64,000 nucleotides of DNA from Candidatus Woykebacteria bacterium. Its GTDB lineage: Bacteria > Patescibacteriota > Microgenomatia > Woykebacterales > RBG-16-39-9b. The first letter of the stretch is position 1, and every line of letters starts with the position of its first letter. The position numbers and the translations under genes were made by a program. The stretch lies in contig JBBDPN010000001.1 in the NCBI GenBank assembly GCA_040876265.1, positions 53,691 through 117,690 of the forward strand, in the 5' to 3' direction. Below, in pieces: positions 1-64,000 of this stretch. The notes under the pieces are model-generated. The model ran no database searches, was not told where the DNA came from, and saw only the letters and a program-made list of their open reading frames with translations.

Positions 1-8631: not shown

Positions 8632-10644
8632 ATGTCTGAAAATCTCGTTATTGTTGAGTCCCCGACAAAAGCAAGAACGTTGTCGCGTTTCTTAGGCAGT
8701 AAATATAAAATCGAAGCCTCAATGGGTCACGTTCGTGACCTACCAAAAGCCAAAATTGGTGTTGACGTCGATCACGATTTTGAACCTGCGTACGTAATTC
8801 CAAAAAGTAAAAGAAAAACAGTCGAAAATCTGCGTGATATTTTACGCAGTGCCAAAAATATTATCCTAGCTACTGACCCAGATAGAGAAGGAGAAGCAAT
8901 TGCTTGGCACGTTCAATATCTAGCAACTGAAGATCAAAAAGCAAAAAGCAAAAAGCAAAAGGCAGAACCCAAGTTCTCCCGCATTGTTTTCCATGAAATC
9001 ACCAAAGAAGCGGTACAGGAGGCCCTGAGGAGTCCCAGAACTATTAATTTGAAGCTAGTGGATGCCCAAGTGGGCCGGAGAGTTTTGGACCGATTGGTTG
9101 GTTATAGACTTTCGCCACTGCTTTGGAAAAAAGTGAAAAGCGGTCTTTCAGCCGGTCGAGTCCAGTCAGTGGCGGTCCGGCTGATCGTCGAAAGAGAGCG
9201 GGAGATAGAACAATTTGTGCCGGTCGAATATTGGAGTATTGAAGCGCTGCTCCGAAGTCAAAACGATGAATTTGTGGCACAGCTATCACAAAAAGACGGG
9301 AAGAAAATAGAAATTGGAAATGAAAAGCAGGCAAAATCTATTACAAAAGAATTAGAAAGCAAGGATACACGTTGGGAAGTAGTCAAAAAAGAGGAAAAGG
9401 AAGCTAAAAAATACCCCGCGCCACCGTTTACCACTTCAACAATGACGCAAACAGGAGCCAACAATTTTGGGTTTACCTCAAAAAAGACTATGAAACTCGC
9501 CCAGGATCTATACGAGCATGGGTTGATTACTTACCACCGCACCGATTCGGTAAACCTATCACCGATAGCTTTAGCTGCGGCCAGAAAATTTATTGATAAG
9601 CAGTTTGGTAAGCAATATCTTCCGAGCTCAAGCAGGATCTACAAAACTAAAAGTAAGATTGCCCAGGAGGCCCACGAAGCGGTACGGCCTACTGATGTAA
9701 GCAAGCAGCAGGTAGAAGCTGGAAAACAGCTAAGTCGAGACCACCAAAAGCTGTACGAACTTATCTGGAAAAGATTTGTAGCTAGCCAAATGGCCGAAGC
9801 AGTTTATGATCAGGTGAGTTTGGATATCGTCGCGGGTAAGTATACATTTAGAGCAGCTGGGTCTGTTGTTAAATTTCCTGGGTACCAGAAAGTTTATGGG
9901 CGCAAAGAAGGTGATGTTGCCGGTGACGGGGATAAAAAAATACCGCCATTGCCGGAGGGAACGAAATTGGATTTAGTAAAGCTGTTCTCGGAGCAGCATT
10001 TCACAGAGTCACTACCAAGATACACTGAGGCGAGCCTCATAAAGACTCTAGAAGAAAAGGGAATCGGCCGTCCCAGTACTTACGCTCCGATTATTTCAAC
10101 CATACAAGAAAGAAATTACGTAGAGCTGCAGCAGCGAAAGTTTCGACCAACACCGCTTGGTGCGGCTGCTAACGATTTTCTAGTGAAATATTTTCCAGGC
10201 GTTTTTGACTACAGTTTTACGGCTAAGATGGAAGAGTCACTGGATGACATTGCCGCCGGAGAGAAAAAATGGGTGCCGGTTATCGCCGAGTTTTACGGAC
10301 CGTTTAATAAGGAGGTGGAGAAAGTGACGGAGGAGAGTGGCCGAGTAAAAATATTCCACGAGTTGACAGACGAAAAATGCCCTGAAGGTCACCCCCTGAT
10401 AATACGCTACGGTCGTTTTGGTAAATTTCTCGCTTGTGAAAATTTCCCAGATCACAAATACACCAAAGCTTTTGAGGAGAAAACTGACTCAAAATGCCCG
10501 GAAAGTGCTGATCCAATAGTAATAAAAAGAACCAGAAGAGGCCGCCCATTTTACGGTTGCAGCGGCTACCCCAAGTGTAAATGGATGAGCTGGCGTTTGC
10601 CAAAAGAATCCTCGGTTATCGGTCAAGAAGCAGCGGGAGCGTAA
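8632..10644 (+). CDS. topA: DNA topoisomerase I
   Basis: TOPRIM 'LVIVESPTKARTLSRFLG...ILATDPDREGEAIAWH'. Active-site region 'LITYHRTDS'. C-terminal zinc ribbons 'KCPEGHP...CENFPDHKY' and 'KCPESADP...CSGYPKCKW'. Confidence 0.95.
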   Translation: MSENLVIVESPTKARTLSRFLGSKYKIEASMGHVRDLPKAKIGVDVDHDFEPAYVIPKSKRKTVENLRDILRSAKNIILATDPDREGEAIAWHVQYLATEDQKAKSKKQKAEPKFSRIVFHEITKEAVQEALRSPRTINLKLVDAQVGRRVLDRLVGYRLSPLLWKKVKSGLSAGRVQSVAVRLIVEREREIEQFVPVEYWSIEALLRSQNDEFVAQLSQKDGKKIEIGNEKQAKSITKELESKDTRWEVVKKEEKEAKKYPAPPFTTSTMTQTGANNFGFTSKKTMKLAQDLYEHGLITYHRTDSVNLSPIALAAARKFIDKQFGKQYLPSSSRIYKTKSKIAQEAHEAVRPTDVSKQQVEAGKQLSRDHQKLYELIWKRFVASQMAEAVYDQVSLDIVAGKYTFRAAGSVVKFPGYQKVYGRKEGDVAGDGDKKIPPLPEGTKLDLVKLFSEQHFTESLPRYTEASLIKTLEEKGIGRPSTYAPIISTIQERNYVELQQRKFRPTPLGAAANDFLVKYFPGVFDYSFTAKMEESLDDIAAGEKKWVPVIAEFYGPFNKEVEKVTEESGRVKIFHELTDEKCPEGHPLIIRYGRFGKFLACENFPDHKYTKAFEEKTDSKCPESADPIVIKRTRRGRPFYGCSGYPKCKWMSWRLPKESSVIGQEAAGA

Positions 10645-10674
10645 CCGTCCATGTTAAAATTAAAATAATCTGCC

Positions 10675-11910
10675 ATGGTTGAATTTATCATTTTTTTGAT
10701 TCTTTTTACACTCTCCGCTTTTTTTGCCGCCAGTGAAACGAGCATTTTTTCGGTTGGTAAATTTAAACTACATTCTTTGGTAAAAGAAGGTAAACCTGGT
10801 GCCGGTGCACTGGATAGACTTAAAAGTAACCCGAATAGACTCCTGGCTACTATTTTGGTTGGCAACAACATCGTCAACGTCCTTATCGCTTCTTACGCTA
10901 CTTTTTTGGCGACAGAAATCTTCGGCTCTTTAGGGGTTGGTTTGGCTACGGGTGGGGTGACCGTAGTTCTTTTAATTGTAGGTGAAACTGTACCAAAAAG
11001 TTTTGCTGCGCACCGGCCGATAGGTATGGCTCTTTTTGCGGCCCCATTGCTGGAAATAATTAGTACCTTTCTTTATCCAGTTGTAATTATTCTGGAACGC
11101 TTGTCCACTTTCTTTACACATTTGTTTGCCGAAGCTGGTACCGAGGCAGTAACCGAAGAAGAGTTGAAGAGTGTTATTGCGGTCAGTGAGGAAGCCGGGC
11201 TTTTAGGGAAAGACGCCGCTGAAATAATGGAAAACGTGATCGAATTTGAAGATGTGAAGGTAGGTGAGGTCATGACCCCCGAAATCTCGGTTGTTTATTT
11301 GGACGGTAATAAAACTTTGCGAGAAGTGATGGGGACAATTGTCAAAAGCGATTACTCCCGCTTTCCGGTTTTTGAAGGTGATGAAGAAAACGTCACTGGT
11401 GTCTTTGATGTCGATTTTGCCCTGCGCGAAATCCAAAAGAGAAGTTGGGACACTAGAGTAAAAGAGCTTACCGTTCCACCTTTTATTGTTCCTGAGGGTA
11501 AAAAGGTGTCGGAGCTGCTTTCTGATTTCGCGAGACTGAAGAAAAAAATCGCGCTTGTAGTGGATGAACACGGTAGTTTTGTGGGAGTTGCTTCTCTAGA
11601 AGACGTGCTAGAAGAAATCGTCGGTGATATTTTTGATAAGAGTGTGAGAATGGAGAAATTTGTTAAGAAGGGCAAAGGAGGTGCGTTAGAAATAGCTGGC
11701 TCTACCCGTGTCGCTGACCTAGAGAAATTCCTTCACGTAAATCTTAAAGGCGAAGGTTTTACTACTCTAGCAGGGCTCATCCAAACTCAAATTGGCCGGA
11801 TACCCAAAAAAGGTGAACAAATTCGCCTGAAACATTTCGAAATAGAGGTTGAAGATGCAGACGAAAGAAGTATCCACAAAGTAAGACTCTACCGACTCCC
11901 CACTATCTAA
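10675..11910 (+). CDS. CNNM/HlyC-CorC family transporter (DUF21 TM domain + CBS pair + CorC_HlyC)
   Basis: N-terminal 4-TM DUF21 'LILFTLSAFFAASETSIFS...LLATILVGNNIVNVL'. CBS region 'VMTPEISVVYLD'. C-terminal 'LAGLIQTQIGRIPKKGEQI'. Confidence 0.85.
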   Translation: MVEFIIFLILFTLSAFFAASETSIFSVGKFKLHSLVKEGKPGAGALDRLKSNPNRLLATILVGNNIVNVLIASYATFLATEIFGSLGVGLATGGVTVVLLIVGETVPKSFAAHRPIGMALFAAPLLEIISTFLYPVVIILERLSTFFTHLFAEAGTEAVTEEELKSVIAVSEEAGLLGKDAAEIMENVIEFEDVKVGEVMTPEISVVYLDGNKTLREVMGTIVKSDYSRFPVFEGDEENVTGVFDVDFALREIQKRSWDTRVKELTVPPFIVPEGKKVSELLSDFARLKKKIALVVDEHGSFVGVASLEDVLEEIVGDIFDKSVRMEKFVKKGKGGALEIAGSTRVADLEKFLHVNLKGEGFTTLAGLIQTQIGRIPKKGEQIRLKHFEIEVEDADERSIHKVRLYRLPTI

Positions 11911-11995
11911 ACCCCGTAGGTTGAAATATGACTCATAGTGTGATATAATTCTCCAAATTTTTTAGTTCCCGAAAGGGAGGGAAGGAGACCAACAG

Positions 11996-12844
11996 TTGAA
12001 AGGGATCATAGTCGTACTAGGCGCAATCCTAGTCCTTGCTCTCTTCGCTACTGGTTCAGTCCGGGGTGAGGACGTAAGGGAAGGCTACTGTTTGGGCCTC
12101 GAGCAGAGCAGTGCAGGGGTTCAACCATCCGCTGCTGCGAATGCGGGCGGCCAAAGCGAATTCCGTGGTGATGAAGTCGGCGCCAACTCCAGCTTCTTTA
12201 TCACCCTGGCCGACGGCACGGAGGCTCACACCTTCGTTTCGGCCAGCGATTTCCGGTTCAAGGAGAACAGGTCCAGCACCGCTGGGTCAAGCATCTTCGT
12301 GGATCTGTTTCTGATAGACGTCGGTAACCCAGACGATTACTGTGACGACGTGTTCCAGTACTTCTACGGGTTTGCGGATCTTGCCACGGATCAATTCGAC
12401 GTCGGTCGGGACCTGTCATCCGCCAACCTGAACGCGATGGTGGAGGTCTGCACGGATCCATTTGACCCTTGGTCGAAATGCCACGAGGTCAAAATCAGCA
12501 AGTTGGTCTGGGGTGAGCCCGGTGGTCTGTACCACGATTGGGGTAGCAACCACCACCGGGACGATACCGGTTGCAGGAGCGACAGCTCGCACAACATCAA
12601 AAGCCGTGACGCGGTAGCAACTGGCAGTATCACGTTCGATGGTCAGCAACTAGCGCCAGGACCTTCGGACTGGGCCAGCATCTACAGCTCGGTCTTTAAG
12701 GATAAGAGCCGTGGGTGTTTCTACGCCGAGTACTGCCAACTGGAACTGGGCGCAGTCGGCAGGGCCAATCCTCTAGAGCTGGATCGCCTGTCGGCCAGGA
12801 CTGCAGGGACCATCGTGCCGGCAGCCTGCTTGGAAACACGCTAG
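11996..12844 (+). CDS. Secreted Cys-containing hypothetical protein (GC-rich island; TTG start)
   Basis: Strong SD 'AAGGGAGGGAAGGAG' then TTG. Signal peptide 'IIVVLGAILVLALFATGSVRG'. No recognised domain. GC is much higher than in flanking core genes. Confidence 0.45.
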   Translation: MKGIIVVLGAILVLALFATGSVRGEDVREGYCLGLEQSSAGVQPSAAANAGGQSEFRGDEVGANSSFFITLADGTEAHTFVSASDFRFKENRSSTAGSSIFVDLFLIDVGNPDDYCDDVFQYFYGFADLATDQFDVGRDLSSANLNAMVEVCTDPFDPWSKCHEVKISKLVWGEPGGLYHDWGSNHHRDDTGCRSDSSHNIKSRDAVATGSITFDGQQLAPGPSDWASIYSSVFKDKSRGCFYAEYCQLELGAVGRANPLELDRLSARTAGTIVPAACLETR

Positions 12845-12865
12845 CCCAGCGTATTTCCCCGTCGA

Positions 12866-12908
12866 CCGGAGCGCAGCAATACCCTTCCAAAGGTGAGCTG
12901 CGCTCCGG
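12866..12908. repeat. Perfect 12-bp inverted repeat (CCGGAGCGCAGC...GCTGCGCTCCGG) downstream of 11996..12844; stem-loop without a U-tract
   Basis: Read directly from the sequence. Confidence 0.5.
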
Positions 12909-13199
12909 TAACTCTTAAGCAAATCTCTTCTTACACTGAGGTTCTGAGATATTTTAAATCTTACATCTTATATCTTACGTCTAAGGAAAGGTTTGTTTAA
13001 TAGTGCCTTGAAGACAGAGTGGTTTTAAGGCAAGGTAAGAGGGTAGAAGTAGAAGTAGGAGTAGAGAGTGTGTGAGAGACCAGGCAAACGACGTCGCTGC
13101 TCAGCGGACAGATACATGCCGCTCATTATTATCTTGGGGGTAATTGCAATCGCTGCACTTATACCTTTCGGGTTAAGCGTACTAAAGTAGGAGGATATC

Positions 13200-13640
13200 A
13201 TGAAAATACCACCCAAGTGGCAGCAGGTCCTGATCGTTGGATCGTTCGTAGTCGGCTTGGTATTCATCGGGTTGGGTGTCCTTAGTGTGCCTTCCGACGG
13301 AATCGATCCAAGTGTAGAGGTCGAAGAGTCCGCTGATAGGATCATAGATCTGGACAACGATGACGTGGACGATGAGATTGACAACTGTCCACAGGATGCC
13401 AACGCGGACCAGGACGATTTCGATGGCGACGGTATTGGTTCTGCGTGCGACCCAGACCTGGATAACGATGGGGTGGAGAACGGGGAGGATAACTGTCCAA
13501 ACGTGCCGAACGAGAACCAGGCCCCTGGGCGGTTCGTAGACACGTATGGTAACAGACTCGGAGATGCGTGTGACGACCTGCCGTTCCCGGTTCATGATGG
13601 CCCCACGAGTTTTAACTTGAGGGGCCTTCTTGCTTGTTGA
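13200..13640 (+). CDS. Membrane-anchored thrombospondin type 3 repeat (Ca-binding) protein
   Basis: SD 'AGGAGG' then ATG. TM 'VLIVGSFVVGLVFIGLGVL'. TSP3-like 'DNCPQDANADQDDFDGDGIGSACDPDLDNDGVENGEDNCPNVPNENQ'. Confidence 0.55.
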   Translation: MKIPPKWQQVLIVGSFVVGLVFIGLGVLSVPSDGIDPSVEVEESADRIIDLDNDDVDDEIDNCPQDANADQDDFDGDGIGSACDPDLDNDGVENGEDNCPNVPNENQAPGRFVDTYGNRLGDACDDLPFPVHDGPTSFNLRGLLAC

Positions 13641-14310
13641 ACCTAGAAATTAAGGGCTTGCATGGTCGTTATATAATATCTACAATAAAATTAGTCCCCC
13701 AAGACAAGGTTAGCAAACGTTGTTTTGAGGGAGAAGTGGATCGTCCGTCGCCGGAGCTTTTTGGTTCGCCATCGAGTACGGATGACACAAAGGGTGATCG
13801 ACTTTTTCAGGAGCCTTTCGGCCTGAAGTCTGTTTCGGCAGGCGGGTTCAAACGCTGTTGCTTTCCCAGTGAGGCATAAGTGGAGATCTCCTCACGAGGA
13901 GTCAATTCCGCAGAAAACCTTCTGGGTTGTGATGACATGCTGAGAGTGAACCCCAGGTTGAACGGTTCTGAGCGGTTGGTTCAAGCGTAATAGTGCACCG
14001 GAGGAATCCATGCATATGGCTGAACCCAGGACCTAGTCCTTGCGAGTCCGTGCTCGGTAGGGGCTAGGTCAAAGCCGGATCTTGCGTTAGTTTAGAGATC
14101 ACAATCGAATATAAGGAGAGTGATTGGTCGTAGTGGGGAGCATTGGTGGGTAGTAGTGAGCCCGGGCTCGCCAAACTCTTGCCATGTTGGATTCCCCCTG
14201 TGCTTGCACCGACCCCCACCGAAAGGCGGAAGTGCTCCTAGCGAGTATCTTGTTGCCTTTCGGTCTCTCCCAAGCCAACATCTATTTGATTTTGGTTTAG
14301 GACAAGAAAT

Positions 14311-14349
14311 GACCCCGCTTTTTCATGAAGCAATGGGGTCGTTTTTTTT
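14311..14349 (+). terminator. Intrinsic terminator (GACCCC...GGGGTC stem then T8) ending a ~700-nt unassigned GC-rich non-coding region
   Basis: 'GACCCCGCTTTTTCATGAAGCAATGGGGTCGTTTTTTTT'. Confidence 0.6.
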
Positions 14350-14439
14350 AGCCCACGAACTCCGATTTGATCGGAGGAAGTGGTCGCAACACGCGAGAGT
14401 AATAAAAAATCTTGTATTTCGAAGTACGGAGCGTGCTAT
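14350..14439 (+). repeat. Copy B of the ~90-nt conserved element, upstream of dcd
   Basis: 'TAGCCCACGAACTCCGATTTGATCGGAGGAAGTGGTCGCAACACGCGAGAG...GTACGGAGCGTGCTAT'. The outer stem CACGC/GCGTG covaries with CAGCC/GG(A/C)TG of the other copies. Confidence 0.8.
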
Positions 14440-14544
14440 TGGAGAAAATTTAGGTTAAGGAGTTGTCAAAGAAATCCTGCAATGATATTCTAATTGCGCG
14501 GAGGGCCTGTGCTAATTTAGAGCTTTTACGGGCAGGCAGGTGTA

Positions 14545-15114
14545 ATGATTCTTTCCGACAAAGATATAAGAACCTCTTTAAAGAACGGTAGAATAAAAAT
14601 CACTCCAAAACCAGATCTAGCTGAGCAACTTGGTCCTTGTACCATTGATTTTCATTTGGGAAAAAGTTTCAAAATCTTCAATCACTCCAAATATCCCTTT
14701 ATAGATCCAAGAGATAAGAAAGTCTCAAAAGAGCTTATGAAAGAAATTTCGGTCCCCAAAGACGAGCCGTTTATTATGCGGCCGGGAGAATTTTGCCTGG
14801 CGACCACAGTTGAAAATTTGCAACTTGCTGACGATCTGATCGGTAGGCTCGAGGGGAGAAGTAGTTTGGGTCGGATTGGAATTATTGTCCATTCAACCGC
14901 GGCTCGGTTTGACCCAGGCTGGATAGGTAAACCGGTGATGGAGTTAGGGAATATTGGAGTAATGCCAGTAGCGCTTTATCCTGGCATGAGGATATGTTCT
15001 TTCACTTTCGAACAACTTTCCTCCCCAGCTCTGGTTCCTTATACTCAGAAAAAAGGAGCCAAGTACGCCGGGCAGAAGACACCAGAATCTTCAAAATTAG
15101 CGGAGGAATTTTAA
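14545..15114 (+). CDS. dcd: dCTP deaminase
   Basis: 'MILSDKDIRTSL...IDFHLGKSF...RLEGRSSLGRIGIIVHSTAARFDPGW'. Length 189 aa. Confidence 0.9.
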   Translation: MILSDKDIRTSLKNGRIKITPKPDLAEQLGPCTIDFHLGKSFKIFNHSKYPFIDPRDKKVSKELMKEISVPKDEPFIMRPGEFCLATTVENLQLADDLIGRLEGRSSLGRIGIIVHSTAARFDPGWIGKPVMELGNIGVMPVALYPGMRICSFTFEQLSSPALVPYTQKKGAKYAGQKTPESSKLAEEF

Positions 15115-15117
15115 GCT

Positions 15118-15657
15118 ATGGTACTAGGTGTGGATAAGCTAAAGAAATTGGTCAAAGAAATTAATTTGGTTGAGGCCCTAGGTCCACGCGATCTGGAAAA
15201 TCCAGAAGGGGCTGGTTTTGATCTTCGGCTCGGAGAAGTATTTGAAATTTCCGGCGAGACGGTTCTTGCTATAGAAAAGAGAAAAACGGTTGAGAGTAAA
15301 TCCGTTGCAAAATACAAGGAAGGTAAATCGGAATTTATCACCATCGAACCAGGAGATTTCTATCTTGGTAAGACAATTGAATCTGTGAACCTGCCGGATA
15401 GTTTGGCAGCTACTCTGCACCCTAGGTCTACCACCTTCCGCTCTGGTTTGTGGCTAGGCACGACCCAGATTGCACCCGGTTACAGAGGCCCACTGACGTT
15501 TTCAATAAAAAATTTGGGCCCGTCCAATGTAAAAATTGAACTTGGAGCAAGAGTGTTGCACGTAATGTTTTGGGAAGTAGCCGGTAAAGGTGCAAGTTAC
15601 CGCGGCCAATGGCAAGGCGGTCGGGTAACGAGCAAAGGTGAAGAAAAACAAGTTTAA
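15118..15657 (+). CDS. dCTP deaminase / dUTPase-family paralog (possibly a bifunctional dCTP deaminase-dUTPase or dUTPase)
   Basis: 'AGFDLRLGEVFEI...IEPGDFYLGKTIESVNLP...PRSTTFRSGLWLGTTQIAPGYRGPLTFSIKN'. Lies immediately after dcd. Confidence 0.7.
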   Translation: MVLGVDKLKKLVKEINLVEALGPRDLENPEGAGFDLRLGEVFEISGETVLAIEKRKTVESKSVAKYKEGKSEFITIEPGDFYLGKTIESVNLPDSLAATLHPRSTTFRSGLWLGTTQIAPGYRGPLTFSIKNLGPSNVKIELGARVLHVMFWEVAGKGASYRGQWQGGRVTSKGEEKQV

Positions 15658-15704
15658 AAAACCCTGACCCACCAGCCAATGACAGGGACGGTCCTTGTCA
15701 GCCG

Positions 15705-16670
15705 ATGAAAGTTATGGAAAAGAACCATCCTGAATATCAATATTTAGATTTGTTGGAGGAAGCTCTGGAGAAGGGAATAAAAAAAGTGGATCGAGGGACG
15801 GATATTGTGCTTTACAGTCTATTTGGTCGGCAGACCAGATACGATCTTTCCAAGGGTTTTCCACTCCTGACCACAAAAAAAGTTTATTGGAAAGGAGTTC
15901 TCCACGAGCTCTATTGGTTTATGGCGGGCCAGTCCAACATTAAGTATCTTGTCGATAATAATGTTCACATTTGGGATGATTACCCGTACAAAATTTACGT
16001 TTTAAAGAATAAAGAAAGAAAGCTCCTTAGCAAAGAAGAGTTCATCGAAAAAATCGCTGAAGATCTTAGTTTCGCAAAAAAATGGGGACAGCTGCCTAGG
16101 ATTTACGGAGAAATGTGGCGCCGTTGGCCCACGAGGACGAAAAGGACCGTCGACCAGCTGAAATGGGTTATCGAGGAGCTAAAAGAAGACCCAGACGCGA
16201 AAAATTTAATAGTAAATTCCTGGAACCCCGAGTATCTTTACACGATGGCAACCCTAAAAGACACTTCCAGATTTCCCATCTGCCACAATATGTATCAGGT
16301 TTCCCAGCGAGACGGCAAGCTTTCTCTGCAGCTCTACCAAAGAAGTGCAGACCTTTTTCTTGGAGTGCCATTCAACATAGCTAGCTATTCCTTACTAACC
16401 ATAATTTTGGCGCGGATAACTGGTTATGAGCCTGGTGAGTTTATCCACACCTTTGGTGATGTCCACATCTACGAAAATCACGTCGATCAGGTGAAGGAGC
16501 AGTTAACTAGGAAACCAAAAAAGTTTCCAACTGTAAAAATTGATCCTTCTGTACGAAATCTTGATGATTTTCACCCGGATCTCGTTGCCCTAGAAAATTA
16601 CGAGCCATATCCTGCAATACGTGGTGAACTTACAGTTGCCGGTGGGTATTATGAAAAGACCAAGAATTAG
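15705..16670 (+). CDS. thyA: Thymidylate synthase (long form)
   Basis: 'NSWNPEYL...LPICHNMYQ...LQLYQRSADLFLGVPFNIASYSLLTIILA'. Length 321 aa. Confidence 0.95.
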   Translation: MKVMEKNHPEYQYLDLLEEALEKGIKKVDRGTDIVLYSLFGRQTRYDLSKGFPLLTTKKVYWKGVLHELYWFMAGQSNIKYLVDNNVHIWDDYPYKIYVLKNKERKLLSKEEFIEKIAEDLSFAKKWGQLPRIYGEMWRRWPTRTKRTVDQLKWVIEELKEDPDAKNLIVNSWNPEYLYTMATLKDTSRFPICHNMYQVSQRDGKLSLQLYQRSADLFLGVPFNIASYSLLTIILARITGYEPGEFIHTFGDVHIYENHVDQVKEQLTRKPKKFPTVKIDPSVRNLDDFHPDLVALENYEPYPAIRGELTVAGGYYEKTKN

Positions 16671-17136
16671 TATTATTGCGGCGATTGGGAAAAATAGAGA
16701 GTTGGGTAAAGATAATAAACTTCTTTGGCATATCTCTGAAGATCTCAAAAGATTTAAGAAATTGACAACCGGCCACCCAATCATAATGGGCCGGAAAACT
16801 TTTGATTCGATCGGCAGGGTGCTGCCAAACAGAGTAAATATTGTCGTAACCCGCGACGATTCTTTTAAACAGGACGACGTGCTGGCATGCAATTCAATTA
16901 AAGAGGCGCTGGAGAAAGCTGAATCGGTGGAAAATGATGAAATATTTATTATCGGTGGTGGGCAAATATTTGAACAAATTATCAAATTTGCTGATCGGCT
17001 CTATCTTACTGTAGTCGAGGGTGGGTACGAAGCTGATGCCTTTTTCCCAGATTACTCAAAGTTTAAAACTATAGTTTCCAGCCAAAACGGCGAGTCCGAA
17101 GGGTTGAGATATAAATATGTAGTATTGGAGAGATAA
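16651..17136 (+). CDS. folA: Dihydrofolate reductase
   Basis: 'ISIIAAIGKNRELGKDNKLLWHISEDLKRFKKLTTGHPIIMGRKTFDSIG'. Start assigned to the internal ATG that overlaps the thyA 3' end. Confidence 0.9.
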   Translation: MKRPRISIIAAIGKNRELGKDNKLLWHISEDLKRFKKLTTGHPIIMGRKTFDSIGRVLPNRVNIVVTRDDSFKQDDVLACNSIKEALEKAESVENDEIFIIGGGQIFEQIIKFADRLYLTVVEGGYEADAFFPDYSKFKTIVSSQNGESEGLRYKYVVLER

Positions 17137-17185
17137 TCGAAGGGACAGCAGGACCACGCCGCCCCTTCGTTTTTGGACTCTCCGT

Positions 17186-17860
17186 TTAGTTTAGGAAAGC
17201 TATGCGATCTTCCTCCACTGCCTTTAGGACTTCATTAAGATTGTCAAATAAGAAATCCGGATCTTCCGTATCTAGCCGGTCCTTGTCGTGGAAACCTTCA
17301 CAGACCGCAACCGAAACTACACCGACCTCCTTGGCTTGTTGGATATCATAAACGGTGTCTCCGACGTAGAGGGCGTGTCTGGGGTTTGTGACCCCAAATT
17401 GAGACAACAGCTTACGAATACCGTCAGCTTTGCTCCGCGAGTCTCCCATGAAAACCGATACCAGACTAGATAAGCCGTACTGGTCGGCTTCTTCACGAAG
17501 GTGGGCTAACGGGTGTGTGCTTAACACTCCTATAGTGAAGCCCTTACTTTTGAGCAAGTGGAGCAGCTGTTTGGCGTTTGGATAGGCCTGGGGGACTATC
17601 CCGTCTGCTTTCACGCCGTCTAGTACCCTATGGTACCACTCCTGGTGTTCTTGGTCAGTACCCGCTATCCCATGATCTCTCATGATTTCGGCTGCAGTCA
17701 GTCTGGTTCGCGGGCGCCACTGCTCAAGAGTTAGTCTGGGAAGCCCCTGTTCTTCGAACATCCGGTTGTTTGCTTCACAGATCACAATCGGGTCGTTGCT
17801 CAGGACTCCACTCCAGTCGAAAAAGGCGTGCGAAATTATCTCTGGTTTTGACAAGACCAA
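17186..17860 (-). CDS. HAD-superfamily hydrolase (phosphatase; possibly a nucleotidase in the thymidylate block)
   Basis: Motif I 'FFDWSGVL'. Motif IV 'LYVGDTVYDIQQAKEVG'. Confidence 0.8.
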   Translation of the reverse strand: MVLSKPEIISHAFFDWSGVLSNDPIVICEANNRMFEEQGLPRLTLEQWRPRTRLTAAEIMRDHGIAGTDQEHQEWYHRVLDGVKADGIVPQAYPNAKQLLHLLKSKGFTIGVLSTHPLAHLREEADQYGLSSLVSVFMGDSRSKADGIRKLLSQFGVTNPRHALYVGDTVYDIQQAKEVGVVSVAVCEGFHDKDRLDTEDPDFLFDNLNEVLKAVEEDRIAFLN

Positions 17861-17985
17861 CCTCCTTACTAGTGGAAAGTTTAACCGTTGGTGGTACTGT
17901 AAGCAAGAGTAGTTTTTAGGTGCTTATAAGGGTGCGGGCAAGGAATTTATTGCTACTGAAGATTTTTTATGTCAAAATCGTTTCG

Positions 17986-18657
17986 ATGAAAAGTAAAAAA
18001 GGTAAACTGATTGTTTTTGAGGGGATAGATGGTTCTGGGAAAACTACGCAGCTAGATCTTTTAACAGAGTATTTACGTTCGAAAGATATTCCGTTTGAAA
18101 CTATAGACTTTCCTCGTTATTGGGATAGCTTTCATGGAAAAACGGTCGCCCGCTACCTAAAAGGCGATTTTGGCGATGTGGATGCTGTCTCTCCTTACCT
18201 AATCTCACTGGCTTATTCCTTGGATCGTGCAACTGCAAAGCGGGAGATGAACGCTTGGTTGCGAGAAGGAAAAATCGTCCTTGCCAACCGCTACGCTACC
18301 AGTAACATGGCTCATCAGGCCGCAAAGCTTCCCGAGAAAAAACGTAAAGAATTCCTCGACTGGCTACAAGAACTTGAATATAGAGTAAACAAAATACCCA
18401 AAGAGGATTTGGTAATTTACCTACATGTTCCTGTTGGTATCGCTAGGCAACTTCTGATTGGAAGGGGTAAACGCGATATTCATGAGAAAAAATTTGAATT
18501 TTTGACGCAGTCGGAAGTGATGTACAAAAAACTATCCCGCCGGTTTAAACATTGGGTAAAAATCGATTGTCTGGATAAAAAATCCGGAATTCTCCTCGCC
18601 AAAGAAGCAGTACACAAAAAAGTTTTACGGTCTCTCAAGAAGCAGAACCTTATTTAA
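17986..18657 (+). CDS. tmk: Thymidylate kinase
   Basis: 'KGKLIVFEGIDGSGKTTQLDLL'. Start at internal ATG 'MKSKKGKL'; the longer ORF in the track has a non-coding-looking extension. Confidence 0.9.
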   Translation: MKSKKGKLIVFEGIDGSGKTTQLDLLTEYLRSKDIPFETIDFPRYWDSFHGKTVARYLKGDFGDVDAVSPYLISLAYSLDRATAKREMNAWLREGKIVLANRYATSNMAHQAAKLPEKKRKEFLDWLQELEYRVNKIPKEDLVIYLHVPVGIARQLLIGRGKRDIHEKKFEFLTQSEVMYKKLSRRFKHWVKIDCLDKKSGILLAKEAVHKKVLRSLKKQNLI

Positions 18658-18761
18658 TCCGTCTCGTCAGGGTATTTTTCCTACTTCTCAATAGCTTTTT
18701 TATATGTAATAGTATAAGTGATGGGCAGATCAAAGAGGGCAATCCGCCATTAAAACGTATT

Positions 18762-18787
18762 GAAATCACGCAACGCGCGTGATTTTT
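18762..18787 (+). terminator. Intrinsic terminator (ATCACGC-aacgc-GCGTGAT then T5) about 105 nt after tmk
   Basis: Seen in the sequence. It overlaps the annotated 5' end of ORF 18760, which argues for the later start at 18835. Confidence 0.55.
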
Positions 18788-18834
18788 GCGTTTTGGGGCC
18801 CTCGTCTTCAAAGCAGGAGGGGAACAAGATCGTC

Positions 18835-19227
18835 ATGGTGCAGTCTGTTGACGTTGCCGTCGGGGCCGTGCAGAGTATCCTAGAGGGCTTTGAACCACCA
18901 CCAGAGTCACCTCTGAAAGGCTTCAACACCGTAGGAGCCAATGGTAATGGGGTTGCTCACACACCGCCGTGGGAGGTCCCAATGCGATCCGACAGCACGG
19001 GACCGACCATCTGTGTTTCTCCAGCATGGGTCGCAGAGCTTAGGAGGTCTCTAAACGTTCGATGCTCAGAGCCGGTCGCAGCCCAGAATACAGGTTCGAG
19101 CTCAAGAATGTTCCTCGAAGTCGAACTCTCCGGCCTCCGAGACTGGGATGTCCGAGTGATGGTTCCAGCGAAACCGATGAAGAAGCGTGAGAGAGCGACG
19201 AGAAAGAGGAAAAAGGATAGGGGGTGA
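18835..19227 (+). CDS. Hypothetical protein with a basic C-terminus (GC-rich island)
   Basis: SD 'AGGAGGGG' then ATG 'MVQSVDVAV'. C-terminus 'KKRERATRKRKKDRG'. No recognised domain. Confidence 0.3.
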   Translation: MVQSVDVAVGAVQSILEGFEPPPESPLKGFNTVGANGNGVAHTPPWEVPMRSDSTGPTICVSPAWVAELRRSLNVRCSEPVAAQNTGSSSRMFLEVELSGLRDWDVRVMVPAKPMKKRERATRKRKKDRG

Positions 19228-19378
19228 TATCTGCCTGGACGCAACCAGGTCGCCGTGTTTCAAGCCGAGTTTAGGTAAAACCGAGCTCAGCAGGGGTCGT
19301 TCTCTTGACATAGAGGATGGCCCTTCTCTCTTTTCTGCTTGCTTTTTTATAGCTAGTTTTGTTACACTACGCCCCGTT

Positions 19379-20137
19379 ATGTTGAAAATCCCAACACTTA
19401 CACAGTTACTTGAAGCCGGTGTCCATTTTGGTCACCGCTCATCTCGTTGGAACCCAAAAATGAAACCGTTCATATTCACTCAGCAAGCAGGTATCCACGT
19501 GATCGATTTGGAAAAAACAGAAAATGCCCTCAAAAAAGCAGCAGAATTTGTTAAGGAATTAGCTGAAAGAGGCGGTAACATCGTTTTTCTGGCAACCAAG
19601 AAACAAACAGCCGAAATCGTAAAGGAACAAGCTCAAAGAGTTGGCTCAATGTATATGACTAAACGCTGGTTGGGTGGTCTGCTTACCAATTTTGACGCGG
19701 TAAAAAAAACTATTGATAAACTGCCAAAGCTAGAAGAGAAGCTGGCTGATAAAGAAAGTGGCCTGACTAAAAAAGAGCAGCTGCTCATCCAAAGGGAGGC
19801 CGACAAGATGACCCGTTCGATCGGCGGAATTCGTAATTTGGCAAAACTTCCCGACGCCCTCTTTGTCATAGATTCCCGTAAGGAAGATAATGCGGTACGC
19901 GAGGCAAACAAAATGGACGTGCCGGTAATTGCTTTGGTGGATACAAATGCCGATCCCACAAAGATCGATTACCCAATCCCGGCTAATGATGACGCTATAA
20001 AAAGCGTTTCTCTACTCGTTTCGACAATCGCCGATGCATTTGAAGACGGGAAAAAATCTTGGCAAAAGAAAGAGGTCATTGCAGAGAAGAAAAGGGTCAA
20101 AGAGGAGGAAAAGGAAGCAGTCGCCCAAGCAGTCTAA
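19379..20137 (+). CDS. rpsB: 30S ribosomal protein S2 with a Lys/Glu-rich C-terminal extension
   Basis: 'MLKIPTLTQLLEAGVHFGHRSSRWNPKMKPFIF'. The upstream part of ORF 19187 is GC-rich non-coding. Confidence 0.9.
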   Translation: MLKIPTLTQLLEAGVHFGHRSSRWNPKMKPFIFTQQAGIHVIDLEKTENALKKAAEFVKELAERGGNIVFLATKKQTAEIVKEQAQRVGSMYMTKRWLGGLLTNFDAVKKTIDKLPKLEEKLADKESGLTKKEQLLIQREADKMTRSIGGIRNLAKLPDALFVIDSRKEDNAVREANKMDVPVIALVDTNADPTKIDYPIPANDDAIKSVSLLVSTIADAFEDGKKSWQKKEVIAEKKRVKEEEKEAVAQAV

Positions 20138-20140
20138 CTT

Positions 20141-20602
20141 ATGAGTGAAATTTCCACTAAAGAGATAAAAAAATTGCGAGAACAAACTGGTGCTGGTGTG
20201 ATGGATGTGCGCGCCGCTTTGAAGAAGGCTGGCGGCGATATAGCGAAGGCTAAAGAAATTTTACGGGAAAAGGGACTTGAAAAAGCAGCCGAAAAAGCTC
20301 ATCGAGAGACAGGGCAGGGTCTAATCGAAACTTATATCCACGCTGGCGGTAAAATAGGGGCGATGATTTATGTGGCTTGCGAGACAGATTTTGTAGCTAA
20401 AACAGATGAGTTCAAAAGTTTGGCAAAAGAGGTTGCAATGCAAGTTGCTTCAATGGATCCAGCTTCCGTGGACGAACTACTCAAACAAGAATATATCCGC
20501 GATCCTTCAAGGAGAGTCAAAGATCTTGTTGCTGAAATCATCTCCAAGACCGGGGAGAATGTACAGGTAAAAAAGATTGCCAGATTTTCCCTAAGCGATT
20601 AA
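20141..20602 (+). CDS. tsf: Elongation factor Ts (short form)
   Basis: 'IKKLREQTGAGVMDVRAALKKAGGDIAKAKEILREKG'. Length 153 aa. Confidence 0.9.
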   Translation: MSEISTKEIKKLREQTGAGVMDVRAALKKAGGDIAKAKEILREKGLEKAAEKAHRETGQGLIETYIHAGGKIGAMIYVACETDFVAKTDEFKSLAKEVAMQVASMDPASVDELLKQEYIRDPSRRVKDLVAEIISKTGENVQVKKIARFSLSD

Positions 20603-20632
20603 AATAGAAGCTTGGTCTTCTAATAAATTTTT

Positions 20633-21193
20633 ATGGACCCCGAACGGCTTTCCGAGGAAGTAAAAACTAAAATGCAAAAAGCCCTGGATCATTTTCGCGA
20701 GGAGCTTTCTGGAGTACGGACAGGTAGAGCCCACCCTTCCTTATTGGAAACTCTCAAAGTGGAGGCCTACGGACAGAAGAGGGACCTGCGTGATCTGGCG
20801 AGTATAAATACTCCAGAGCCTCGGCTCCTCGTTCTACAAGTTTGGGACAGGGTCAATACCGAGCCAATTGAAAAGGCGATTCGCGACTCTGACTTAGCTG
20901 TGAACCCATTGACCGAAAACAATATCATTCGCGTTCCTATCCCACCGCTTTCTGAGGAACGCAGACGGGAAATGACAAAACTTGTTCATGACAGGGCAGA
21001 AAGCGCTCGAGTAGCTATACGCCAAATAAGAAGAGAAGCGGTGGATGATGCGGGGGCAGCCGAAAAAAGGAAGGCCCTCTCGGAAGATACAGCCTTTAAG
21101 ATAAAAGAAAAAGTCCAAAAAGTCACAGAAGAGTTTACTAAGCAAGTAGATGAGACAGCAAAAAGTAAAGAAAATGAAATCCTCCAGATTTAG
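20633..21193 (+). CDS. frr: Ribosome recycling factor
   Basis: 'LETLKVEAYGQKRDLRDLASINTPEPRLLVLQVWD...IPIPPLSEERRREMTKLV'. Confidence 0.95.
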   Translation: MDPERLSEEVKTKMQKALDHFREELSGVRTGRAHPSLLETLKVEAYGQKRDLRDLASINTPEPRLLVLQVWDRVNTEPIEKAIRDSDLAVNPLTENNIIRVPIPPLSEERRREMTKLVHDRAESARVAIRQIRREAVDDAGAAEKRKALSEDTAFKIKEKVQKVTEEFTKQVDETAKSKENEILQI

Positions 21194-21256
21194 TTTTAAG
21201 CCGTAAGCTCTAAGTTTTAAGAAAAGCTAAATCTTACAACTTAAATCTTATAACTT

Positions 21257-22399
21257 ATGACTATCGTACTTGCGATTATCTTCGGAATATTGCTTCTTGG
21301 GTTCCTTATTTTTGTTCATGAAGCAGGCCATTTTTTCTCGGCCAAGTTTTTCAATGTCAAAGTAGAGGAATTTGGCTTTGGTTTTCCACCCAGAATTTGG
21401 GGTAAAAAGAAAGGAGAAACAATTTACTCAATAAACGCAATTCCAGCTGGTGGGTTTGTCCGTTTGTTTGGTGAAGATGGCGATAAGACAAATCAGCCAA
21501 GGAGTTTCTCAGCCAAAGGACCTTGGGTAAGAGCTGCAATAATAGTTGCAGGGGTAGTGATGAACTTACTAATCGCTTTTCTCCTTTTCACAGCGCTGCT
21601 GGCTTCAAATGGTTTCCGCACTGATATCCCACTTTCCATTCCCACTAGCGGCCAAACACTGAACATAGATTTCCCGTTTGGCCAGCAGGAAAACAAAGCT
21701 ATGGTCTCATTTATTTTTGCTGATAGTCCAGCCGAAAAATCTCGGCTACAAAGTCTTGATGAGGTAATAGCCGTGAACGGAGAGGACGTCTCTTCAATAG
21801 CCCAACTGCAACAGATCGTCAAAACTAGCGAGGGGGAGGAATTGGATTTTCAAGTTTACAACTTGTTGGACCGTAGCACCAGAAACGTGGAGGTAATACC
21901 AGAGAAAAATTCAGAGGGAGACGTGGTTATTGGGGTAAGCCTGGATGCAGTAAAGCAAATTCGCTACTCGAGGCCTCTCGATAAAATTTTTGTCGGGCCT
22001 TTTCACTCCACCAATATGCTAATTTACCAAGGAACAGCTGTTTGGTCGCTATTCTCAAAAGCCTTTGAGGAAGGATCGGCGCAGCCGGTGACTACGACGG
22101 TTTCGGGTCCAGTTGGTATTGCTGCCTTGCTTGGGACTTTTGTCGGGGTGACTGGTATTCGCGGTGTTTGGGTGCTGGTAGAAACTATAGCCTTGATCAG
22201 TCTGATTTTGGCGGTGATTAATGTTTTGCCGATACCAGCTCTGGATGGTGGACGGCTTTTCTTCAGTGTGATTGAGGGCTTGACTGGGAAAAAAGTTAAC
22301 CCAAACATTGAGCGGCTCATCCACACCACTGGTTTTGCGGTTTTGATCGTGCTCTTTTTGCTGATAACCTACAACGACATCTCAAAATTTTTTAGCTAA
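21257..22399 (+). CDS. rseP: RIP metalloprotease RseP (site-2 protease) with PDZ domain
   Basis: 'HEAGHFFSAKFF' HExxH motif. 'AIPAGGFVRLFGEDG'. C-terminal 'NVLPIPALDGG' LDG motif. Confidence 0.85.
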   Translation: MTIVLAIIFGILLLGFLIFVHEAGHFFSAKFFNVKVEEFGFGFPPRIWGKKKGETIYSINAIPAGGFVRLFGEDGDKTNQPRSFSAKGPWVRAAIIVAGVVMNLLIAFLLFTALLASNGFRTDIPLSIPTSGQTLNIDFPFGQQENKAMVSFIFADSPAEKSRLQSLDEVIAVNGEDVSSIAQLQQIVKTSEGEELDFQVYNLLDRSTRNVEVIPEKNSEGDVVIGVSLDAVKQIRYSRPLDKIFVGPFHSTNMLIYQGTAVWSLFSKAFEEGSAQPVTTTVSGPVGIAALLGTFVGVTGIRGVWVLVETIALISLILAVINVLPIPALDGGRLFFSVIEGLTGKKVNPNIERLIHTTGFAVLIVLFLLITYNDISKFFS

Positions 22400-22448
22400 C
22401 ACCTTTTGCTTGACTAGCCTGCTGGTTGCCGCTAAACTCTGTTAAGTT

Positions 22449-23684
22449 ATGCGCTACTCCAAACTCTTTGGAAAGTCGTCTCGAAACGCTCCGAAAGAAG
22501 CCGAAAGCACCTCACACAAACTTTTGGCAAAAGGTGGCTTTATAGACCAACTTGCTGCTGGTATTTACACGTTCTTACCGCTTGGTTGGCGGACCCATCA
22601 AAAAATTGCAAATATTATCCGGGAAGAAATCGACGCCATTGGCGGTCAAGAATTTCAAATGTCGGTTCTGCAGCCAAAAGCGCTCTGGCAAGAAACTGGC
22701 CGGTGGAAGAGCATTGATCCACCACTATTTGTTGCCAAAGACCGCCACGAAAAGGAATATGCTCTTGGTCCAACCCACGAAGAAGTTATTACCGATTTGG
22801 CTCGCCGGTTTGTGAAGAGTTACAAAGATCTTCCGTTTGCCGCTTACCAGATCCAAGATAAATTCCGCAACGAACTACGGGCTACCGGAGGTTTGCTGCG
22901 CACACGAGAGTTTTTCATGAAGGATCTTTACTCGTTTCACGCGGAGAAATCCGATTTTCTAGAATACTTCAAAAAAGCAATCGAAGCTTATACGAAAATA
23001 TTTGACCGTGTTGGTCTCAAAACCCTGGTTTCCCAGGCCAGTAGCGGTAGCATTGGCGGGGATGTGACATATGAGTTTCAAGTGCCGGCCTCTGTTGGGG
23101 AAGACTTGGTTTACTTTTGCAAGTCCTGCGGTTACGCAGTAAACAAAGAATTGGTGGTGGAGAAGGATATAAAGGATAAATGTCCACAGTGTGGTGCGAA
23201 GCTAGATAGCACTAGCGCTATTGAAGCCGGTCAGGTTTTTTCACTAGGCACAAAGTACTCGAAGGATATGGGGGCTACCTTTACTGATAAAGACGGGAAA
23301 GAAAGGCCACTTATCATGGGGTGTTACGGTATCGGCATCGGTAGATTGATGGCGACGATAGTTGAGGTTTCTCATGACGAGGTTGGGATAATCTGGCCAG
23401 AAAATGTCGCGCCATATCAAATCCATTTGTTAGGTCTTGGAGAGCAGAAAGCAGTGAGTAGTAAGGCAGAAGAAATTTACGAAAAACTATCCAAAAAGGG
23501 CAAAGAGGTATTGTATGATGATCGAGATGAAAGTCCCGGGGTTAAACTCTCTGACGCTGATTTGATCGGAATACCACAGCGGTGGGTCATTTCCGAAAAA
23601 ACTCTAGAGAAAGATTCAGTTGAAATCAAAAAAAGAAACGAAAAGGTCGCCAAACTAGTTAAATTCTCCTCAATTACTAATTAA
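22449..23684 (+). CDS. proS: Proline--tRNA ligase (compact form with Zn-ribbon insert)
   Basis: 'GGFIDQLAAGIYTFLPLGWR...FRNELRATGGLLRTREFFMKDLYSFH' class II motifs. 'CKSCGYA...CPQCG'. Confidence 0.9.
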   Translation: MRYSKLFGKSSRNAPKEAESTSHKLLAKGGFIDQLAAGIYTFLPLGWRTHQKIANIIREEIDAIGGQEFQMSVLQPKALWQETGRWKSIDPPLFVAKDRHEKEYALGPTHEEVITDLARRFVKSYKDLPFAAYQIQDKFRNELRATGGLLRTREFFMKDLYSFHAEKSDFLEYFKKAIEAYTKIFDRVGLKTLVSQASSGSIGGDVTYEFQVPASVGEDLVYFCKSCGYAVNKELVVEKDIKDKCPQCGAKLDSTSAIEAGQVFSLGTKYSKDMGATFTDKDGKERPLIMGCYGIGIGRLMATIVEVSHDEVGIIWPENVAPYQIHLLGLGEQKAVSSKAEEIYEKLSKKGKEVLYDDRDESPGVKLSDADLIGIPQRWVISEKTLEKDSVEIKKRNEKVAKLVKFSSITN

Positions 23685-23722
23685 ATAAAACGTTGCCCCG
23701 TTCTTAGGTGAGAAATAACTAG

Positions 23723-23757
23723 ATTGACTAATTACTAATATACTAGTATATTAGTAA
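23723..23757 (+). promoter_or_regulatory. Sigma70-like promoter (TTGACT-17-TATATT) overlapped by a perfect 22-bp palindrome ACTAATATACT|AGTATATTAGT (candidate autoregulatory operator)
   Basis: Immediately upstream of 23763 with almost no leader. Confidence 0.5.
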
Positions 23758-23762
23758 TTGAT

Positions 23763-24179
23763 ATGCCAAGGGTGTCGAGGCAAGTGTTGGGAAAGACTAT
23801 CTGGGATAAAATCCAAGCTAATTTAATAGAAGTGTTGGCAACCTTTGATGAGGAGGCTTTTGTTGAATTTTTGCCTGAATTTCTTACTAAAGAAGAGATG
23901 GCCATGATTTCAAAAAGACTTGCTCTTTATCTAATGTTGATGGGGGGATATTCAGATACAGAAATTAAAGAATTCCTTATGGTAAGCTACGAGACTATAA
24001 GAACCTCAAGGAATTCATTGGGAGCAAAGAATCCAAGATTTAAAGAAATATTACGTCACTGGATCGAAAAGCCGGTAAGATCAAAAGAACCTAGCGGTTT
24101 TTTGAAAATGGTTGAGCTTGCTTTGGAAGCAAAGTCGAGTAGGAAGTCTAGGGCGAAACTCCTCTCCGGAGATTATTAA
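23763..24179 (+). CDS. Putative TrpR/YerC-like helix-turn-helix regulator
   Basis: 'MISKRLALYLMLMGGYSDTEIKEFLMVSYETIRTS'. Length 138 aa. Confidence 0.4.
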   Translation: MPRVSRQVLGKTIWDKIQANLIEVLATFDEEAFVEFLPEFLTKEEMAMISKRLALYLMLMGGYSDTEIKEFLMVSYETIRTSRNSLGAKNPRFKEILRHWIEKPVRSKEPSGFLKMVELALEAKSSRKSRAKLLSGDY

Positions 24180-24194
24180 TGTTAAAATTAATTT

Positions 24195-24380
24195 GTGAAA
24201 TTTAATCAGGTGACTTGGTATTCAAAACTAGCGGCTTTGATACTTTTTATTACACTGCCTTTTATTGGTTTCTGCGGTGGGGTTTGGTACCAAAAATCTG
24301 TATTCCCACCGCAAACTAAAATAATAGAGATCCAACAGCCGCCAGAGACCTCCACAGGTTCGGCACTTCCAAATGAGTGA
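24195..24380 (+). CDS. Small membrane protein (1 TM), hypothetical
   Basis: 'LAALILFITLPFIGFCGGVWY'. Confidence 0.3.
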   Translation: MKFNQVTWYSKLAALILFITLPFIGFCGGVWYQKSVFPPQTKIIEIQQPPETSTGSALPNE

Positions 24381-24383
24381 TTG

Positions 24384-24791
24384 CTAAAAGTTCGAATCGG
24401 CCAGAAACAGATCTTCTCGGAGTTTAAAACCCATTTTTTGAAAAAAGGAAAGCGAGTGACCGTTGTTTTTGTGGATGCGTGCAAAAACCTGCGTAATATC
24501 CGCCTTGCTAAATCGTGAAAGAAGTTCTTTGACCAGAGCCGCTCCCACACCTTTGTTTTGAAACTCTTTGGCCACCGCGGCTCTATAAACGTACCCAAAA
24601 AGCCCACCGTCATGAGAACCAAAGACAGTTCCGACTAGTTTTCCATTACTCTCCGCTACTAGATAAAATCCCTTGTTTCTGACGAGCATCTTGGCGAAAG
24701 CTTCTTTCGAAAAATCGGTCAAAAGTTTTTGGCCCCTGAGAAGCTGTGTGATTTGTTCGTAGTCGGCCAGTTGCGTTTCGCGGATTTTCAT
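24384..24791 (-). CDS. GNAT family N-acetyltransferase
   Basis: 'YRAAVAKEFQNKGVGAALVKELL' acetyl-CoA binding motif. Confidence 0.8.
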   Translation of the reverse strand: MKIRETQLADYEQITQLLRGQKLLTDFSKEAFAKMLVRNKGFYLVAESNGKLVGTVFGSHDGGLFGYVYRAAVAKEFQNKGVGAALVKELLSRFSKADITQVFARIHKNNGHSLSFFQKMGFKLREDLFLADSNF

Positions 24792-24892
24792 TGAGGATCA
24801 GTATATTAACTAATCTTATCAAAAAAATCAATTGCCCGTTTCTTTTTTGTGCTAAAATTAGTTCCCAGACCAAGTGAAGAAGGGAGCCACGA

Positions 24893-25081
24893 TTGCGTAA
24901 AGGAAGGCGCGGTTCAAGAAGCACTGGTAAGGACAGAAAGCCGGTAGTGAGGGGGAACAGACAAGCGCGGCGCGACCGAAAGACAACACGAAAAGCAGCT
25001 AGGGAGCAGCGTACTGCTCAAGCCCGGCCCTTAAAGGCAAAAGCCAGCAAGCTCTGGAAAAGAATTAATGGAGGATTATGA
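24893..25081 (+). CDS. Small highly basic protein (Arg/Lys-rich, 62 aa; TTG start), hypothetical
   Basis: SD 'AAGGGAG' then TTG. 'RKGRRGSRSTGKDRKPVVRGNRQARRDRKTTRKAAREQR'. GC-rich island. Confidence 0.3.
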   Translation: MRKGRRGSRSTGKDRKPVVRGNRQARRDRKTTRKAAREQRTAQARPLKAKASKLWKRINGGL

Positions 25082-25176
25082 TCTTTCCGCCTTCAGTGCA
25101 GGTCGTGAGGGGTCCATGTGCTAAGGTAGGTGGATGTCCAGGTATGATGGTAGAGCAGATCCATGGAGGAGGCAAG

Positions 25177-25407
25177 ATGTCTGTCATAACGCAGCAGAAG
25201 TGCGTCGCGATGATCTTCCTGGCGATCGTACTCTTCATCGCTGGTGTGCTGGGGATCATCGCATCTGCTGATCAGATGAACGGTACCGACGATCCGACTG
25301 AGAGGGGCATCTACGCCGCCGTCTTCGTCGGTTCACTAGCGATCGGAGTGCTAGGAGGGATGTGGGTCGCATACAACAACGCCCGTCGTTTGTTCGAGCG
25401 CTCCTAG
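25177..25407 (+). CDS. Small 2-TM membrane protein, hypothetical
   Basis: SD 'GGAGGAGG' then ATG 'MSVITQQKCVAMIFLAIVLFIAGVLGII...YAAVFVGSLAIGVLGGMWVAY'. Confidence 0.4.
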   Translation: MSVITQQKCVAMIFLAIVLFIAGVLGIIASADQMNGTDDPTERGIYAAVFVGSLAIGVLGGMWVAYNNARRLFERS

Positions 25408-25548
25408 ACTCGTAGCAGACAGTTTGGGCTAAACCACGTCCTAGTGGTCTACGTATAAATGTGACGATTCCTACTCTGCATCGCTGCCGGTGGATTGGCT
25501 GGCCCCCTCATCCACCGGCAGCCTTTTCTTTTTTGATAAAATCTTCTT

Positions 25549-26232
25549 ATGTTCCAACAAAAGATAAGTTTCAAAAATTCACTGGGGTTAACTTTGGCGG
25601 CTCTTCTTGAGGGAGAAAGAAGAGATGTACCAGTAGTTGTGATGTGTCACGGTTATGGCAGTTCAAAGAACAGCACTTCTACTACTGGTTTGTCCAGCGA
25701 ACTTGTAAAAAAGGGGATAACCACTTTCCGGTTTGATTTTACCGGTTGTGGGCAGTCGGAAGGGAAACTAGCCGATTTGGTCCCGTCCCAAGGCCTGGAT
25801 GATTTAAAGAGCGCAATTTCTCACATGGGTTTTGGCGATTTTGCTCTTTACGGTTCTAGCTTTGGCGGTCACGTTTCCATTTGGTACGCGTCCAAAGATC
25901 CTGTTCTCGCTCTCGCCCTCAAAGCTCCAGTCTCCGATTATGCAGACGTCGTCTCCGAAGAAATTAGCGACAGGCGAAAAAAGTTTATTGAAGATACTAG
26001 GGATTTGGATCTTTACGAAAAAGCAAAGAATATTAAAAGTCCGGTTCTTATTCTTCACGGTGACGCCGACGATGTAGTTCCAATAGGGCAGAGTAAAAAG
26101 CTGATAAAACATATTGGTGGGGAAGCAAAACTTGAGGTCCTACGGGGCACAAGTCACGATATCCGAGACGAAAATCTGGAACTTATGCAAGATGCGATGG
26201 CTGCGTTCTTCGCCAAAAATTTACTGCCCTAA
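25549..26232 (+). CDS. Alpha/beta hydrolase (dienelactone hydrolase / S9-like)
   Basis: 'VVVMCHGYGSS'. Nucleophile elbow 'YGSSFGGHVS'. 'LILHGDADDVVP...GTSHD'. Confidence 0.8.
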   Translation: MFQQKISFKNSLGLTLAALLEGERRDVPVVVMCHGYGSSKNSTSTTGLSSELVKKGITTFRFDFTGCGQSEGKLADLVPSQGLDDLKSAISHMGFGDFALYGSSFGGHVSIWYASKDPVLALALKAPVSDYADVVSEEISDRRKKFIEDTRDLDLYEKAKNIKSPVLILHGDADDVVPIGQSKKLIKHIGGEAKLEVLRGTSHDIRDENLELMQDAMAAFFAKNLLP

Positions 26233-26270
26233 CAACCCTAACAACCAGTGACAAGGCCTGGCCTTGTCAG

Positions 26271-26669
26271 TTACTTTTTGAGTTGACGTAAACGGGCATC
26301 GGAGATGCCAAAGTGATGGGCGATTTCGTGTTGGACAGTATCGATCACGATATTTTTTATTGTTTCTGGATTTCCTCTGGCCAACAATTCAATCGGACCC
26401 TTAAAAACTGTTATTTTATCCGGTAAAACCATAGTGTAGCCACCGCTACGCCTAGTTTTCGGCACGCCTTGATAAAGACCAAGTAACAATCTGCCTCTGG
26501 AATAGTATTGATTTGGCCACTCTTCGATCACGACCTCCACGTTTTCCAACTTCTCCTCGAAAAATTTAGGTAAATCTTCCAGAGCGCTACTCACAAGTTG
26601 TTCAAATTCAAGACTATCCATAAGTAAAAGAATCTTATCAATATAGGCGCTCTTTTCGCAAACTACCAC
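26271..26669 (-). CDS. Metallopeptidase family protein (Zincin-like, DUF1025-type)
   Basis: 'VIDTVQHEIAHHFGISD'. Confidence 0.7.
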   Translation of the reverse strand: MVVCEKSAYIDKILLLMDSLEFEQLVSSALEDLPKFFEEKLENVEVVIEEWPNQYYSRGRLLLGLYQGVPKTRRSGGYTMVLPDKITVFKGPIELLARGNPETIKNIVIDTVQHEIAHHFGISDARLRQLKK

Positions 26670-26725
26670 TTAAGCGGGCTTTCGCTTCTCTGGTATAATT
26701 CCGTCAACAAATAATAGGAGGGGAC

Positions 26726-26923
26726 ATGGATCTAGCGTGGGATTGTCCTGGTTGCGGTCGTGAGGGTAGGTTCTACATCAAGGTCGGTGCCAACACTAAG
26801 GAGGTTGGGGAAGCTGTCCTAGAGGATCACCGGCGAAAATCCCCAAAGTGTGAGGTTTTCGAAGCGCAATTCGATCCTTACGTTGATCACGCTAAGCAGC
26901 TGGCAACTCAGAACAAAAACTAA
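26726..26923 (+). CDS. Small zinc-ribbon-like protein (CPGC...C), hypothetical; GC-rich island
   Basis: SD 'AGGAGGGG' then ATG. 'WDCPGCGREGRFYIKV...KSPKCEVFEAQF'. Confidence 0.4.
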   Translation: MDLAWDCPGCGREGRFYIKVGANTKEVGEAVLEDHRRKSPKCEVFEAQFDPYVDHAKQLATQNKN

Positions 26924-26941
26924 GCCAGTAGTCAAAGATGA

Positions 26942-27214
26942 TTGAGAGGTGAAAAGTTGATTGGGCAAACTCCACTGACCGTCGAGATACCGTTTTACTG
27001 CCCAGAGTGTGGTATCGGGTCGGAGTTTTCTTACAGCGGGCTACTGGATGAGTTGGATCCGGAGAGCCTCAAGGCTGTGATCCTCGATCTCTTCTCCGAG
27101 CAAGGGTTCCGCTGCTTTGGGGACGTGGAGGTTGAGTTCCCAACCGAAATCCGGATGCGGGGCGATCCTGGCTACCATTACAACTATCAGCCAGGGTGCC
27201 AGCGGCAGAACTGA
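26942..27214 (+). CDS. Small Cys-containing protein (CPECG), hypothetical; GC-rich island; TTG start
   Basis: 'IPFYCPECGIGSEFSY...FRCFGDVEVEF...YQPGCQ'. Confidence 0.3.
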   Translation: MRGEKLIGQTPLTVEIPFYCPECGIGSEFSYSGLLDELDPESLKAVILDLFSEQGFRCFGDVEVEFPTEIRMRGDPGYHYNYQPGCQRQN

Positions 27215-27247
27215 TAGGCTCGAGAGGGATCAACACGCGTATACACG

Positions 27248-27274
27248 GCTCTCGTCAGATCCTCTGACGAGAGC
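27248..27274. repeat. Perfect 12-bp stem / 3-nt loop hairpin (GCTCTCGTCAGA tcc TCTGACGAGAGC) at the end of the GC-rich island
   Basis: Read directly; no U-tract. Confidence 0.5.
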
Positions 27275-27317
27275 TCCTTCTCACTTGCTTTTACTTGACT
27301 GCAAAAGTTAAAATCTT

Positions 27318-28226
27318 TTGATGGAACGACTTGTTGATCTTCACACACACACGACACATTCTGATGGTGCTTTGAGCCCGGAAGAACTGATCAAAAAAGC
27401 CTCAGAAATAGGTTTGGCTGCGATCGCAATCGCCGATCACGAAAATACAGATGGTTTGAAAGAGGCATTAGTCGCCGGTAAAAAATACGGGGTCGAAATA
27501 GTACCAGCGGTGGAGATAAGCAGTTACCCAGATCCTCTCACCGAACATCATGTTCTGGGCTACTATATTGATTACAACGATAAAACCTTGCAAAGCACTC
27601 TTAAAAAATTACGGGAGGCCAGGGAGAAGCGAGCCCGGAAAGTCATCGACAATTTAAACGAGCTAGGTTACCAAATAAATTTTGGTGACGTGAAAGCGGC
27701 TGCTTCTGGGACAATAGTCCAGCCGCATATCGCCTGGGCGGTAATAGCCGATACTGAAAACCACAAAAAACTAAAAGAAGATTTTGGAGATATTCCCGAT
27801 ACCGGTGAATTTATACGAAAATATCTTATTCCGGGCGCACCAGCCTACGAATCACGGAAAACCCTACAGCCAAAAGAGGCAGTTGATCTAATACACAAAA
27901 CTAACGGAGTAGCGGTTTTTGCTCACCCATGTTGGACAACCGTCAAAAAAGAGGACGACAGATTAATATTTGACGATGAAAAATTTAACCTGATGGTAAA
28001 GGCCGGTATTGATGGTGTTGAGGTTCTCGCTCACCGAGGGGGTGAAGAAGATACAAAAAAAAGTGTAGAGCACTTTCTGGCTCTCACCAAAAAAAATAAT
28101 CTGTTTGTTACCGGTGGAAGTGATTATCATGGTTTTGGCAGCGCGGGCAAGGAATTAGGATTTGCAAATTTTTATCTGAAAGTTCCGTATAGTATTTTAG
28201 AAGGATTAAAAAAGAAAAGTGGTTAA
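27318..28226 (+). CDS. PHP-domain phosphoesterase
   Basis: 'LVDLHTHTTHSDGALSPEELI...AIADHEN'. Confidence 0.8.
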   Translation: MMERLVDLHTHTTHSDGALSPEELIKKASEIGLAAIAIADHENTDGLKEALVAGKKYGVEIVPAVEISSYPDPLTEHHVLGYYIDYNDKTLQSTLKKLREAREKRARKVIDNLNELGYQINFGDVKAAASGTIVQPHIAWAVIADTENHKKLKEDFGDIPDTGEFIRKYLIPGAPAYESRKTLQPKEAVDLIHKTNGVAVFAHPCWTTVKKEDDRLIFDDEKFNLMVKAGIDGVEVLAHRGGEEDTKKSVEHFLALTKKNNLFVTGGSDYHGFGSAGKELGFANFYLKVPYSILEGLKKKSG

Positions 28227-28533
28227 AGACTGTGTTTTTTGTAAGATTATAACTGGTGAGCTGGAAACAAAATTCGTCCACAGAGACGATGATGTTTTCG
28301 TTTTTCACGACATAAATCCAAAAGCAGCGGTACATTTATTAATTGTTCCCCGCGAACATATAAAAACGTTTTTAGACTTAAACGACAACCATTTTCAGGT
28401 GTTGACAAAACTGATAAAAGTGGTACAAAGATTAATACAGGACAAAAAATTAAGTAAAGGTTACCGTGTAGTAATCAACGGTGGAAAATACCAAGAAATA
28501 GATCATCTGCACTTTCACTTACTTAGCGATTAG
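28219..28533 (+). CDS. HIT family (histidine triad) protein
   Basis: 'CVFCKII...AAVHLLIVPREHI...IDHLHFHLLSD'. Confidence 0.85.
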   Translation: MVKDCVFCKIITGELETKFVHRDDDVFVFHDINPKAAVHLLIVPREHIKTFLDLNDNHFQVLTKLIKVVQRLIQDKKLSKGYRVVINGGKYQEIDHLHFHLLSD

Positions 28534-28563
28534 AAACAGATTGGGGGTGTTTTATTACATTTC

Positions 28564-28749
28564 ATGGCTATTGTAAAGGCCAGTGAGGGAGAAAGCGCTG
28601 ATTCTTTGATAAGGAAGTTTAACAAAAAAGTCCAACAAGAAGGTATTCTCACAGAACTGCGCAAACGGGAATTTTATGAAAAGCCGGCTGAAGCTCGAAA
28701 GAAAGCAAAAGCAGCTTTAGTTAGGCGATTGAAAATGAGGCAAGATTAA
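28564..28749 (+). CDS. rpsU: 30S ribosomal protein S21
   Basis: 'ESADSLIRKFNKKVQQEGILTELRKREFYEKP'. Confidence 0.9.
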   Translation: MAIVKASEGESADSLIRKFNKKVQQEGILTELRKREFYEKPAEARKKAKAALVRRLKMRQD

Positions 28750-28757
28750 TTTATAAA

Positions 28758-29219
28758 ATGACCTATAAAGTCGCCGCTTATGTTGAACCTCACTATCCAA
28801 TAAAAAAATCACTTCTTGTCCATAGCGCCGAAGCAGCGCTCACGGCGGCAAATGTCAAGGGAAAAATAGAGGTATTTGTTTCGGTCATTGGGGATCGGAA
28901 GATGAGAGGGCTAAATAAAGAATATCGTGGTATAGATGCGCCTACAGATGTACTTGCTTTTCCAGATTCGTTAGGAGAGGGCAAGGTAAAGGAGTTCGTC
29001 TCACCACCAAGCAAATATCTTAACCTTGGGGACGTTATTATCTCCTACCCACAACTTATCAATCGAGCCGCCAAGGAAGAGCTGATGGTAGATGATATGG
29101 CTCAGCTTCTTGTGATCCACGGTGTGTTCCACCTTCTTGGCTACGATCATGAAAAATCTGAAGAAGCTGCTTCCATGGAAGCCCTGGAAGATAAAGCCCT
29201 GGCGTCCGTAAAAGTGTAA
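28758..29219 (+). CDS. ybeY: rRNA maturation RNase YbeY
   Basis: 'TDVLAFPD...HGVFHLLGYDHE'. Confidence 0.9.
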   Translation: MTYKVAAYVEPHYPIKKSLLVHSAEAALTAANVKGKIEVFVSVIGDRKMRGLNKEYRGIDAPTDVLAFPDSLGEGKVKEFVSPPSKYLNLGDVIISYPQLINRAAKEELMVDDMAQLLVIHGVFHLLGYDHEKSEEAASMEALEDKALASVKV

Positions 29220-29267
29220 TCCCCACTTCATTGCAATTGCTGCTTATTTGCTGGTAAACTCTCGCTT

Positions 29268-29798
29268 ATGAAAGTGGTTGTAGGCCTTGGTAACCCAGGT
29301 GAAAAGTACTCCAATACTCGTCACAATATTGGTTTTCGGGTAGTCGATGAAATCTTAAAAACTTATCATGGTAGTCCAACCTATAATAAAAAATTTGAGT
29401 CAATAATATACTCCTTGGACACGGATAGGTTACTTTTGAAGCCGCAGACATTTATGAACTCCTCTGGCAAGGCGGTAAATCGAGTCGCCAACTTTTATAA
29501 GATAAAACCAGAGGGTCTCTTAGTGGTTCACGACGACGTTGATCTGAATTTTGGCGAGATCAAACACCAATTTGGTATAAGTAGTGCTGGCCACAAGGGC
29601 GTGCAATCTATTATCGAAGCGGTTGGTTCTGAACAATTTGGTCGGGTGCGAATTGGGGTGGGGAGGCCGAATCAGCCGGCTGGCGGAAAGATAGATACCG
29701 AAAGCTGGGTCCTCCAAAACTTTTCTGAAGATACTGGAGAAACCCAAAAGCTAGTTGAAAGAGCCGCCGAAGTTGTCGTCAATTGGTTAAAAGAGTAG
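29268..29798 (+). CDS. pth: Peptidyl-tRNA hydrolase
   Basis: 'MKVVVGLGNPGEKYSNTRHNIGFRVVD...FMNSSGKAV'. Confidence 0.95.
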   Translation: MKVVVGLGNPGEKYSNTRHNIGFRVVDEILKTYHGSPTYNKKFESIIYSLDTDRLLLKPQTFMNSSGKAVNRVANFYKIKPEGLLVVHDDVDLNFGEIKHQFGISSAGHKGVQSIIEAVGSEQFGRVRIGVGRPNQPAGGKIDTESWVLQNFSEDTGETQKLVERAAEVVVNWLKE

Positions 29799-29836
29799 AA
29801 TAACTCCAAACAATCTAATAATTTATACCCCTATTA

Positions 29837-32038
29837 TTGTTAAATAGGGGGTTTTTGCGTTGTTGGAACAATGGAGAAACAAGGTTTAACTACAAAAATA
29901 GCCTAACTGTTTTTATCGAAATTCAAAATATGGAGCAACAAGGGTTTTCTCTAAAAATTACAGAAAAGATAAATCCGATTGATTTAGCCAAGAAGTTGGT
30001 TGGATTAGGTTATGAAAAGGTTGGTATTTCAACGCCGGCCAAAGAAGGGCAGTTTTCCGTTCGTGGGGGGCTGCTGGATTTGTGGCTCGAAAGATACAAA
30101 ATGCCAGTAAGACTTGATTTAATAGGCGAACAAGTTGAAAACGTTTATCTATTTAATCCACTTACTCAAGCAAAAATAAAAAATTTAAGCCAGGTCTACA
30201 TAGTACCTTTTGGTGTTACGCCGAAACTAGCGCCAAAATGGACAAAAAAAGTGCAGTTTCCCTCAAGAGGCGGGCAATACGAAAGACTGTTTCTCTCCGA
30301 GGTCCAACCAGGAGACTTGGTCGTCCACATCGATCACGGAGTTGGCAAGTTTTTAGGTGTTGTAGGTGGTAGGTCGGTCGGGATCCGAAACGTTCGCGAT
30401 CAAACGCGACTTCCTCCGGAACGCGCGCCTTCACCCCGACAGAAACGGGGTTCAGGTACGCCCCGAAAGGTCGTGGCTAGTGATCGACTCACTTTTCCGG
30501 ACACCCTCCCGCCTTACCAAGAGGAGCCTCTAGCCCACAAAGTGGTCGCAGAGCGCGAAGCGATCTACAAATTGGATCGACCCGCCGATAAGCAGGTATT
30601 GGCTATCGAATACGCGAAAGGCGGCAAACTTTACGTACCAATTGAGCAGATCGAGCGAGTCACAAAGTATATTGGTGCCGCTGGTTTTAGACCCAGATTG
30701 AACTCACTTGGCAGCGGGAGTTGGGAGAGAGTTAAAGCCAAAGTTGAAGAATCAATAGTAAGAATTGCGCAGAATTTATTAAATCTTTACGCTCGGCGCG
30801 AACTGGTGAAAAGGCCTGCTTACTTAAAAGATACCGCCTGGCAAAAACAAATGGAAGATTCGTTTGAATTTGAAGAAACAAACGACCAGTCGAAGGTAAC
30901 TAGCGAAATAAAAAGGGATCTGGAAGGTACGAAACCAATGGATAGAATTTTGGTGGGAGATGTTGGTTTTGGTAAAACCGAGGTGGCTATCCGTGCCGCT
31001 TTCAAAGTAGTTCAAGAGTCTCACCAAGTGGCTGTTTTGGTACCTACTACACTTTTGGCACAGCAACATTACCATCTTTTTAAGGATCGACTAAAAGAAT
31101 TTCCGGTAGAAATCGAAATTCTTTCTAGATTTAGAAACAAAGAAGAGCAAAACACAACATTAGGTAACCTAGCCTCGGGGAAAGTTGATATTGTCCTAGG
31201 AACACATAGATTGCTTTCTGCTGATGTTGACTTTAAAAATTTAGGCCTGCTTATCATTGATGAGGAACACAGGTTCGGCGTAGTCCACAAAGAAAAATTA
31301 AAAAAAATTCGGGCGAGTGTTGACGTTCTTTCAATGAGTGCGACTCCAATTCCTAGGACATTGCATATGGCCCTTAGCAAACTGCGTAATATCTCTGTGT
31401 TGAAGGAAGCACCGGTAGGTAGAAAACCGGTCCAAACTTTTGTCGGAGAAGATGATCTAGAAAAAGCAAAAATGGCGATCGAGACCGAGATAGCTCGGGG
31501 CGGACAGATCTATTATCTTTATAACAATGTAGCTGGAGTTGCCAAAAAAACGGTTGATATAAATACCCTTGTTCCAAAAGCAAGAGTCGTCTTTGCTCAC
31601 GGTAGGATGGCCGAGCAAGATTTGGAAAAAACAATGGGACAGTTTTATTCTGGCCAAGCAGATATCCTGGTTTGTACAACCATTATCGGTTCTGGTCTCG
31701 ATATGCCTAATGTAAACACAATCCTCATCGAAGACGCTCAAAATTTTGGTTTGGCCGAGCTCCATCAGCTCCGTGGTCGTGTGGGCCGGTCGGACAAGCA
31801 AGCCTACTCTTATCTTTTTTATCCAAAAGGCTATCTACCGGTTGGTAATGTACTCGAAAGATTATTAGCTATATCTGGCTCGACGCAGCTTGGGGCTGGT
31901 TTTGATATAGCCAAGAAAGATTTGAAAATTCGTGGAGCCGGCAATTTGCTGGGGAAGCGGCAGAGTGGTAATATTGCTCTTGTCGGCTACGAGCTATACA
32001 TTCAACTGCTGTCCCAGCAAATTGAAAAGCTAAAATAA
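29837..32038 (+). CDS. mfd: Transcription-repair coupling factor (compact Mfd: CarD/TRCF domain + SF2 helicase), carrying a ~67-aa GC-rich in-frame insertion in the CarD-like domain (nt about 30365..30595); true start may be the internal ATG near 29930
   Basis: 'GDLVVHIDHGVGKFLGV...QVLAIEYAKGGKLYVPIEQ' CarD-like region. 'DVGFGKTEVAIRAA' Walker A. 'LLIIDEEHRFGV' DEEH. 'QLRGRVGRSDKQAYSY'. Confidence 0.85.
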   Translation: MLNRGFLRCWNNGETRFNYKNSLTVFIEIQNMEQQGFSLKITEKINPIDLAKKLVGLGYEKVGISTPAKEGQFSVRGGLLDLWLERYKMPVRLDLIGEQVENVYLFNPLTQAKIKNLSQVYIVPFGVTPKLAPKWTKKVQFPSRGGQYERLFLSEVQPGDLVVHIDHGVGKFLGVVGGRSVGIRNVRDQTRLPPERAPSPRQKRGSGTPRKVVASDRLTFPDTLPPYQEEPLAHKVVAEREAIYKLDRPADKQVLAIEYAKGGKLYVPIEQIERVTKYIGAAGFRPRLNSLGSGSWERVKAKVEESIVRIAQNLLNLYARRELVKRPAYLKDTAWQKQMEDSFEFEETNDQSKVTSEIKRDLEGTKPMDRILVGDVGFGKTEVAIRAAFKVVQESHQVAVLVPTTLLAQQHYHLFKDRLKEFPVEIEILSRFRNKEEQNTTLGNLASGKVDIVLGTHRLLSADVDFKNLGLLIIDEEHRFGVVHKEKLKKIRASVDVLSMSATPIPRTLHMALSKLRNISVLKEAPVGRKPVQTFVGEDDLEKAKMAIETEIARGGQIYYLYNNVAGVAKKTVDINTLVPKARVVFAHGRMAEQDLEKTMGQFYSGQADILVCTTIIGSGLDMPNVNTILIEDAQNFGLAELHQLRGRVGRSDKQAYSYLFYPKGYLPVGNVLERLLAISGSTQLGAGFDIAKKDLKIRGAGNLLGKRQSGNIALVGYELYIQLLSQQIEKLK

Positions 32039-32059
32039 GAAGACAGGAGGTACGGAGAT

Positions 32060-32173
32060 CGTGATTAGGTTGAAAGGTGCTGTAGCTACTTTCTACGCTC
32101 TGGTGGTAGTCATCGCCCTCGCGCTCGCCGCGTCAAGTCGGGGGCTGACCGATCTCATCAACTGGATCTTTTA
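32060..32173 (+). CDS. Candidate 37-aa hydrophobic micro-protein (GTG start after AGGAGGT), GC-rich island
   Basis: 'VIRLKGAVATFYALVVVIALALAASSRGLTDLINWIF'. Below the ORF-track size cutoff. Confidence 0.25.
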
Positions 32174-32217
32174 GGTCACAGGGCGATCATAGGTTTGATT
32201 AGAGCTAGGGAGTGGAG

Positions 32218-32532
32218 ATGAAAATCGCAGGTAGTTGGCTTGGTGTCAATCTGAGGCGCGGGGAGGTAATTGTAGGAGTGCGTGTCCTAGGGCAGGCAAA
32301 TAGAGTAATAAAACCTGCCTTTCGGTACCAACCCCTGCCGTCTTTCATGCACATTCTAGCGAGGCTATGTGATGGCGAAGAGCTGATATACGACCCTAGC
32401 CTCAAGTTAAGTCTAGACATTATCGAGAAGATGTTGTCTAGGTTAAACAAAGATCTGGGAACCGATTTCCAGCTAGTAGCCCGACAGATCAAAAAGAACA
32501 GGAAACCAAGGGTGCTTCTGGTGGGAGGATAG
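32218..32532 (+). CDS. Hypothetical protein (GC-rich island)
   Basis: SD 'GGGAGTGGAG' then ATG 'MKIAGSWLGV'. No recognised domain. Confidence 0.35.
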   Translation: MKIAGSWLGVNLRRGEVIVGVRVLGQANRVIKPAFRYQPLPSFMHILARLCDGEELIYDPSLKLSLDIIEKMLSRLNKDLGTDFQLVARQIKKNRKPRVLLVGG

Positions 32533-32611
32533 AGGCGGTTAATTGTTGACGCCGATAGTAGTAATTGGTGTATCATCTTCGTCCAAACCAGATAGAAGGG
32601 AGGTGAGAGAG

Positions 32612-32941
32612 ATGCCGACTGGGTTGGTTGCACCTACCATCAGGCAGCACATCCAACAGGCTTCTGTGGGTGACAACATCGAAGAGGAGCGCGATCGAGA
32701 GTGGCTCTCTGAGGTGCTCGCTCGGATGCAGTATCCCAATAATTACCAATTTTTCCGCCGCATTGCTGGTCGGAAAGATTCGGAGAGACTTGTCCGGACA
32801 ATCATTCGTGTTTTGCGGGGAACAAAGGATCTGAACTGGGTCTTGCACGAGGCAGAAAAAGTCTTCGGAGCAGGAGTGCCGCCGTTTCAGCAAAAGCTGT
32901 TGAGCATGATCCGAGAAGCCCAGAAAAATCACTCCACTTAG
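32612..32941 (+). CDS. Hypothetical protein (GC-rich island)
   Basis: SD 'GAAGGGAGGTGAGAGAG' then ATG 'MPTGLVAPT'. No recognised domain. Confidence 0.4.
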   Translation: MPTGLVAPTIRQHIQQASVGDNIEEERDREWLSEVLARMQYPNNYQFFRRIAGRKDSERLVRTIIRVLRGTKDLNWVLHEAEKVFGAGVPPFQQKLLSMIREAQKNHST

Positions 32942-32984
32942 CCCTGTTTTTTGCACCTAGTGCGAGGGATGGGGCTACCACTTT

Positions 32985-33374
32985 TTATTGAGGCAAATTT
33001 TCGCTGCGGTGGGGATCTTTTTCCCCTACAAAAACTATCCAGCCATCATCATGTTTTGGCCCGCATACTATTTTGTCCCCAACAACTTTTTCGCAATCGT
33101 TTCGATCGTCATGGTGAGTATTGTGTAGCAACCCTCCGTATTTATTCCAGACATACGTACCTTTTACTTCCACCTCATCGCCGATTTTTATTTCAGGGCG
33201 ATAGGCCCTTTCTAGGTTGTGAGAGACTAAAAGTGTACGACCAGAGGGTACTTTTATAACAAAGCGTTGGTGATGAGTGCCTTTGTGATCATCGCCAAGA
33301 ATTTTAAAAACTTTACCATTCGCCACCAAAGTAACACCCGAAAGCTTATTTTTAAACGCTTCTTCTACAGCCAT
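32985..33374 (-). CDS. Hypothetical protein, possibly DUF3465-like
   Basis: 'KGTHHQRFVIKVPSGRTLLVSHN...KGTYVWNKYGG'. Weak recollection only. Confidence 0.35.
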   Translation of the reverse strand: MAVEEAFKNKLSGVTLVANGKVFKILGDDHKGTHHQRFVIKVPSGRTLLVSHNLERAYRPEIKIGDEVEVKGTYVWNKYGGLLHNTHHDDRNDCEKVVGDKIVCGPKHDDGWIVFVGEKDPHRSENLPQ

Positions 33375-33461
33375 GTTATTAGTATCTTTTATTTGGAATT
33401 TTGGATCAAGTCTGGATTGCAGTTTCTAAGGATTGTAGTAAAATATTTGGGCGATGGTTTT

Positions 33462-33552
33462 TAACCCACGAACTCCGATCAGATCGGAGGAAGTGGTCTC
33501 CGCAGCCGAGAGCACTGAGAAACCTTGTGTTTTGTATGACAGAGGATGCTAT
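33462..33552 (+). repeat. Copy C of the ~90-nt conserved element, immediately upstream of dnaX
   Basis: 'TAACCCACGAACTCCGATCAGATCGGAGGAAGTGGTCTCCGCAGCCGAGAGCACTGAGAAACC...AGAGGATGCTAT'. The inner hairpin loop is CAG instead of TTG while the stem is preserved. Confidence 0.8.
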
Positions 33553-33565
33553 ATCGTAAATAATT

Positions 33566-35197
33566 ATGGTACTTTACAGAAAATACCGGCCTCAAAAACT
33601 GTCCGAAGTTGTGGGGCAAGAACATATTAAAGAACCCCTCCTAGCTTCGTTAAAGAGAGGAAAGGTGCCTCACGCGCTTCTTCTTACCGGCCCGCGGGGA
33701 ACTGGGAAGACGTCTGTTGCTAGGATAATCGCAAAAGCAGTAAATTGCGAGAAGCGAGCCCAGAAAAAAGGCGACTCCTGGAGTTTTTCAGAACCATGTA
33801 ACGCCTGCATCACCTGCAAAGCCGTGAGCAGCGGTTCACATCTAGACGTAATGGAGATAGATGCTGCCAGCAATAGGGGTATTGACGAGATACGTGATCT
33901 GCGCGAAAAAGTGAGACTGTTACCTTCGTCTGGGAATTTCAAAGTTTACATCATAGACGAGGCTCACATGTTGACCACGGAAGCTTTTAACGCTCTTTTG
34001 AAAACTTTGGAGGAGCCACCACCACACTCCCTCTTTATCTTAGCTACCACTGAACCGCACAAAATCCCAGCGACTATTGCTAGTAGGAGTACGCACTATG
34101 ATTTTAATGTACCTAGTATAGACCAAATAAGGGAAAAACTAGCCTACATAGCGAAAAAAGAAGGTTGGGGAACTCCGGAAGAGTCTTTAAAGGAAATCGC
34201 TTCTCTTGCCGCTGGTGCTTTTCGGGATGCCGAAGTTCTATTGGAAAAAATAGCCTCTTACGACCCAAAAGCAAATTTGGAAAAAATTAGACAACTCCTG
34301 GGTAAAAAAGAAACAAAAACAGTAATTACTTTTTTGAAATTTCTGCAAGAGGGAAAGGCGAAAGAGGCTCTTACCTGGTTGTCTAGTTTCGTAAGTGAAG
34401 GTGGAAGCGTTAGAGTTTTAAGCGAGTCTGTTCTAGATGTTTTACGCAAGATACTACTTATAAAGGCGGGTGCAGAGAGAGGGATTGGAGCTCTTACGGA
34501 AGAGGAGGATACAGATCTTCGAGAACTAGCGAAACAGCTTTCAAAGCAAAGACTACTTGTCCTGGTCGATCTATTTAACAAAAGTATCTCGGACCTGCGT
34601 GATGCTTCCATACCACAGCTCCCCTTAGAAATCGCTGTTATTGAAGCAACGATTGACCTAGCTTCAGAAGAACCACGTGAAGAGGAGAAGGATAAGGAAG
34701 TTACTCAAGATAGAGAAGAAATGCATACACATAAGGAAAAAACCAGAGGTGTTAAGGATAAAAAAGAAAATACCAACTCACAGAACGTTAGTAACAAAAA
34801 AGTTAGCGAAGAAGATCTATCAACACGTAAATCCACGAAATCCAGCGTTAAACTTATAAAGCGGATCGAAGAAAACTGGCCTGCTTTTTTGAAAGAAGTG
34901 AAAAAGCAAAACTCTTCAGTGGAGATGTTTTTGAGAAATGCGACGCCAGCGGAAGTAGATGAGGACTTGTTGATGATAGAGTTTCCCTACAAGTTTCACA
35001 AATCTAAGATTGAGGAAAAAAAGTATAAAGATTTGGTGGAAGGGCAGTTGCAGGAATTTTTTGGAACCGCTTTGAGGATAAAGGGGTTGGTGTCTAAAAA
35101 AGCTCCCGATCCAAAAAAAGAAAACTCAGCGGAAGTCCCGCTATCAAAGCAAAAAGACGAGGTTGATCCAGTCTCGGTGTTCGGGCATCTCGACTGA
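33566..35197 (+). CDS. dnaX: DNA polymerase III subunit gamma/tau
   Basis: '[20 protein letters not shown]...[25 protein letters not shown]...CNACITC...IIDEAHMLT'. Confidence 0.95.
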
Positions 35198-35230
35198 AAA
35201 TGTATAATAAAAAGTGCAAAGGAGGAAAAT

Positions 35231-35512
35231 ATGTTTGATAAATTAAAACAAATGTACGAATTAAAAAGAAAAGCCGATCAGATTAAAAAGGATCTGGAAT
35301 CGGAAGTGATTGATGTCGAAGTAGGAGATGTGAAGGTGCGTATAAACGCAGCCCAAAAGATCCAGAGAATCGACTTCCCAGACGGAGTCGAACCGGACAA
35401 ATTGAAAGACGCTGTCAATAAAGCTCTGGATGAGGCCCAAAAAATCGCCGCAAAGCGAATGCAGGGGATGATGGGTGGAATGGATGGGCTCCAAGATCTT
35501 CTAAAGGGATAG
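35231..35512 (+). CDS. ybaB: Nucleoid-associated protein YbaB/EbfC
   Basis: Good SD 'AAAGGAGGAAAAT' then ATG. 'KLKQMYELKRKADQIKKDLES...VRINAAQKIQRIDFP'. Confidence 0.9.
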   Translation: MFDKLKQMYELKRKADQIKKDLESEVIDVEVGDVKVRINAAQKIQRIDFPDGVEPDKLKDAVNKALDEAQKIAAKRMQGMMGGMDGLQDLLKG

Positions 35513-35514
35513 CG

Positions 35515-36114
35515 ATGATGCGACTTCCGAAATCAGTTGCTAGTTTGATAGTAGAACTCGAAAAATTACCTGGAATTGGTCCAAAGTCGGCAGAACGACT
35601 AACCTACCACCTTCTCAACGCCCCTAAAGAGTATTCAGCTAGTCTAGCTGAGGCTGTTTCGCAGCTAAAAGAAAAAACTACGGTTTGCGCTACCTGTTAC
35701 AACATTGCTGAGGCCAATCCCTGCGATATTTGTGGCGAAAATTCACGCGACAAATCAATAATTATGGTAGTCGAAGATCCACTGGATATTTTGGCGCTGG
35801 AAAAATCACGTGCCTACACTGGTCTTTACCACGTTTTGGGTGGGTGTATCGCACCGTTGCAAGGCATCGGACCAGAGCACCTGCGGATAAAAGAGCTGTT
35901 ACCGCGGCTACGCAACGGTAGTGTAAAAGAGGTGGTTCTCGCTACCAACCCAAGCGTGGAGGGTGAAAGCACAGCCATGTATTTACAAAAACTGATTTCC
36001 CCGCTTGGACCAAAAATCACTCGTATAGCGCGAGGTTTACCGGTAGGTGCCGATCTAGAATATGCGGACGAGGTAACACTATCTAGAGCAATTGAAGGAC
36101 GAAGTGAATATTAG
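35515..36114 (+). CDS. recR: Recombination protein RecR
   Basis: 'LPGIGPKSAERLTYHLL'. Zn finger 'CATCYNIAEANPCDIC'. Toprim region. Confidence 0.95.
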   Translation: MMRLPKSVASLIVELEKLPGIGPKSAERLTYHLLNAPKEYSASLAEAVSQLKEKTTVCATCYNIAEANPCDICGENSRDKSIIMVVEDPLDILALEKSRAYTGLYHVLGGCIAPLQGIGPEHLRIKELLPRLRNGSVKEVVLATNPSVEGESTAMYLQKLISPLGPKITRIARGLPVGADLEYADEVTLSRAIEGRSEY

Positions 36115-36672
36115 ATGAAAGAAAGATTGATTTTGGGACTGGTTGGGACTCTTGGAGCGGGGAAAAGCACAGTAGTTGATTATTTAACCTCCAAAGGCTT
36201 CGATTACATAAAACTCTCAAATATTATAAGAGAAAATTCTAAAAAGAAACGACTTGATAGAGGCGATTTACAAAATGAGGGCGATAGGTTAAGGAAGGAG
36301 TTCGGAGGGGATTTTTTAGCCAAAAAAGCCTGGGGAAAAATATCCAAAGACAAAAGTAAGAATTTCCTAGTAGACGGACTAAGAAATACCGCCGAGGTAG
36401 AGTTTCTGCGCACGAAAAAAGGGTTTTATTTGGTTTCAATTGATAAACACCCGAGAAGTAGGTTCAAACGGCTTAAAATTCGCGGTAGTGAACGGGACCC
36501 AAAGACTTGGGAGGAGTTTAGGGCAATGGAACAAAGAGATTTGGATGAGCATAAGGAGTTTGGTCAGCAAACCAGGGCGGTAATGAAAATGGCTGATTTT
36601 TCTATTCAAAACGATTCACCAATAGAATTTTTTCTGGCGATAGAGGATATGGTGAAGAAATTAACCAGTTAA
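36115..36672 (+). CDS. P-loop nucleoside/nucleotide kinase-like protein (dephospho-CoA kinase / dNMP kinase-like)
   Basis: Walker A 'GLVGTLGAGKSTVVDYL'. Length 185 aa. Confidence 0.55.
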   Translation: MKERLILGLVGTLGAGKSTVVDYLTSKGFDYIKLSNIIRENSKKKRLDRGDLQNEGDRLRKEFGGDFLAKKAWGKISKDKSKNFLVDGLRNTAEVEFLRTKKGFYLVSIDKHPRSRFKRLKIRGSERDPKTWEEFRAMEQRDLDEHKEFGQQTRAVMKMADFSIQNDSPIEFFLAIEDMVKKLTS

Positions 36673-36746
36673 GGGGTTGGTGAGGCCGTGTCCTACGGGT
36701 ATCGCTAGTGCTGCGAAACCCTTCGAAGACGGCCTCAATCGAATAG

Positions 36747-37550
36747 TTATGGCAGACGGAAAGTGTCGAAGTCGAAGAGACCTCCCGTCATAAGCTCGAT
36801 AATTTTCCTCACGCCCTCATCCTTCTCCAGGCGGTCATCAGAGAACATCTTTCCTTCGCCCATGTACTCCAAGATCCGTATCGTACCCGCCTCATCGTAG
36901 AACTTCTCCTGGAGACTCTGTCTTGTCCTTGCAACAGCAAGATGAGAAGCTCCGAAAAGAAGAATCATTTGACGTCCGCGGATAAGCTCCATCGCTAGCT
37001 TTGCTAGGTCGCGGATGTGGGTATTGATCCTTACTATCAGAGTACGGTGACAGGTGGTATATTTGACCGCCAGAGCTCTGACCATCAGGTTGGTGATCGC
37101 CTCCAGAACCGTTTGGATCCGCTCGTCAAAAAAGCCTTCCTCGGAGCTCAGGTCCGGATTAGCCGTAATTGTGAAGTCAGTTCGTGGTTGCGGTAGTGAT
37201 TCGTAAGACTCGGGACAACCCAGAAGAAACGACCGGACATCATCAGGGAGACTGGTCATTAGGTCGGCGACGTCAATACTCTCCCAATAGATCTCTGAGA
37301 GTAGGGAGGAGTATTGCCGGTAGAGCTCCGTTTCGGCGGATAGATCTCCATCCCGGACCGCTTTCGTCAGGTTGAATATTTTACCGCCAAAGCCGAAGCT
37401 TTGTTCAGCAACTTTCCTCGACCGCTCCTGGTAAACAGGATGCTCGACGACCGAACGGCTGTCTGATCGAGAAAGTTGGCGAGCGTGATCAGCCAGTATA
37501 TCGAGTATCACGTCTCTGTCTAGGATAGGTGTGTATTGTAATGTGCGCAA
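36747..37550 (-). CDS. Hypothetical protein (267 aa) occupying a GC-rich island
   Basis: Long clean ORF, no recognised motifs. GC clearly above the flanking recR/yqeY region. Confidence 0.4.
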   Translation of the reverse strand: MRTLQYTPILDRDVILDILADHARQLSRSDSRSVVEHPVYQERSRKVAEQSFGFGGKIFNLTKAVRDGDLSAETELYRQYSSLLSEIYWESIDVADLMTSLPDDVRSFLLGCPESYESLPQPRTDFTITANPDLSSEEGFFDERIQTVLEAITNLMVRALAVKYTTCHRTLIVRINTHIRDLAKLAMELIRGRQMILLFGASHLAVARTRQSLQEKFYDEAGTIRILEYMGEGKMFSDDRLEKDEGVRKIIELMTGGLFDFDTFRLP

Positions 37551-37601
37551 AAAAGACCTCCCTCGTTTGTTCGGTCATTATTTTACTCTTCTAGTCAAAT
37601 C

Positions 37602-38075
37602 TTGTATATTAAAATTGTGAGCGATGCAGCTGTAAAAATCCAAAACGATCTAAAACAAGCGTTACGAAATAAAGATGACGTAACGGTTTCGACTTTGAGG
37701 CTGCTCGTAGCGGCGATTAAAAATTTTGAAATTGCCAAAGGTGGGGCTGGGTACAAAGCGACCGAAGAGGATATTATCTCAGTATTGCAGAAAGAAGTGA
37801 AACAAAGGAAAGAATCGATCGAGCAGTATAAGAGTGGTGGCCGCCAAGATTTGGTTGAAAAAGAGAAAAAAGAGTTGGAAATTTTGGAGAGATACCTACC
37901 AGACCAACTTTCCGAAGAAGAGGTAGAAAAAATTGTAAAAACGAAAATTCAAGAGCTTGGAGTAAGTTCCTTGGGTGATATGGGTAAAATTATGGGGGTT
38001 CTTTCACAAGAACTAAAGGGGAAAGCAGATTTGACTTTAGTAGCCTCCCTTGTAAAACGCTCGCTTGGCAGCTAA
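37602..38075 (+). CDS. GatB/YqeY domain protein
   Basis: 'IQNDLKQALRNKDDVTVSTLRLLVAAIKN...EKEKKELEILERYLP'. Confidence 0.8.
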   Translation: MYIKIVSDAAVKIQNDLKQALRNKDDVTVSTLRLLVAAIKNFEIAKGGAGYKATEEDIISVLQKEVKQRKESIEQYKSGGRQDLVEKEKKELEILERYLPDQLSEEEVEKIVKTKIQELGVSSLGDMGKIMGVLSQELKGKADLTLVASLVKRSLGS

Positions 38076-38126
38076 AGATTTTTTGATCCAGAAATACGCC
38101 GCAATAATACAAAGCCTCTTGCTTGT

Positions 38127-38155
38127 TTGAATTTCACTCAAAAAAGTCGTATAAT
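38127..38155 (+). promoter_or_regulatory. Near-consensus sigma70 promoter TTGAAT-17-TATAAT upstream of corA
   Basis: Read directly from the sequence. Confidence 0.5.
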
Positions 38156-38228
38156 AGGTCTTGCACATCTTAAATAGCAACTTTTAGAGGAGGATGTGTA
38201 TTTTTATTGCCTGGATTGGGAGGCCGCT

Positions 38229-39152
38229 ATGAAGACGATCATAGAAAATGGCCTTCGCTGGATTGATGTTGAGCATCCTTCAAAGGCGGATATTGAAAAG
38301 CTCCACAAGGACTTTCCAACTTTCCACCCACTAACTTTGGAGGATACTCTCTCACCGATCCAGCGACCAAAGGTCGATGTTTTCGAAGACCATTTGTTTA
38401 TAGTGCTCCATTTTCCCGTGTATGAGAAGAAAACGGGGCGTATTTCGAATGCTGAAGTTGATATTTTTTTGGGTAAAGATTTCTTAGTTACTCTCCACGA
38501 TGGTCGTGTAAAATCACTCGCAGAATTTTTTGATAACGCTTCCGATGATAAAAAAATTCGTCGCGAGTTATTTTTAAAAGGTAGCGCTGGCTTCTTGTTG
38601 TACAGTATTTTAAATAAAGTTTTGGACGCTGCTTTTCCAATACTTTATCGGCTTGATACTGAGCTTGAGATTATCGAGGATAAGATATTTGAAGGGGAGA
38701 ATATTTCTAGGCAGATTGAGGCTCTTTCTGACCAGAGAAGAAATATCCTGGCGTATCGAAAAATAATTAGCCCGCAGAGGGCAGTACTTCCCCAGGTGCG
38801 AGATAAACTCCGTCTGATCGGTATAAGGGAGCAAATGGCGGTTTATTTTAACGATTTGCTCGACCACGTCGAAAAAATGTGGCAAACTCTTGAAGAGCAG
38901 AAAGAAGTGGCTGAAGGATTGCAGGATACAACGGCTGCTTTGGTAAACACTATCACGAACGATGTTGTTCGCGTCCTTACGGTCATCACCGTAGTCTTTC
39001 TTCCCCTCACTTTGATCGCCTCTATTTTCGGTATGAACGTGCCTCTACCTCACGCAAATGATCAACTTGCCCTGCCAATAATTATCATCGGTATGGTGGT
39101 GATTTTGGTGGTGCTCATCTTCATCTTCCGCAAATTCCTCAAGTGGCTTTAA
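38229..39152 (+). CDS. corA: Magnesium/cobalt transporter CorA
   Basis: SD 'GGGAGG' before ATG 'MKTIIENG'. 'YFNDLLDHV'. C-terminal 2-TM 'FLPLTLIASIFGMNVPLP' (GMN motif). Confidence 0.85.
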   Translation: MKTIIENGLRWIDVEHPSKADIEKLHKDFPTFHPLTLEDTLSPIQRPKVDVFEDHLFIVLHFPVYEKKTGRISNAEVDIFLGKDFLVTLHDGRVKSLAEFFDNASDDKKIRRELFLKGSAGFLLYSILNKVLDAAFPILYRLDTELEIIEDKIFEGENISRQIEALSDQRRNILAYRKIISPQRAVLPQVRDKLRLIGIREQMAVYFNDLLDHVEKMWQTLEEQKEVAEGLQDTTAALVNTITNDVVRVLTVITVVFLPLTLIASIFGMNVPLPHANDQLALPIIIIGMVVILVVLIFIFRKFLKWL

Positions 39153-39275
39153 GTTAGATCTTAGACCCAAGATTTATAATGGTAAATTAAAAGGGGTTGA
39201 AGGTGCGCAAGAACGTTGTCTTACCCCCAACACTTAATACTAGATACTGCATACCACATACGTTAAAATTAGCCT

Positions 39276-40676
39276 ATGGCTGAGATTTTCCTCACGAATA
39301 CGTCGACGAGAAAAAAAGAGAAATTTGTGCCGATAAAAAAGGGGAAAGTGGGGATCTATTCCTGTGGGCCGACGGTATATCGTGATATCCATATTGGTAA
39401 TCTTCGTACTTATCTTGCCGCGGACATTCTTAAGCGAGTTTTAAGTTACAACGGCTACAAAGTTCAGCACATCAAAAATATCACCGATGTGGGCCACATG
39501 CGCACCGATGAAACAACCCAACAAGGTTTTGATCCGGTTATCGCTGAGGCGCTAAAACAAGGCAAAACTCCCCAGCAGATTGCGGCCGAATACACCGAAA
39601 AATTCTTTGATGACGAGAAAAAAATTAACATACCACCAGCAGATACGTTTCCAAAAGCCACTGATCATATAAAAGAAATGATCGAAATCACAAAAGAGTT
39701 ACTTGATAAGGGGTTTGCGTATGAGGCCGATGGAAACATTTACTACGACGTTAAGAAGTTTAAAAACTATGGTCGGCTTTCTGGAAACACGTTAGATAAA
39801 ATGGACAAATTACGCGAAGCCGTTAGGGTTTCGAGCGAAGCAGATAAAAAAGCTGGAGTAGATTTTGCCCTTTGGAAAAAGGCGGAAAAGGGGAGGGAAA
39901 TGAAGTGGGATAGTCCTTGGGGGGAAGGCTTTCCCGGTTGGCATATAGAATGCTCGGCTATGAGCATGAAGTATCTCGGGGAGCATTTTGATATCCATAC
40001 CGGTGGTGAAGACAACATTTTTCCTCATCATGAGGACGAAATAGCCCAAAGCGAGGCCGCTAAAGGAAAGAGGGTCGTAAATTATTGGGTACACTCTGGA
40101 TTTTTGTTGGTAGAGGGCAAAAAAATGGCGCGGCGGGAGGGTAATGTTTACACAATTTCTGATATTGAAAAGAAAGGCTTTAACCCTTTGGCGTTTCGTT
40201 ACTTGGTATTAACTTCTCACCATCGATCAAGGCTAAATTTCACCTGGAGATCGCTAGAAGCTGCGCAGAACGCTCTGAATAATATTTACCGGGAGGTAAC
40301 TGGTTACGCAACAGCCGATGAACCCAAAATCGGCTGTGCTGAATACGAACAACGTTTCATGCAAGCAGTGAATAATGATATGGATACACCAGCCGCGCTT
40401 TCGATCGTCCAAGAGATGGTTGATAGCGATTATCCACCAAGCGCGAAACTGGCAAGTTTGTACAAATTTGACCAGGTACTAGGACTGGATTTAGAAACAG
40501 TTGCCCAAGAAGCTGCCCAGGTTCCCGACAAGATAAAAAAATTGGTTGAGTCGAGGGAAAAAGCCAGAGAGAGCAGCGAATTTTCTAAATCAGACCGGTT
40601 GAGAGATGAGATAAAGAAAAAAGGTTATGAAGTAGTTGATACCGACTCTGGCCCGAAATTAAAAAAAATTATCTAA
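39276..40676 (+). CDS. cysS: Cysteine--tRNA ligase
   Basis: '[21 protein letters not shown]' HIGH motif. 'KMARREGNV' KMSKS-like motif. Zn ligands 'WHIECSAM'. Confidence 0.95.
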
Positions 40677-40718
40677 CCCTATTTTCTCTTCTTGAGGTTT
40701 TTGTAGTAAAATAGTTGT

Positions 40719-42131
40719 GTGAGGCTCTTACTGCCTAGGAGCATACAATTTTCAAATCGGGGTTTTACCTTGATTGAGGTATTGGTCGCAACGACAATGA
40801 TAACCATTGTCGGTGCAGCTATTCTCTCCACGATCACTGCTTTCTTAAGAGTTTCACTTATCGCCCAAGATACAGTCCGCGCGCAAAACATTGCCAACGA
40901 GAAACTAGAAACCCTCAAAAATATGCCCTACGACGATTTAGCCACGGTGGCGGGGGCTATTTACCCGCCGGGCAATCTGCCTGATAGCGAAAACGTGACC
41001 GTGGGCACCCATACCTACGTGGTGCACACTTTCATCAGCTACGTAGATGATCCCTTTGATGGAGACGCTAGTGGGAGTATACCTGGTAAGCCGGTGGATT
41101 TTTACCCGTTTGATTACAAAAGAGCTACCATAGAGGTACGAGATAATAATGATGATCGCGTGTTGGCAAAAATTTCATCAAATATCGCTGCCAACGCTGC
41201 CGAAACTAGTGATGATACGGGGATACTATTTGTTCAAGTGGTAGATTCTGATGGTGACCCAGTACCCAATGCAAATATCCATCTCACTAATACGAACCCG
41301 GATCCTGATGTGGACATAAATACAATCACCGACCTAAACGGTAATCTGCAGATCCCACTGCTTCCAGAGGATACCACCAATGGTTATCATATCGAGGCTT
41401 CTCTTGGCTCTGGCTATTCAGTGGATCAGACCTATCCAGATACTGTTCCTGATTACGACCCGGTCCAACCAGATTTTAATATCCTCGCCCAACAGGTGAC
41501 CAATATCACTTTGGTAATTGATTTGACCTCAACGATGAACGTTACGGTGGTAGATGAGACCGGAGCAGCAGTTGCAGATTTGGAAGTGACCGTAGAGAGT
41601 AATAAAAATACCTACGAGCCTTCTGATCCTCTGAGCACAGAGCCGCCAATTTCAAAATTCTCTGATAGTTTCACCACCGATTCTTCAGGAGAGTTTACAA
41701 TCGAAGATCTCGAATTTGATCTTGGTGGCTACCAACTTTCGGTGCCTACCGGCTACTTTGTTATTAGCACCACACCGTACCAAAAAGTGACGGTAGGTGC
41801 TGACGCAACAATCAACGTTACCTTGAAGGTAACTACAGACTCCTCCTGGCCGAGGATAGAGCAAGTGACGCCTATTTCTGGGATAAATAACGGTGCCGTG
41901 ACTGTGGAGATACTCGGTGCGAATTTACCGGTTGGTTCTACGATGGGGCTGACCAAGAGTGGACAGAGCTCGATAGACGCAACTGGTGTGATCAGTAGTG
42001 ATAGCGACACCAAGCTCATTGGCGACTTTGATCTGACTGGAGCAGCCACCGGGGCTTGGAACCTGGTTGTAACCGCTCCTGGAGGTAAGAGTACCACCCA
42101 AAGTAGCGGCTTTACTATAAATTCACCTTAA
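40719..42131 (+). CDS. Large type IV pilin-like protein (prepilin-type N-terminal cleavage/methylation domain)
   Basis: 'NRGFTLIEVLVATTMITIVGAAIL' class III signal. Length 470 aa with Thr/Asp-rich repetitive body. Confidence 0.7.
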   Translation: MRLLLPRSIQFSNRGFTLIEVLVATTMITIVGAAILSTITAFLRVSLIAQDTVRAQNIANEKLETLKNMPYDDLATVAGAIYPPGNLPDSENVTVGTHTYVVHTFISYVDDPFDGDASGSIPGKPVDFYPFDYKRATIEVRDNNDDRVLAKISSNIAANAAETSDDTGILFVQVVDSDGDPVPNANIHLTNTNPDPDVDINTITDLNGNLQIPLLPEDTTNGYHIEASLGSGYSVDQTYPDTVPDYDPVQPDFNILAQQVTNITLVIDLTSTMNVTVVDETGAAVADLEVTVESNKNTYEPSDPLSTEPPISKFSDSFTTDSSGEFTIEDLEFDLGGYQLSVPTGYFVISTTPYQKVTVGADATINVTLKVTTDSSWPRIEQVTPISGINNGAVTVEILGANLPVGSTMGLTKSGQSSIDATGVISSDSDTKLIGDFDLTGAATGAWNLVVTAPGGKSTTQSSGFTINSP

Positions 42132-42134
42132 ATT

Positions 42135-42728
42135 ATGGACAGGTTATTCAAGCTAGTGTCAGCAAAAAAAGGATTTAGTTTAATAGAGCTTTTGATTGCC
42201 ATGGCCATTTCGTCTATCATATTAGTTGTGATCGTAACTGTGATAAATTTGGCCCTGCGACACAGTAGTGGTGGTTTCGAGTCTTTTGAGGCTCAAAGCG
42301 AAGCAGTCGGGATAATGAATAGAGTAGCTGCGGAGATACGCCAAGCTTCGGAAATGGTGAGCGCGCAGCCACAATCAATCACCTTCAGAGAGTATCTGGA
42401 CGTTGGAGCGGCAGCGCCACACCAGATAAGGTTTTTCTTGGATGGGGAAAGCTTGAAAAGAGGAGAGATACCGCCGATAGGAACGGACCCACCTTATACT
42501 TATGATCCAGCTAGTGAAACCATCAGGACCTTATCTTTGGACGTGATAAACGGTGCGGCTGATGTATTTACTTACTATGATCAAGATGGTAACCAGCTAT
42601 TTGCACCGGTTACGCTGGCAGCGGTGACACTGGTTGATATACATCTAATTTTTAGGCAACGAAACAATACCCAACCGCTAGAGGTGGGTACCAAGGCGCA
42701 ACTGAGGTTTAATAAAAATAACTTGTGA
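42135..42728 (+). CDS. Pseudopilin / minor pilin (prepilin-type N-terminal domain)
   Basis: 'KKGFSLIELLIAMAISSIILVVIVTVI'. Confidence 0.7.
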   Translation: MDRLFKLVSAKKGFSLIELLIAMAISSIILVVIVTVINLALRHSSGGFESFEAQSEAVGIMNRVAAEIRQASEMVSAQPQSITFREYLDVGAAAPHQIRFFLDGESLKRGEIPPIGTDPPYTYDPASETIRTLSLDVINGAADVFTYYDQDGNQLFAPVTLAAVTLVDIHLIFRQRNNTQPLEVGTKAQLRFNKNNL

Positions 42729-42732
42729 CCAA

Positions 42733-44391
42733 ATGAAAAAATTGCCTGCCGACAATAGACTCTCGCAAGCTTTCAGAAGCCAAGACGGTCTTGCTTTGCT
42801 GCAAGCGATCATTTTGATCAGCATCGTAGCGTCTCTACTACTAATAATAGTGAGCGTGACGCTTTTGGGTTTGAATGTCTCCAAGCAGGGTGTTAGACGA
42901 ACAGCGGCTTTACACATTGCCGAGGCTGGTATAAATTACTATCTTTGGCACCTGGTACACGATCCGGCTGATTACTGTGATGGCAACCCCTGTGTAGGAT
43001 CACCTCCTTATGGCCCCTTCGTCCATGACTTTCATGATAATACTGGTAAAAAAATTGGTAGCTACACTCTTTGGATCGCTCCGCCATCGATCACTGATGG
43101 AAGTAAGGTGGTGATTTGCCACACTCCACCGGCAACAAATGAGACGATATCGGTGGCTCCCTCCGCCGTGCAGGGGCATCTAGATCATGGTGATTTTCTC
43201 GGACCTTGCGAAGGAGGTGGTACTGGAGGTGGTACTGTCGTGGTCGAGTCTCGCGGAGATGTGGAAGACGGTAATGAAAACAGAACCATCGTGGCTGCCC
43301 TGGGTATTCCTTCGTTTGCTCAGTACGCGGTGGTGGCCAATGATACGGTGAACCATATTCGTTTTGGTGAGGACACCGAGATCTTTGGTCCCATCCATAA
43401 CAACGGGGGAGTTCGTTTTGACGGTGTAGCCCATGATTTGGTTACTAGTGCTATGGCCGAGTATAACGATCCTGATCACGACGACATTGATTCACCACAA
43501 CACTCGTACCACCCAGACAATATTCTGGAGCCTGGTGTTCATACCCATGTGCCTCCAGATGAAGACCGTTTTTTGGGTGGAAAGTCGTTTCCGGTTCCAC
43601 CGGTGGATTTTGCTCAAGTGACGGCTGATCTGAACGAGATAGAAACTCAGGCGACAGATGATGGTTACTACTATGGTCCCACCGGTGCTGGCTACCATAT
43701 CGTTTTGGGCAATAATAACTACACCATTTACAGAGTAAATTCTGTAACCGCTAGTTGTAATACCAGCTTGGGTTGGCAGCCCACTTACGGTATATCAAGC
43801 CAAAGTGTGGTAGCTGCCGGAGTCTCCTACCCTACCAACGGCGTGATTTTTGTGGATGACAACCTGTGGGTCGATGGCAAGATAATGGATGTGGCCTTGA
43901 CGATCGCTAGTAGTGAAGAAATCTACATAAACAACGATATCGAATACACGTATCTGGACGGTCGGGACAAACTGGGTCTGATCGCCCAGGAAAATATCTC
44001 GGTGGGTCTGTACAGCGAGGGGTCTTTTAGTGGTAGTAGTGACCAGCGAGAGCTAACTATCCACGCTGCACTGCTGGCTCAAAATGGTCGGGTCGGTCGC
44101 AATTACTACCCTTACCGATACCGTCAGTTCTCCTGGCAATCCTGGTCTTATTGTTTACAATCTAGTGATAATTACTGGCAGAGGAATAAGATTTCAGTTT
44201 ATGGGTCTCTTGCGACCAACCGGCGCTATGGTTTTTCCTGGATCTGCGGTGACACATGGACGATTGGGGATTATTGCGATAGCGGCTATGACGTGCGGGA
44301 AGTGACCTACGATGAAAATTTGAGTGCCAGTCCACCACCTTCTTTCCCAACGATTGGAAATTACGCGATTTTGGATTGGCGCGAAAAATAG
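42733..44391 (+). CDS. PilX-like minor pilin / large pilus-associated protein (552 aa)
   Basis: N-terminal 'SQDGLALLQAIILISIVASLLLIIVSV' resembles the PilX_N signal-anchor. Confidence 0.45.
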   Translation: MKKLPADNRLSQAFRSQDGLALLQAIILISIVASLLLIIVSVTLLGLNVSKQGVRRTAALHIAEAGINYYLWHLVHDPADYCDGNPCVGSPPYGPFVHDFHDNTGKKIGSYTLWIAPPSITDGSKVVICHTPPATNETISVAPSAVQGHLDHGDFLGPCEGGGTGGGTVVVESRGDVEDGNENRTIVAALGIPSFAQYAVVANDTVNHIRFGEDTEIFGPIHNNGGVRFDGVAHDLVTSAMAEYNDPDHDDIDSPQHSYHPDNILEPGVHTHVPPDEDRFLGGKSFPVPPVDFAQVTADLNEIETQATDDGYYYGPTGAGYHIVLGNNNYTIYRVNSVTASCNTSLGWQPTYGISSQSVVAAGVSYPTNGVIFVDDNLWVDGKIMDVALTIASSEEIYINNDIEYTYLDGRDKLGLIAQENISVGLYSEGSFSGSSDQRELTIHAALLAQNGRVGRNYYPYRYRQFSWQSWSYCLQSSDNYWQRNKISVYGSLATNRRYGFSWICGDTWTIGDYCDSGYDVREVTYDENLSASPPPSFPTIGNYAILDWREK

Positions 44392-44518
44392 CAGCCTCCG
44401 TGCTGCGAAATGCAACATTTCTTAGTACTCTCGGCTGCTGTGCTACCGCTAAGCACCTCCGTACTGTGAAACACAAGGTTTATTAGTACTGCCGACTGCT
44501 GCGACCACTAAAGTGGAC
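44388..44518 (-). repeat. Two tandem partial copies (reverse orientation) of the ~90-nt conserved element between the pilin gene and the PilN-like gene
   Basis: The reverse complement reads '...GGTAGCACAGCAGCCGAGAGTACTAAGAAATGTTGCATTTCGCAGCACGGAGGCTGCTAT' and 'GTCCACTTTAGTGGTCGCAGCAGTCGGCAGTACTAATAAACCTTGTGTTTCACAGTACGG'. Confidence 0.7.
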
Positions 44519-44576
44519 TAGAATCCGCTTGCAATAAGTAAGTTAGGTTGCTACGATATAAAGACAAACACCTGCC

Positions 44577-45128
44577 ATGCTTTTTTTTGGTAAAAAAGAT
44601 CAAAAAGGTATCGACCTGATACCCGAGGGGGAGAAGCCTCTAAAAGATACGAAAATCAAGTTTTTCGCTACCGTTGCTTCTGTTGCGGCAGTAGGTGTTT
44701 TTATTGTGGTTGGTGCAATTCTAGTTTTCCTAAATTTTGCCGAGGGTCGCCTTTTAGCTCAAACTTCGGAGCAGCTTGATAGCCGACTTGGTGAGTGGCA
44801 GCAAGTCGCTACCACCGCGGCTCAAGTAAATTCCACTAAGGCGGCTACCACCCAAATAAATGACGTCTGGACTTCAAATCAACTTTTCACTAAAAGCTTG
44901 AGAGAAGTTCGCAGTGTAGTACCAAAAGGTGCAAGCCTCACGTCCCTTTCAATAGCTGGTGTTAATACCCTGACTCTTCAAGCTGAGGTTTCTAGCGCGG
45001 CCGTGGTTGAGCAGTTGGTTAATAATCTCCGGAAAAATGAGTTTTTCGTAAGTGTGGATCTAGATTCGGTAGTGCGCAGCTCCGATAGTTATGTTTTAAA
45101 TGTGGGATTAACAACAAGGGGTAAATGA
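44577..45128 (+). CDS. PilN-like type IV pilus assembly protein (N-terminal TM)
   Basis: TM 'FFATVASVAAVGVFIVVGAILVFL' plus periplasmic body. Gene context is with pilins. Confidence 0.45.
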   Translation: MLFFGKKDQKGIDLIPEGEKPLKDTKIKFFATVASVAAVGVFIVVGAILVFLNFAEGRLLAQTSEQLDSRLGEWQQVATTAAQVNSTKAATTQINDVWTSNQLFTKSLREVRSVVPKGASLTSLSIAGVNTLTLQAEVSSAAVVEQLVNNLRKNEFFVSVDLDSVVRSSDSYVLNVGLTTRGK

Positions 45129-45898
45129 AAAATTTAAAGAAATTTTTTAAACAGACAATAGTAATAGTCAGCATTGAGATAGCGGTAGCTATCTTTTTGT
45201 GCGTAATAATATTTTTGTTTGTGGTAGTTCCAAATTTCAACTCCTGGCGTAGTAACAGTAGTTCTAGAGAAGAAACGGCCCAGAGACTGGAAAGAGTAGA
45301 AAGAAATCTTCAATCAGTCGCTAGTATTGATGCAGAAAAAATAAAAGTGTTGAGCGAGCAATTGCAGAAGCTATTGTCAGATCAAGCAGATCCGCTGCGG
45401 TTTCTTAATTTATTAGAAGTAGTAGCAAAGTCCAGCGGGATGGAACTTTCGGCTGCCCAAGTTACCACGCAGTCGCAACCTAGCGTAGCTCCAAGCGCGC
45501 CGACCGGTGCCGCCGCTCCCCAAACCCCGGTAAGTGATGGAGCTAGCTCACCGGCTCAGAGCGGTGCTAGTGCGGTAGCAGTCCCAAACCAGTCTGTAAA
45601 GATCTCCTTTTCCGGTTCATTTTCTAATTTGCTTCGTCTCCTGACCAATGTGGATAAGGCCGATATGGTTTCGCTCATCAAAAGTGTTTCCGTGTCTAAA
45701 ACGCAAGGGGAAAGTGGTGTTTCTTTGGCGGTTACCTTTGATCTGATTACCGCTACTGCCGCAGGTACCGCCAACGCTGAAACTTTGACCGCCTTTACTT
45801 TTGAAGATGAAAGCGCGATAGGTAATATATTAAGCAATATCGAGTTTACTTCTTCTCCAGCTAAAAATTCTGTAGGTCGTTCCAACCCCTTCGATTAA
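45125..45898 (+). CDS. PilO-like type IV pilus assembly protein (N-terminal TM, coiled coil, Ala/Pro/Ser-rich linker)
   Basis: TM 'IVIVSIEIAVAIFLCVIIFLFVVV'. Coiled coil 'AQRLERVERNLQSV'. Confidence 0.4.
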   Translation: MKNLKKFFKQTIVIVSIEIAVAIFLCVIIFLFVVVPNFNSWRSNSSSREETAQRLERVERNLQSVASIDAEKIKVLSEQLQKLLSDQADPLRFLNLLEVVAKSSGMELSAAQVTTQSQPSVAPSAPTGAAAPQTPVSDGASSPAQSGASAVAVPNQSVKISFSGSFSNLLRLLTNVDKADMVSLIKSVSVSKTQGESGVSLAVTFDLITATAAGTANAETLTAFTFEDESAIGNILSNIEFTSSPAKNSVGRSNPFD

Positions 45899-45902
45899 TA
45901 GG

Positions 45903-46808
45903 TTAGTTAAACTTGAGCTCAACTACATCGCCGTCGGTGATTTTGTAGTCACGACCTTCCAGACGAACCAAACCCTTTTCAGAGGCTAGTTTCCAGGCTC
46001 CTTGAGCCTGCCGCTCGTAGCCTTGGCGAAGTGGGGCAACCCCAATTAGCTTTTCCCAATTAACAACTTCAGCCTTGATAAAACCCTTTTGCATATCGCT
46101 GTGTACAATCCCGCTTGCACTGAAAGTAGATGTACCCGCTCGAAGTGGCCAGGCCTGGACTTGTTTCCGGCCAGCGATTGTGAAAAAGGTGATGAGGTCA
46201 AGAAGTTCGTAACAGAGCTTTATTACTTTTTCTATTCCGGTTTGCTCAATTCCAAGCGTCTTTAAATATTCTTTTTGCTCATTTTTAGAAAGCTCTGATA
46301 GTTCGTTTTCCAGCTTTGCGCTTATCTTCACCGCTCCTAAAATTCCCACCCCCGGGGTGGGAAGATCTTTTTCGTCGATGTTAATTACATAGACTGACGG
46401 CCTTTCAATACCGGCGTGTTGCAGCTCTTCTTCGATAATTTTTACATCTTCCTGTGGGTTGGGCTGACCTGGTACGTTTGGGTTGTGGAAGCCGCGGACG
46501 AGATGGAGAACTGCATCTACTTCGCGAATATGGCCAAGAAACTGATTGCCCAAGCCCTCGCCCTCGTGAGCGCCTTTGACGAGGCCAGCAATATCGATGA
46601 ATTCGATAGCGGCCGGAACTACTTTTTTGATCCCAGTTACATCGGAAATTTTTTGCAGTCTTTCATCGGGAACTTGAACCACACCAACATTGGGTTCGAT
46701 CGTCGTAAAAGGGTATTCCGCCACTTCCGCGATCTGCCGCTGCAAGAGTGCGTTAAAAAGCGTAGATTTTCCTGCATTGGGTAAGCCAACTATTCCGACT
46801 TTCAACAT
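45903..46808 (-). CDS. ychF: Ribosome-binding ATPase YchF (Obg-like, compact form with TGS domain)
   Basis: 'KVGIVGLPNAGKSTLFNAL'. C-terminal TGS 'RLEGRDYKITDGDVVELKFN'. Confidence 0.85.
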   Translation of the reverse strand: MLKVGIVGLPNAGKSTLFNALLQRQIAEVAEYPFTTIEPNVGVVQVPDERLQKISDVTGIKKVVPAAIEFIDIAGLVKGAHEGEGLGNQFLGHIREVDAVLHLVRGFHNPNVPGQPNPQEDVKIIEEELQHAGIERPSVYVINIDEKDLPTPGVGILGAVKISAKLENELSELSKNEQKEYLKTLGIEQTGIEKVIKLCYELLDLITFFTIAGRKQVQAWPLRAGTSTFSASGIVHSDMQKGFIKAEVVNWEKLIGVAPLRQGYERQAQGAWKLASEKGLVRLEGRDYKITDGDVVELKFN

Positions 46809-46871
46809 TAGATCAAGATTATATCAAACTCAACTTTACTTCGACATAAGCGAGTGCTAAAATGTGTTCAA

Positions 46872-47102
46872 ATGGAAAAGTTTCAAGTAATTCGAAATGG
46901 CATAGTGTTTGAACTTGAGCCTGAAGAAGGTGGGTTTACTATAACAGTTCCTTCTTTACCAGGCTGTGTCTCTTTTGGACAAACCATCGACGAAGCGTTA
47001 GAGGAGATTAAGGACGCGATGGCAGGTTGGGTCGAGGTGGCCAAAGAAGAAGGTCTTGATGTTCCCGAAGAGGTAGAAAAAACCGTTTTTGTCCCGAATT
47101 AA
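46872..47102 (+). CDS. hicB: HicB family antitoxin
   Basis: 'FTITVPSLPGCVSFGQTIDEALEEIKDAMAGWVE'. Stop overlaps the hicA start. Confidence 0.8.
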   Translation: MEKFQVIRNGIVFELEPEEGGFTITVPSLPGCVSFGQTIDEALEEIKDAMAGWVEVAKEEGLDVPEEVEKTVFVPN

Positions 47103-47329
47103 TGAAACTAACCCCAATAAAACCTCGAGATCTTGTAAGAATTTTAGAAAAGAAAGGTTTTTTTGTTCGTAAGCAAACTGGTTCCCACGTTATTTTATTC
47201 AAAAAAGGTATCCGTAGGCCAATTTCTGTTCCTATGCACCCACACGATTTACCATCAGGAACCCAAAGAGCGATTTTGCGTCAAGCTGAAATTTCGCTAG
47301 AGGAGTTTATAAAATTGCTAAAGAAATAG
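47102..47329 (+). CDS. hicA: HicA family toxin (mRNA interferase)
   Basis: 'KPRDLVRILEKKGFFVRKQTGSHVILFKKG'. Confidence 0.85.
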   Translation: MKLTPIKPRDLVRILEKKGFFVRKQTGSHVILFKKGIRRPISVPMHPHDLPSGTQRAILRQAEISLEEFIKLLKK

Positions 47330-47350
47330 TTTTGTGAAATAATTTAGCTA

Positions 47351-48100
47351 ATGCCGGATGAAAATGTAGCCAATCAACAACCTACAACTACAATAGCCAT
47401 AAAGAAACCTATCAATTGGAAAAATATTCTTATCGGTGTAGTCGTCGGTGGAGTTCTCTTTGGCGGTGGTGGTTACCTGGTTTACAATGCTTACCAACCC
47501 AAGAAAGAAGAACCTGCACCGACTTCTACTACCACAAAGACATCAACACCCTCAAGCACAACTAAAAAAGAAGAGCCAAAAGACGAAACTGACGATTGGA
47601 ATTTGTACAAGAATAAAAACTTTGGTTACCAAATTAAGTACCCAAAGAATTGGAAGCCTTACGACGCTGGCATCATAGAAACATCCGTACATTCGGAAAA
47701 GAGTTTTACTTACCGGTCAACCCCTCCACCTGAGATGGAAGACAACAATGCTACTCTAGTGGTAATAAGTGCGGAGAAAGAGGGGTCAACTCAGTATCAA
47801 TCTCTAGTTAATTTCTTCAATACATTTTATGATAGAAGTGCAGGAACATATGTATCTAATACGCTTTGGAGAGCTAAGACTCAGGTAGAGAAGGTGGATA
47901 ATACAACAATAGATGGGTACGCTGCTTTTGAGACGAATGAACAACCAAGTAAGGATGCCGGAACAGGTCCGTATAATGATACTGCTTTTTATGTTAAAAA
48001 GGGCAATGTAGTGTATAGAATTGGCATTTCTGTAAGTAAAGAGGACTCAAACTATCGTGATGCAGAGAAGATTGTCTCAACCTTCAAATTCCTCGATTAG
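47351..48100 (+). CDS. Paralog 1 of a signal-anchored surface protein family (conserved N-terminus 'TT..KKPINWKNIL' + TM, Thr/Pro linker, C-terminal 'FKFLD')
   Basis: 'IAIKKPINWKNILIGVVVGGVLFGGGGYLVYNAYQPKKEEP...STFKFLD'. Confidence 0.5.
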   Translation: MPDENVANQQPTTTIAIKKPINWKNILIGVVVGGVLFGGGGYLVYNAYQPKKEEPAPTSTTTKTSTPSSTTKKEEPKDETDDWNLYKNKNFGYQIKYPKNWKPYDAGIIETSVHSEKSFTYRSTPPPEMEDNNATLVVISAEKEGSTQYQSLVNFFNTFYDRSAGTYVSNTLWRAKTQVEKVDNTTIDGYAAFETNEQPSKDAGTGPYNDTAFYVKKGNVVYRIGISVSKEDSNYRDAEKIVSTFKFLD

Positions 48101-48306
48101 TACAAAACCTTGCTTTATGTGGAACGTTGTGTTAAACTAACCCATAGTTGAATTAGAACACGAGCTAGTACATTGCTTTTCCTCAAAGAGCTTTGAAATT
48201 AGCTCCCCTCCTTCGTAAAAACTTCGAAGGACAAGCCTAAGATTTCAAAGTTCTTGCAATCCGCATTTACTCTTCTTAGCCATTCTACTTCAATTAACAA
48301 AACAAT

Positions 48307-49557
48307 ATGTTTAGAAACAGAAATAGAGCTAGTTTTGGCCGTCATCAAGGCGGTTTTGCTAGAAGAAAATTTAACAAGTCAGCCAACGGTGGTAGTTATA
48401 GTTATCCAAAAAGCATTTCGGCTGGGAGAAGGCTCGCACGAGCAACAAAAAGCGAGCTCGGAGACGATATAAATGTATTTATTAAAAAAGCCGCAGGGAC
48501 TTCAAATGGAGAGGCCTTTACCCCGCACAATAGTTTTGCCGATTTTGATATTGCCCCAGTCTTGAAGCAAAATATTTCTGCCAAAGGGTACACCCACCCG
48601 ACGCCAATCCAGGATGAGGCTATAGAGCCACTTCTTGCTGGTAGAGATCTGATCGGTATTGCCAATACTGGAACCGGGAAGACAGCCGCGTTTCTGGTCC
48701 CCTTAATAAATAAAATTTACAATAATAGATCCGAAAGAATGTTGGTCCTTACTCCAACTCGCGAACTAGCTGGACAGATAAATGAAGAGCTTCATATCCT
48801 TTCTCGTGGTATGAATATTTATTCCTCGCTTGTTATAGGAGGAGCAAATATTCACCGCCAAATCTCTGATATCAAGCGTCGTCCAAGTGTAGTTATTGGT
48901 ACGCCAGGTAGAATAAAGGATCTTATTGAAAGACGCGCCCTGCACCTAGACGATTTTCACACCTTTGTTCTTGATGAGGTAGATAGGATGGTGGATATTG
49001 GCTTTATTAGAGAAGTTCAATATTTTGTTTCGCTTCTTCCTCCAGAGCGTCAATCATTGTTTTTTTCAGCCACGATCCCACCAAACGCGCGAGAAATACT
49101 AGACTCATTTGTAAAAGATCCGGTAACGATATCGGTAAAGGTGCAAGAAACCGCTGAAAATATTGATCAGGATGTTGTCAGGGTGAACGGCGGCAACAAA
49201 TTGGAAAAACTCCACGACCTGTTGAACAGGGAGGATCTTGAAAAAGTGCTTATATTCGGTCGCACCAAGCATGGAATTGACAGGCTAGATAGGCAGCTGA
49301 CCGAAAAAGGTTTCAAAGTCGCCTCTATTCACGGCAACCGCCGCCAATCTCAGAGACAAAAGATACTTAAGCAATTTAAGGAAGATAAGATAAAAATACT
49401 GCTAGCTACCGATGTAGCATCTCGAGGGTTGGATATTGATAACGTATCGCACGTGATAAATTACGATCTTCCTCAAAGCTATGACGACTACGTCCACCGT
49501 ATTGGTCGGACCGGTAGAGCTAACAAGATGGGTAAGGCTCTTACCTTTGTTGATTAA
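48307..49557 (+). CDS. DEAD-box ATP-dependent RNA helicase with Arg-rich N-terminal tail
   Basis: Q-motif 'FADFDIAPVLKQNISAKGYTHPTPIQ'. 'ANTGTGKTAAF'. 'VLDEVDRM' DEVD. 'HRIGRTGR'. Confidence 0.9.
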   Translation: MFRNRNRASFGRHQGGFARRKFNKSANGGSYSYPKSISAGRRLARATKSELGDDINVFIKKAAGTSNGEAFTPHNSFADFDIAPVLKQNISAKGYTHPTPIQDEAIEPLLAGRDLIGIANTGTGKTAAFLVPLINKIYNNRSERMLVLTPTRELAGQINEELHILSRGMNIYSSLVIGGANIHRQISDIKRRPSVVIGTPGRIKDLIERRALHLDDFHTFVLDEVDRMVDIGFIREVQYFVSLLPPERQSLFFSATIPPNAREILDSFVKDPVTISVKVQETAENIDQDVVRVNGGNKLEKLHDLLNREDLEKVLIFGRTKHGIDRLDRQLTEKGFKVASIHGNRRQSQRQKILKQFKEDKIKILLATDVASRGLDIDNVSHVINYDLPQSYDDYVHRIGRTGRANKMGKALTFVD

Positions 49558-49623
49558 AAAAAGTTATCCAACCCTTCCAAGACACATTGACAAACAACAT
49601 AGCAAGACTACATAATTATTTTA

Positions 49624-50499
49624 ATGCCTGAAGAAACCAACACTACAACCAAAAAACCAATAAATTGGAAGAATATCTTACTCGGCGTGACAATCGGAGC
49701 AGTTATCTTTGGCACTGGCGGCTACTTGGTCTACAACGCTTACCAACCCAAAAAAGAAGAACCAGAACAAACCACTAATATCCCAAAGACAGCCACACCC
49801 TCAGCAACACCCACCGATAAAGATTGGCAATTGGTTAAAGGGGAAACAACACAAGATGAAGATGGTAAAGTATATAAATTTGAGTTTAGTGCTCCTAAGG
49901 ATTTCAAAGTCGCCGCACCCAGAGCTGATTTACCAAAGGAATCACAAAAATACTACTACTATGCTGAAGGTTCTGGTGTTACATTTTTTGCTGGTCTTAT
50001 GGAAGGTCCAGGACCTCTTACAGTACTCCATGGGCGTGCTGACCAGAGCAACTTGTGTGTTAAACCTTTACAACTGCAAGAAACTGGGGAGGGCTATTTT
50101 GAGGTTTGTGATGTAGTAAAACTAGGTGGTAAAGACGCACTTTGGTTAATAGATGTCCACATTGGAACAAACAGCCACGCAACGGCTTGTGAGAAGAACG
50201 CCACGCTTCATGTAATATACAACCTGGGTAAAAGCTCCTCAGTTTACTTTACTCCAGAACTTGATGTTATGAAGGAAATAATAAAACCATGGGCGAAGAT
50301 TTCTAGTAAACCTGTTGGTACTGTGGATAGTGGTGGAGAGCTGCAAGTTTGTCCAAAAAATATAGATTACGCTACTGTAAAAAGTAACTTAACTTCAGAA
50401 ATAAACAATATTCGAACTGCAAAAAATCTCTCCGCTAAAGATAGTCAAATACTAGATACACTTTACAAAATAATCCCAACCTTCAAATTCCTTGACTAA
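49624..50499 (+). CDS. Paralog 2 of the signal-anchored 'FKFLD' surface protein family
   Basis: 'MPEETNTTTKKPINWKNILLGVTIGAVIFGTGGYLVYNAYQPKKEEP...IIPTFKFLD'. Confidence 0.5.
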   Translation: MPEETNTTTKKPINWKNILLGVTIGAVIFGTGGYLVYNAYQPKKEEPEQTTNIPKTATPSATPTDKDWQLVKGETTQDEDGKVYKFEFSAPKDFKVAAPRADLPKESQKYYYYAEGSGVTFFAGLMEGPGPLTVLHGRADQSNLCVKPLQLQETGEGYFEVCDVVKLGGKDALWLIDVHIGTNSHATACEKNATLHVIYNLGKSSSVYFTPELDVMKEIIKPWAKISSKPVGTVDSGGELQVCPKNIDYATVKSNLTSEINNIRTAKNLSAKDSQILDTLYKIIPTFKFLD

Positions 50500-50501
50500 T
50501 T

Positions 50502-51173
50502 ATGCCTGGAGAAAGTACAAATTCACAAACCAATCCTACTAAAAATCGGCTAAAAGTTTTGATTGGTGTATTAGTTGGTGCAGTCCTTGGGGTCATACTG
50601 ACTTGTTTTGGTCTTCTTTTCTATCTCACCCAGCAAGGGGTTAACATTTTTACGATAGTGAAGGACGCCGAAACCCAGCAATCTCAAACTGATTCACAAA
50701 AAGACGAAACAGCTGATTGGAGGGTTTATACCAATAAAGACTCCGGCATAAAGTTCAAAGCACCATCAAATTGGAAGGAAGACAACAGAGGCGCTGATGG
50801 GAGTATTTCTATCTATTATAAAGGCGATGCTGGAACAGGGATAGAATCTGATGGAGCTATGATTAGAAACGGTATTACAGTCTCCTACAAAGATTCCTTA
50901 AAAAATTATATCGACAAAAATACAGTTGATACAGAAAAATTCAATTCGGGAGGGTATAGTCCTGGGGATATTTTTGAAAATATTAAGGAAACTACTCTGG
51001 GAGGGAAGCTGGTTTATTTGGGAGACGCTCTTAGCGAGGACGGTCAAGCAAAGGTAGCCTATGTGGATTTAGGAGATGGTACTGCAGCTACTTTTATTTT
51101 AATCACGAAGAATGTAGAAGATTTCGAAGAAACATTTGAACTAGTTATATCGACAGTAAAATTGATCAGGTAA
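50502..51173 (+). CDS. Paralog 3 (divergent) of the signal-anchored surface protein family
   Basis: 'MPGESTNSQTNPTKNRLKVLIGVLVGAVLGVILTCFGLLFYL...ISTVKLIR'. Its start overlaps the conserved junction sequence. Confidence 0.45.
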   Translation: MPGESTNSQTNPTKNRLKVLIGVLVGAVLGVILTCFGLLFYLTQQGVNIFTIVKDAETQQSQTDSQKDETADWRVYTNKDSGIKFKAPSNWKEDNRGADGSISIYYKGDAGTGIESDGAMIRNGITVSYKDSLKNYIDKNTVDTEKFNSGGYSPGDIFENIKETTLGGKLVYLGDALSEDGQAKVAYVDLGDGTAATFILITKNVEDFEETFELVISTVKLIR

Positions 51174-51224
51174 TTAACAAATAACTGAAACTTTGCGTTT
51201 AACCTTCAAATTCCTTGATTAATT

Positions 51225-52355
51225 ATGCCTGAAGAAACCAGTACCACAACCAAAAAACCAATAAATTGGAAGCTTATTGTAATAATTACTGTAATCGCAG
51301 CGATCGCCCTTGGAGCCTTGGCTTACGTCGTTGTAGCTCTTGATATCTTTGGTACAAAGACCAATGAAACAGCAGCAACAAATACTACTACTCCAGAACA
51401 GTCGAACCCACCAAAAGAGGGTTGGAGTAGGCATACTAGCAGGAATTTAGGAATCTCGGTTGATTACCCTAAGGAGTTTAAAGTGGAGGAGCTGCCTACT
51501 AGTGTTAGCGATGTCGATTTTTATTGGCTGATTAGTATTCTTCAACCGGATACTGTGCATCCAGAAATAAGGATAGAAAGCGATTTTATTTACCCAGATG
51601 TAAAAAAAGCATATGAGAGGGTATCTAAATACAAAATAAATGTCCCAAAAGAAAATAAAGGTACTATTGACTCACCTGGTTTTACGGAAACTAGATTACC
51701 AGATGTTACTGTTGATGGTTTGACAGCAATAAAATTAAAAAGTGATAGTCCGGACATAGGAATCAGCGGAGTTACAGTTTATTTAAAAAGGGGTAATAAC
51801 TATTTCAGTTTTGGTCTCTCAACCGAAACAAAATCTCTCAAATCGAATGCGAAAATTTTTGATGAGATACTTTCATCTATAAAATTTATAGGAACCTCTA
51901 TTGGAGAAAAACTGACTAGTCAGTGGAAATCGTATTCTGATGAGACTATTGGGGTTTCATTTAAATATCCGTATACAGCAAAGATTGAAGGGTCTAGTAA
52001 CACAAAAACCTTTAATTTTAATTCGAACCCAGCACTTGGACTTGGGAGCCAGTGGATTCTTTCAGTATCCAAGAAACCGACAGACTGGAAAACATCAAAA
52101 GATATCGAGAGCTACTATTTTAAAAATAACTTCGTAAATCCGATGGAAATTTTTGTAGAAGGTTCCCAGGGCTTGGAGATTTTAGAGCAAAATAATTTGG
52201 ATCCTACAAACTCTCAAACAATAAAAATTCTAGCAGTTTTATTAAAAGATGGTCAAGCTTACACGTTTCAACTTACTAGAGCAGGTGGTGGGGATGTGCT
52301 TGATCTCTACCCCTTCTTTAAAACAATATTGTGGACCGTCAAATTCCTCGATTAG
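51225..52355 (+). CDS. Paralog 4 of the signal-anchored 'FKFLD' surface protein family
   Basis: 'MPEETSTTTKKPINWKLIVIITVIAAIALGALAYVV...ILWTVKFLD'. Confidence 0.5.
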   Translation: MPEETSTTTKKPINWKLIVIITVIAAIALGALAYVVVALDIFGTKTNETAATNTTTPEQSNPPKEGWSRHTSRNLGISVDYPKEFKVEELPTSVSDVDFYWLISILQPDTVHPEIRIESDFIYPDVKKAYERVSKYKINVPKENKGTIDSPGFTETRLPDVTVDGLTAIKLKSDSPDIGISGVTVYLKRGNNYFSFGLSTETKSLKSNAKIFDEILSSIKFIGTSIGEKLTSQWKSYSDETIGVSFKYPYTAKIEGSSNTKTFNFNSNPALGLGSQWILSVSKKPTDWKTSKDIESYYFKNNFVNPMEIFVEGSQGLEILEQNNLDPTNSQTIKILAVLLKDGQAYTFQLTRAGGGDVLDLYPFFKTILWTVKFLD

Positions 52356-52562
52356 AGATGCTGTGGCTTGTAACAATTCTCCCTAAGTAATCTCTCTCAA
52401 CAATCTTAGCGGCTTTCCGGGGTTTTGGGATCCTTAACTCGAACTTAAAAGGTGTGCAGATAGCTTTGGTTTGTGGTATTGCACTTCATCTCCGCCGACC
52501 TTTAGCGTAAGAGGTAGATTTTAATTTAATAGCGGTCAATAAACAAACGGTAGGACTATAGG

Positions 52563-53054
52563 TTGATTTACCAAGGATCTTATGCTAATATCCTGGCCAT
52601 GAGAGATCAACAAAACACAACGGAAGGAGCGGTTAACATGACACAAAGGTGTCGTTTCGAAGACTGCAGTAAGGATAATCCGGCAGAAGCTCGTTTCTGC
52701 ATGTTTTGCGGTAAATCTTTAGCCGGACCAAAAGATAGAGAGTGGACCGGAGAGGTCCTGGAGATCTCTTTGGAGGCGGATTTTGGTCCGCTCAGGGAAA
52801 ATTTCAATCTGCCTGAAGATGTAGTTTCAGACGAGCTGATCAAGCAGGTTGTAAAGTCTTTCCCTTCAAAGCAAACGCAGCGGTTTATCCGTTACTACGG
52901 TTTACATGGTGGGCCGCGGATGAGTATGCGAATGATCGCTGGAGAGGATGGTAAAAGTCCCGCTTCGGTCAATCAGGCCATCAACAACGTCGGCCGTGTC
53001 CTGAAATCCCGAATTAATCGGAGTCTGCTTAACCGTCAGATTGCAAGGGAGTAA
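52563..53054 (+). CDS. Putative regulator: N-terminal Cys4 zinc ribbon + C-terminal sigma-70 region-4-like HTH
   Basis: 'CRFEDCSKDNPAEARFCMFCGKS' and 'RFIRYYGLHGGPRMSMRMIAGEDGKSPASVNQAINNVGRVLKSRI'. Start uncertain (perhaps the internal ATG 'MTQRCRF'). Confidence 0.35.
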   Translation: MIYQGSYANILAMRDQQNTTEGAVNMTQRCRFEDCSKDNPAEARFCMFCGKSLAGPKDREWTGEVLEISLEADFGPLRENFNLPEDVVSDELIKQVVKSFPSKQTQRFIRYYGLHGGPRMSMRMIAGEDGKSPASVNQAINNVGRVLKSRINRSLLNRQIARE

Positions 53055-53256
53055 GTGGTGGAGAGGTAGACATAATAAGCACAGAAGGGCCTCAGCTCGC
53101 GAATCAGCGAACCGGGGTCCTTAATTTTTTCAAAAAAGTTTCCGTAGCGCCATTTTTGCTTTCTCGAGTATTTGTTTTGGATAACCCAATGCAAAGCTTT
53201 TCTTGGTCACTTCAGCTGACCAATATTTTTTTCTTTCGCATCCTTACGCGAGTATT

Positions 53257-53679
53257 TTAGAGCCAGCCGATCACTACACCCATGGCTAAGACTGTGATCA
53301 ATTGGTGAACAGTGTTGATACCGAACAGCCTCCACTTCTTTTCACCGAAGATCTGCTCTGTCAGCTGAACCGGCATAATGAACCCAAGCCAAACCCAAAA
53401 AGCGCTGATGAGGCCGGTTTGAATCGGTTCATAGCCGTAGAAGTCCTGTGATAACCCAATAATGTGAGCAAGTACAAAGGCTGTTACTAAAGCCGCAACA
53501 AAGCTAATAGCGTAAAGTGGGCCCATTGTTTTTTGAGCTGCTTTCAGAGACTCATCGGTATAACCCTTCTCTTTCATCCAAGCCTTGCCCATCACCACTT
53601 TGCTGTAGTAAATAAATCCAATCGCCATAGCCACAACAGCCGCTACCAAAACTGCGAGCCAATTTACATCTACGTTCAT
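53257..53679 (-). CDS. DUF1761-like 4-TM membrane protein
   Basis: 'MNVDVNWLAVLVAAVVAMAIGFIYYS...ISFVAALVTAFVLAHIIG'. Confidence 0.55.
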   Translation of the reverse strand: MNVDVNWLAVLVAAVVAMAIGFIYYSKVVMGKAWMKEKGYTDESLKAAQKTMGPLYAISFVAALVTAFVLAHIIGLSQDFYGYEPIQTGLISAFWVWLGFIMPVQLTEQIFGEKKWRLFGINTVHQLITVLAMGVVIGWL

Positions 53680-53770
53680 TTACATTCACCTCCTCCCAGT
53701 AGTTGCTTAGATAATAATATAATTTTTGCAAATATCAATACAGAGAGAAATGAGAGAGGATCGGTATCTA

Positions 53771-54535
53771 TTATGATTTGCGGTAGAGCCAAACGCTTAC
53801 AGATAAAAAGACAATGGCTATTGCTGCCATCCAGACTAAAGCTGGAATTAATGCCTCATGAGAACCACCAGCAGTGAAAGAGCGTACTGCTTGGGCCACT
53901 TTGGTAACTGGTTGGTTCCTTGCAAAAACTTGGAGCCACTCTGGCATGGTTTGGACAGGGACAAAAATGCTACTGGCAAAAACTAGTGGAAAGATCCAGA
54001 TAAATCCAGCCGGTTGAGCAGATTCCGAATCTTTGACTAACAAACCAATTGCTACCGAAATCCAGGAGAAAGCAAAGCCAAAAAATATAGCTAAGGAGAT
54101 AGCAATAAAGGCGCTAAAAAAACCATCTTCGAAACGAAAACCGATGACCATACCAACTAATATCATGATTGTAACTACAAAAAGGTTTCTTATTGTGTCG
54201 GCAAGAACTCTACCCGAGATGAAAGCTGACCTATTTATAGGTAAGGAGCGCAGTCTATCCACAAGACCTGATGACATATCGGTGGCGATACCAACACTTG
54301 CCTGGCTAGCTCCAAAAAGTACTGATTGGACAATAATTCCTGGAAGAAGAAAATTGATATAATTTCCAGTTCCTGTTTGCTGTATCGCTCCTCCAAACAC
54401 ATAGTTGAATAAGAGTAAAAACATAACTGGCTGAATAGTTGAAAAAACAAGAAGCTGGGGGACCCTGCGATAGCGAATCAAGTTTCTTTGCGTCATTACC
54501 AAAATGTCACTGATTCCATTTACAAAACTACTCAT
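53771..54535 (-). CDS. ABC-2 type transporter permease
   Basis: Six TM segments. 'LRSLPINRSAFISGRVLADTIRNLFVVTIMILVG'. Start set to 'MSSFVNG' (SD GGAAGGA), leaving a 4-nt gap after the ATPase gene rather than the long overlap implied by the ORF track. Confidence 0.75.
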   Translation of the reverse strand: MSSFVNGISDILVMTQRNLIRYRRVPQLLVFSTIQPVMFLLLFNYVFGGAIQQTGTGNYINFLLPGIIVQSVLFGASQASVGIATDMSSGLVDRLRSLPINRSAFISGRVLADTIRNLFVVTIMILVGMVIGFRFEDGFFSAFIAISLAIFFGFAFSWISVAIGLLVKDSESAQPAGFIWIFPLVFASSIFVPVQTMPEWLQVFARNQPVTKVAQAVRSFTAGGSHEALIPALVWMAAIAIVFLSVSVWLYRKS

Positions 54536-55475
54536 TTTTTGTATCCTTCCCGGTGTACGTGAGAAAAACTTCATCCAAAGTAGGTTGAGTGAGGCTGATG
54601 TGAAGCAATTCAATTTCAGCTTTTTCTAATATATTTAAAACGTCCCGGAGATCCACTGGTCCATTTGGAGCCGGGAGAGTAATGAGCTGGTGACTATCCT
54701 TTATTCGGATATTCTGTTTAAATTTATTTTTTAAAAGATTTGAAATTCTCTGATTTTCTTGCCAGTTTTTTGGTTCAATCTCTACCATGTTACCCCCAAG
54801 TTTTCTCTTTAGATCACGACTTGTACCTTGGGCGATTACTTTACCTTTATCTAGCAGAACAATGTTGTCAGCGAGCGCATCTGCTTCTTCCAAATATTGG
54901 GTGGTAAGTACCACTGATGTTCCTTTTTCAACAAGACTGCGAATAAACTGCCAAAGATCGTTTCTGGTTCTTGGGTCCAGTCCAGTGGTTGGCTCATCCA
55001 AAAAAAGAACTTGGGGCTCATATATCAAACTAGCGCCTACGTCGAGTCTTCTTCTCATACCACCCGAATAGGTTTTGACTGGGCGATTTGCAGAGTCTTC
55101 TAGAGACATTTCTTTCAATATAGAGCCAGCTCGATTTCGAGATTCTTTTCTTCCCAGGTGATAAAGACGAGCTACCATTTCCAGATTTTCCTTGCCAGTG
55201 AGGGTTTCGTCAACAGCTGCATACTGACCTGCAAGTCCTATGACCGTTCGGAGTTTTTGTCCATCTTTTGCAACATCAAAGCCAGCTACTGTGGCGCTAC
55301 CTTTGTCCGGGGGTAGGAGAGTGGTAAGGATTTTTATCAACGTTGTTTTACCAGCGCCGTTTGGTCCCAGAAGTCCTAAAACCTTACCTTTTTCGGCATC
55401 GAAGCTAACACCAGTTAATGCTTGGGTTTTACCAAAAGATTTATAAATATTTTTTACTGAGATTATTGATTCCAC
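54528..55475 (-). CDS. ABC transporter ATP-binding protein (DrrA-like)
   Basis: 'GLLGPNGAGKTTLIKIL' Walker A. 'YSGGMRRRLDVG' signature. 'VLFLDEPTTGLD' Walker B. Confidence 0.9.
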   Translation of the reverse strand: MESIISVKNIYKSFGKTQALTGVSFDAEKGKVLGLLGPNGAGKTTLIKILTTLLPPDKGSATVAGFDVAKDGQKLRTVIGLAGQYAAVDETLTGKENLEMVARLYHLGRKESRNRAGSILKEMSLEDSANRPVKTYSGGMRRRLDVGASLIYEPQVLFLDEPTTGLDPRTRNDLWQFIRSLVEKGTSVVLTTQYLEEADALADNIVLLDKGKVIAQGTSRDLKRKLGGNMVEIEPKNWQENQRISNLLKNKFKQNIRIKDSHQLITLPAPNGPVDLRDVLNILEKAEIELLHISLTQPTLDEVFLTYTGKDTKNE

Positions 55476-55950
55476 GGTACCCCCTTTCCTTTTGTGGAGT
55501 GTTTATTTTAGCAAGTAAGTCAACTAGCTGGGCGAGTTCTTTGTCAGTCAAATTATCAAAGGCAGAGGAGATAGACGAGATATACTTGCTTCGGAAAAGG
55601 TTAAATTTTTTGGTAGCAGTCTCGGAAAATTTCACTCTTTGGATGCGGCGATCCGTCGGATCTTCTTCTCGTTTCAACAGTCCTTTTTCCACTAGGTGAT
55701 CGACCATTTGGGTGATAGCGCCGCTAGTAACTTTCAAATGTCTCGCCAGATCCTTCACGCTTACACCTTTATCTTTAAATTTCCGTAGGTAAAAGAAAAG
55801 CTCCATGTGACCGCGGCCGTAGTGGTGTTCTTTGTGATCGTGGTCCCGGTGACCGCGGTGCCAGAAATGGGGTTGGGGTGCTAAAGAGCGAAAGGTACCA
55901 AAAAGCTCTTTAGCTAATTTTTGGATAAGCTCTTCCCGTTTTTGTTTCAT
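55441..55950 (-). CDS. MarR family transcriptional regulator with His-rich insert
   Basis: 'VSVKDLARHLKVTSGAITQMVDHLVEKGLLKREEDPTDRRI' wHTH. 'HRGHRDHDHKEHHYGRGH'. Confidence 0.8.
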   Translation of the reverse strand: MKQKREELIQKLAKELFGTFRSLAPQPHFWHRGHRDHDHKEHHYGRGHMELFFYLRKFKDKGVSVKDLARHLKVTSGAITQMVDHLVEKGLLKREEDPTDRRIQRVKFSETATKKFNLFRSKYISSISSAFDNLTDKELAQLVDLLAKINTPQKERGYRGINNLSKKYL

Positions 55951-56074
55951 AATAGGATAGAGAGTAAAAAGTTTAGCTAATAATTAGTTTAGTGGCTAAA
56001 GTATATATTGTCAAGAGGTTTTAACTAGCGAACTCGCCCCCACAAAAACCTAGGCTTGTAATTACACTGTGTTG

Positions 56075-56557
56075 TCATCCGGTGCCTATCAGTTTTGTGA
56101 TCTTTTTTGCAAACTCATCTCTTTCTTTAGGGTTATCAAAAGCATTTTCTAAAAGCACACTCAGCTGAATTTTAAAGTTTGTCTCTAGTGTTTTAGATGG
56201 CTTACCTGTTGTGGCATTTATTAAAAGAATAGTTGGGATTAAACTAACCAATTGCCGCATTAGTTGTTGTAGTTCAATTTTTCTGTTGTTAATTTCCTCT
56301 TCAGATTTAACTACTCTTTTTTCCAATCTTTCCAATTCTTCAGCTTTGGCGTAGATTTCGTCCCTTATTTTACGAAATCTTGCTTCAAAACTAAGCGTCT
56401 TAATTACTTCTAGCTTGTCAATTGAATAGATTACTACAGATACGAAAAAAGTAGCTAAGTATATTTCAATACTGATAAGACCAATGAATAACAAGAAAGT
56501 AACAAATGCCGATGTAGCAATTAGAAGATATATTCGTCGAAGTTTTCTGAACCCCAT
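56075..56557 (-). CDS. Hypothetical membrane protein (2 N-terminal TM helices + coiled coil)
   Basis: 'IYLLIATSAFVTFLLFIGLISIEIYLATFFVSVVIY'. Coiled coil 'AKAEELERLEKRVVKSEEEINNRKIELQQLMRQL'. Confidence 0.35.
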   Translation of the reverse strand: MGFRKLRRIYLLIATSAFVTFLLFIGLISIEIYLATFFVSVVIYSIDKLEVIKTLSFEARFRKIRDEIYAKAEELERLEKRVVKSEEEINNRKIELQQLMRQLVSLIPTILLINATTGKPSKTLETNFKIQLSVLLENAFDNPKERDEFAKKITKLIGTG

Positions 56558-56610
56558 TTCCTAGAAAATTCTACTTTTTCCTTTTCAAGAAAGCAAATCT
56601 GGAAAAAAGA

Positions 56611-56835
56611 TTATTTTATTTTGGAGAATTCTTCTACGGAAAGACCCGTCTGCTTGATTATTGATCGCAGGGTTCCGGTTTTCAAATCTTTGACGTGATA
56701 GGGAACAGGTATTCTGGTTTTTGTGCGGGGTTTAAACATTATATAGTGACTGCCAGAAACGTGATCAATTACAAAGCCGATCTTTTTAAGTTTGGAAATA
56801 ACTTCGCGAGGTTTCTGGGGAGAAAGTTTGGTCAT
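56611..56835 (-). CDS. hicA: HicA family toxin (second copy)
   Basis: 'KPREVISKLKKIGFVIDHVSGSHYIMFKP'. Confidence 0.85.
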   Translation of the reverse strand: MTKLSPQKPREVISKLKKIGFVIDHVSGSHYIMFKPRTKTRIPVPYHVKDLKTGTLRSIIKQTGLSVEEFSKIK

Positions 56836-57060
56836 TCAAACAGAAACCGAAACCTTTTCGATTTCAGCTTTGTCGGTAGGGATGGGTTCTCTATGTTTTT
56901 TCAGGGAAGCGATGTAACCCTCGATGGCATCCTTTATCATGGAAAGAGCTTCGTCTTTGGTTTCACCCTGACTGGTGCAGCCTGGGAGGGCTGGAGCGGA
57001 AATTATGTAGCCGCCTTCTGGCGCCTTTTGGAGATAAACAGTGTAGTTCAAAACCTTCAT
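56836..57060 (-). CDS. hicB: HicB family antitoxin (second copy)
   Basis: 'YIISAPALPGCTSQGETKDEALSMIKDAIEGYI'. Start at the internal ATG 'MKVLNYTV'. Confidence 0.8.
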   Translation of the reverse strand: MKVLNYTVYLQKAPEGGYIISAPALPGCTSQGETKDEALSMIKDAIEGYIASLKKHREPIPTDKAEIEKVSVSV

Positions 57061-57161
57061 GTTGAAACTATAACAAATCCACAAAGCTTTCACAAGAAAC
57101 CAAACCCTTTTCCTCCCCTGGAAAGTAAATAGTATAATGATAAAAGTGGGGAGGTGAATAT

Positions 57162-57350
57162 ATGAAAACTATTGTAATCGTTGTATTAGTTATACTGGGA
57201 CTTTATTGGCTTCTTGATCATCGATCACCATTACCCCTAAATCACGAACAATTTGGTTTGTACAACCACACTGTACACAGAATCTTAGGCGTAGTTCTTT
57301 TGGTGGCAGCGGGGGTGGTGGGATGGTTGTGGAAACCACACAGATCCTAG
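57162..57350 (+). CDS. Small 2-TM membrane protein, hypothetical
   Basis: SD 'GGGGAGGTG' then ATG. 'TIVIVVLVILGLYWLL...ILGVVLLVAAGVVGWLW'. Confidence 0.4.
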   Translation: MKTIVIVVLVILGLYWLLDHRSPLPLNHEQFGLYNHTVHRILGVVLLVAAGVVGWLWKPHRS

Positions 57351-57619
57351 TCTGTTTTTTTGACCCCAACGATCATGGTGCCGGGGGTATTACCGCCTTT
57401 AGCCCGGTGGCTGGTACCGGCTGGAGTTTCTACTCGTTCACCCGGCCCAAAGGTCTTTGTGCCTTTTTCGTCGATTATTGTCAACTCGCCAGTTAGTATC
57501 ACGTTAACGGTTTGTAGCTCGTGGGTGTGTTCTGGATCTTCACCGGGCTCGATAGTACGGACTTCCAGATTTGTATAACCTTCTTGCCGCAGTTTTTCCA
57601 GCCATTCTTTTTCAGTCAT
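57347..57619 (-). CDS. Cupin domain protein
   Basis: 'PEHTHELQTVNVILTGELTI...PAGTSHRAKG'. Confidence 0.7.
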   Translation of the reverse strand: MTEKEWLEKLRQEGYTNLEVRTIEPGEDPEHTHELQTVNVILTGELTIIDEKGTKTFGPGERVETPAGTSHRAKGGNTPGTMIVGVKKTD

Positions 57620-57676
57620 ATATTGTTGTATTCTCCAAATTCTACTTTCGTCTTCTCCGAAAAACAGACTTATCGG

Positions 57677-58609
57677 TTACTCTTTAATTTTTATTACTAC
57701 TTTTCCCTTTGGGTGGCCAGTTTCCAGGTATTCAAATGCTTCTTTTGTTTGGGAAAGAGGGAAGACCTTATCGATTTGTGGTTTGATTACTCCTTCATCA
57801 ACCAGCTGTGTGAGACGAGTTAAATTTTTCTTACTACTTTCGGTCATTTGACCAATTGCCACCACTCCATATTTCTTCGCAAGCTCTGGGTCTGGTGCAC
57901 CAGTCATAGAGACCAAGATCCTGCCTTTTTTGAGAACTTTTAGAGACCTTTCGGCGACGTCACCTTTTGCAGTGTTGAATACAGCATCGTAGCCACTAAG
58001 TTTATCTTCAAAGTTTTCTTTCTGGTAATCAATTACCTGGTCAGCTCCGAGTCTTTTGGCGGTTTGTATACCATCGCTACTAACTGTAGTGGCAACATAA
58101 GCACCTGTGTACTTGGCCAGTTGAATCGCGATGCTGCCAATACCGCCAGCGCCACCATGGATGAGAATTTTTTGACCGCTCTTTAGGTTTATATGCTGTT
58201 CCAGAGCTTGAATGGCGCTAGCACCAACAAGGGGGAGAGAAGCAGCATCGACATGATTCAAACTCTTTGGTTTCAAGGCAGTATTGGCGGCGTTGGACGC
58301 TGCAAATTCGGCGATAGAGCCGGACCCACCATTTAGGACCAAGGCTTGACCGTAAACTTCATCGCCAATTTTAAACTCATTTAAGTTGCTACCGACCTCT
58401 AGCACCACACCAGAAAAATTACCACCGGCAGTTTGCGGTAAGGGTGGACCACCCATTCTTCCAGCCATAACCCCAAGATCGACTGGATTTAAACTGGCAG
58501 CGTGGACTTCAACCAAAACTTGACCGTCTTTTATTTGTGGTTTTGGAGCGTTTTCATTAATTTCTATAACTTCTGCTCCGCCGTATTTACTGTACTGTGC
58601 TGCTTTCAT
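57677..58609 (-). CDS. NADPH:quinone oxidoreductase / zinc-type alcohol dehydrogenase-like (MDR family)
   Basis: 'GQVLVEVHAASLNPVDL'. Rossmann 'ILIHGGAGGIGSIAIQLAK'. Confidence 0.85.
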   Translation of the reverse strand: MKAAQYSKYGGAEVIEINENAPKPQIKDGQVLVEVHAASLNPVDLGVMAGRMGGPPLPQTAGGNFSGVVLEVGSNLNEFKIGDEVYGQALVLNGGSGSIAEFAASNAANTALKPKSLNHVDAASLPLVGASAIQALEQHINLKSGQKILIHGGAGGIGSIAIQLAKYTGAYVATTVSSDGIQTAKRLGADQVIDYQKENFEDKLSGYDAVFNTAKGDVAERSLKVLKKGRILVSMTGAPDPELAKKYGVVAIGQMTESSKKNLTRLTQLVDEGVIKPQIDKVFPLSQTKEAFEYLETGHPKGKVVIKIKE

Positions 58610-58651
58610 AGGATTTATAAATTCTAATCCTTCCTTTTCCGAAAGGCAAAT

Positions 58652-58867
58652 TTAGGAGATCAAAGTTTTCTTGTACACCTTGCCCTTTTTGTCATAGGTA
58701 ATCCACTCTCCAACTTGCTTCCCCCCCCCTTCGAAGTATCCAGAGCGCATCTTGCTGCCGTCTTTGCGAAACCACTCCCAATAGCCATCAGCTTTGCCGC
58801 TAACCATGTTTCCTTTTGCCCAAATAGTGCCGTCTTTGTGATAGTAAGCGAAATCTTTCTTAGCCAT
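58652..58867 (-). CDS. MORN-repeat-variant protein (YwqK-like)
   Basis: 'YHKDGTIWAKGNMVSGKADGYWEWFRKDGSKMRSGYFEGGGKQVGEWITYDKKGKV'. Confidence 0.6.
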   Translation of the reverse strand: MAKKDFAYYHKDGTIWAKGNMVSGKADGYWEWFRKDGSKMRSGYFEGGGKQVGEWITYDKKGKVYKKTLIS

Positions 58868-58873
58868 AATTAT

Positions 58874-59359
58874 CTAACGGGATGAATACGCCTTCTCCAA
58901 ATCAGCGATTATCAGCCTTTTCATCTTCATCATGGCGTCCATTGCGCGTTTGGCAGCTTCTTTATCATCGGATTTTATCATCTCGTCAAGCCTCGTTGGA
59001 TTTATTTGCCAGCTTACTCCAAATTTGTCTTTAAGCCATCCGCACACCTCTGATTCGGGAACAGCAGATAGAGCCTTCCAGTAATAATCGATTTCTTCTT
59101 GGTTTTCGCAGTCAATCACGAAAGAAACAGCTTCGTTGAATTTAAAATCGGCTCCTCCATTAAGAGCCATGAAGCGCTGTCCGAAAATTTCAAATTCGGT
59201 TGTTAATACGCTACCGATGGGTTTGTTTGAAGGCGTATCGGTTGTGTAATAAGTTATATCACCTTCTTTGAAATTTTCTTTGAAAACATTTTTGTAAAAC
59301 TTGACCATCTCTTCAGCCTGATCATCAAGCCACAAGCATGTTACTAATTTTTCTGGCAT
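58874..59359 (-). CDS. VOC-superfamily protein (PhnB / 3-demethylubiquinone-9 3-methyltransferase-like domain)
   Basis: 'LVTCLWLDDQAEEMVKFYKNVF...FGQRFMALNGG...EEIDYYWKAL'. Confidence 0.7.
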   Translation of the reverse strand: MPEKLVTCLWLDDQAEEMVKFYKNVFKENFKEGDITYYTTDTPSNKPIGSVLTTEFEIFGQRFMALNGGADFKFNEAVSFVIDCENQEEIDYYWKALSAVPESEVCGWLKDKFGVSWQINPTRLDEMIKSDDKEAAKRAMDAMMKMKRLIIADLEKAYSSR

Positions 59360-59380
59360 ATTTGGTCACCTTCTTTCAAA

Positions 59381-59767
59381 TTACATTTGAACAGGTTGGA
59401 GCATACCTATGCTGTTGCCTTCGGTGTCCTTGAACATCACAAAGTTACCAATACCTTTGATATCCATCGGTTTGCCGATGATTTTGCCACCTGCTTTTTT
59501 AACTATTTCCATGTGGTTTTCAAGGTTTCCCACTGAGATAACCAAATGAGGCTTGTTTCCTTCCTTACCTTTTTGGAAAAATCCACCGTTTATAGCGCCT
59601 TTTTCCTTGTGCACTCTGTTTTCATCGAGAGGAGTAGTGGTGGCTAAAAGATAATCTCCCATATCAGCTCCTAACTGCTGCATTTCCCAACCAAAGGCAG
59701 TTTCATAAAACTTCTTTGTACGCTTTTTATCAATAGTGGGCATTTCAAAGTGGACAACAGGATTCAT
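59381..59767 (-). CDS. VOC family (glyoxalase/bleomycin-resistance-like) protein
   Basis: Start at the internal ATG 'MNPVVHFEMPT' with SD GGAGGAGG. 'FYETAFGWEM...VMFKDTEGNSIGMLQP'. Confidence 0.75.
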   Translation of the reverse strand: MNPVVHFEMPTIDKKRTKKFYETAFGWEMQQLGADMGDYLLATTTPLDENRVHKEKGAINGGFFQKGKEGNKPHLVISVGNLENHMEIVKKAGGKIIGKPMDIKGIGNFVMFKDTEGNSIGMLQPVQM

Positions 59768-59860
59768 ATTTGTCACCTCCTCCGTAAATGGTGTCGAAAC
59801 AGTATAGCGGTATTGTTCAAAAAATGAAACAGATAAGCGACTTTGGTGGTGTCGTATAAT

Positions 59861-60415
59861 ATGGTTATGAAAATTGGTAAGACCCTTTATGTAACCGACC
59901 GTGCGGATTGGCGAGGGTGGTTGGAAAAACACCACGATAAAGAGCCAGAGATTTGGCTAATTTACTACAAAAAAGGCTCGGGAAAGTCTCGCATCTCTTA
60001 CAACGACGCAGTAGAAGAAGCTCTTTGTTTTGGTTGGATCGACAGCACTGTGAAGGGAATTGACGAGGAAAAATACGCTCAAAGGTTTTCACCGCGAAAT
60101 CCAAAAAGCAATTGGTCGCAGGCTAACAAAGAAAGAGTAAGAAGATTACTCGAACAAGGAAAAATGACTAAGTCAGGGCTAGAAAAATTCACTGGAATAA
60201 ATCTGAATTCTTTTGAAATACCGGCCGATATTTTAAAGGCGTTGAAGAAAGACGCTGAGACTTGGGAGAATTTCCAAAAATTTCCGGGGAGTTACCAAAG
60301 AGTCCGGATTAGTTTTGTGGAAGGCGCTCGAAATAGGCCGCTGGAGTTTAAAAAGCGTTTAAATTACCTCCTCAAAATGACGAGGCAAAATAAAAAGTTC
60401 GGAATTGTCCGCTAA
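59861..60415 (+). CDS. YdeI/OmpD-associated family protein
   Basis: 'RADWRGWLEKHHDKEPEIWLIYYKKGSGKSRISYNDAVEEALCFGWIDS'. Confidence 0.7.
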   Translation: MVMKIGKTLYVTDRADWRGWLEKHHDKEPEIWLIYYKKGSGKSRISYNDAVEEALCFGWIDSTVKGIDEEKYAQRFSPRNPKSNWSQANKERVRRLLEQGKMTKSGLEKFTGINLNSFEIPADILKALKKDAETWENFQKFPGSYQRVRISFVEGARNRPLEFKKRLNYLLKMTRQNKKFGIVR

Positions 60416-60421
60416 CACAAG

Positions 60422-60643
60422 CTACATCTTCTTACCCATTTGTAGGTAAGCTACCCACACGGCGCAGATACCGACGAGTATGTAAACAATGTTTTCAACT
60501 GCTGGCCAGGAGCCTAAAATAAGATTAATTACGTTTAGATTTGTGTTTAGAAAATACCCAAGGCCTACCAGGCCCCAAGCTACTCCGGCAACTACCAGGG
60601 TCCACACGCCCCATTTTAATTCCATACTTCCCATCGTTCTCAC
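60422..60643 (-). CDS. DUF378-like small membrane protein
   Basis: 'TLVVAGVAWGLVGLGYF...IVYILVGICAVWVAY'. Confidence 0.55.
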   Translation of the reverse strand: MRTMGSMELKWGVWTLVVAGVAWGLVGLGYFLNTNLNVINLILGSWPAVENIVYILVGICAVWVAYLQMGKKM

Positions 60644-60784
60644 CCCCTCTCAAGTTTAACTAGGTAAGTATTAACCTGTGATAAATGTCCCAGTTTTGGG
60701 TGTAGTTGTCAACCTAGTAAATTGTTTTTGACAAACGAGCAGCTACTAGGTACAATCTTCCCACTTACTGGAGGGAGGTGCAGC

Positions 60785-61330
60785 TTGTCAAGAAAAAGGA
60801 AAAGGGGTGGTAGGAGTCGACTTCAGAAGAGGAAGAGTAGAAAAGACGGTTCTACACCTCTAAGTAGATACGCCACTCAATCAGAGATTGTGTCTCCTGG
60901 TGAGAGACTACCGGAATTGCCGGAGGAATCACGTGGTGAAAGGCAAGGCCCATCTGTCGGGATCGCCCAAACCCTTCAAGCTGCGAGTGTAGTTCCTGTT
61001 GTGCCACTGCTGCTACCAGAAGAGATCGGGACTGATGCTCACGACAGCGATCCGCTGCTTAATAGATCTGACAATAAACTGGGGGCCAAAATCTTCGGTC
61101 TGCTAAGAGGCATTTTTGGCCTAGATTTTGAAGACGAGGAGTCGGAGCTCAATGAAGAAACCAGGGAAGATGCTGAATATTCAGAAGTTCTGACTCAATT
61201 GAACGAGCTTTATGACCAGCTGCTAAGGAGACCGAGCGAGGAAAAGAAAGTTGATCTTGAAGAGCAGATAGAGAAACTCCAGAAACGTAGGGTGGAGTTG
61301 AAGGAAACTCACTACCCCATAATCACCTGA
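60785..61330 (+). CDS. Hypothetical protein with basic N-terminus and acidic coiled-coil C-terminus (TTG start after GGAGGGAGG; promoter TTGACA-17-TACAAT upstream)
   Basis: 'LSRKRKRGGRSRLQKRKSRKDG...EDEESELNEETREDAEYSEVLTQLNELYDQLL'. Terminator-like hairpin downstream (61334..61380). Confidence 0.4.
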   Translation: MSRKRKRGGRSRLQKRKSRKDGSTPLSRYATQSEIVSPGERLPELPEESRGERQGPSVGIAQTLQAASVVPVVPLLLPEEIGTDAHDSDPLLNRSDNKLGAKIFGLLRGIFGLDFEDEESELNEETREDAEYSEVLTQLNELYDQLLRRPSEEKKVDLEEQIEKLQKRRVELKETHYPIIT

Positions 61331-61428
61331 GGCTTGCTTCCATTAGGAGCAGGCCTCAATTCGTTTTTTAGGCTTGCCCACAGCCTCCTTGATTAAGATT
61401 TATGCTGTGTGCTATACTCTGTCCCGAT

Positions 61429-61761
61429 ATGCAGCAGGAATACGAATTGGTTGTGGTAACGAGCGTAGAGACCGGCGAGCAGGACCAGAGATCTATACTT
61501 GACGAGGTTAAGAAAATGGTTGAAGCAGGTAAAGGTGAAATAGCCAGTGTTGACAGTTGGGGAAGAAGAGAACTGGCCTACCCGATAAAGAAAAACACCG
61601 AAGGTCTTTACTCTATTGTTTCCTTCAAAAGTGACCCAGCCGTACCCCAAAAAATTAATTCGAAGTTTAAACTAATGGACGAAATTTTGAGATTTTTATT
61701 GGTCAAAAAAGAAAGCGAGAAGGCGGCGGTGAGAGGAAAGAAGTTAAAAGTAAAAAAGTAA
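61429..61761 (+). CDS. rpsF: 30S ribosomal protein S6
   Basis: 'MQQEYELVVV...SWGRRELAYPIKKNTEGLYSIVSF'. Confidence 0.9.
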   Translation: MQQEYELVVVTSVETGEQDQRSILDEVKKMVEAGKGEIASVDSWGRRELAYPIKKNTEGLYSIVSFKSDPAVPQKINSKFKLMDEILRFLLVKKESEKAAVRGKKLKVKK

Positions 61762-61779
61762 TGTTGATAGGAGGTTCAT

Positions 61780-61920
61780 ATGTCTACTAGATCTTTGAAT
61801 AGCAATTTTGAAAATTCAATCTGCCGTTTTCATGTTCAAAATATGCAGCGTTCAAGAATAGCTTGCAGCTATTTAATTGAACCAAAAGTAAGGCAAAGAG
61901 GGGATTGTAATGTCAACTAG
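61780..61920 (+). CDS. Candidate upstream micro-ORF (about 46 aa) whose 5' end duplicates the ssb start (MSTRSLN), with its own strong SD; overlaps the ssb start codon
   Basis: 'ATGTCTACTAGATCTTTGAATAG' compared with ssb 'ATGTCAACTAGGAGTTTGAATAA'. SD 'TAGGAGGT' lies upstream. Confidence 0.3.
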   Translation: MSTRSLNSNFENSICRFHVQNMQRSRIACSYLIEPKVRQRGDCNVN

Positions 61921-62458
61921 GAGTTTGAATAAAGTGATGTTGATTGGGAATTTAACAAGGGACCCGGAGCTGCGATACACCCCCAGTGGTACAGCAGTCT
62001 GTTCTTTTAGACTGGCCACCAACCGTACTTGGACACCTTCAGACGGTAGCGAGAAGAAAGAGGAAGCAGAGTTTCACCGAATAGTATCTTGGAACAAACT
62101 AGCCGAGCTTTGCTCACAACTTCTGACCAAGGGCCGAAAGGTTTATATAGAAGGGCGTTTGCAAACAAGAAGCTGGGATACACCCGAGGGAGATCGAAGA
62201 TTTGCGACAGAGGTAGTAGCTGAGGATATGGTGATCTTGGACTCCAGAAGGAGTTTCGAAGAAAAGGGTGGTGAGTCCCAGGTGAGTGAAGATAGTGGTG
62301 AGGAGCCTGAAAAAGTCGAAGTTGAGGATACCGGTGGTGAAGCCAAAAAAGAAGTGAAATCTGATAAAAAAAGTAAGAATAAAGACAGCAAAGATAGCGA
62401 GAAGAAAGAAACAAGCGAGGACGAAGGCGAAATAGATATCGACGACATTCCCTTCTGA
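61910..62458 (+). CDS. ssb: Single-stranded DNA-binding protein
   Basis: 'VMLIGNLTRDPELRYTPSGTAVCSFRLATNRTW...FHRIVSWNKLAE'. Acidic tail 'DIDDIPF'. Confidence 0.95.
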   Translation: MSTRSLNKVMLIGNLTRDPELRYTPSGTAVCSFRLATNRTWTPSDGSEKKEEAEFHRIVSWNKLAELCSQLLTKGRKVYIEGRLQTRSWDTPEGDRRFATEVVAEDMVILDSRRSFEEKGGESQVSEDSGEEPEKVEVEDTGGEAKKEVKSDKKSKNKDSKDSEKKETSEDEGEIDIDDIPF

Positions 62459-62499
62459 CGGCCTTTTAATGGTGGTTCTAAAATTCTGAAATTTCTTAT

Positions 62500-62733
62500 A
62501 TGGCGATACTGAGAAATAATAAAGACTATAGAAAAAAATATTGCAATTTTTGTAAAGAAAACAAGGATCCAGACTACAAAGACGCAAGTTCTTTAGGAAG
62601 ATTTACCACCGAGCGTGGTAAAATAATCGGTAGGGCAAAGACTGGTATTTGTGCTGCTCACCAGAGAAAACTAGCGACCGCCGTGAAGAGGGCGAGAGTG
62701 TTGGCACTTTTACCTTTTGTCCCTAAAATTTAG
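62500..62733 (+). CDS. rpsR: 30S ribosomal protein S18
   Basis: '[55 protein letters not shown]'. Confidence 0.95.
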
Positions 62734-62744
62734 GCCATAAAGGT

Positions 62745-63800
62745 ATGCCGCAACAAAAATTTATAACAATTGATATAGGCAGTGCTTGGACTAAGGCTTT
62801 TTTAGCTGGGCTGGACTCAGAGAATAACATTTCTATAGAAGGATCAGCGCGCTTACCTACATCATCAGGTAATTTCTCCTTTGCTACCAGCCTCCTTTTA
62901 AAAAAAATTGGTCAGGAAGAAGCACCAAAAATCTTTGTTAGTAGTATTTCTCAGGTAGAAGATGTTGCGAAAAAATATAAAGCTGCTTTTGTAGCCGAAG
63001 AGGAAGCAGCTACCGCTCTAGTAAAATTTATAAAAAAAGGCGATGCTTCGGTAAGCGTCTTAGATGCTGGGGCAAGCAATCTGCACGAAAGTATTCACGC
63101 TGGCGATGTTGGAAAATACCTTACCTTTGGTTCAAGTGAAATTTTTTTGGAAAACTTTTTTGGTAAGAAGAGATTCAAACCACACCTACTACCAATAGAC
63201 ACAAAAGAACTTGAGATAGAAGAAGCCTTTTTGCGCCATGTTTTTATATCCAAACTTTCCAATCAAAATACGAGTAAAAAGATGCTGATTATTGCCACCG
63301 GAGGTATGATATCAGGAGCACCAAGACTGTCAAGAATCGCTCTTCTCATCCTAGATGTTCTTGGACCGGGTGTTGTGGCTCAAGTGGTTTATGATAGGGA
63401 ATTTTTCTTACCTTCTTTTGGCGCGCTACTAGCAAAATACAAGCAATTTGAAATGGCTACCCCGGTTGGTTGGCTAGATGATCTGGGAGCTTTTGTTTCC
63501 CTTGGAGGAACAAAAAGATTAGAACTAGACTGGGGTTACTCTCAAATGCAACAAATCGAACTAGAAGACGGAGAAATATCCCTGATACCGGCGCCAAAAG
63601 AGCAAAAAATCGAAATGAGCATATTGGGTGATAAAAAGGAAAAAAAGAAATACAGTGTAAACGGCGGTAGTCTAGGTGTTGTTTTGGACGCTCGCCAAAA
63701 ACCACTCCCGCTGGATTTTGGTCATTCAGAGTCTCGGAGGCTGATGAGCAGTTGGTTAAAGGAGCTAGAGCAGGCCGAGATAAATAAGGAGGCATTTTGA
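62745..63800 (+). CDS. Putative actin-fold (ASKHA-like) ATPase domain protein, hypothetical
   Basis: Phosphate-1-like 'FITIDIGSAWTKAF'. Adenosine-like 'MLIIATGGMISGAP'. Weak. Confidence 0.35.
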   Translation: MPQQKFITIDIGSAWTKAFLAGLDSENNISIEGSARLPTSSGNFSFATSLLLKKIGQEEAPKIFVSSISQVEDVAKKYKAAFVAEEEAATALVKFIKKGDASVSVLDAGASNLHESIHAGDVGKYLTFGSSEIFLENFFGKKRFKPHLLPIDTKELEIEEAFLRHVFISKLSNQNTSKKMLIIATGGMISGAPRLSRIALLILDVLGPGVVAQVVYDREFFLPSFGALLAKYKQFEMATPVGWLDDLGAFVSLGGTKRLELDWGYSQMQQIELEDGEISLIPAPKEQKIEMSILGDKKEKKKYSVNGGSLGVVLDARQKPLPLDFGHSESRRLMSSWLKELEQAEINKEAF

Positions 63801-64000
63801 TTTGCCCAGTAACTAAAAGGGTAAAAGAAAAGAAAAAAATAATTCTCAACCGGTATTACCCTGGTAAATGCAAACTAGTAGTAAAGATAGGTCAGAGTGT
63901 TGGCGACACGGACATTATCGGTCACTGCGAGGTAAGTGCTGGAAGGAGGCTAATAAAAATTGCCCACGTTTTGGGAGTTTCGGGAGCGGCGGTTCAAAAA
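63797..64000 (+). CDS. 5' part of a gene running off the window (TTG start after AAGGAGG); product unknown
   Basis: Open frame '...KCKLVVKIGQSVGDTDIIGHCEVSAGRRLIKIAHVLGVSGAAVQK' to the window end. Confidence 0.3.
   Translation, partial: MICPVTKRVKEKKKIILNRYYPGKCKLVVKIGQSVGDTDIIGHCEVSAGRRLIKIAHVLGVSGAAVQK

What the first reader, a model, noticed from the sequence alone, without database searches (positions are those of the whole stretch)
30365..30595. GC-rich ~67-codon in-frame insertion inside mfd that contains a hairpin-deleted copy of the ~90-nt element
In the CarD/RNAP-interacting domain of Mfd, the loop between '...HGVGKFLGV' and 'QVLAIEYAKGGKLYVP' is about 10 aa in canonical Mfd. Here it is about 77 aa: 'VGGRSVGIRNVRDQTRLPPERAPSPRQKRGSGTPRKVVASDRLTFPDTLPPYQEEPLAHKVVAEREAIYKLDRPADK'. 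The corresponding DNA is conspicuously GC-rich against an AT-rich gene. At 30531-30560 it reads TAGCCCACAAAGTGGTCGCAGAGCGCGAAG, which is the ~90-nt element with its inner hairpin deleted (compare TAGCCCACGAA[hairpin]GAAGTGGTCGCAACACGCGAGAG in copy B). It is translated in frame as ...PLAHKVVAEREAIY.... So an element related to the intergenic repeat has inserted into an essential-type gene without breaking the reading frame. This links the repeat family to the GC-rich islands and suggests a mobile element that tolerates, or is selected for, in-frame insertion.
Basis: partly seen in the sequence, partly recalled or inferred. Interest (0 to 1): 0.8.

Follow-up and report, generated by a model that had tools for sequence, protein, structure and literature searches.

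The report
Nested palindromic DNA inserts inside mfd
A DNA-repair gene (mfd) of an uncultured Woykebacteria (candidate phyla radiation, CPR) bacterium carries, in frame, an old palindromic DNA cassette plus a newer 44-base copy of a small repeat otherwise found between genes, which shows that hairpin-forming, possibly selfish DNA can settle in and be swapped within a tolerant surface loop of a conserved protein.

Summary

**What is there**
- mfd (29930-32038, +) has 67-68 extra codons (30365-30595) at the tip of the beta2-beta3 hairpin of its RNA-polymerase-interacting domain.
- The segment is GC-rich at all codon positions, and AlphaFold predicts it to be disordered.

**It is composite**
1. 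A ~150-nt imperfect palindrome (30365-30513).
   - It is homologous at the nucleotide level to inserts at the same codon in relatives.
   - Its conservation is flat across codon positions (0.81/0.83/0.81, against 0.73/0.86/0.39 in the flanks).
   - Among the more divergent inserts of this kind in four relatives, the stems are kept by compensatory changes.
   - At least three unrelated cassette types occupy this one site. They are present, absent or replaced independently of the host-gene tree, with sharp boundaries.
2. A 44-nt element (30529-30572).
   - It is a complete copy of a "mini" subfamily of a dispersed two-hairpin repeat, not a "hairpin-deleted" derivative.
   - A covariance model built only from intergenic copies finds it at E~6e-7.

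**The same repeat family in other genes**
- It is in frame in cysS.
- It is in frame in a PcrA/UvrD-like helicase.
- It forms the C-terminal tail of a DUF3465 gene in related contigs.

The closest analogues are Rickettsia palindromic elements and REP/MITE-type repeats. How the elements move is unknown.

The parts
29930..32038 (+). mfd gene (702 aa, short CPR form: UvrB_inter, RID, DEAD and Helicase_C domains; no TRCF domain)
   Evidence: ORF. Pfam. 100% identical to P0001, Candidatus Woykebacteria MAG. AlphaFold2 mean pLDDT 80.
30365..30595 (+). In-frame GC-rich insert in the beta2-beta3 hairpin loop of the RID (about residues 146-222)
   Evidence: 68 extra residues relative to Thermus thermophilus Mfd 347/349. 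GC 0.59 against 0.42. pLDDT below 50 for residues 148-219.
30371..30514 (+). Older palindromic cassette ('type A'): a long imperfect hairpin
   Evidence: RNA fold -60.3 kcal/mol, z=-2.7. Nucleotide-homologous to the L081 and L083 inserts, 79% and 72% identity. Consensus structure of 45 pairs, 8 with compensatory changes. Flat codon-position conservation.
30434..30450 (+). Apical hairpin CCCCG-ACAGAAA-CGGGG of the cassette. It differs from the relatives, which have GGCT-AAGA-AGCC in L081.
30514..30586 (+). Window-specific 73-nt addition, bounded by two CCCGCC hexamers (30508-30513 and 30581-30586). With a 1-nt deletion upstream the net change is +72 nt.
   Evidence: DNA alignment with L081 and L083. 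The gap of 21-22 aa is present only in the window.
30529..30572 (+). Complete 'mini' copy of the dispersed two-hairpin repeat. Hairpin 1 is CCAC(30535-38)/GTGG(30542-45). The mini-P1 hairpin is AGAGCGC(30550-56)-GAA-GCGATCT(30560-66). The tail is ACAAAT. It is translated as (P)LAHKVVAEREAIYK.
   Evidence: Covariance model R1: 36.6 bits, E=6e-7. The core is identical to L136, L127 and L153 and differs by one base in L119. blastn.
8529..8624 (+). Intergenic copy A of the repeat (long hairpin-1 form), 7 nt upstream of a topA-like gene
   Evidence: 70.4 bits.
14347..14443 (+). Intergenic copy B (long hairpin-1 form)
   Evidence: 69.7 bits.
33460..33556 (+). Intergenic copy C (long hairpin-1 form), 9 nt upstream of dnaX
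   Evidence: 62 bits.
44390..44522 (-). Intergenic copy D: short hairpin-1 form followed by a second hairpin-2 unit, antisense to both flanking genes
   Evidence: 73.3 and 38.6 bits.

Best explanation
The GC-rich segment is two nested pieces of hairpin-forming DNA. They entered, or were exchanged into, one permissive position of mfd at the DNA level. They persist because they are in frame, free of stop codons, and translated as a disordered loop at the tip of the beta2-beta3 hairpin of the Tudor-like RNA-polymerase-interacting domain.

Piece 1 (30365-30513) is a ~150-nt imperfect palindrome. It is one of at least three unrelated cassette types found at exactly this codon in a clade of Woykebacteria-like bacteria. 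These cassettes are gained, lost or replaced independently of the host gene. They evolve as nucleic acid, with equal conservation at all codon positions and stems kept by compensatory changes, not as protein.

Piece 2 (30529-30572) is a younger, complete copy of the 44-nt 'mini' subfamily of a dispersed two-hairpin repeat family: TAGYCCAC-loop-GTGGTCGCAG followed by a closing hairpin. That family sits mostly between genes, in either orientation, and is occasionally in frame in other genes.

Shown: homology, nesting, in-frame status, hairpin structure and covariation, loop position, and incongruence of cassette type with the host tree.

Inferred: that the pieces arrived by insertion or gene conversion, that the mRNA is translated straight through, and that the protein stays functional. 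The enzyme or process that moves them is unknown.
For: Position and tolerance:
- The flanks align to Thermus thermophilus Mfd 319-347 and 349-417.
- AlphaFold2 gives confident flanking strands 137-145 and 223-227, with pLDDT below 50 for 148-219.
- The main RNA-polymerase-binding strand motif KLYVP is intact.

Piece 1:
- It is nucleotide-homologous to the L081 and L083 inserts.
- Inserts of relatives fold as long hairpins, with z down to -8.2.
- Consensus hairpins show 8/45 and 19/39 pairs with compensatory changes. 93% of cells are paired against 35-50% for slid controls.
- Codon-position identity is 0.81/0.83/0.81 in the insert against 0.73/0.86/0.39 in the flanks.
- There is a 1-nt frame difference between the window and L081 inside the insert.
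- The insert peptide has no homologue among 1.84 billion representative proteins.
- Insert presence is patchy on the Mfd tree.
- The closest host pairs carry unrelated cassettes while flank identity stays high up to the boundary: L081/L211 (third-position identity 0.61) and L086/L088 show insert identity of 0.35 against flank-window identity of 0.75-0.89.

Piece 2:
- The covariance model hit and the identical mini copies elsewhere.
- Strong covariation in the family: 15/19 pairs, 92% paired.
- Copies at non-orthologous sites and in mixed orientation.
- In-frame copies in cysS (exactly 69 nt, empty sites in three orthologues) and in a PcrA-like helicase.
Against: - No copy of piece 1, or of any other old cassette type, was found outside mfd in about 0.95 Mb of related DNA. 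It is therefore not a dispersed repeat like Rickettsia palindromic elements.
- Its conservation above the level of synonymous sites at an orthologous site is not what a dead selfish insertion should show. It points either to a host-level function or to recent lateral spread.
- No terminal inverted repeats, no target-site duplication and no transposase were identified.
- The 44-nt element is not a multiple of three. The 73-nt addition and the compensating 1-nt deletion are read from an alignment that is uncertain at its 3' end.
- The nested element is seen in one MAG only (P0001 has one member on one contig), and no reads could be mapped.
- Translation through the insert is not demonstrated.
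Confidence: 0.68

Rival explanations
1. The older palindrome is a host-selected, cis-acting structured RNA or DNA element embedded in the mfd reading frame. It might serve, for example, as a regulatory mRNA structure, a processing site or a protein-binding hairpin. The peptide it encodes would then be a by-product.
For: - Conservation is flat across codon positions and well above the saturated synonymous sites of the flanks.
- Many compensatory changes keep a multi-stem hairpin among divergent orthologues.
- The peptide is not conserved.
Against: - Most close relatives lack any insert, and others carry unrelated sequences at the same site. No single structure is required for mfd.
- There is no Rfam match even at E<=10.
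- There is no promoter-like or terminator-like site.
- Arms of palindromes can co-evolve through template-switch ('quasipalindrome correction') mutation without selection (established knowledge, not tested here).
Confidence: 0.15
2. The insert is an ordinary lineage-specific expansion of a surface loop, selected at the protein level as an intrinsically disordered linker rich in Pro, Arg, Gly, Ala and Ser. The GC-richness follows from the amino-acid composition, and the match to the repeat is incidental.
For: - The loop varies in length across Mfd proteins.
- The segment is predicted to be disordered.
- GC at first and second codon positions is raised, as expected for Pro/Arg/Gly/Ala codons.
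Against: - GC at third positions is also raised.
- Third positions are as conserved as first and second positions, while amino-acid identity is lower than in the flanks.
- There is a frame difference between orthologues.
- The DNA is palindromic with covariation.
- The 44-nt piece is nearly identical to intergenic repeats in unrelated contigs.
- Unrelated cassettes sit in sister genes.
Confidence: 0.07
3. The segment, or at least the nested 44-nt element, is an assembly artefact: a chimeric join or a collapsed repeat in a metagenome-assembled genome.
For: - The exact protein is on record from one contig only.
- Repeats are classic sites of misassembly.
- Reads could not be mapped.
Against: - Homologous inserts at the same codon occur in independent assemblies from JGI, ENA, NCBI and Logan.
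- The reading frame is preserved through 231 nt.
- The element is short (44 nt), below typical read length, and is flanked by unique sequence.
Confidence: 0.04
4. The insert is an intervening sequence that is removed after transcription or translation: a mini-intein, a group I or II intron, or a translational bypass.
For: - It occupies a single conserved site.
- Its distribution is patchy and homing-like.
Against: - At 68 aa it is too short for an intein, and there is no Cys/Ser/Thr at the N-terminal junction and no His-Asn plus nucleophile at the C-terminal junction (sequence).
- There are no intron or ribozyme hits.
- Lengths range from 45 to 80 codons among homologues, and all are in frame and open.
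Confidence: 0.02

Closest known systems
Rickettsia palindromic elements (RPEs; Ogata et al. 2000, as reviewed in PMC10969869)
   Same: Both are short palindromic DNA inserted in frame in unrelated housekeeping genes of a small genome. Both are translated as extra peptide segments compatible with the protein fold, and both families are also found in non-coding DNA (for the literature; here).
   Different: - There is no sequence relationship, and the phylum is different (Patescibacteria/CPR).
- The dispersed repeat here is smaller (44-95 nt) and has a two-hairpin architecture with a variable apex.
- The larger cassette in mfd is not dispersed at all. It is confined to one codon position and is exchanged between lineages.
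REP/BIME-type repeats, including GTAG-tagged REPs mobilised by RAYT transposases (PMC3733652), and promoter-bearing MITEs such as Correia (PMC10969869)
   Same: Both are small, structured, multi-copy repeats, mostly intergenic and found in both orientations. The head is [T/G/C]TAG followed by a short GC-rich palindrome. Some copies end in a TGnTATAAT-like box just upstream of genes.
   Different: - The head is TTAG more often than GTAG.
- No RAYT or other transposase was identified.
- There are no terminal inverted repeats or target-site duplications.
- A second, larger hairpin with strong covariation is part of the unit.
Optional G+C-rich palindromic clusters of yeast mitochondrial DNA, including in-frame clusters in var1 (own knowledge, not checked in the library)
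   Same: Both are GC-rich hairpin-forming modules in an AT-richer genome, optional between strains, and tolerated in frame within a protein-coding gene.
   Different: - Those are in an organelle, not a bacterium, and the cluster families are unrelated.
- Preferential gene conversion has been shown genetically there. Here exchange is only inferred, from incongruence with the host tree.
Inteins and homing introns
   Same: Both occupy a single conserved site in a conserved gene, with a patchy distribution that does not follow the host tree.
   Different: There is no splicing domain, ribozyme or endonuclease, and the segment is far too short. It is most simply read as being translated and retained.

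Membership tests
Rickettsia palindromic element-like in-frame repeat (kind, not the Rickettsia families themselves) | Palindromic DNA able to form a long hairpin | tested here: met
   Cassette fold -60.3 kcal/mol, z=-2.7. Relatives reach z=-8.2. The element has two hairpins with covariation.
Rickettsia palindromic element-like in-frame repeat (kind, not the Rickettsia families themselves) | In-frame, stop-free insertion in a functional gene, at a surface position | tested here: met
   ORF intact. The insert sits in a loop between confident beta strands and has low pLDDT. Alignment to solved Mfd structures.
Rickettsia palindromic element-like in-frame repeat (kind, not the Rickettsia families themselves) | Multi-copy family dispersed over unrelated genes and intergenic DNA | tested here: inconclusive
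   Met for the 44-nt element family: four other loci in the window, 35 model hits over all loci, and genic copies in cysS and a PcrA-like gene. Not met for the ~150-nt cassette: no copy outside mfd in about 0.95 Mb.
Rickettsia palindromic element-like in-frame repeat (kind, not the Rickettsia families themselves) | Conserved encoded peptide shared by copies | tested here: not met
   No protein homologues of the insert peptide. Genic copies are read on either strand.
REP (GTAG-tagged) / RAYT system | 20-40 nt imperfect palindrome with a conserved GTAG (or CGTC) head | tested here: inconclusive
   Hairpin 1 is a short palindrome preceded by an invariant TAG. The base before it is mostly T and is G in about a quarter of roughly 32 copies.
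REP (GTAG-tagged) / RAYT system | A cognate RAYT (Y1 transposase) gene in the genome | not tested
   The genome beyond the 64-kb window is not available, and the window ORFs were not scanned for transposases.
MITE | Terminal inverted repeats and a target-site duplication | tested here: not met
   The cysS insertion is exactly 69 nt with only 1 nt of junction microhomology. Flanks of the mini copies share nothing. The hairpins are internal, not terminal repeats.
Intein | Nucleophile at the N-terminal junction, His-Asn plus nucleophile at the C-terminal junction, and at least ~130 aa of Hint fold | tested here: not met
   The peptide VGGRS...PADK is 68 aa and has none of these. Pfam shows no Hint or intein domain.
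Group I/II intron or other Rfam RNA family | Match to a curated covariance model | tested here: not met
   No hit at gathering thresholds in the window. Only noise at E<=10 for 30300-30660 and 44370-44570.
Transcription-repair coupling factor Mfd (host gene) | RID (CarD_TRCF_RID) plus superfamily-2 translocase motifs | tested here: met
   Pfam hits to UvrB_inter, CarD_TRCF_RID, DEAD and Helicase_C. PDB Mfd hits. The TRCF C-terminal domain (PF03461) is absent in this clade.

The most novel reading that the evidence does not exclude
One codon position in the Mfd RNA-polymerase-interacting domain is a dedicated landing or exchange site for non-autonomous palindromic cassettes. Under this reading the cassettes spread between Woykebacteria lineages with sharp boundaries. 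That would be homing-like behaviour without any encoded endonuclease, comparable to the optional GC clusters of yeast mitochondrial var1. Alternatively, the cassettes are host-selected structured RNAs embedded in a coding sequence. Either way the nucleic-acid structure, not the peptide, would be what is maintained.
Probability: 0.25. Interest if true: 0.8.

Novelty: new member of a known kind. Interest (0 to 1): 0.6.

Why it matters
**In-frame palindromic DNA beyond Rickettsia.** In-frame colonisation of conserved genes by small hairpin-forming repeats is best known from Rickettsia. This finding shows it also occurs in the reduced genomes of candidate phyla radiation bacteria.

**A new repeat family.** The two-hairpin repeat is not in Rfam and was not found in the literature searched. 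Its covariation is strong and it can now be modelled (model R1), so a census across Patescibacteria is possible.

**Annotation.** Odd, GC-rich, low-complexity insertions in CPR proteins are usually read as protein features. Some of them may be DNA elements.

**An open question.** One loop of Mfd, next to the RNA-polymerase beta1 contact, holds interchangeable cassettes that are conserved as nucleic acid. This gives a concrete, testable case for asking whether embedded palindromes are purely selfish, are kept by mutational bias, or are used by the host.

Tried and rejected
- **Rfam.** The whole window at gathering thresholds gave nothing, and permissive scans of the insert and of copy D gave only noise.
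- **tRNA/tmRNA.** None found.
- **SRP RNA upstream of dnaX.** I considered this because of the dnaX-ybaB-recR synteny. I rejected it because there are several copies, no conserved SRP domain IV motif is visible in the copies (by eye; no SRP model match), and the orientation is reversed in L081.
- **Dedicated promoter or 5'-UTR element.** Some copies end in TGCTATAAT just upstream of start codons. The orientation relative to neighbouring genes is mixed: 10 copies face a gene start and 16 face a gene end by crude gene calling. The tail is only partly like a -10 box.
- **Promoter or terminator inside the insert.** None found.
- **Protein-level homology of the insert.** The word-based search gave 0 hits and the exhaustive phmmer search gave 0 hits.
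- **Genome-contig scan for mfd.** It was swamped by distant Mfd proteins, and only two CPR loci came back.
- **Relationship between the 'type 2' cassette (L088/L211) and the QTR-type cassettes, on either strand.** No significant similarity.
- **Search for other copies of the old cassettes.** None in 240 kb of syntenic loci or 705 kb of metagenomic loci.
- **Two further 'genic' model hits (L130, L115).** These proved to be artefacts of crude ORF calling.
- **RNA versus DNA pairing from G-U counts.** Too few cases to decide.
- **attC-like, intein and intron readings.** Rejected on sequence features.
Full report
**1. What is in the sequence**

The + strand ORF 29837/29930-32038 encodes a short-form Mfd with UvrB_inter, CarD_TRCF_RID, DEAD and Helicase_C domains. 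From the ATG at 29930 it is 100% identical to a 702-aa protein of a Candidatus Woykebacteria MAG.

- Pfam splits the RID match into two stretches.
- phmmer against PDB aligns the flanks to Thermus thermophilus Mfd residues 319-347 and 349-417, so about 68 residues are extra at that point.
- GC is 0.59 in the insert against 0.42 in the rest of the gene. It is raised at all three codon positions, with third positions at 0.53-0.55 against 0.38.

**2. Where it sits in the protein**

An AlphaFold2 model built from 69 homologues has mean pLDDT 80 and pTM 0.72. It has confident strands at 137-145 and 223-227 and pLDDT below 50 for residues 148-219. The insert is therefore a disordered excursion from the tip of the beta2-beta3 hairpin of the Tudor-like RID.

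In the Thermus RID/beta1 complex, this hairpin arches over the RNA polymerase beta1 domain. R341 (E. coli L499) on beta2 and Y350 on beta3 make contacts, while the main interface is beta-strand 4 with its aliphatic-aromatic-aliphatic-Pro motif (PMC3001067). That motif (KLYVP) is intact here. The insert lies between the equivalents of R341 and Y350, so it projects next to the polymerase contact but does not interrupt it.

**3. The repeat family**

Related contigs carry copies at non-orthologous places:
- upstream of mfd in L083;
- reversed between DUF3465 and dnaX in L081;
- next to cysS, recR, yqeY and HIT genes in L087, L088 and L090.

The unit has four parts:
- a [T/G/C]TAG head;
- hairpin 1, CCAC-loop-GTGG, followed by TCGCAG;
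- hairpin 2, with an outer stem AGCAGCC/GGCTGCT, an internal loop GAGA/GGA, an inner stem GTAC/GTAC and a variable apex;
- a CTAT(A) tail.

RNAalifold on 10 intergenic copies gives 19 pairs, 9 with compensatory changes. A metagenome pattern scan returned at least 120 stretches, and the model confirmed 22 copies among them. On those 22 copies:
- 92% of cells pair, against 29-48% when partners are slid;
- 15 of 19 pairs show changes on both sides.

There is no Rfam family for it. Orientation relative to neighbouring genes is mixed. It therefore behaves as a dispersed structured repeat rather than a dedicated promoter or leader, although some copies end in a TGCTATAAT-like box a few bases before a start codon.

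**4. The piece inside mfd is a complete family member**

A covariance model built only from intergenic copies (R1) hits 30529-30572 with 36.6 bits, E=6e-7 in 240 kb. The aligned parts are hairpin 1, the linker, a closing hairpin AGAGCGC-GAA-GCGATCT and the tail ACAAAT.

Five metagenomic contigs carry the same 44-nt 'mini' form in intergenic DNA. Three of them (L136, L127, L153) have the identical core GTGGTCGCAGAGCGCGAAGCGATCTA. blastn gives 88-95% identity over 37-47 nt to the four closest of these copies. Their flanks share nothing, which sets the element's limits.

The short hairpin 1 is the norm for the family. The long inner hairpin (CTCCGAT-NNN-ATCGGAG) is a local elaboration of three window copies, and L127 has a different nested hairpin at the same place. 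The mfd copy was not produced by deleting a hairpin.

**5. Other in-frame copies**

- **cysS (L090).** It carries exactly 69 extra nucleotides (23 codons, VLAVESGAGRENTEKLKVSKYGS) that are absent from cysS of the window, L087 and L088. The extra DNA is a full-length element: 38.7 bits, E=2e-7, with model positions 1-78 aligned. The junctions share only one base, so there is no target-site duplication.
- **PcrA/UvrD-like helicase (L142 and L137).** Both carry a copy on the opposite strand, in frame, about 25-30 residues beyond what Geobacillus PcrA has at that point.
- **DUF3465 (L085).** A copy supplies the C-terminal tail and stop codon of the gene.

Two further apparent genic hits were artefacts of crude ORF calling.

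**6. Most of the insert is something else**

DNA alignment with the syntenic relatives L081 (P0002) and L083 (P0015) shows that 30365-30513 is homologous to their inserts at 79% and 72% identity.

The next 73 nt (30514-30586, between two CCCGCC hexamers) are specific to the window and contain the 44-nt element. With a 1-nt deletion a few codons upstream, the net change is +72 nt. This detail depends on an alignment that is uncertain at its 3' end.

The shared part folds as a long imperfect hairpin (-60.3 kcal/mol, z=-2.7). Inserts of relatives do the same, with z down to -6.6 and -8.2.

Consensus structures:
- 45 pairs, 8 compensatory, for the three close sequences;
- 39 pairs, 19 compensatory, for four more divergent ones (L084-L087). 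Here 93% of cells pair against 35-50% for slid controls, and 0 of 500 shuffles reach the observed values.

**7. It evolves as nucleic acid, not as protein**

| Comparison (window vs L081) | Codon position 1 | Position 2 | Position 3 |
|---|---|---|---|
| Flanking mfd codons | 0.73 | 0.86 | 0.39 |
| Shared-frame part of the insert | 0.81 | 0.83 | 0.81 |

The flank pattern is that of ordinary coding sequence with saturated synonymous sites. The insert is flat, and the other pairs give similar figures. Amino-acid identity is lower in the insert than in the flanks. The peptide has no homologue among 1.84 billion representative proteins or in the word-indexed search.

**8. Cassette behaviour at one site**

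In an alignment of about 100 CPR Mfd proteins, some 20 carry 26-81 residues at exactly this loop position, 17 of them with 49-81 residues. The rest have 5-16. On a neighbour-joining tree the carriers are interleaved with non-carriers.

At least three unrelated sequence types occur:
- the QTRLPP type, to which the window belongs, with a closer subgroup (window, L081, L083) and a more distant one (L084-L087);
- an ...APRSFSEAG type (L088, L211);
- others, such as P0007 and P0050.

Cassette type does not follow the host gene:

| Host pair | Flank identity by codon position | Insert nt identity | Identity in the two 25-codon windows next to the insert |
|---|---|---|---|
| L081 / L211 (the closest pair) | 0.87/0.93/0.61 | 0.35 (unrelated) | 0.75 and 0.89 |
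| L086 / L088 | 0.79/0.87/0.49 | 0.35 (unrelated) | 0.85 and 0.76 |

The L211 and L088 cassettes are about 0.67 identical to each other, although their hosts are more distant, with third-position identity of 0.45. L081-type cassettes are shared in the same way with the more distant L083 and the window.

None of these older cassettes has a copy elsewhere in about 0.95 Mb of related DNA. They are therefore locus-specific optional modules, not dispersed repeats.

**9. Interpretation**

The best-supported reading is DNA-level insertion or exchange of hairpin-forming modules at a structurally permissive loop. Selection on mfd acts as a filter that lets through only in-frame, stop-free versions.

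The younger module is a member of a REP/MITE-like dispersed family. The closest precedent for its in-frame genic copies is the Rickettsia palindromic elements (PMC10969869).

The older module resembles those elements in being palindromic, in frame and on the protein surface. It fails the 'dispersed family' and 'conserved peptide' criteria. Its conservation above synonymous sites, together with its incongruent distribution, is not explained by a dead selfish insertion. Three readings remain open:
- a host-selected RNA or DNA structure;
- lateral exchange, by gene conversion through the strongly conserved flanks or by site-specific re-insertion;
- concerted evolution of the palindrome arms by template switching, which explains the pairing but not the slow divergence.

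I could not separate these with the tools at hand.

**10. Limits**

- No read mapping was possible.
- The nested element is known from one MAG only.
- The tree is neighbour-joining on a star-like radiation with 64-78% amino-acid identity.
- Gene calling for the orientation statistics was crude.
- The E-values of the home-made model are rough.
- No transposase search was done.
- Translation through the insert and retention of Mfd function are inferred from the intact frame and from conserved motifs only.

Noticed in passing
window 8529-8624, 14347-14443, 33460-33556 (+), 44390-44522 (-); L083 4515-4640; L081 13340-13476 (-): A structured two-hairpin intergenic repeat family that is absent from Rfam and was not found in the literature searched. 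Covariation is strong: 15/19 pairs change on both sides in 22 independent copies. Some copies carry a second 'mini' hairpin-2 unit in tandem.
   Followed up: yes
window 8542-8558, 14360-14376, 33473-33489; L127 2825-2930: Hairpin 1 of the repeat carries a nested extra hairpin in the three long window copies (CTCCGAT-NNN-ATCGGAG). L127 has a different nested hairpin at the same place (GTCAAGTTTAACTTGGC). The loop of hairpin 1 seems to be a hot spot for palindromic growth.
   Followed up: partly
L090 18397-18473 (cysS 17933-19408): A full-length repeat copy, exactly 69 nt, is inserted in frame in cysS. The insertion is absent from cysS of the window, L087 and L088. There is no target-site duplication.
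   Followed up: yes
L142 10481-10557 (-), L137 599-675 (+): A repeat copy lies in frame on the opposite strand inside a PcrA/UvrD-like helicase gene, at the same position in two contigs. It is translated as ...YSRALRPLRGL....
   Followed up: partly
L085 12595-12671 (-): A repeat copy overlaps the 3' end of the DUF3465 gene and supplies its last residues and stop codon.
   Followed up: partly
L081 ~13700-13790 (dnaX 13525-15270): A different in-frame palindromic insertion (GGACCACAGACCACGGACCAC...GTGGTC...GTGGACCGTGGAC) sits in the N-terminal region of dnaX and is absent from the window's dnaX. L086 dnaX also has an extra 16 aa elsewhere.
   Followed up: no
window 29930-32038 and homologues P0002-P0104: Mfd of this CPR clade is only about 620-740 aa and lacks the Pfam TRCF domain (PF03461) that the 1100-1200-aa Mfd proteins have. 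The autoinhibitory C-terminal module and most of the N-terminal UvrB-like region appear to be missing.
   Followed up: no
window 32985-33374 (-): The DUF3465 gene of the window has a 14-aa insertion (within ...DDRNDCEKVVGDKI...) relative to all six syntenic relatives.
   Followed up: no
window 32050-33000: A GC-richer stretch (0.50-0.58) lies between mfd and DUF3465, with overlapping ORFs on both strands and no clear gene. Relatives have one or two small hypothetical genes here.
   Followed up: no
L087 8762-8986 and 8996-10837: mfd is called as two ORFs in this contig, with the UvrB_inter part separate. This may be a frameshift, a sequencing error or a pseudogene.
   Followed up: no
P0023, P0007: P0023's insert looks composite. 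A piece shared with P0007 (..QSVSGLTEIPSS..) is followed by the APRSLSEAG-type cassette. This suggests that nesting or concatenation of cassettes at this site is recurrent.
   Followed up: no

Follow-up and report, generated by a model that had tools for sequence, protein, structure and literature searches.

Tandem paralogues of a membrane-anchored PsbP-fold family in Candidatus Woykebacteria, with probable recombination at their conserved ends

In this study, we asked whether four neighboring genes (g1 to g4) in a 64,000-nucleotide stretch of Candidatus Woykebacteria DNA, referred to here as the window, form a dedicated variable surface-protein system, as had been proposed from the sequence, or reflect the evolution of a larger protein family. 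The four reading frames lie exactly where that sequence-only reading had placed them (Table 1), and its description of a tandem family of exported or anchored proteins was borne out. Our analyses indicate that the genes are tandem paralogues of a membrane-anchored PsbP-fold family whose members have probably recombined at their conserved ends, with a diversifying surface repertoire and no sign of a programmed switch. The array would represent evolutionary diversification of that repertoire and not a programmed switching device.

Table 1. Features of the locus, in window coordinates
Feature	Position	Strand	Description
hicB	46854-47102	+	Pfam HicB_lk_antitox, 44.3 bits (cut-off 27)
hicA	47102-47329	+	Pfam HicA_toxin, 64.1 bits (cut-off 27); pair directly 5' of g1
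g1 promoter-like site	47315-47343	+	TTGCTA-17-AATAAT, TG-extended; ends 7 nt 5' of ATG
g1	47351-48100	+	249 aa; KKPINWK tail, TM at aa 25-45, PsbP-fold ectodomain, C-terminus STFKFLD
g1 3' motif TCAACCTTCAAATTCCT	48077-48093	+	Codons S-T-F-K-F-L
DEAD-box RNA helicase	48307-49557	+	Pfam DEAD 151 bits, Helicase_C 123 bits; not a family member
g2 promoter-like site	49587-49616	+	TTGACA-18-CATAAT, 11/12; ends 7 nt 5' of ATG; best in region
g2	49624-50499	+	291 aa; g1-type anchor; ends PTFKFLD
Junction J, copy 1	50478-50514	+	Last 22 nt of g2 (motif + GAC TAA), TT, first 13 nt of g3 (ATGCCTGGAGAAA)
g3	50502-51173	+	223 aa; divergent member; PsbP_2 28.1 bits, above cut-off
Junction J, copy 2	51201-51237	+	Orphan motif ...TFKFLD* (51202-51222), TT, first 13 nt of g4
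g4	51225-52355	+	376 aa; PsbP_2 30.4 bits with 2 stretches; ends WTVKFLD
g4 3' motif ACCGTCAAATTCCT	52335-52348	+	Inside WTVKFLD end
Small coding-like frame (…IPKPRKAAKIVERDYLGRIV…)	52342-52485	-	Convergent with g4; conserved alignment; TGA stop inside g4 motif
ORF after array	52563-53054	+	163 aa; CxxC...CxxC stretch; Zn_Ribbon_1 20.9 bits, below 25-bit cut-off

Across 46502-56355, the window MAG (locus tags WD187_00560 and WD187_00570) matches an independent Logan assembly of SRR27977662 at 100% identity, and the array is therefore not an assembly artefact. The HicAB toxin-antitoxin module described near the genes was confirmed by adjoining HicB_lk_antitox and HicA_toxin domains, both above the Pfam cut-off, and the DEAD-box helicase does lie between copies 1 and 2. 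The cassette had also been placed between HicAB and the pilus genes, but the pilins/PilN/PilO (40719-45898) are followed by minus-strand ychF, then hicBA, g1, the helicase and g2-g4, and pilus-gene linkage is not kept in the related loci compared. Synteny repeats the order ychF (minus strand), hicBA, family gene in the relatives L001, L018, L024 and L026, and the number of family genes at one locus varies from one (L001, L007) through two (L018) to four in the window. The helicase has 88% protein and 78% DNA identity to that of L007, which also follows a g1-like gene on its 3' side. As for the "Zn-ribbon/sigma-r4-like regulator" reported after the array, the zinc-ribbon match is sub-threshold and the sigma-r4-like part found no support, the ORF having no relative in the PDB and no counterpart in the related loci.

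Only one hydrophobic window (KD>1.6) was found per protein, N-terminal at aa 11-45 and with three K/R residues in the preceding tail, and all four are predicted from these features to be type II signal-anchored, with the N-terminus in the cytoplasm and the bulk outside the cell. An MPEET/KPINWK N-terminus had been ascribed to all four; they do share an anchor, but g1 begins MPDENV and g3 does not have KPINWK, its corresponding stretch reading MPGESTNSQTNPTKNRLK. Likewise, the (S/P)TFKFLD or TVKFLD C-terminus is present in g1, g2 and g4, but g3 ends in STVKLIR, a decayed copy of the motif (TCG ACA GTA AAA TTG ATC AGG TAA, 51150-51173). The central domains are highly divergent, as described (22-31% identity), yet all have the PsbP fold and hence are not unrelated. 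For g1, whose Thr/Pro/Lys linker ends KDETDDW, the best Foldseek matches of the AlphaFold model (pLDDT 74.9) are PsbP proteins (E 1e-6), and BLASTP aligns it with g4 over its full length (E 2.6e-14). The g2 ectodomain has four conserved cysteines and no Pfam match, yet a PsbP/Mog1 fold, and g4 carries a tandem pair of PsbP-like domains (about aa 66-222 and 231-376). Relative to the gathering cut-off of Pfam PF18933 (PsbP_2, 27 bits), g3 and g4 score above and g1 below (18.9 bits).

The four genes are paralogues in a large family limited to Candidatus Woykebacteria and close relatives. An anchor profile search yielded 128 clusters at 50% identity, mostly of 190-260 aa, and the conserved ends are present in these representative clusters rather than absent from homologues. 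A TF(K/R)F C-terminal end occurs in 51 of 117 anchor-family members, and PsbP_2 matches at E<=0.01 were obtained for 37 of the 71 members in that comparison. The ectodomains share one fold, an alpha-beta-alpha sandwich superimposable on solved PsbP or Mog1 structures, and a first-strand motif, W..Y...G...YP. Rather than a local footprint, the conserved ends represent two family-wide features, an anchor module and the final PsbP_2 beta-strand. A typical member comprises a short cytoplasmic tail, usually MP(D/E)...INWK, one TM anchor whose predicted topology leaves the N-terminus in the cytoplasm, a Thr/Pro/Lys-rich stalk ending KDETADW, and one PsbP/Mog1-fold domain (g4 has two) with ...STFKFL(D) as its last beta-strand. 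These are likely signal-anchored membrane proteins that display a stalk-borne binding or scaffold domain at the cell surface.

PF18933 and the PsbP/Mog1/DUF1795 superfamily include cyanobacterial PsbP, mycobacterial LpqN, MTC28 and Apa, and T6SS Eag chaperones and immunity proteins. The Woykebacteria family resembles them in its ectodomain fold, in the W..Y...G...YP start and in the ...TFKF strand, which corresponds to the last position of the Pfam profile; in addition, many superfamily members are secreted or tethered envelope proteins. It differs in having, instead of a lipobox or cleaved signal, an INWK tail specific to the lineage, a TM anchor and a Thr/Pro stalk; it is also greatly expanded, and g1 and g2 fall under the Pfam cut-off. 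The superfamily offers no function that could be assigned to these proteins.

The family is modular, as is clear from the decoupling of anchors and ectodomains. Ectodomains of 22-32% identity (random baseline 24%) accompany anchors of 60-90% identity, as in P0016 and P0017, which have 90% identity in the anchor and 31% in the ectodomain, whereas P0002 and P0003 share 80% of the ectodomain and only 32% of the anchor. Positional orthologues show the same property at the nucleotide level, with flanks 78-83% identical around unalignable ectodomains. Between g1 and L007, the segments 47339-47599 (80-83% identical) and 48075-49558 (78%) align with nothing alignable between them, homology resuming near the 3' motif, and the pattern recurs in L001/L018a, L001/L004, L004/L018a and L010/L029. 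In one genome pair, the g2-type ectodomain is 54% identical versus 29% for the hic-locus ectodomain. Within the window, the first 48 nt (16 codons) of g2 and g4 are 94% identical and retain the same codon at 12 of 13 identical degenerate positions, after which they diverge abruptly, the TM type of g4 being that of the 410-450-aa family members.

The earlier proposal that recombination between conserved ends shaped the family is thus sustained by mosaic 5' ends, anchor/ectodomain decoupling, ectodomain replacement in relatives and the junction duplication around g3. In the route that we infer, the cluster would have grown by tandem duplication, and homologous recombination in the conserved 5' module and the conserved 3' end, together with their flanks, would have led to ectodomain replacement and anchor swaps; related genomes would therefore come to have different ectodomains at the same locus. 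Such modular exchange is an ordinary evolutionary route for surface-protein families. The comparison of sequences revealed no donor copy of any replaced ectodomain, nor was a recombination event itself directly observed. The further suggestion that the conserved ends are a local product of repeated unequal crossing-over was not upheld, as the ends are family-wide and the synonymous sites of the g1/g2 anchor are mostly randomised. That anchor (153 nt shared at 76%) must be old because the same codon is kept at only 23 of 45 identical residues.

The age of the g1/g2 anchor also suits an explanation with no recombination at all, in which purifying selection keeps the anchor and last strand of old paralogues, the ectodomains diverge quickly under diversifying or relaxed selection, and the junction is left over from one tandem duplication. 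The ectodomains do keep their fold and first-strand motif, and synonymous divergence between the compared genomes is high, as the helicase illustrates; synonymous sites are near saturation, and therefore very fast divergence of a weakly constrained domain could also erase nucleotide similarity. We nevertheless regard this explanation as unlikely, given the similar ectodomains on unrelated anchors (P0002, P0003), the converse in P0016 and P0017, the abrupt change after 48 nt in g2 and g4, and the genome pair in which one family ectodomain was kept and the other was not.

The duplicated junction claimed for this array was found as a 37-nt repeat, identical at 35 of 37 positions, and together with the shared 5' end of g2 and g4 it points to recent exchange inside the window. 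The first copy spans the g2/g3 boundary, where g3 starts 2 nt past the g2 stop. The second had been described as an orphan remnant without a gene body; a second copy is indeed present, with only 22 nt of 3' coding sequence left, but it is not free-standing, lying in a different frame 28 nt past the g3 stop, with a further stop before it at 51175. It may be what remains of a deleted fifth copy or, alternatively, a scar left when g3 entered a g2-g4 junction by Campbell-type insertion.

Expression signals also distinguish the genes. A -10-like TANNNT lies 5-10 nt before the ATG in 11 of 16 family genes and no Shine-Dalgarno motifs were found; -10 boxes so close to the ATG, at 5-9 nt, suggest leaderless mRNAs, and g1 and g2 would be transcribed as such from their own promoters. 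The junctions before g3 and g4 have no promoter-like sites, g3 having none of its own. Judging from this arrangement, g2-g3-g4 is probably an operon read from the site upstream of g2, with g3 and g4 probably expressed via translational coupling or re-initiation and the junction taking the place of a promoter.

Direct repeats at gene boundaries, an orphan junction and diverse paralogues that are predicted to be surface-exposed are also what might be expected of programmed phase or antigenic variation, in which the array would switch expressed variants at high frequency by gene conversion, unequal crossing-over or inversion. We consider this highly improbable. The four genes are full-length, with no archive of silent cassettes, and g1 and g2 are complete genes with promoter-like sites; the repeats extend over only 37-53 nt, and the conserved ends occur family-wide across genomes. 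No recombinase, integrase or reverse transcriptase domain was detected with Pfam among the ORFs of the window between 33.5 and 64 kb, no invertase was found, and the inverted repeats in the array are short, imperfect and none beyond chance. Only two contigs carry these proteins, and these independent assemblies are identical, with no alternative arrangement on record. The proposal of a dedicated variable surface-protein system was consequently not supported. Specific architectures were rejected as well: pilE/pilS, vlsE, vsp- or shufflon-type cassettes, as the sole truncated piece beside four complete ORFs is the 22-nt remnant; variation by a linked recombinase and target repeats, on the domain and repeat searches above; integron cassettes, as the junction has no attC-like dyad symmetry and the scanned neighborhood no Phage_integrase match; and a diversity-generating retroelement, as the sole long repeat is the g1/g2 anchor, at the 5' end, and the scanned neighborhood has no RT.

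The near-invariance of the 3' motif codons is unexplained by tandem duplication and recombination. This motif of 12-17 bases is at the 3' end of almost every family gene. Its 14-mer ACCTTCAAATTCCT occurs exactly at 48080, 50479 and 51202 and with one mismatch at 52335, in agreement with the claim that the 3' part also ends genes 1 and 4, and with up to two mismatches it has 5 matches in the window versus 1.0 expected (0 of 100 shuffles reached 5). In about 20 genes, drawn from at least 10 genome/contig sources, the codons (TCA) ACC TTC AAA TTC are near-invariant at their synonymous sites, whereas the anchor, though equally conserved, shows free synonymous variation. Among the 18 genes tested, phenylalanine is TTC at 32 of 33 motif positions versus 45 of 155 elsewhere (Fisher 8e-14), and ACC and TCA are likewise enriched. 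Tentatively, and with considerable doubt, the 12-17-nt element (TCA)ACCTTCAAATTC(CT) might be a dedicated cis-acting signal, either a recombination boundary for ectodomain donation or an RNA element for leaderless mRNAs. If so, the main surface-protein family of Woykebacteria would come with its own built-in system for cassette exchange or co-regulation, and the orphan 5' of g4 would count as a functional unit, not debris.

A stronger version, in which the motif, alone or together with the junction TAATTATG, serves as a cis-acting recombination site that bounds ectodomain cassettes and is served by an unlinked enzyme, appears improbable to us. The codon bias would fit it, as would the motif's position, which forms the left boundary of the 3' homology in five gene pairs and of the orphan copy, and the direct repeats that flank g3. 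However, the searched part of the window has no candidate enzyme, dyad symmetry is absent from the motif, most family genes are solitary and have a promoter of their own, the L026 motif carries synonymous changes, and the junction pattern in JGI metagenomes did not exceed chance matches. In addition, a conserved small convergent coding frame accounts for the homology on the right side of the motif in three of the five pairs. This frame, which lacks a canonical start codon in the window, recurs 3' of the lone family gene at the hic locus of L001, L004 and L018, and a partly similar sequence follows the one in L024. Differences by codon position in the alignment number 134/93/233; as an RNA, the element had no Rfam match and its predicted fold was poorer than those of shuffles.

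Multigene surface families with conserved termini and divergent middles include the Helicobacter Hop/Hor outer-membrane proteins, the Mycoplasma Vsp/Vlp lipoproteins and Borrelia Erp/Mlp. The Woykebacteria family is comparable in its shared targeting end and conserved C-terminal end, tandem and dispersed paralogues, mosaic genes probably arising from recombination between conserved ends and strain-specific repertoires. It belongs to another phylum, with another fold and anchor type and no slipped-strand repeats or invertible promoters seen. Short 3' elements of variant-antigen genes are also known: trypanosome VSG 3' UTRs contain an invariant 16-mer, the Borrelia vlsE cassette is flanked by 17-bp direct repeats, and the Sma/Cla repeat lies 3' of Neisseria pilin loci. 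Here, too, a near-invariant nucleotide element marks the 3' boundary of a hypervariable gene family, but it is inside the coding sequence (the last five or six codons), and the array does not have an expression-site and silent-copy organisation. By analogy only, INWK recalls the YSIRK-G/S signal peptides of staphylococcal and streptococcal surface proteins, a conserved N-terminal targeting motif common to otherwise unrelated surface proteins that suggests a common sorting route; unlike YSIRK-G/S, INWK precedes an anchor predicted to be uncleaved, with no sequence similarity and no LPXTG. Some family members reside in housekeeping contexts, ftsZ-pyrG (L008, L009) or murB-murA (L030), which fit a role in envelope biogenesis at least as well as one in host interaction.

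The four clustered genes are a locally expanded group within a large, lineage-specific family of membrane-tethered PsbP-fold proteins, and this family diversifies through duplication and module exchange. All four genes located in the sequence-only reading (g1 to g4; WD187_00560 and WD187_00570 are the NCBI tags of g1 and g2 in this Candidatus Woykebacteria metagenome-assembled genome) are present as given, and each product has, in this order, three Lys/Arg, a single hydrophobic segment near the N-terminus (aa 11-45) and a stretch rich in Thr, Pro and Lys. The ends thought to be common to all four are not shared by g3, which is without KPINWK and terminates in STVKLIR, its last codons (TCG ACA GTA AAA TTG ATC AGG TAA) being a decayed copy of the 3' motif (TCA) ACC TTC AAA TTC. 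The central domains are divergent, as had been described, but they are homologues of one another and not unrelated proteins. The Pfam profile PsbP_2 (PF18933) matches g3 (28.1 bits) and, in two stretches, g4 (30.4 bits) above its cut-off, g1 below it (18.9 bits) and g2 not at all; g1 and g4 align over 240 residues (E 2.6e-14), g3 aligns to the second half of g4, and a structure model of g1 (input 71 family sequences, pLDDT 74.9) matches PsbP structures in Foldseek (E 1e-6, probability 1.00). Together, these scores, alignments and structural matches place one fold in all four ectodomains. The fourth protein has two copies of the domain. The domain closes with the C-terminal ...TFKF as its final strand, and F247 of g1 is where the Pfam profile stops. 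Ectodomains of the g2 type (g2 and its orthologues P0002-P0010 from relatives) have four invariant cysteines (C145, C162, C189 and C243) and an invariant FFAGLMEGPGPL stretch, suggesting disulfides and a defined site, both of which would be missing from the other paralogues.

The order of genes is pilins/PilN/PilO, ychF (minus strand), hicB-hicA, g1, a DEAD-box helicase, g2-g3-g4 and a 163-aa ORF, so the cluster does not lie between HicAB and the pilus genes as had been supposed, and linkage to pilus genes is confined to the window and its closest relative, L007. For the final ORF, taken earlier for a Zn-ribbon/sigma-r4-like regulator, the Zn-ribbon has a sub-threshold match only, and the sigma-r4 identity was dropped as the protein has no sigma-like similarity. 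Genes for ribosomal protein S6, SSB and a MutL-like protein adjoin ychF in the related loci L001, L002 and L004; the window has them ~15 kb off, on the opposite side of the locus, and the region has therefore been rearranged between lineages. Helicase neighbours of 212 and 411 aa in L001 and L019 were considered as members, and neither belongs to the family.

Coordinates of the features discussed, in the window and in related loci (L numbers) of other genomes or contigs
Feature	Source	Position	Strand	Remark
Pilins/PilN/PilO	window	40719-45898		
g1	window	47351-48100		249 aa
Sigma-70-like site	window	49587-49616		TTGACA-18-CATAAT
g2	window	49624-50499		291 aa
Junction J, first copy	window	50478-50514		
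g3	window	50502-51173		223 aa
Junction J, second copy	window	51201-51237		
TFKFLD* before g4	window	51202-51222		
g4	window	51225-52355		376 aa
Small frame	window	52342-52485	minus	without canonical start
Small frame	L001	10715-10879	minus	intact, 54 aa, GTG start
Small frame	L004	~10920-11065		internal stop
Small frame	L018	~2784-2917		without canonical start
Small frame	L026	625-775		possibly intact
S6/SSB/MutL-like genes	window	61402-63800		
S6/SSB/MutL-like genes	L001	5234-7497		
Neighbouring members	L009	7605-8402, 9048-9674		
Decayed member	L008	7578-7901		
Decayed member	L009	6056-6664		
Member between murB and murA	L030	1152-1859		JAUYHE010000038.1

At the level of sequence comparison, the identities of the anchor (N-terminal tail and TM segment) and of the ectodomain are decoupled across the family. 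The N-terminal modules of the family members P0016 and P0017 are 90% identical and their ectodomains 31% (random baseline 24%), P0002 and P0003 have ectodomains 80% identical and N-terminal modules 32% identical, and g2-type ectodomains are borne by at least three anchor types. The DNA of the window and L007, whose helicases have 88% protein identity, is 80-83% identical across the promoter of g1, its anchor and its linker as far as the Trp codon (47339-47599), has no similarity across the entire g1 ectodomain, and is similar again from 48075, 5 nt 5' of the motif, at 78% through the helicase. Conserved flanks without a conserved middle were also found in the pairs L001/L018a (a gene at L018), L001/L004, L004/L018a and L010/L029, the 3' block starting at most 11 nt from the motif. 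Such a pattern could be produced by ectodomain replacement or by uniformly fast divergence, and replacement is favoured by the window/L018 genome pair, in which the g2-type ectodomain is 54% identical and the hic-locus ectodomain 29%. Within the cluster, g2 and g4 are 94% identical over their first 48 nt, and of the 13 identical degenerate positions within codons 1-16, 12 have the same codon; after that the two genes change abruptly to different TM types. The similarity of the g1 and g2 anchors is old, as of 45 identical degenerate residues just 23 use the same codon. The locus has four copies in the window, two in L018 and one each in L001 and L007, and toxin-antitoxin genes occupy the place of g2-g4 in L007. 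The family thus evolves by module exchange, and at the same loci copy number and ectodomain type vary among related genomes. A second instance of a shared anchor and divergent ectodomain, in another genome, is the neighbouring pair at L009, in which 205 nt of anchor and linker are 82% identical, including a stretch of identical protein YWYLVLNKSESNVNTAPIKVSTPSAKVSTKSAT, and the ectodomains are ~32% identical.

The candidate variable surface-protein system is not shown to be a programmed one, and of the hallmarks of such a system that were tested for, none was present: there is no recombinase, integrase or reverse transcriptase in the window from 33.5 to 64 kb, silent cassettes and inversion repeats were not found, and no alternative arrangement of the cluster is on record. 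The DGR, integron and shufflon models were rejected after membership tests. The junction repeat that had been reported is real, the two copies of the 37-nt J being 35/37 identical. J is composed of the motif, GAY TAA, TT and ATGCCTGRAGAAA, and its two copies flank g3, the g3 stop and 27 nt of 3' flank. The sequence ACCTTCAAATTCCT occurs without mismatch at 48080, 50479 and 51202 and with one at 52335; with up to two mismatches there are five matches in the window against 1.0 expected, a number reached in none of 100 shuffles. TFKFLD* is encoded before g4, where an orphan remnant without a gene body had been seen, but it starts 28 nt past the g3 stop and in another frame, which has a stop at 51175, and the sequence 5' of the orphan AACC is nothing like a gene end. 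Two histories fit this arrangement. Possibly, a deletion between g3 and g4 left only the last 22 nt of a fifth paralogue; alternatively, a circle with g3 and one J entered a g2-J-g4 junction via a single crossover, which is of a kind that duplicates the homology. Both are ordinary recombination within a tandem array. Misassembly is excluded as the source of the cluster because window positions 46502-56355 came out 100% identical in an independent Logan assembly of SRR27977662 and the repeats are shorter than a read. A search of JGI metagenomes for the junction (ACCTTCAAATTCCT, 3-24 nt, ATGCCNGA) returned seven matches, all seven unrelated and due to chance.

The last codons of the family genes, (TCA) ACC TTC AAA TTC (CTY), are almost invariant at synonymous sites in ~20 genes drawn from 10 or more genomes or contigs, among them distant members with other anchors (L029, L034 and L036; for example ...TCC ACC TTC AAA TTC ACC GAT TGA in L034). 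When the motif was compared with the rest of the same 18 genes, Phe was TTC in 32/33 motif positions and 45/155 elsewhere, Thr was ACC in 16/19 and 20%, and Ser was TCA in 13/14 and 21% (Fisher p 8e-14, 1e-8 and 5e-8, respectively, ignoring phylogeny); genome-wide, TTT accounts for 76% of Phe codons. Codons immediately 5' of the motif vary freely, and in the anchor, which is conserved to an equal degree, a single codon is kept at only 1 of 17 invariant degenerate residues. Exceptions to the motif are AAG TTT in L026, ACA in L030, GTC in g4 and the decayed copy in g3. As candidate roles, the motif may mark a recombination boundary, act as a signal at the RNA level, reflect avoidance of TTTAAATTT or have a codon-specific effect at the C-terminus. 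GC-biased conversion does not fit, as TCA and AAA are also kept, and inspection of the motif as a promoter, terminator stem, antisense ORF or 5'-end partner yielded nothing consistent. A short 3' element under nucleotide-level constraint is thereby flagged, and experiments could probe it as a recombination or RNA signal.

The 190 nt 3' of g4 have a counterpart after the single hic-locus gene in L001, L004 and L018, a partial one in L024, and one 5' of hicB in L026. The element was considered as a non-coding RNA, but this reading was rejected and a small coding-like frame of the minus strand preferred: Rfam gave no match, and consensus folds were weak on both strands, with energies less favourable than those of shuffles (z +1.6 and +1.2). 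By codon position, the substitutions in one frame of the minus strand number 134/93/233, and this third-position excess indicates a putative small coding sequence (...IPFEFKLRIPKPRKA..YLGRIVSSQ..) of ~45-54 codons, convergent with the family gene and with no match in Pfam or NCBIfam. Owing to this frame, three of the five gene pairs have 3' homology that extends beyond the motif.

The best sigma-70-like site of the region ends 7 nt 5' of the g2 ATG, and a TG-extended promoter-like site ends 7 nt 5' of that of g1. In other genomes, TANNNT lies 5-10 nt 5' of the ATG in 11 of 16 family genes, often with TTGACA at -35, and no family gene has a Shine-Dalgarno (SD) motif. Among window ORFs of at least 200 aa, a -10-like TANNNT precedes the first ATG by 5-10 nt in 13/32 and an SD-like motif was found in 3/32, which suggests that leaderless or SD-less initiation may be widespread in this Woykebacteria genome. 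J occupies the place of the promoter at g3 and g4, which start 2 and 51 nt, respectively, after the preceding stop, making it likely that g2-g3-g4 form an operon whose translation would be coupled or re-initiated. The gene ychF, reported as a regulator of leaderless translation in work cited in PMC12641178, adjoins the family locus in several genomes.

Bacteria of the Candidate Phyla Radiation (CPR) are mostly uncultured and their surface proteins, which necessarily mediate any contact with a host or partner, are almost all annotated as hypothetical. We found no account in the literature of PsbP-like families in CPR, of Woykebacteria surface proteins or of the g1-g4 family. Our analyses define one large Woykebacteria family, of at least 128 clusters, in which a Thr/Pro stalk joins the PsbP-fold ectodomain to an INWK anchor, and this gives annotation pipelines grounds to class such clusters as one family and not as unrelated orphans. 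A search of 1.84 billion representatives (E<=0.001) with an anchor profile from alignment A2 recovered 128 clusters at 50% identity, mostly of 190-260 aa; a TF(K/R)F terminus is present in 51 of the 117 that were new. The conserved ends, once read as a local footprint of recombination, are family-wide. PsbP_2 matches 37 of 71 sampled members, and K(D)ETADW, conserved at the ectodomain start, is a further hallmark. Word-based searches returned only fragments for the anchor alignment, dominated by low-complexity words, and only g1 itself for the g1 ectodomain.

Among GTDB representatives, the strict anchor pattern was found in Woykebacteria-like genomes only, and members are scattered over three loci of one complete 915-kb chromosome. 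A member follows ychF(-)/hicBA in the window, L001, L018, L024 and L026, directly follows ychF in L004, and lies between ftsZ and pyrG in L008 and L009 and between murB and murA in L030. We infer a surface function of the family from its architecture only; the members inside envelope and division clusters hint that at least some may act in the cell envelope, and such neighbourhoods make this as plausible as host interaction. The order is ftsA-ftsZ-member(s)-pyrG at L008 and L009, and murB-member-murA-alr-ddl-murF-mraY at L030. Decayed members are present at L008 and L009; one is a 107-aa ORF of anchor and linker without an ectodomain, and the other is truncated N-terminally and starts inside the TM segment, as does P0019. 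L006, L009 and L010 are all on OZ246414.1 (complete, 915,171 bp), titled 'uncultured Gammaproteobacteria bacterium', which carries Woykebacteria-type family genes and has the same ftsA-ftsZ-member-pyrG synteny as the Woykebacteria metagenome-assembled genome with L008; its Gammaproteobacteria label looks wrong.
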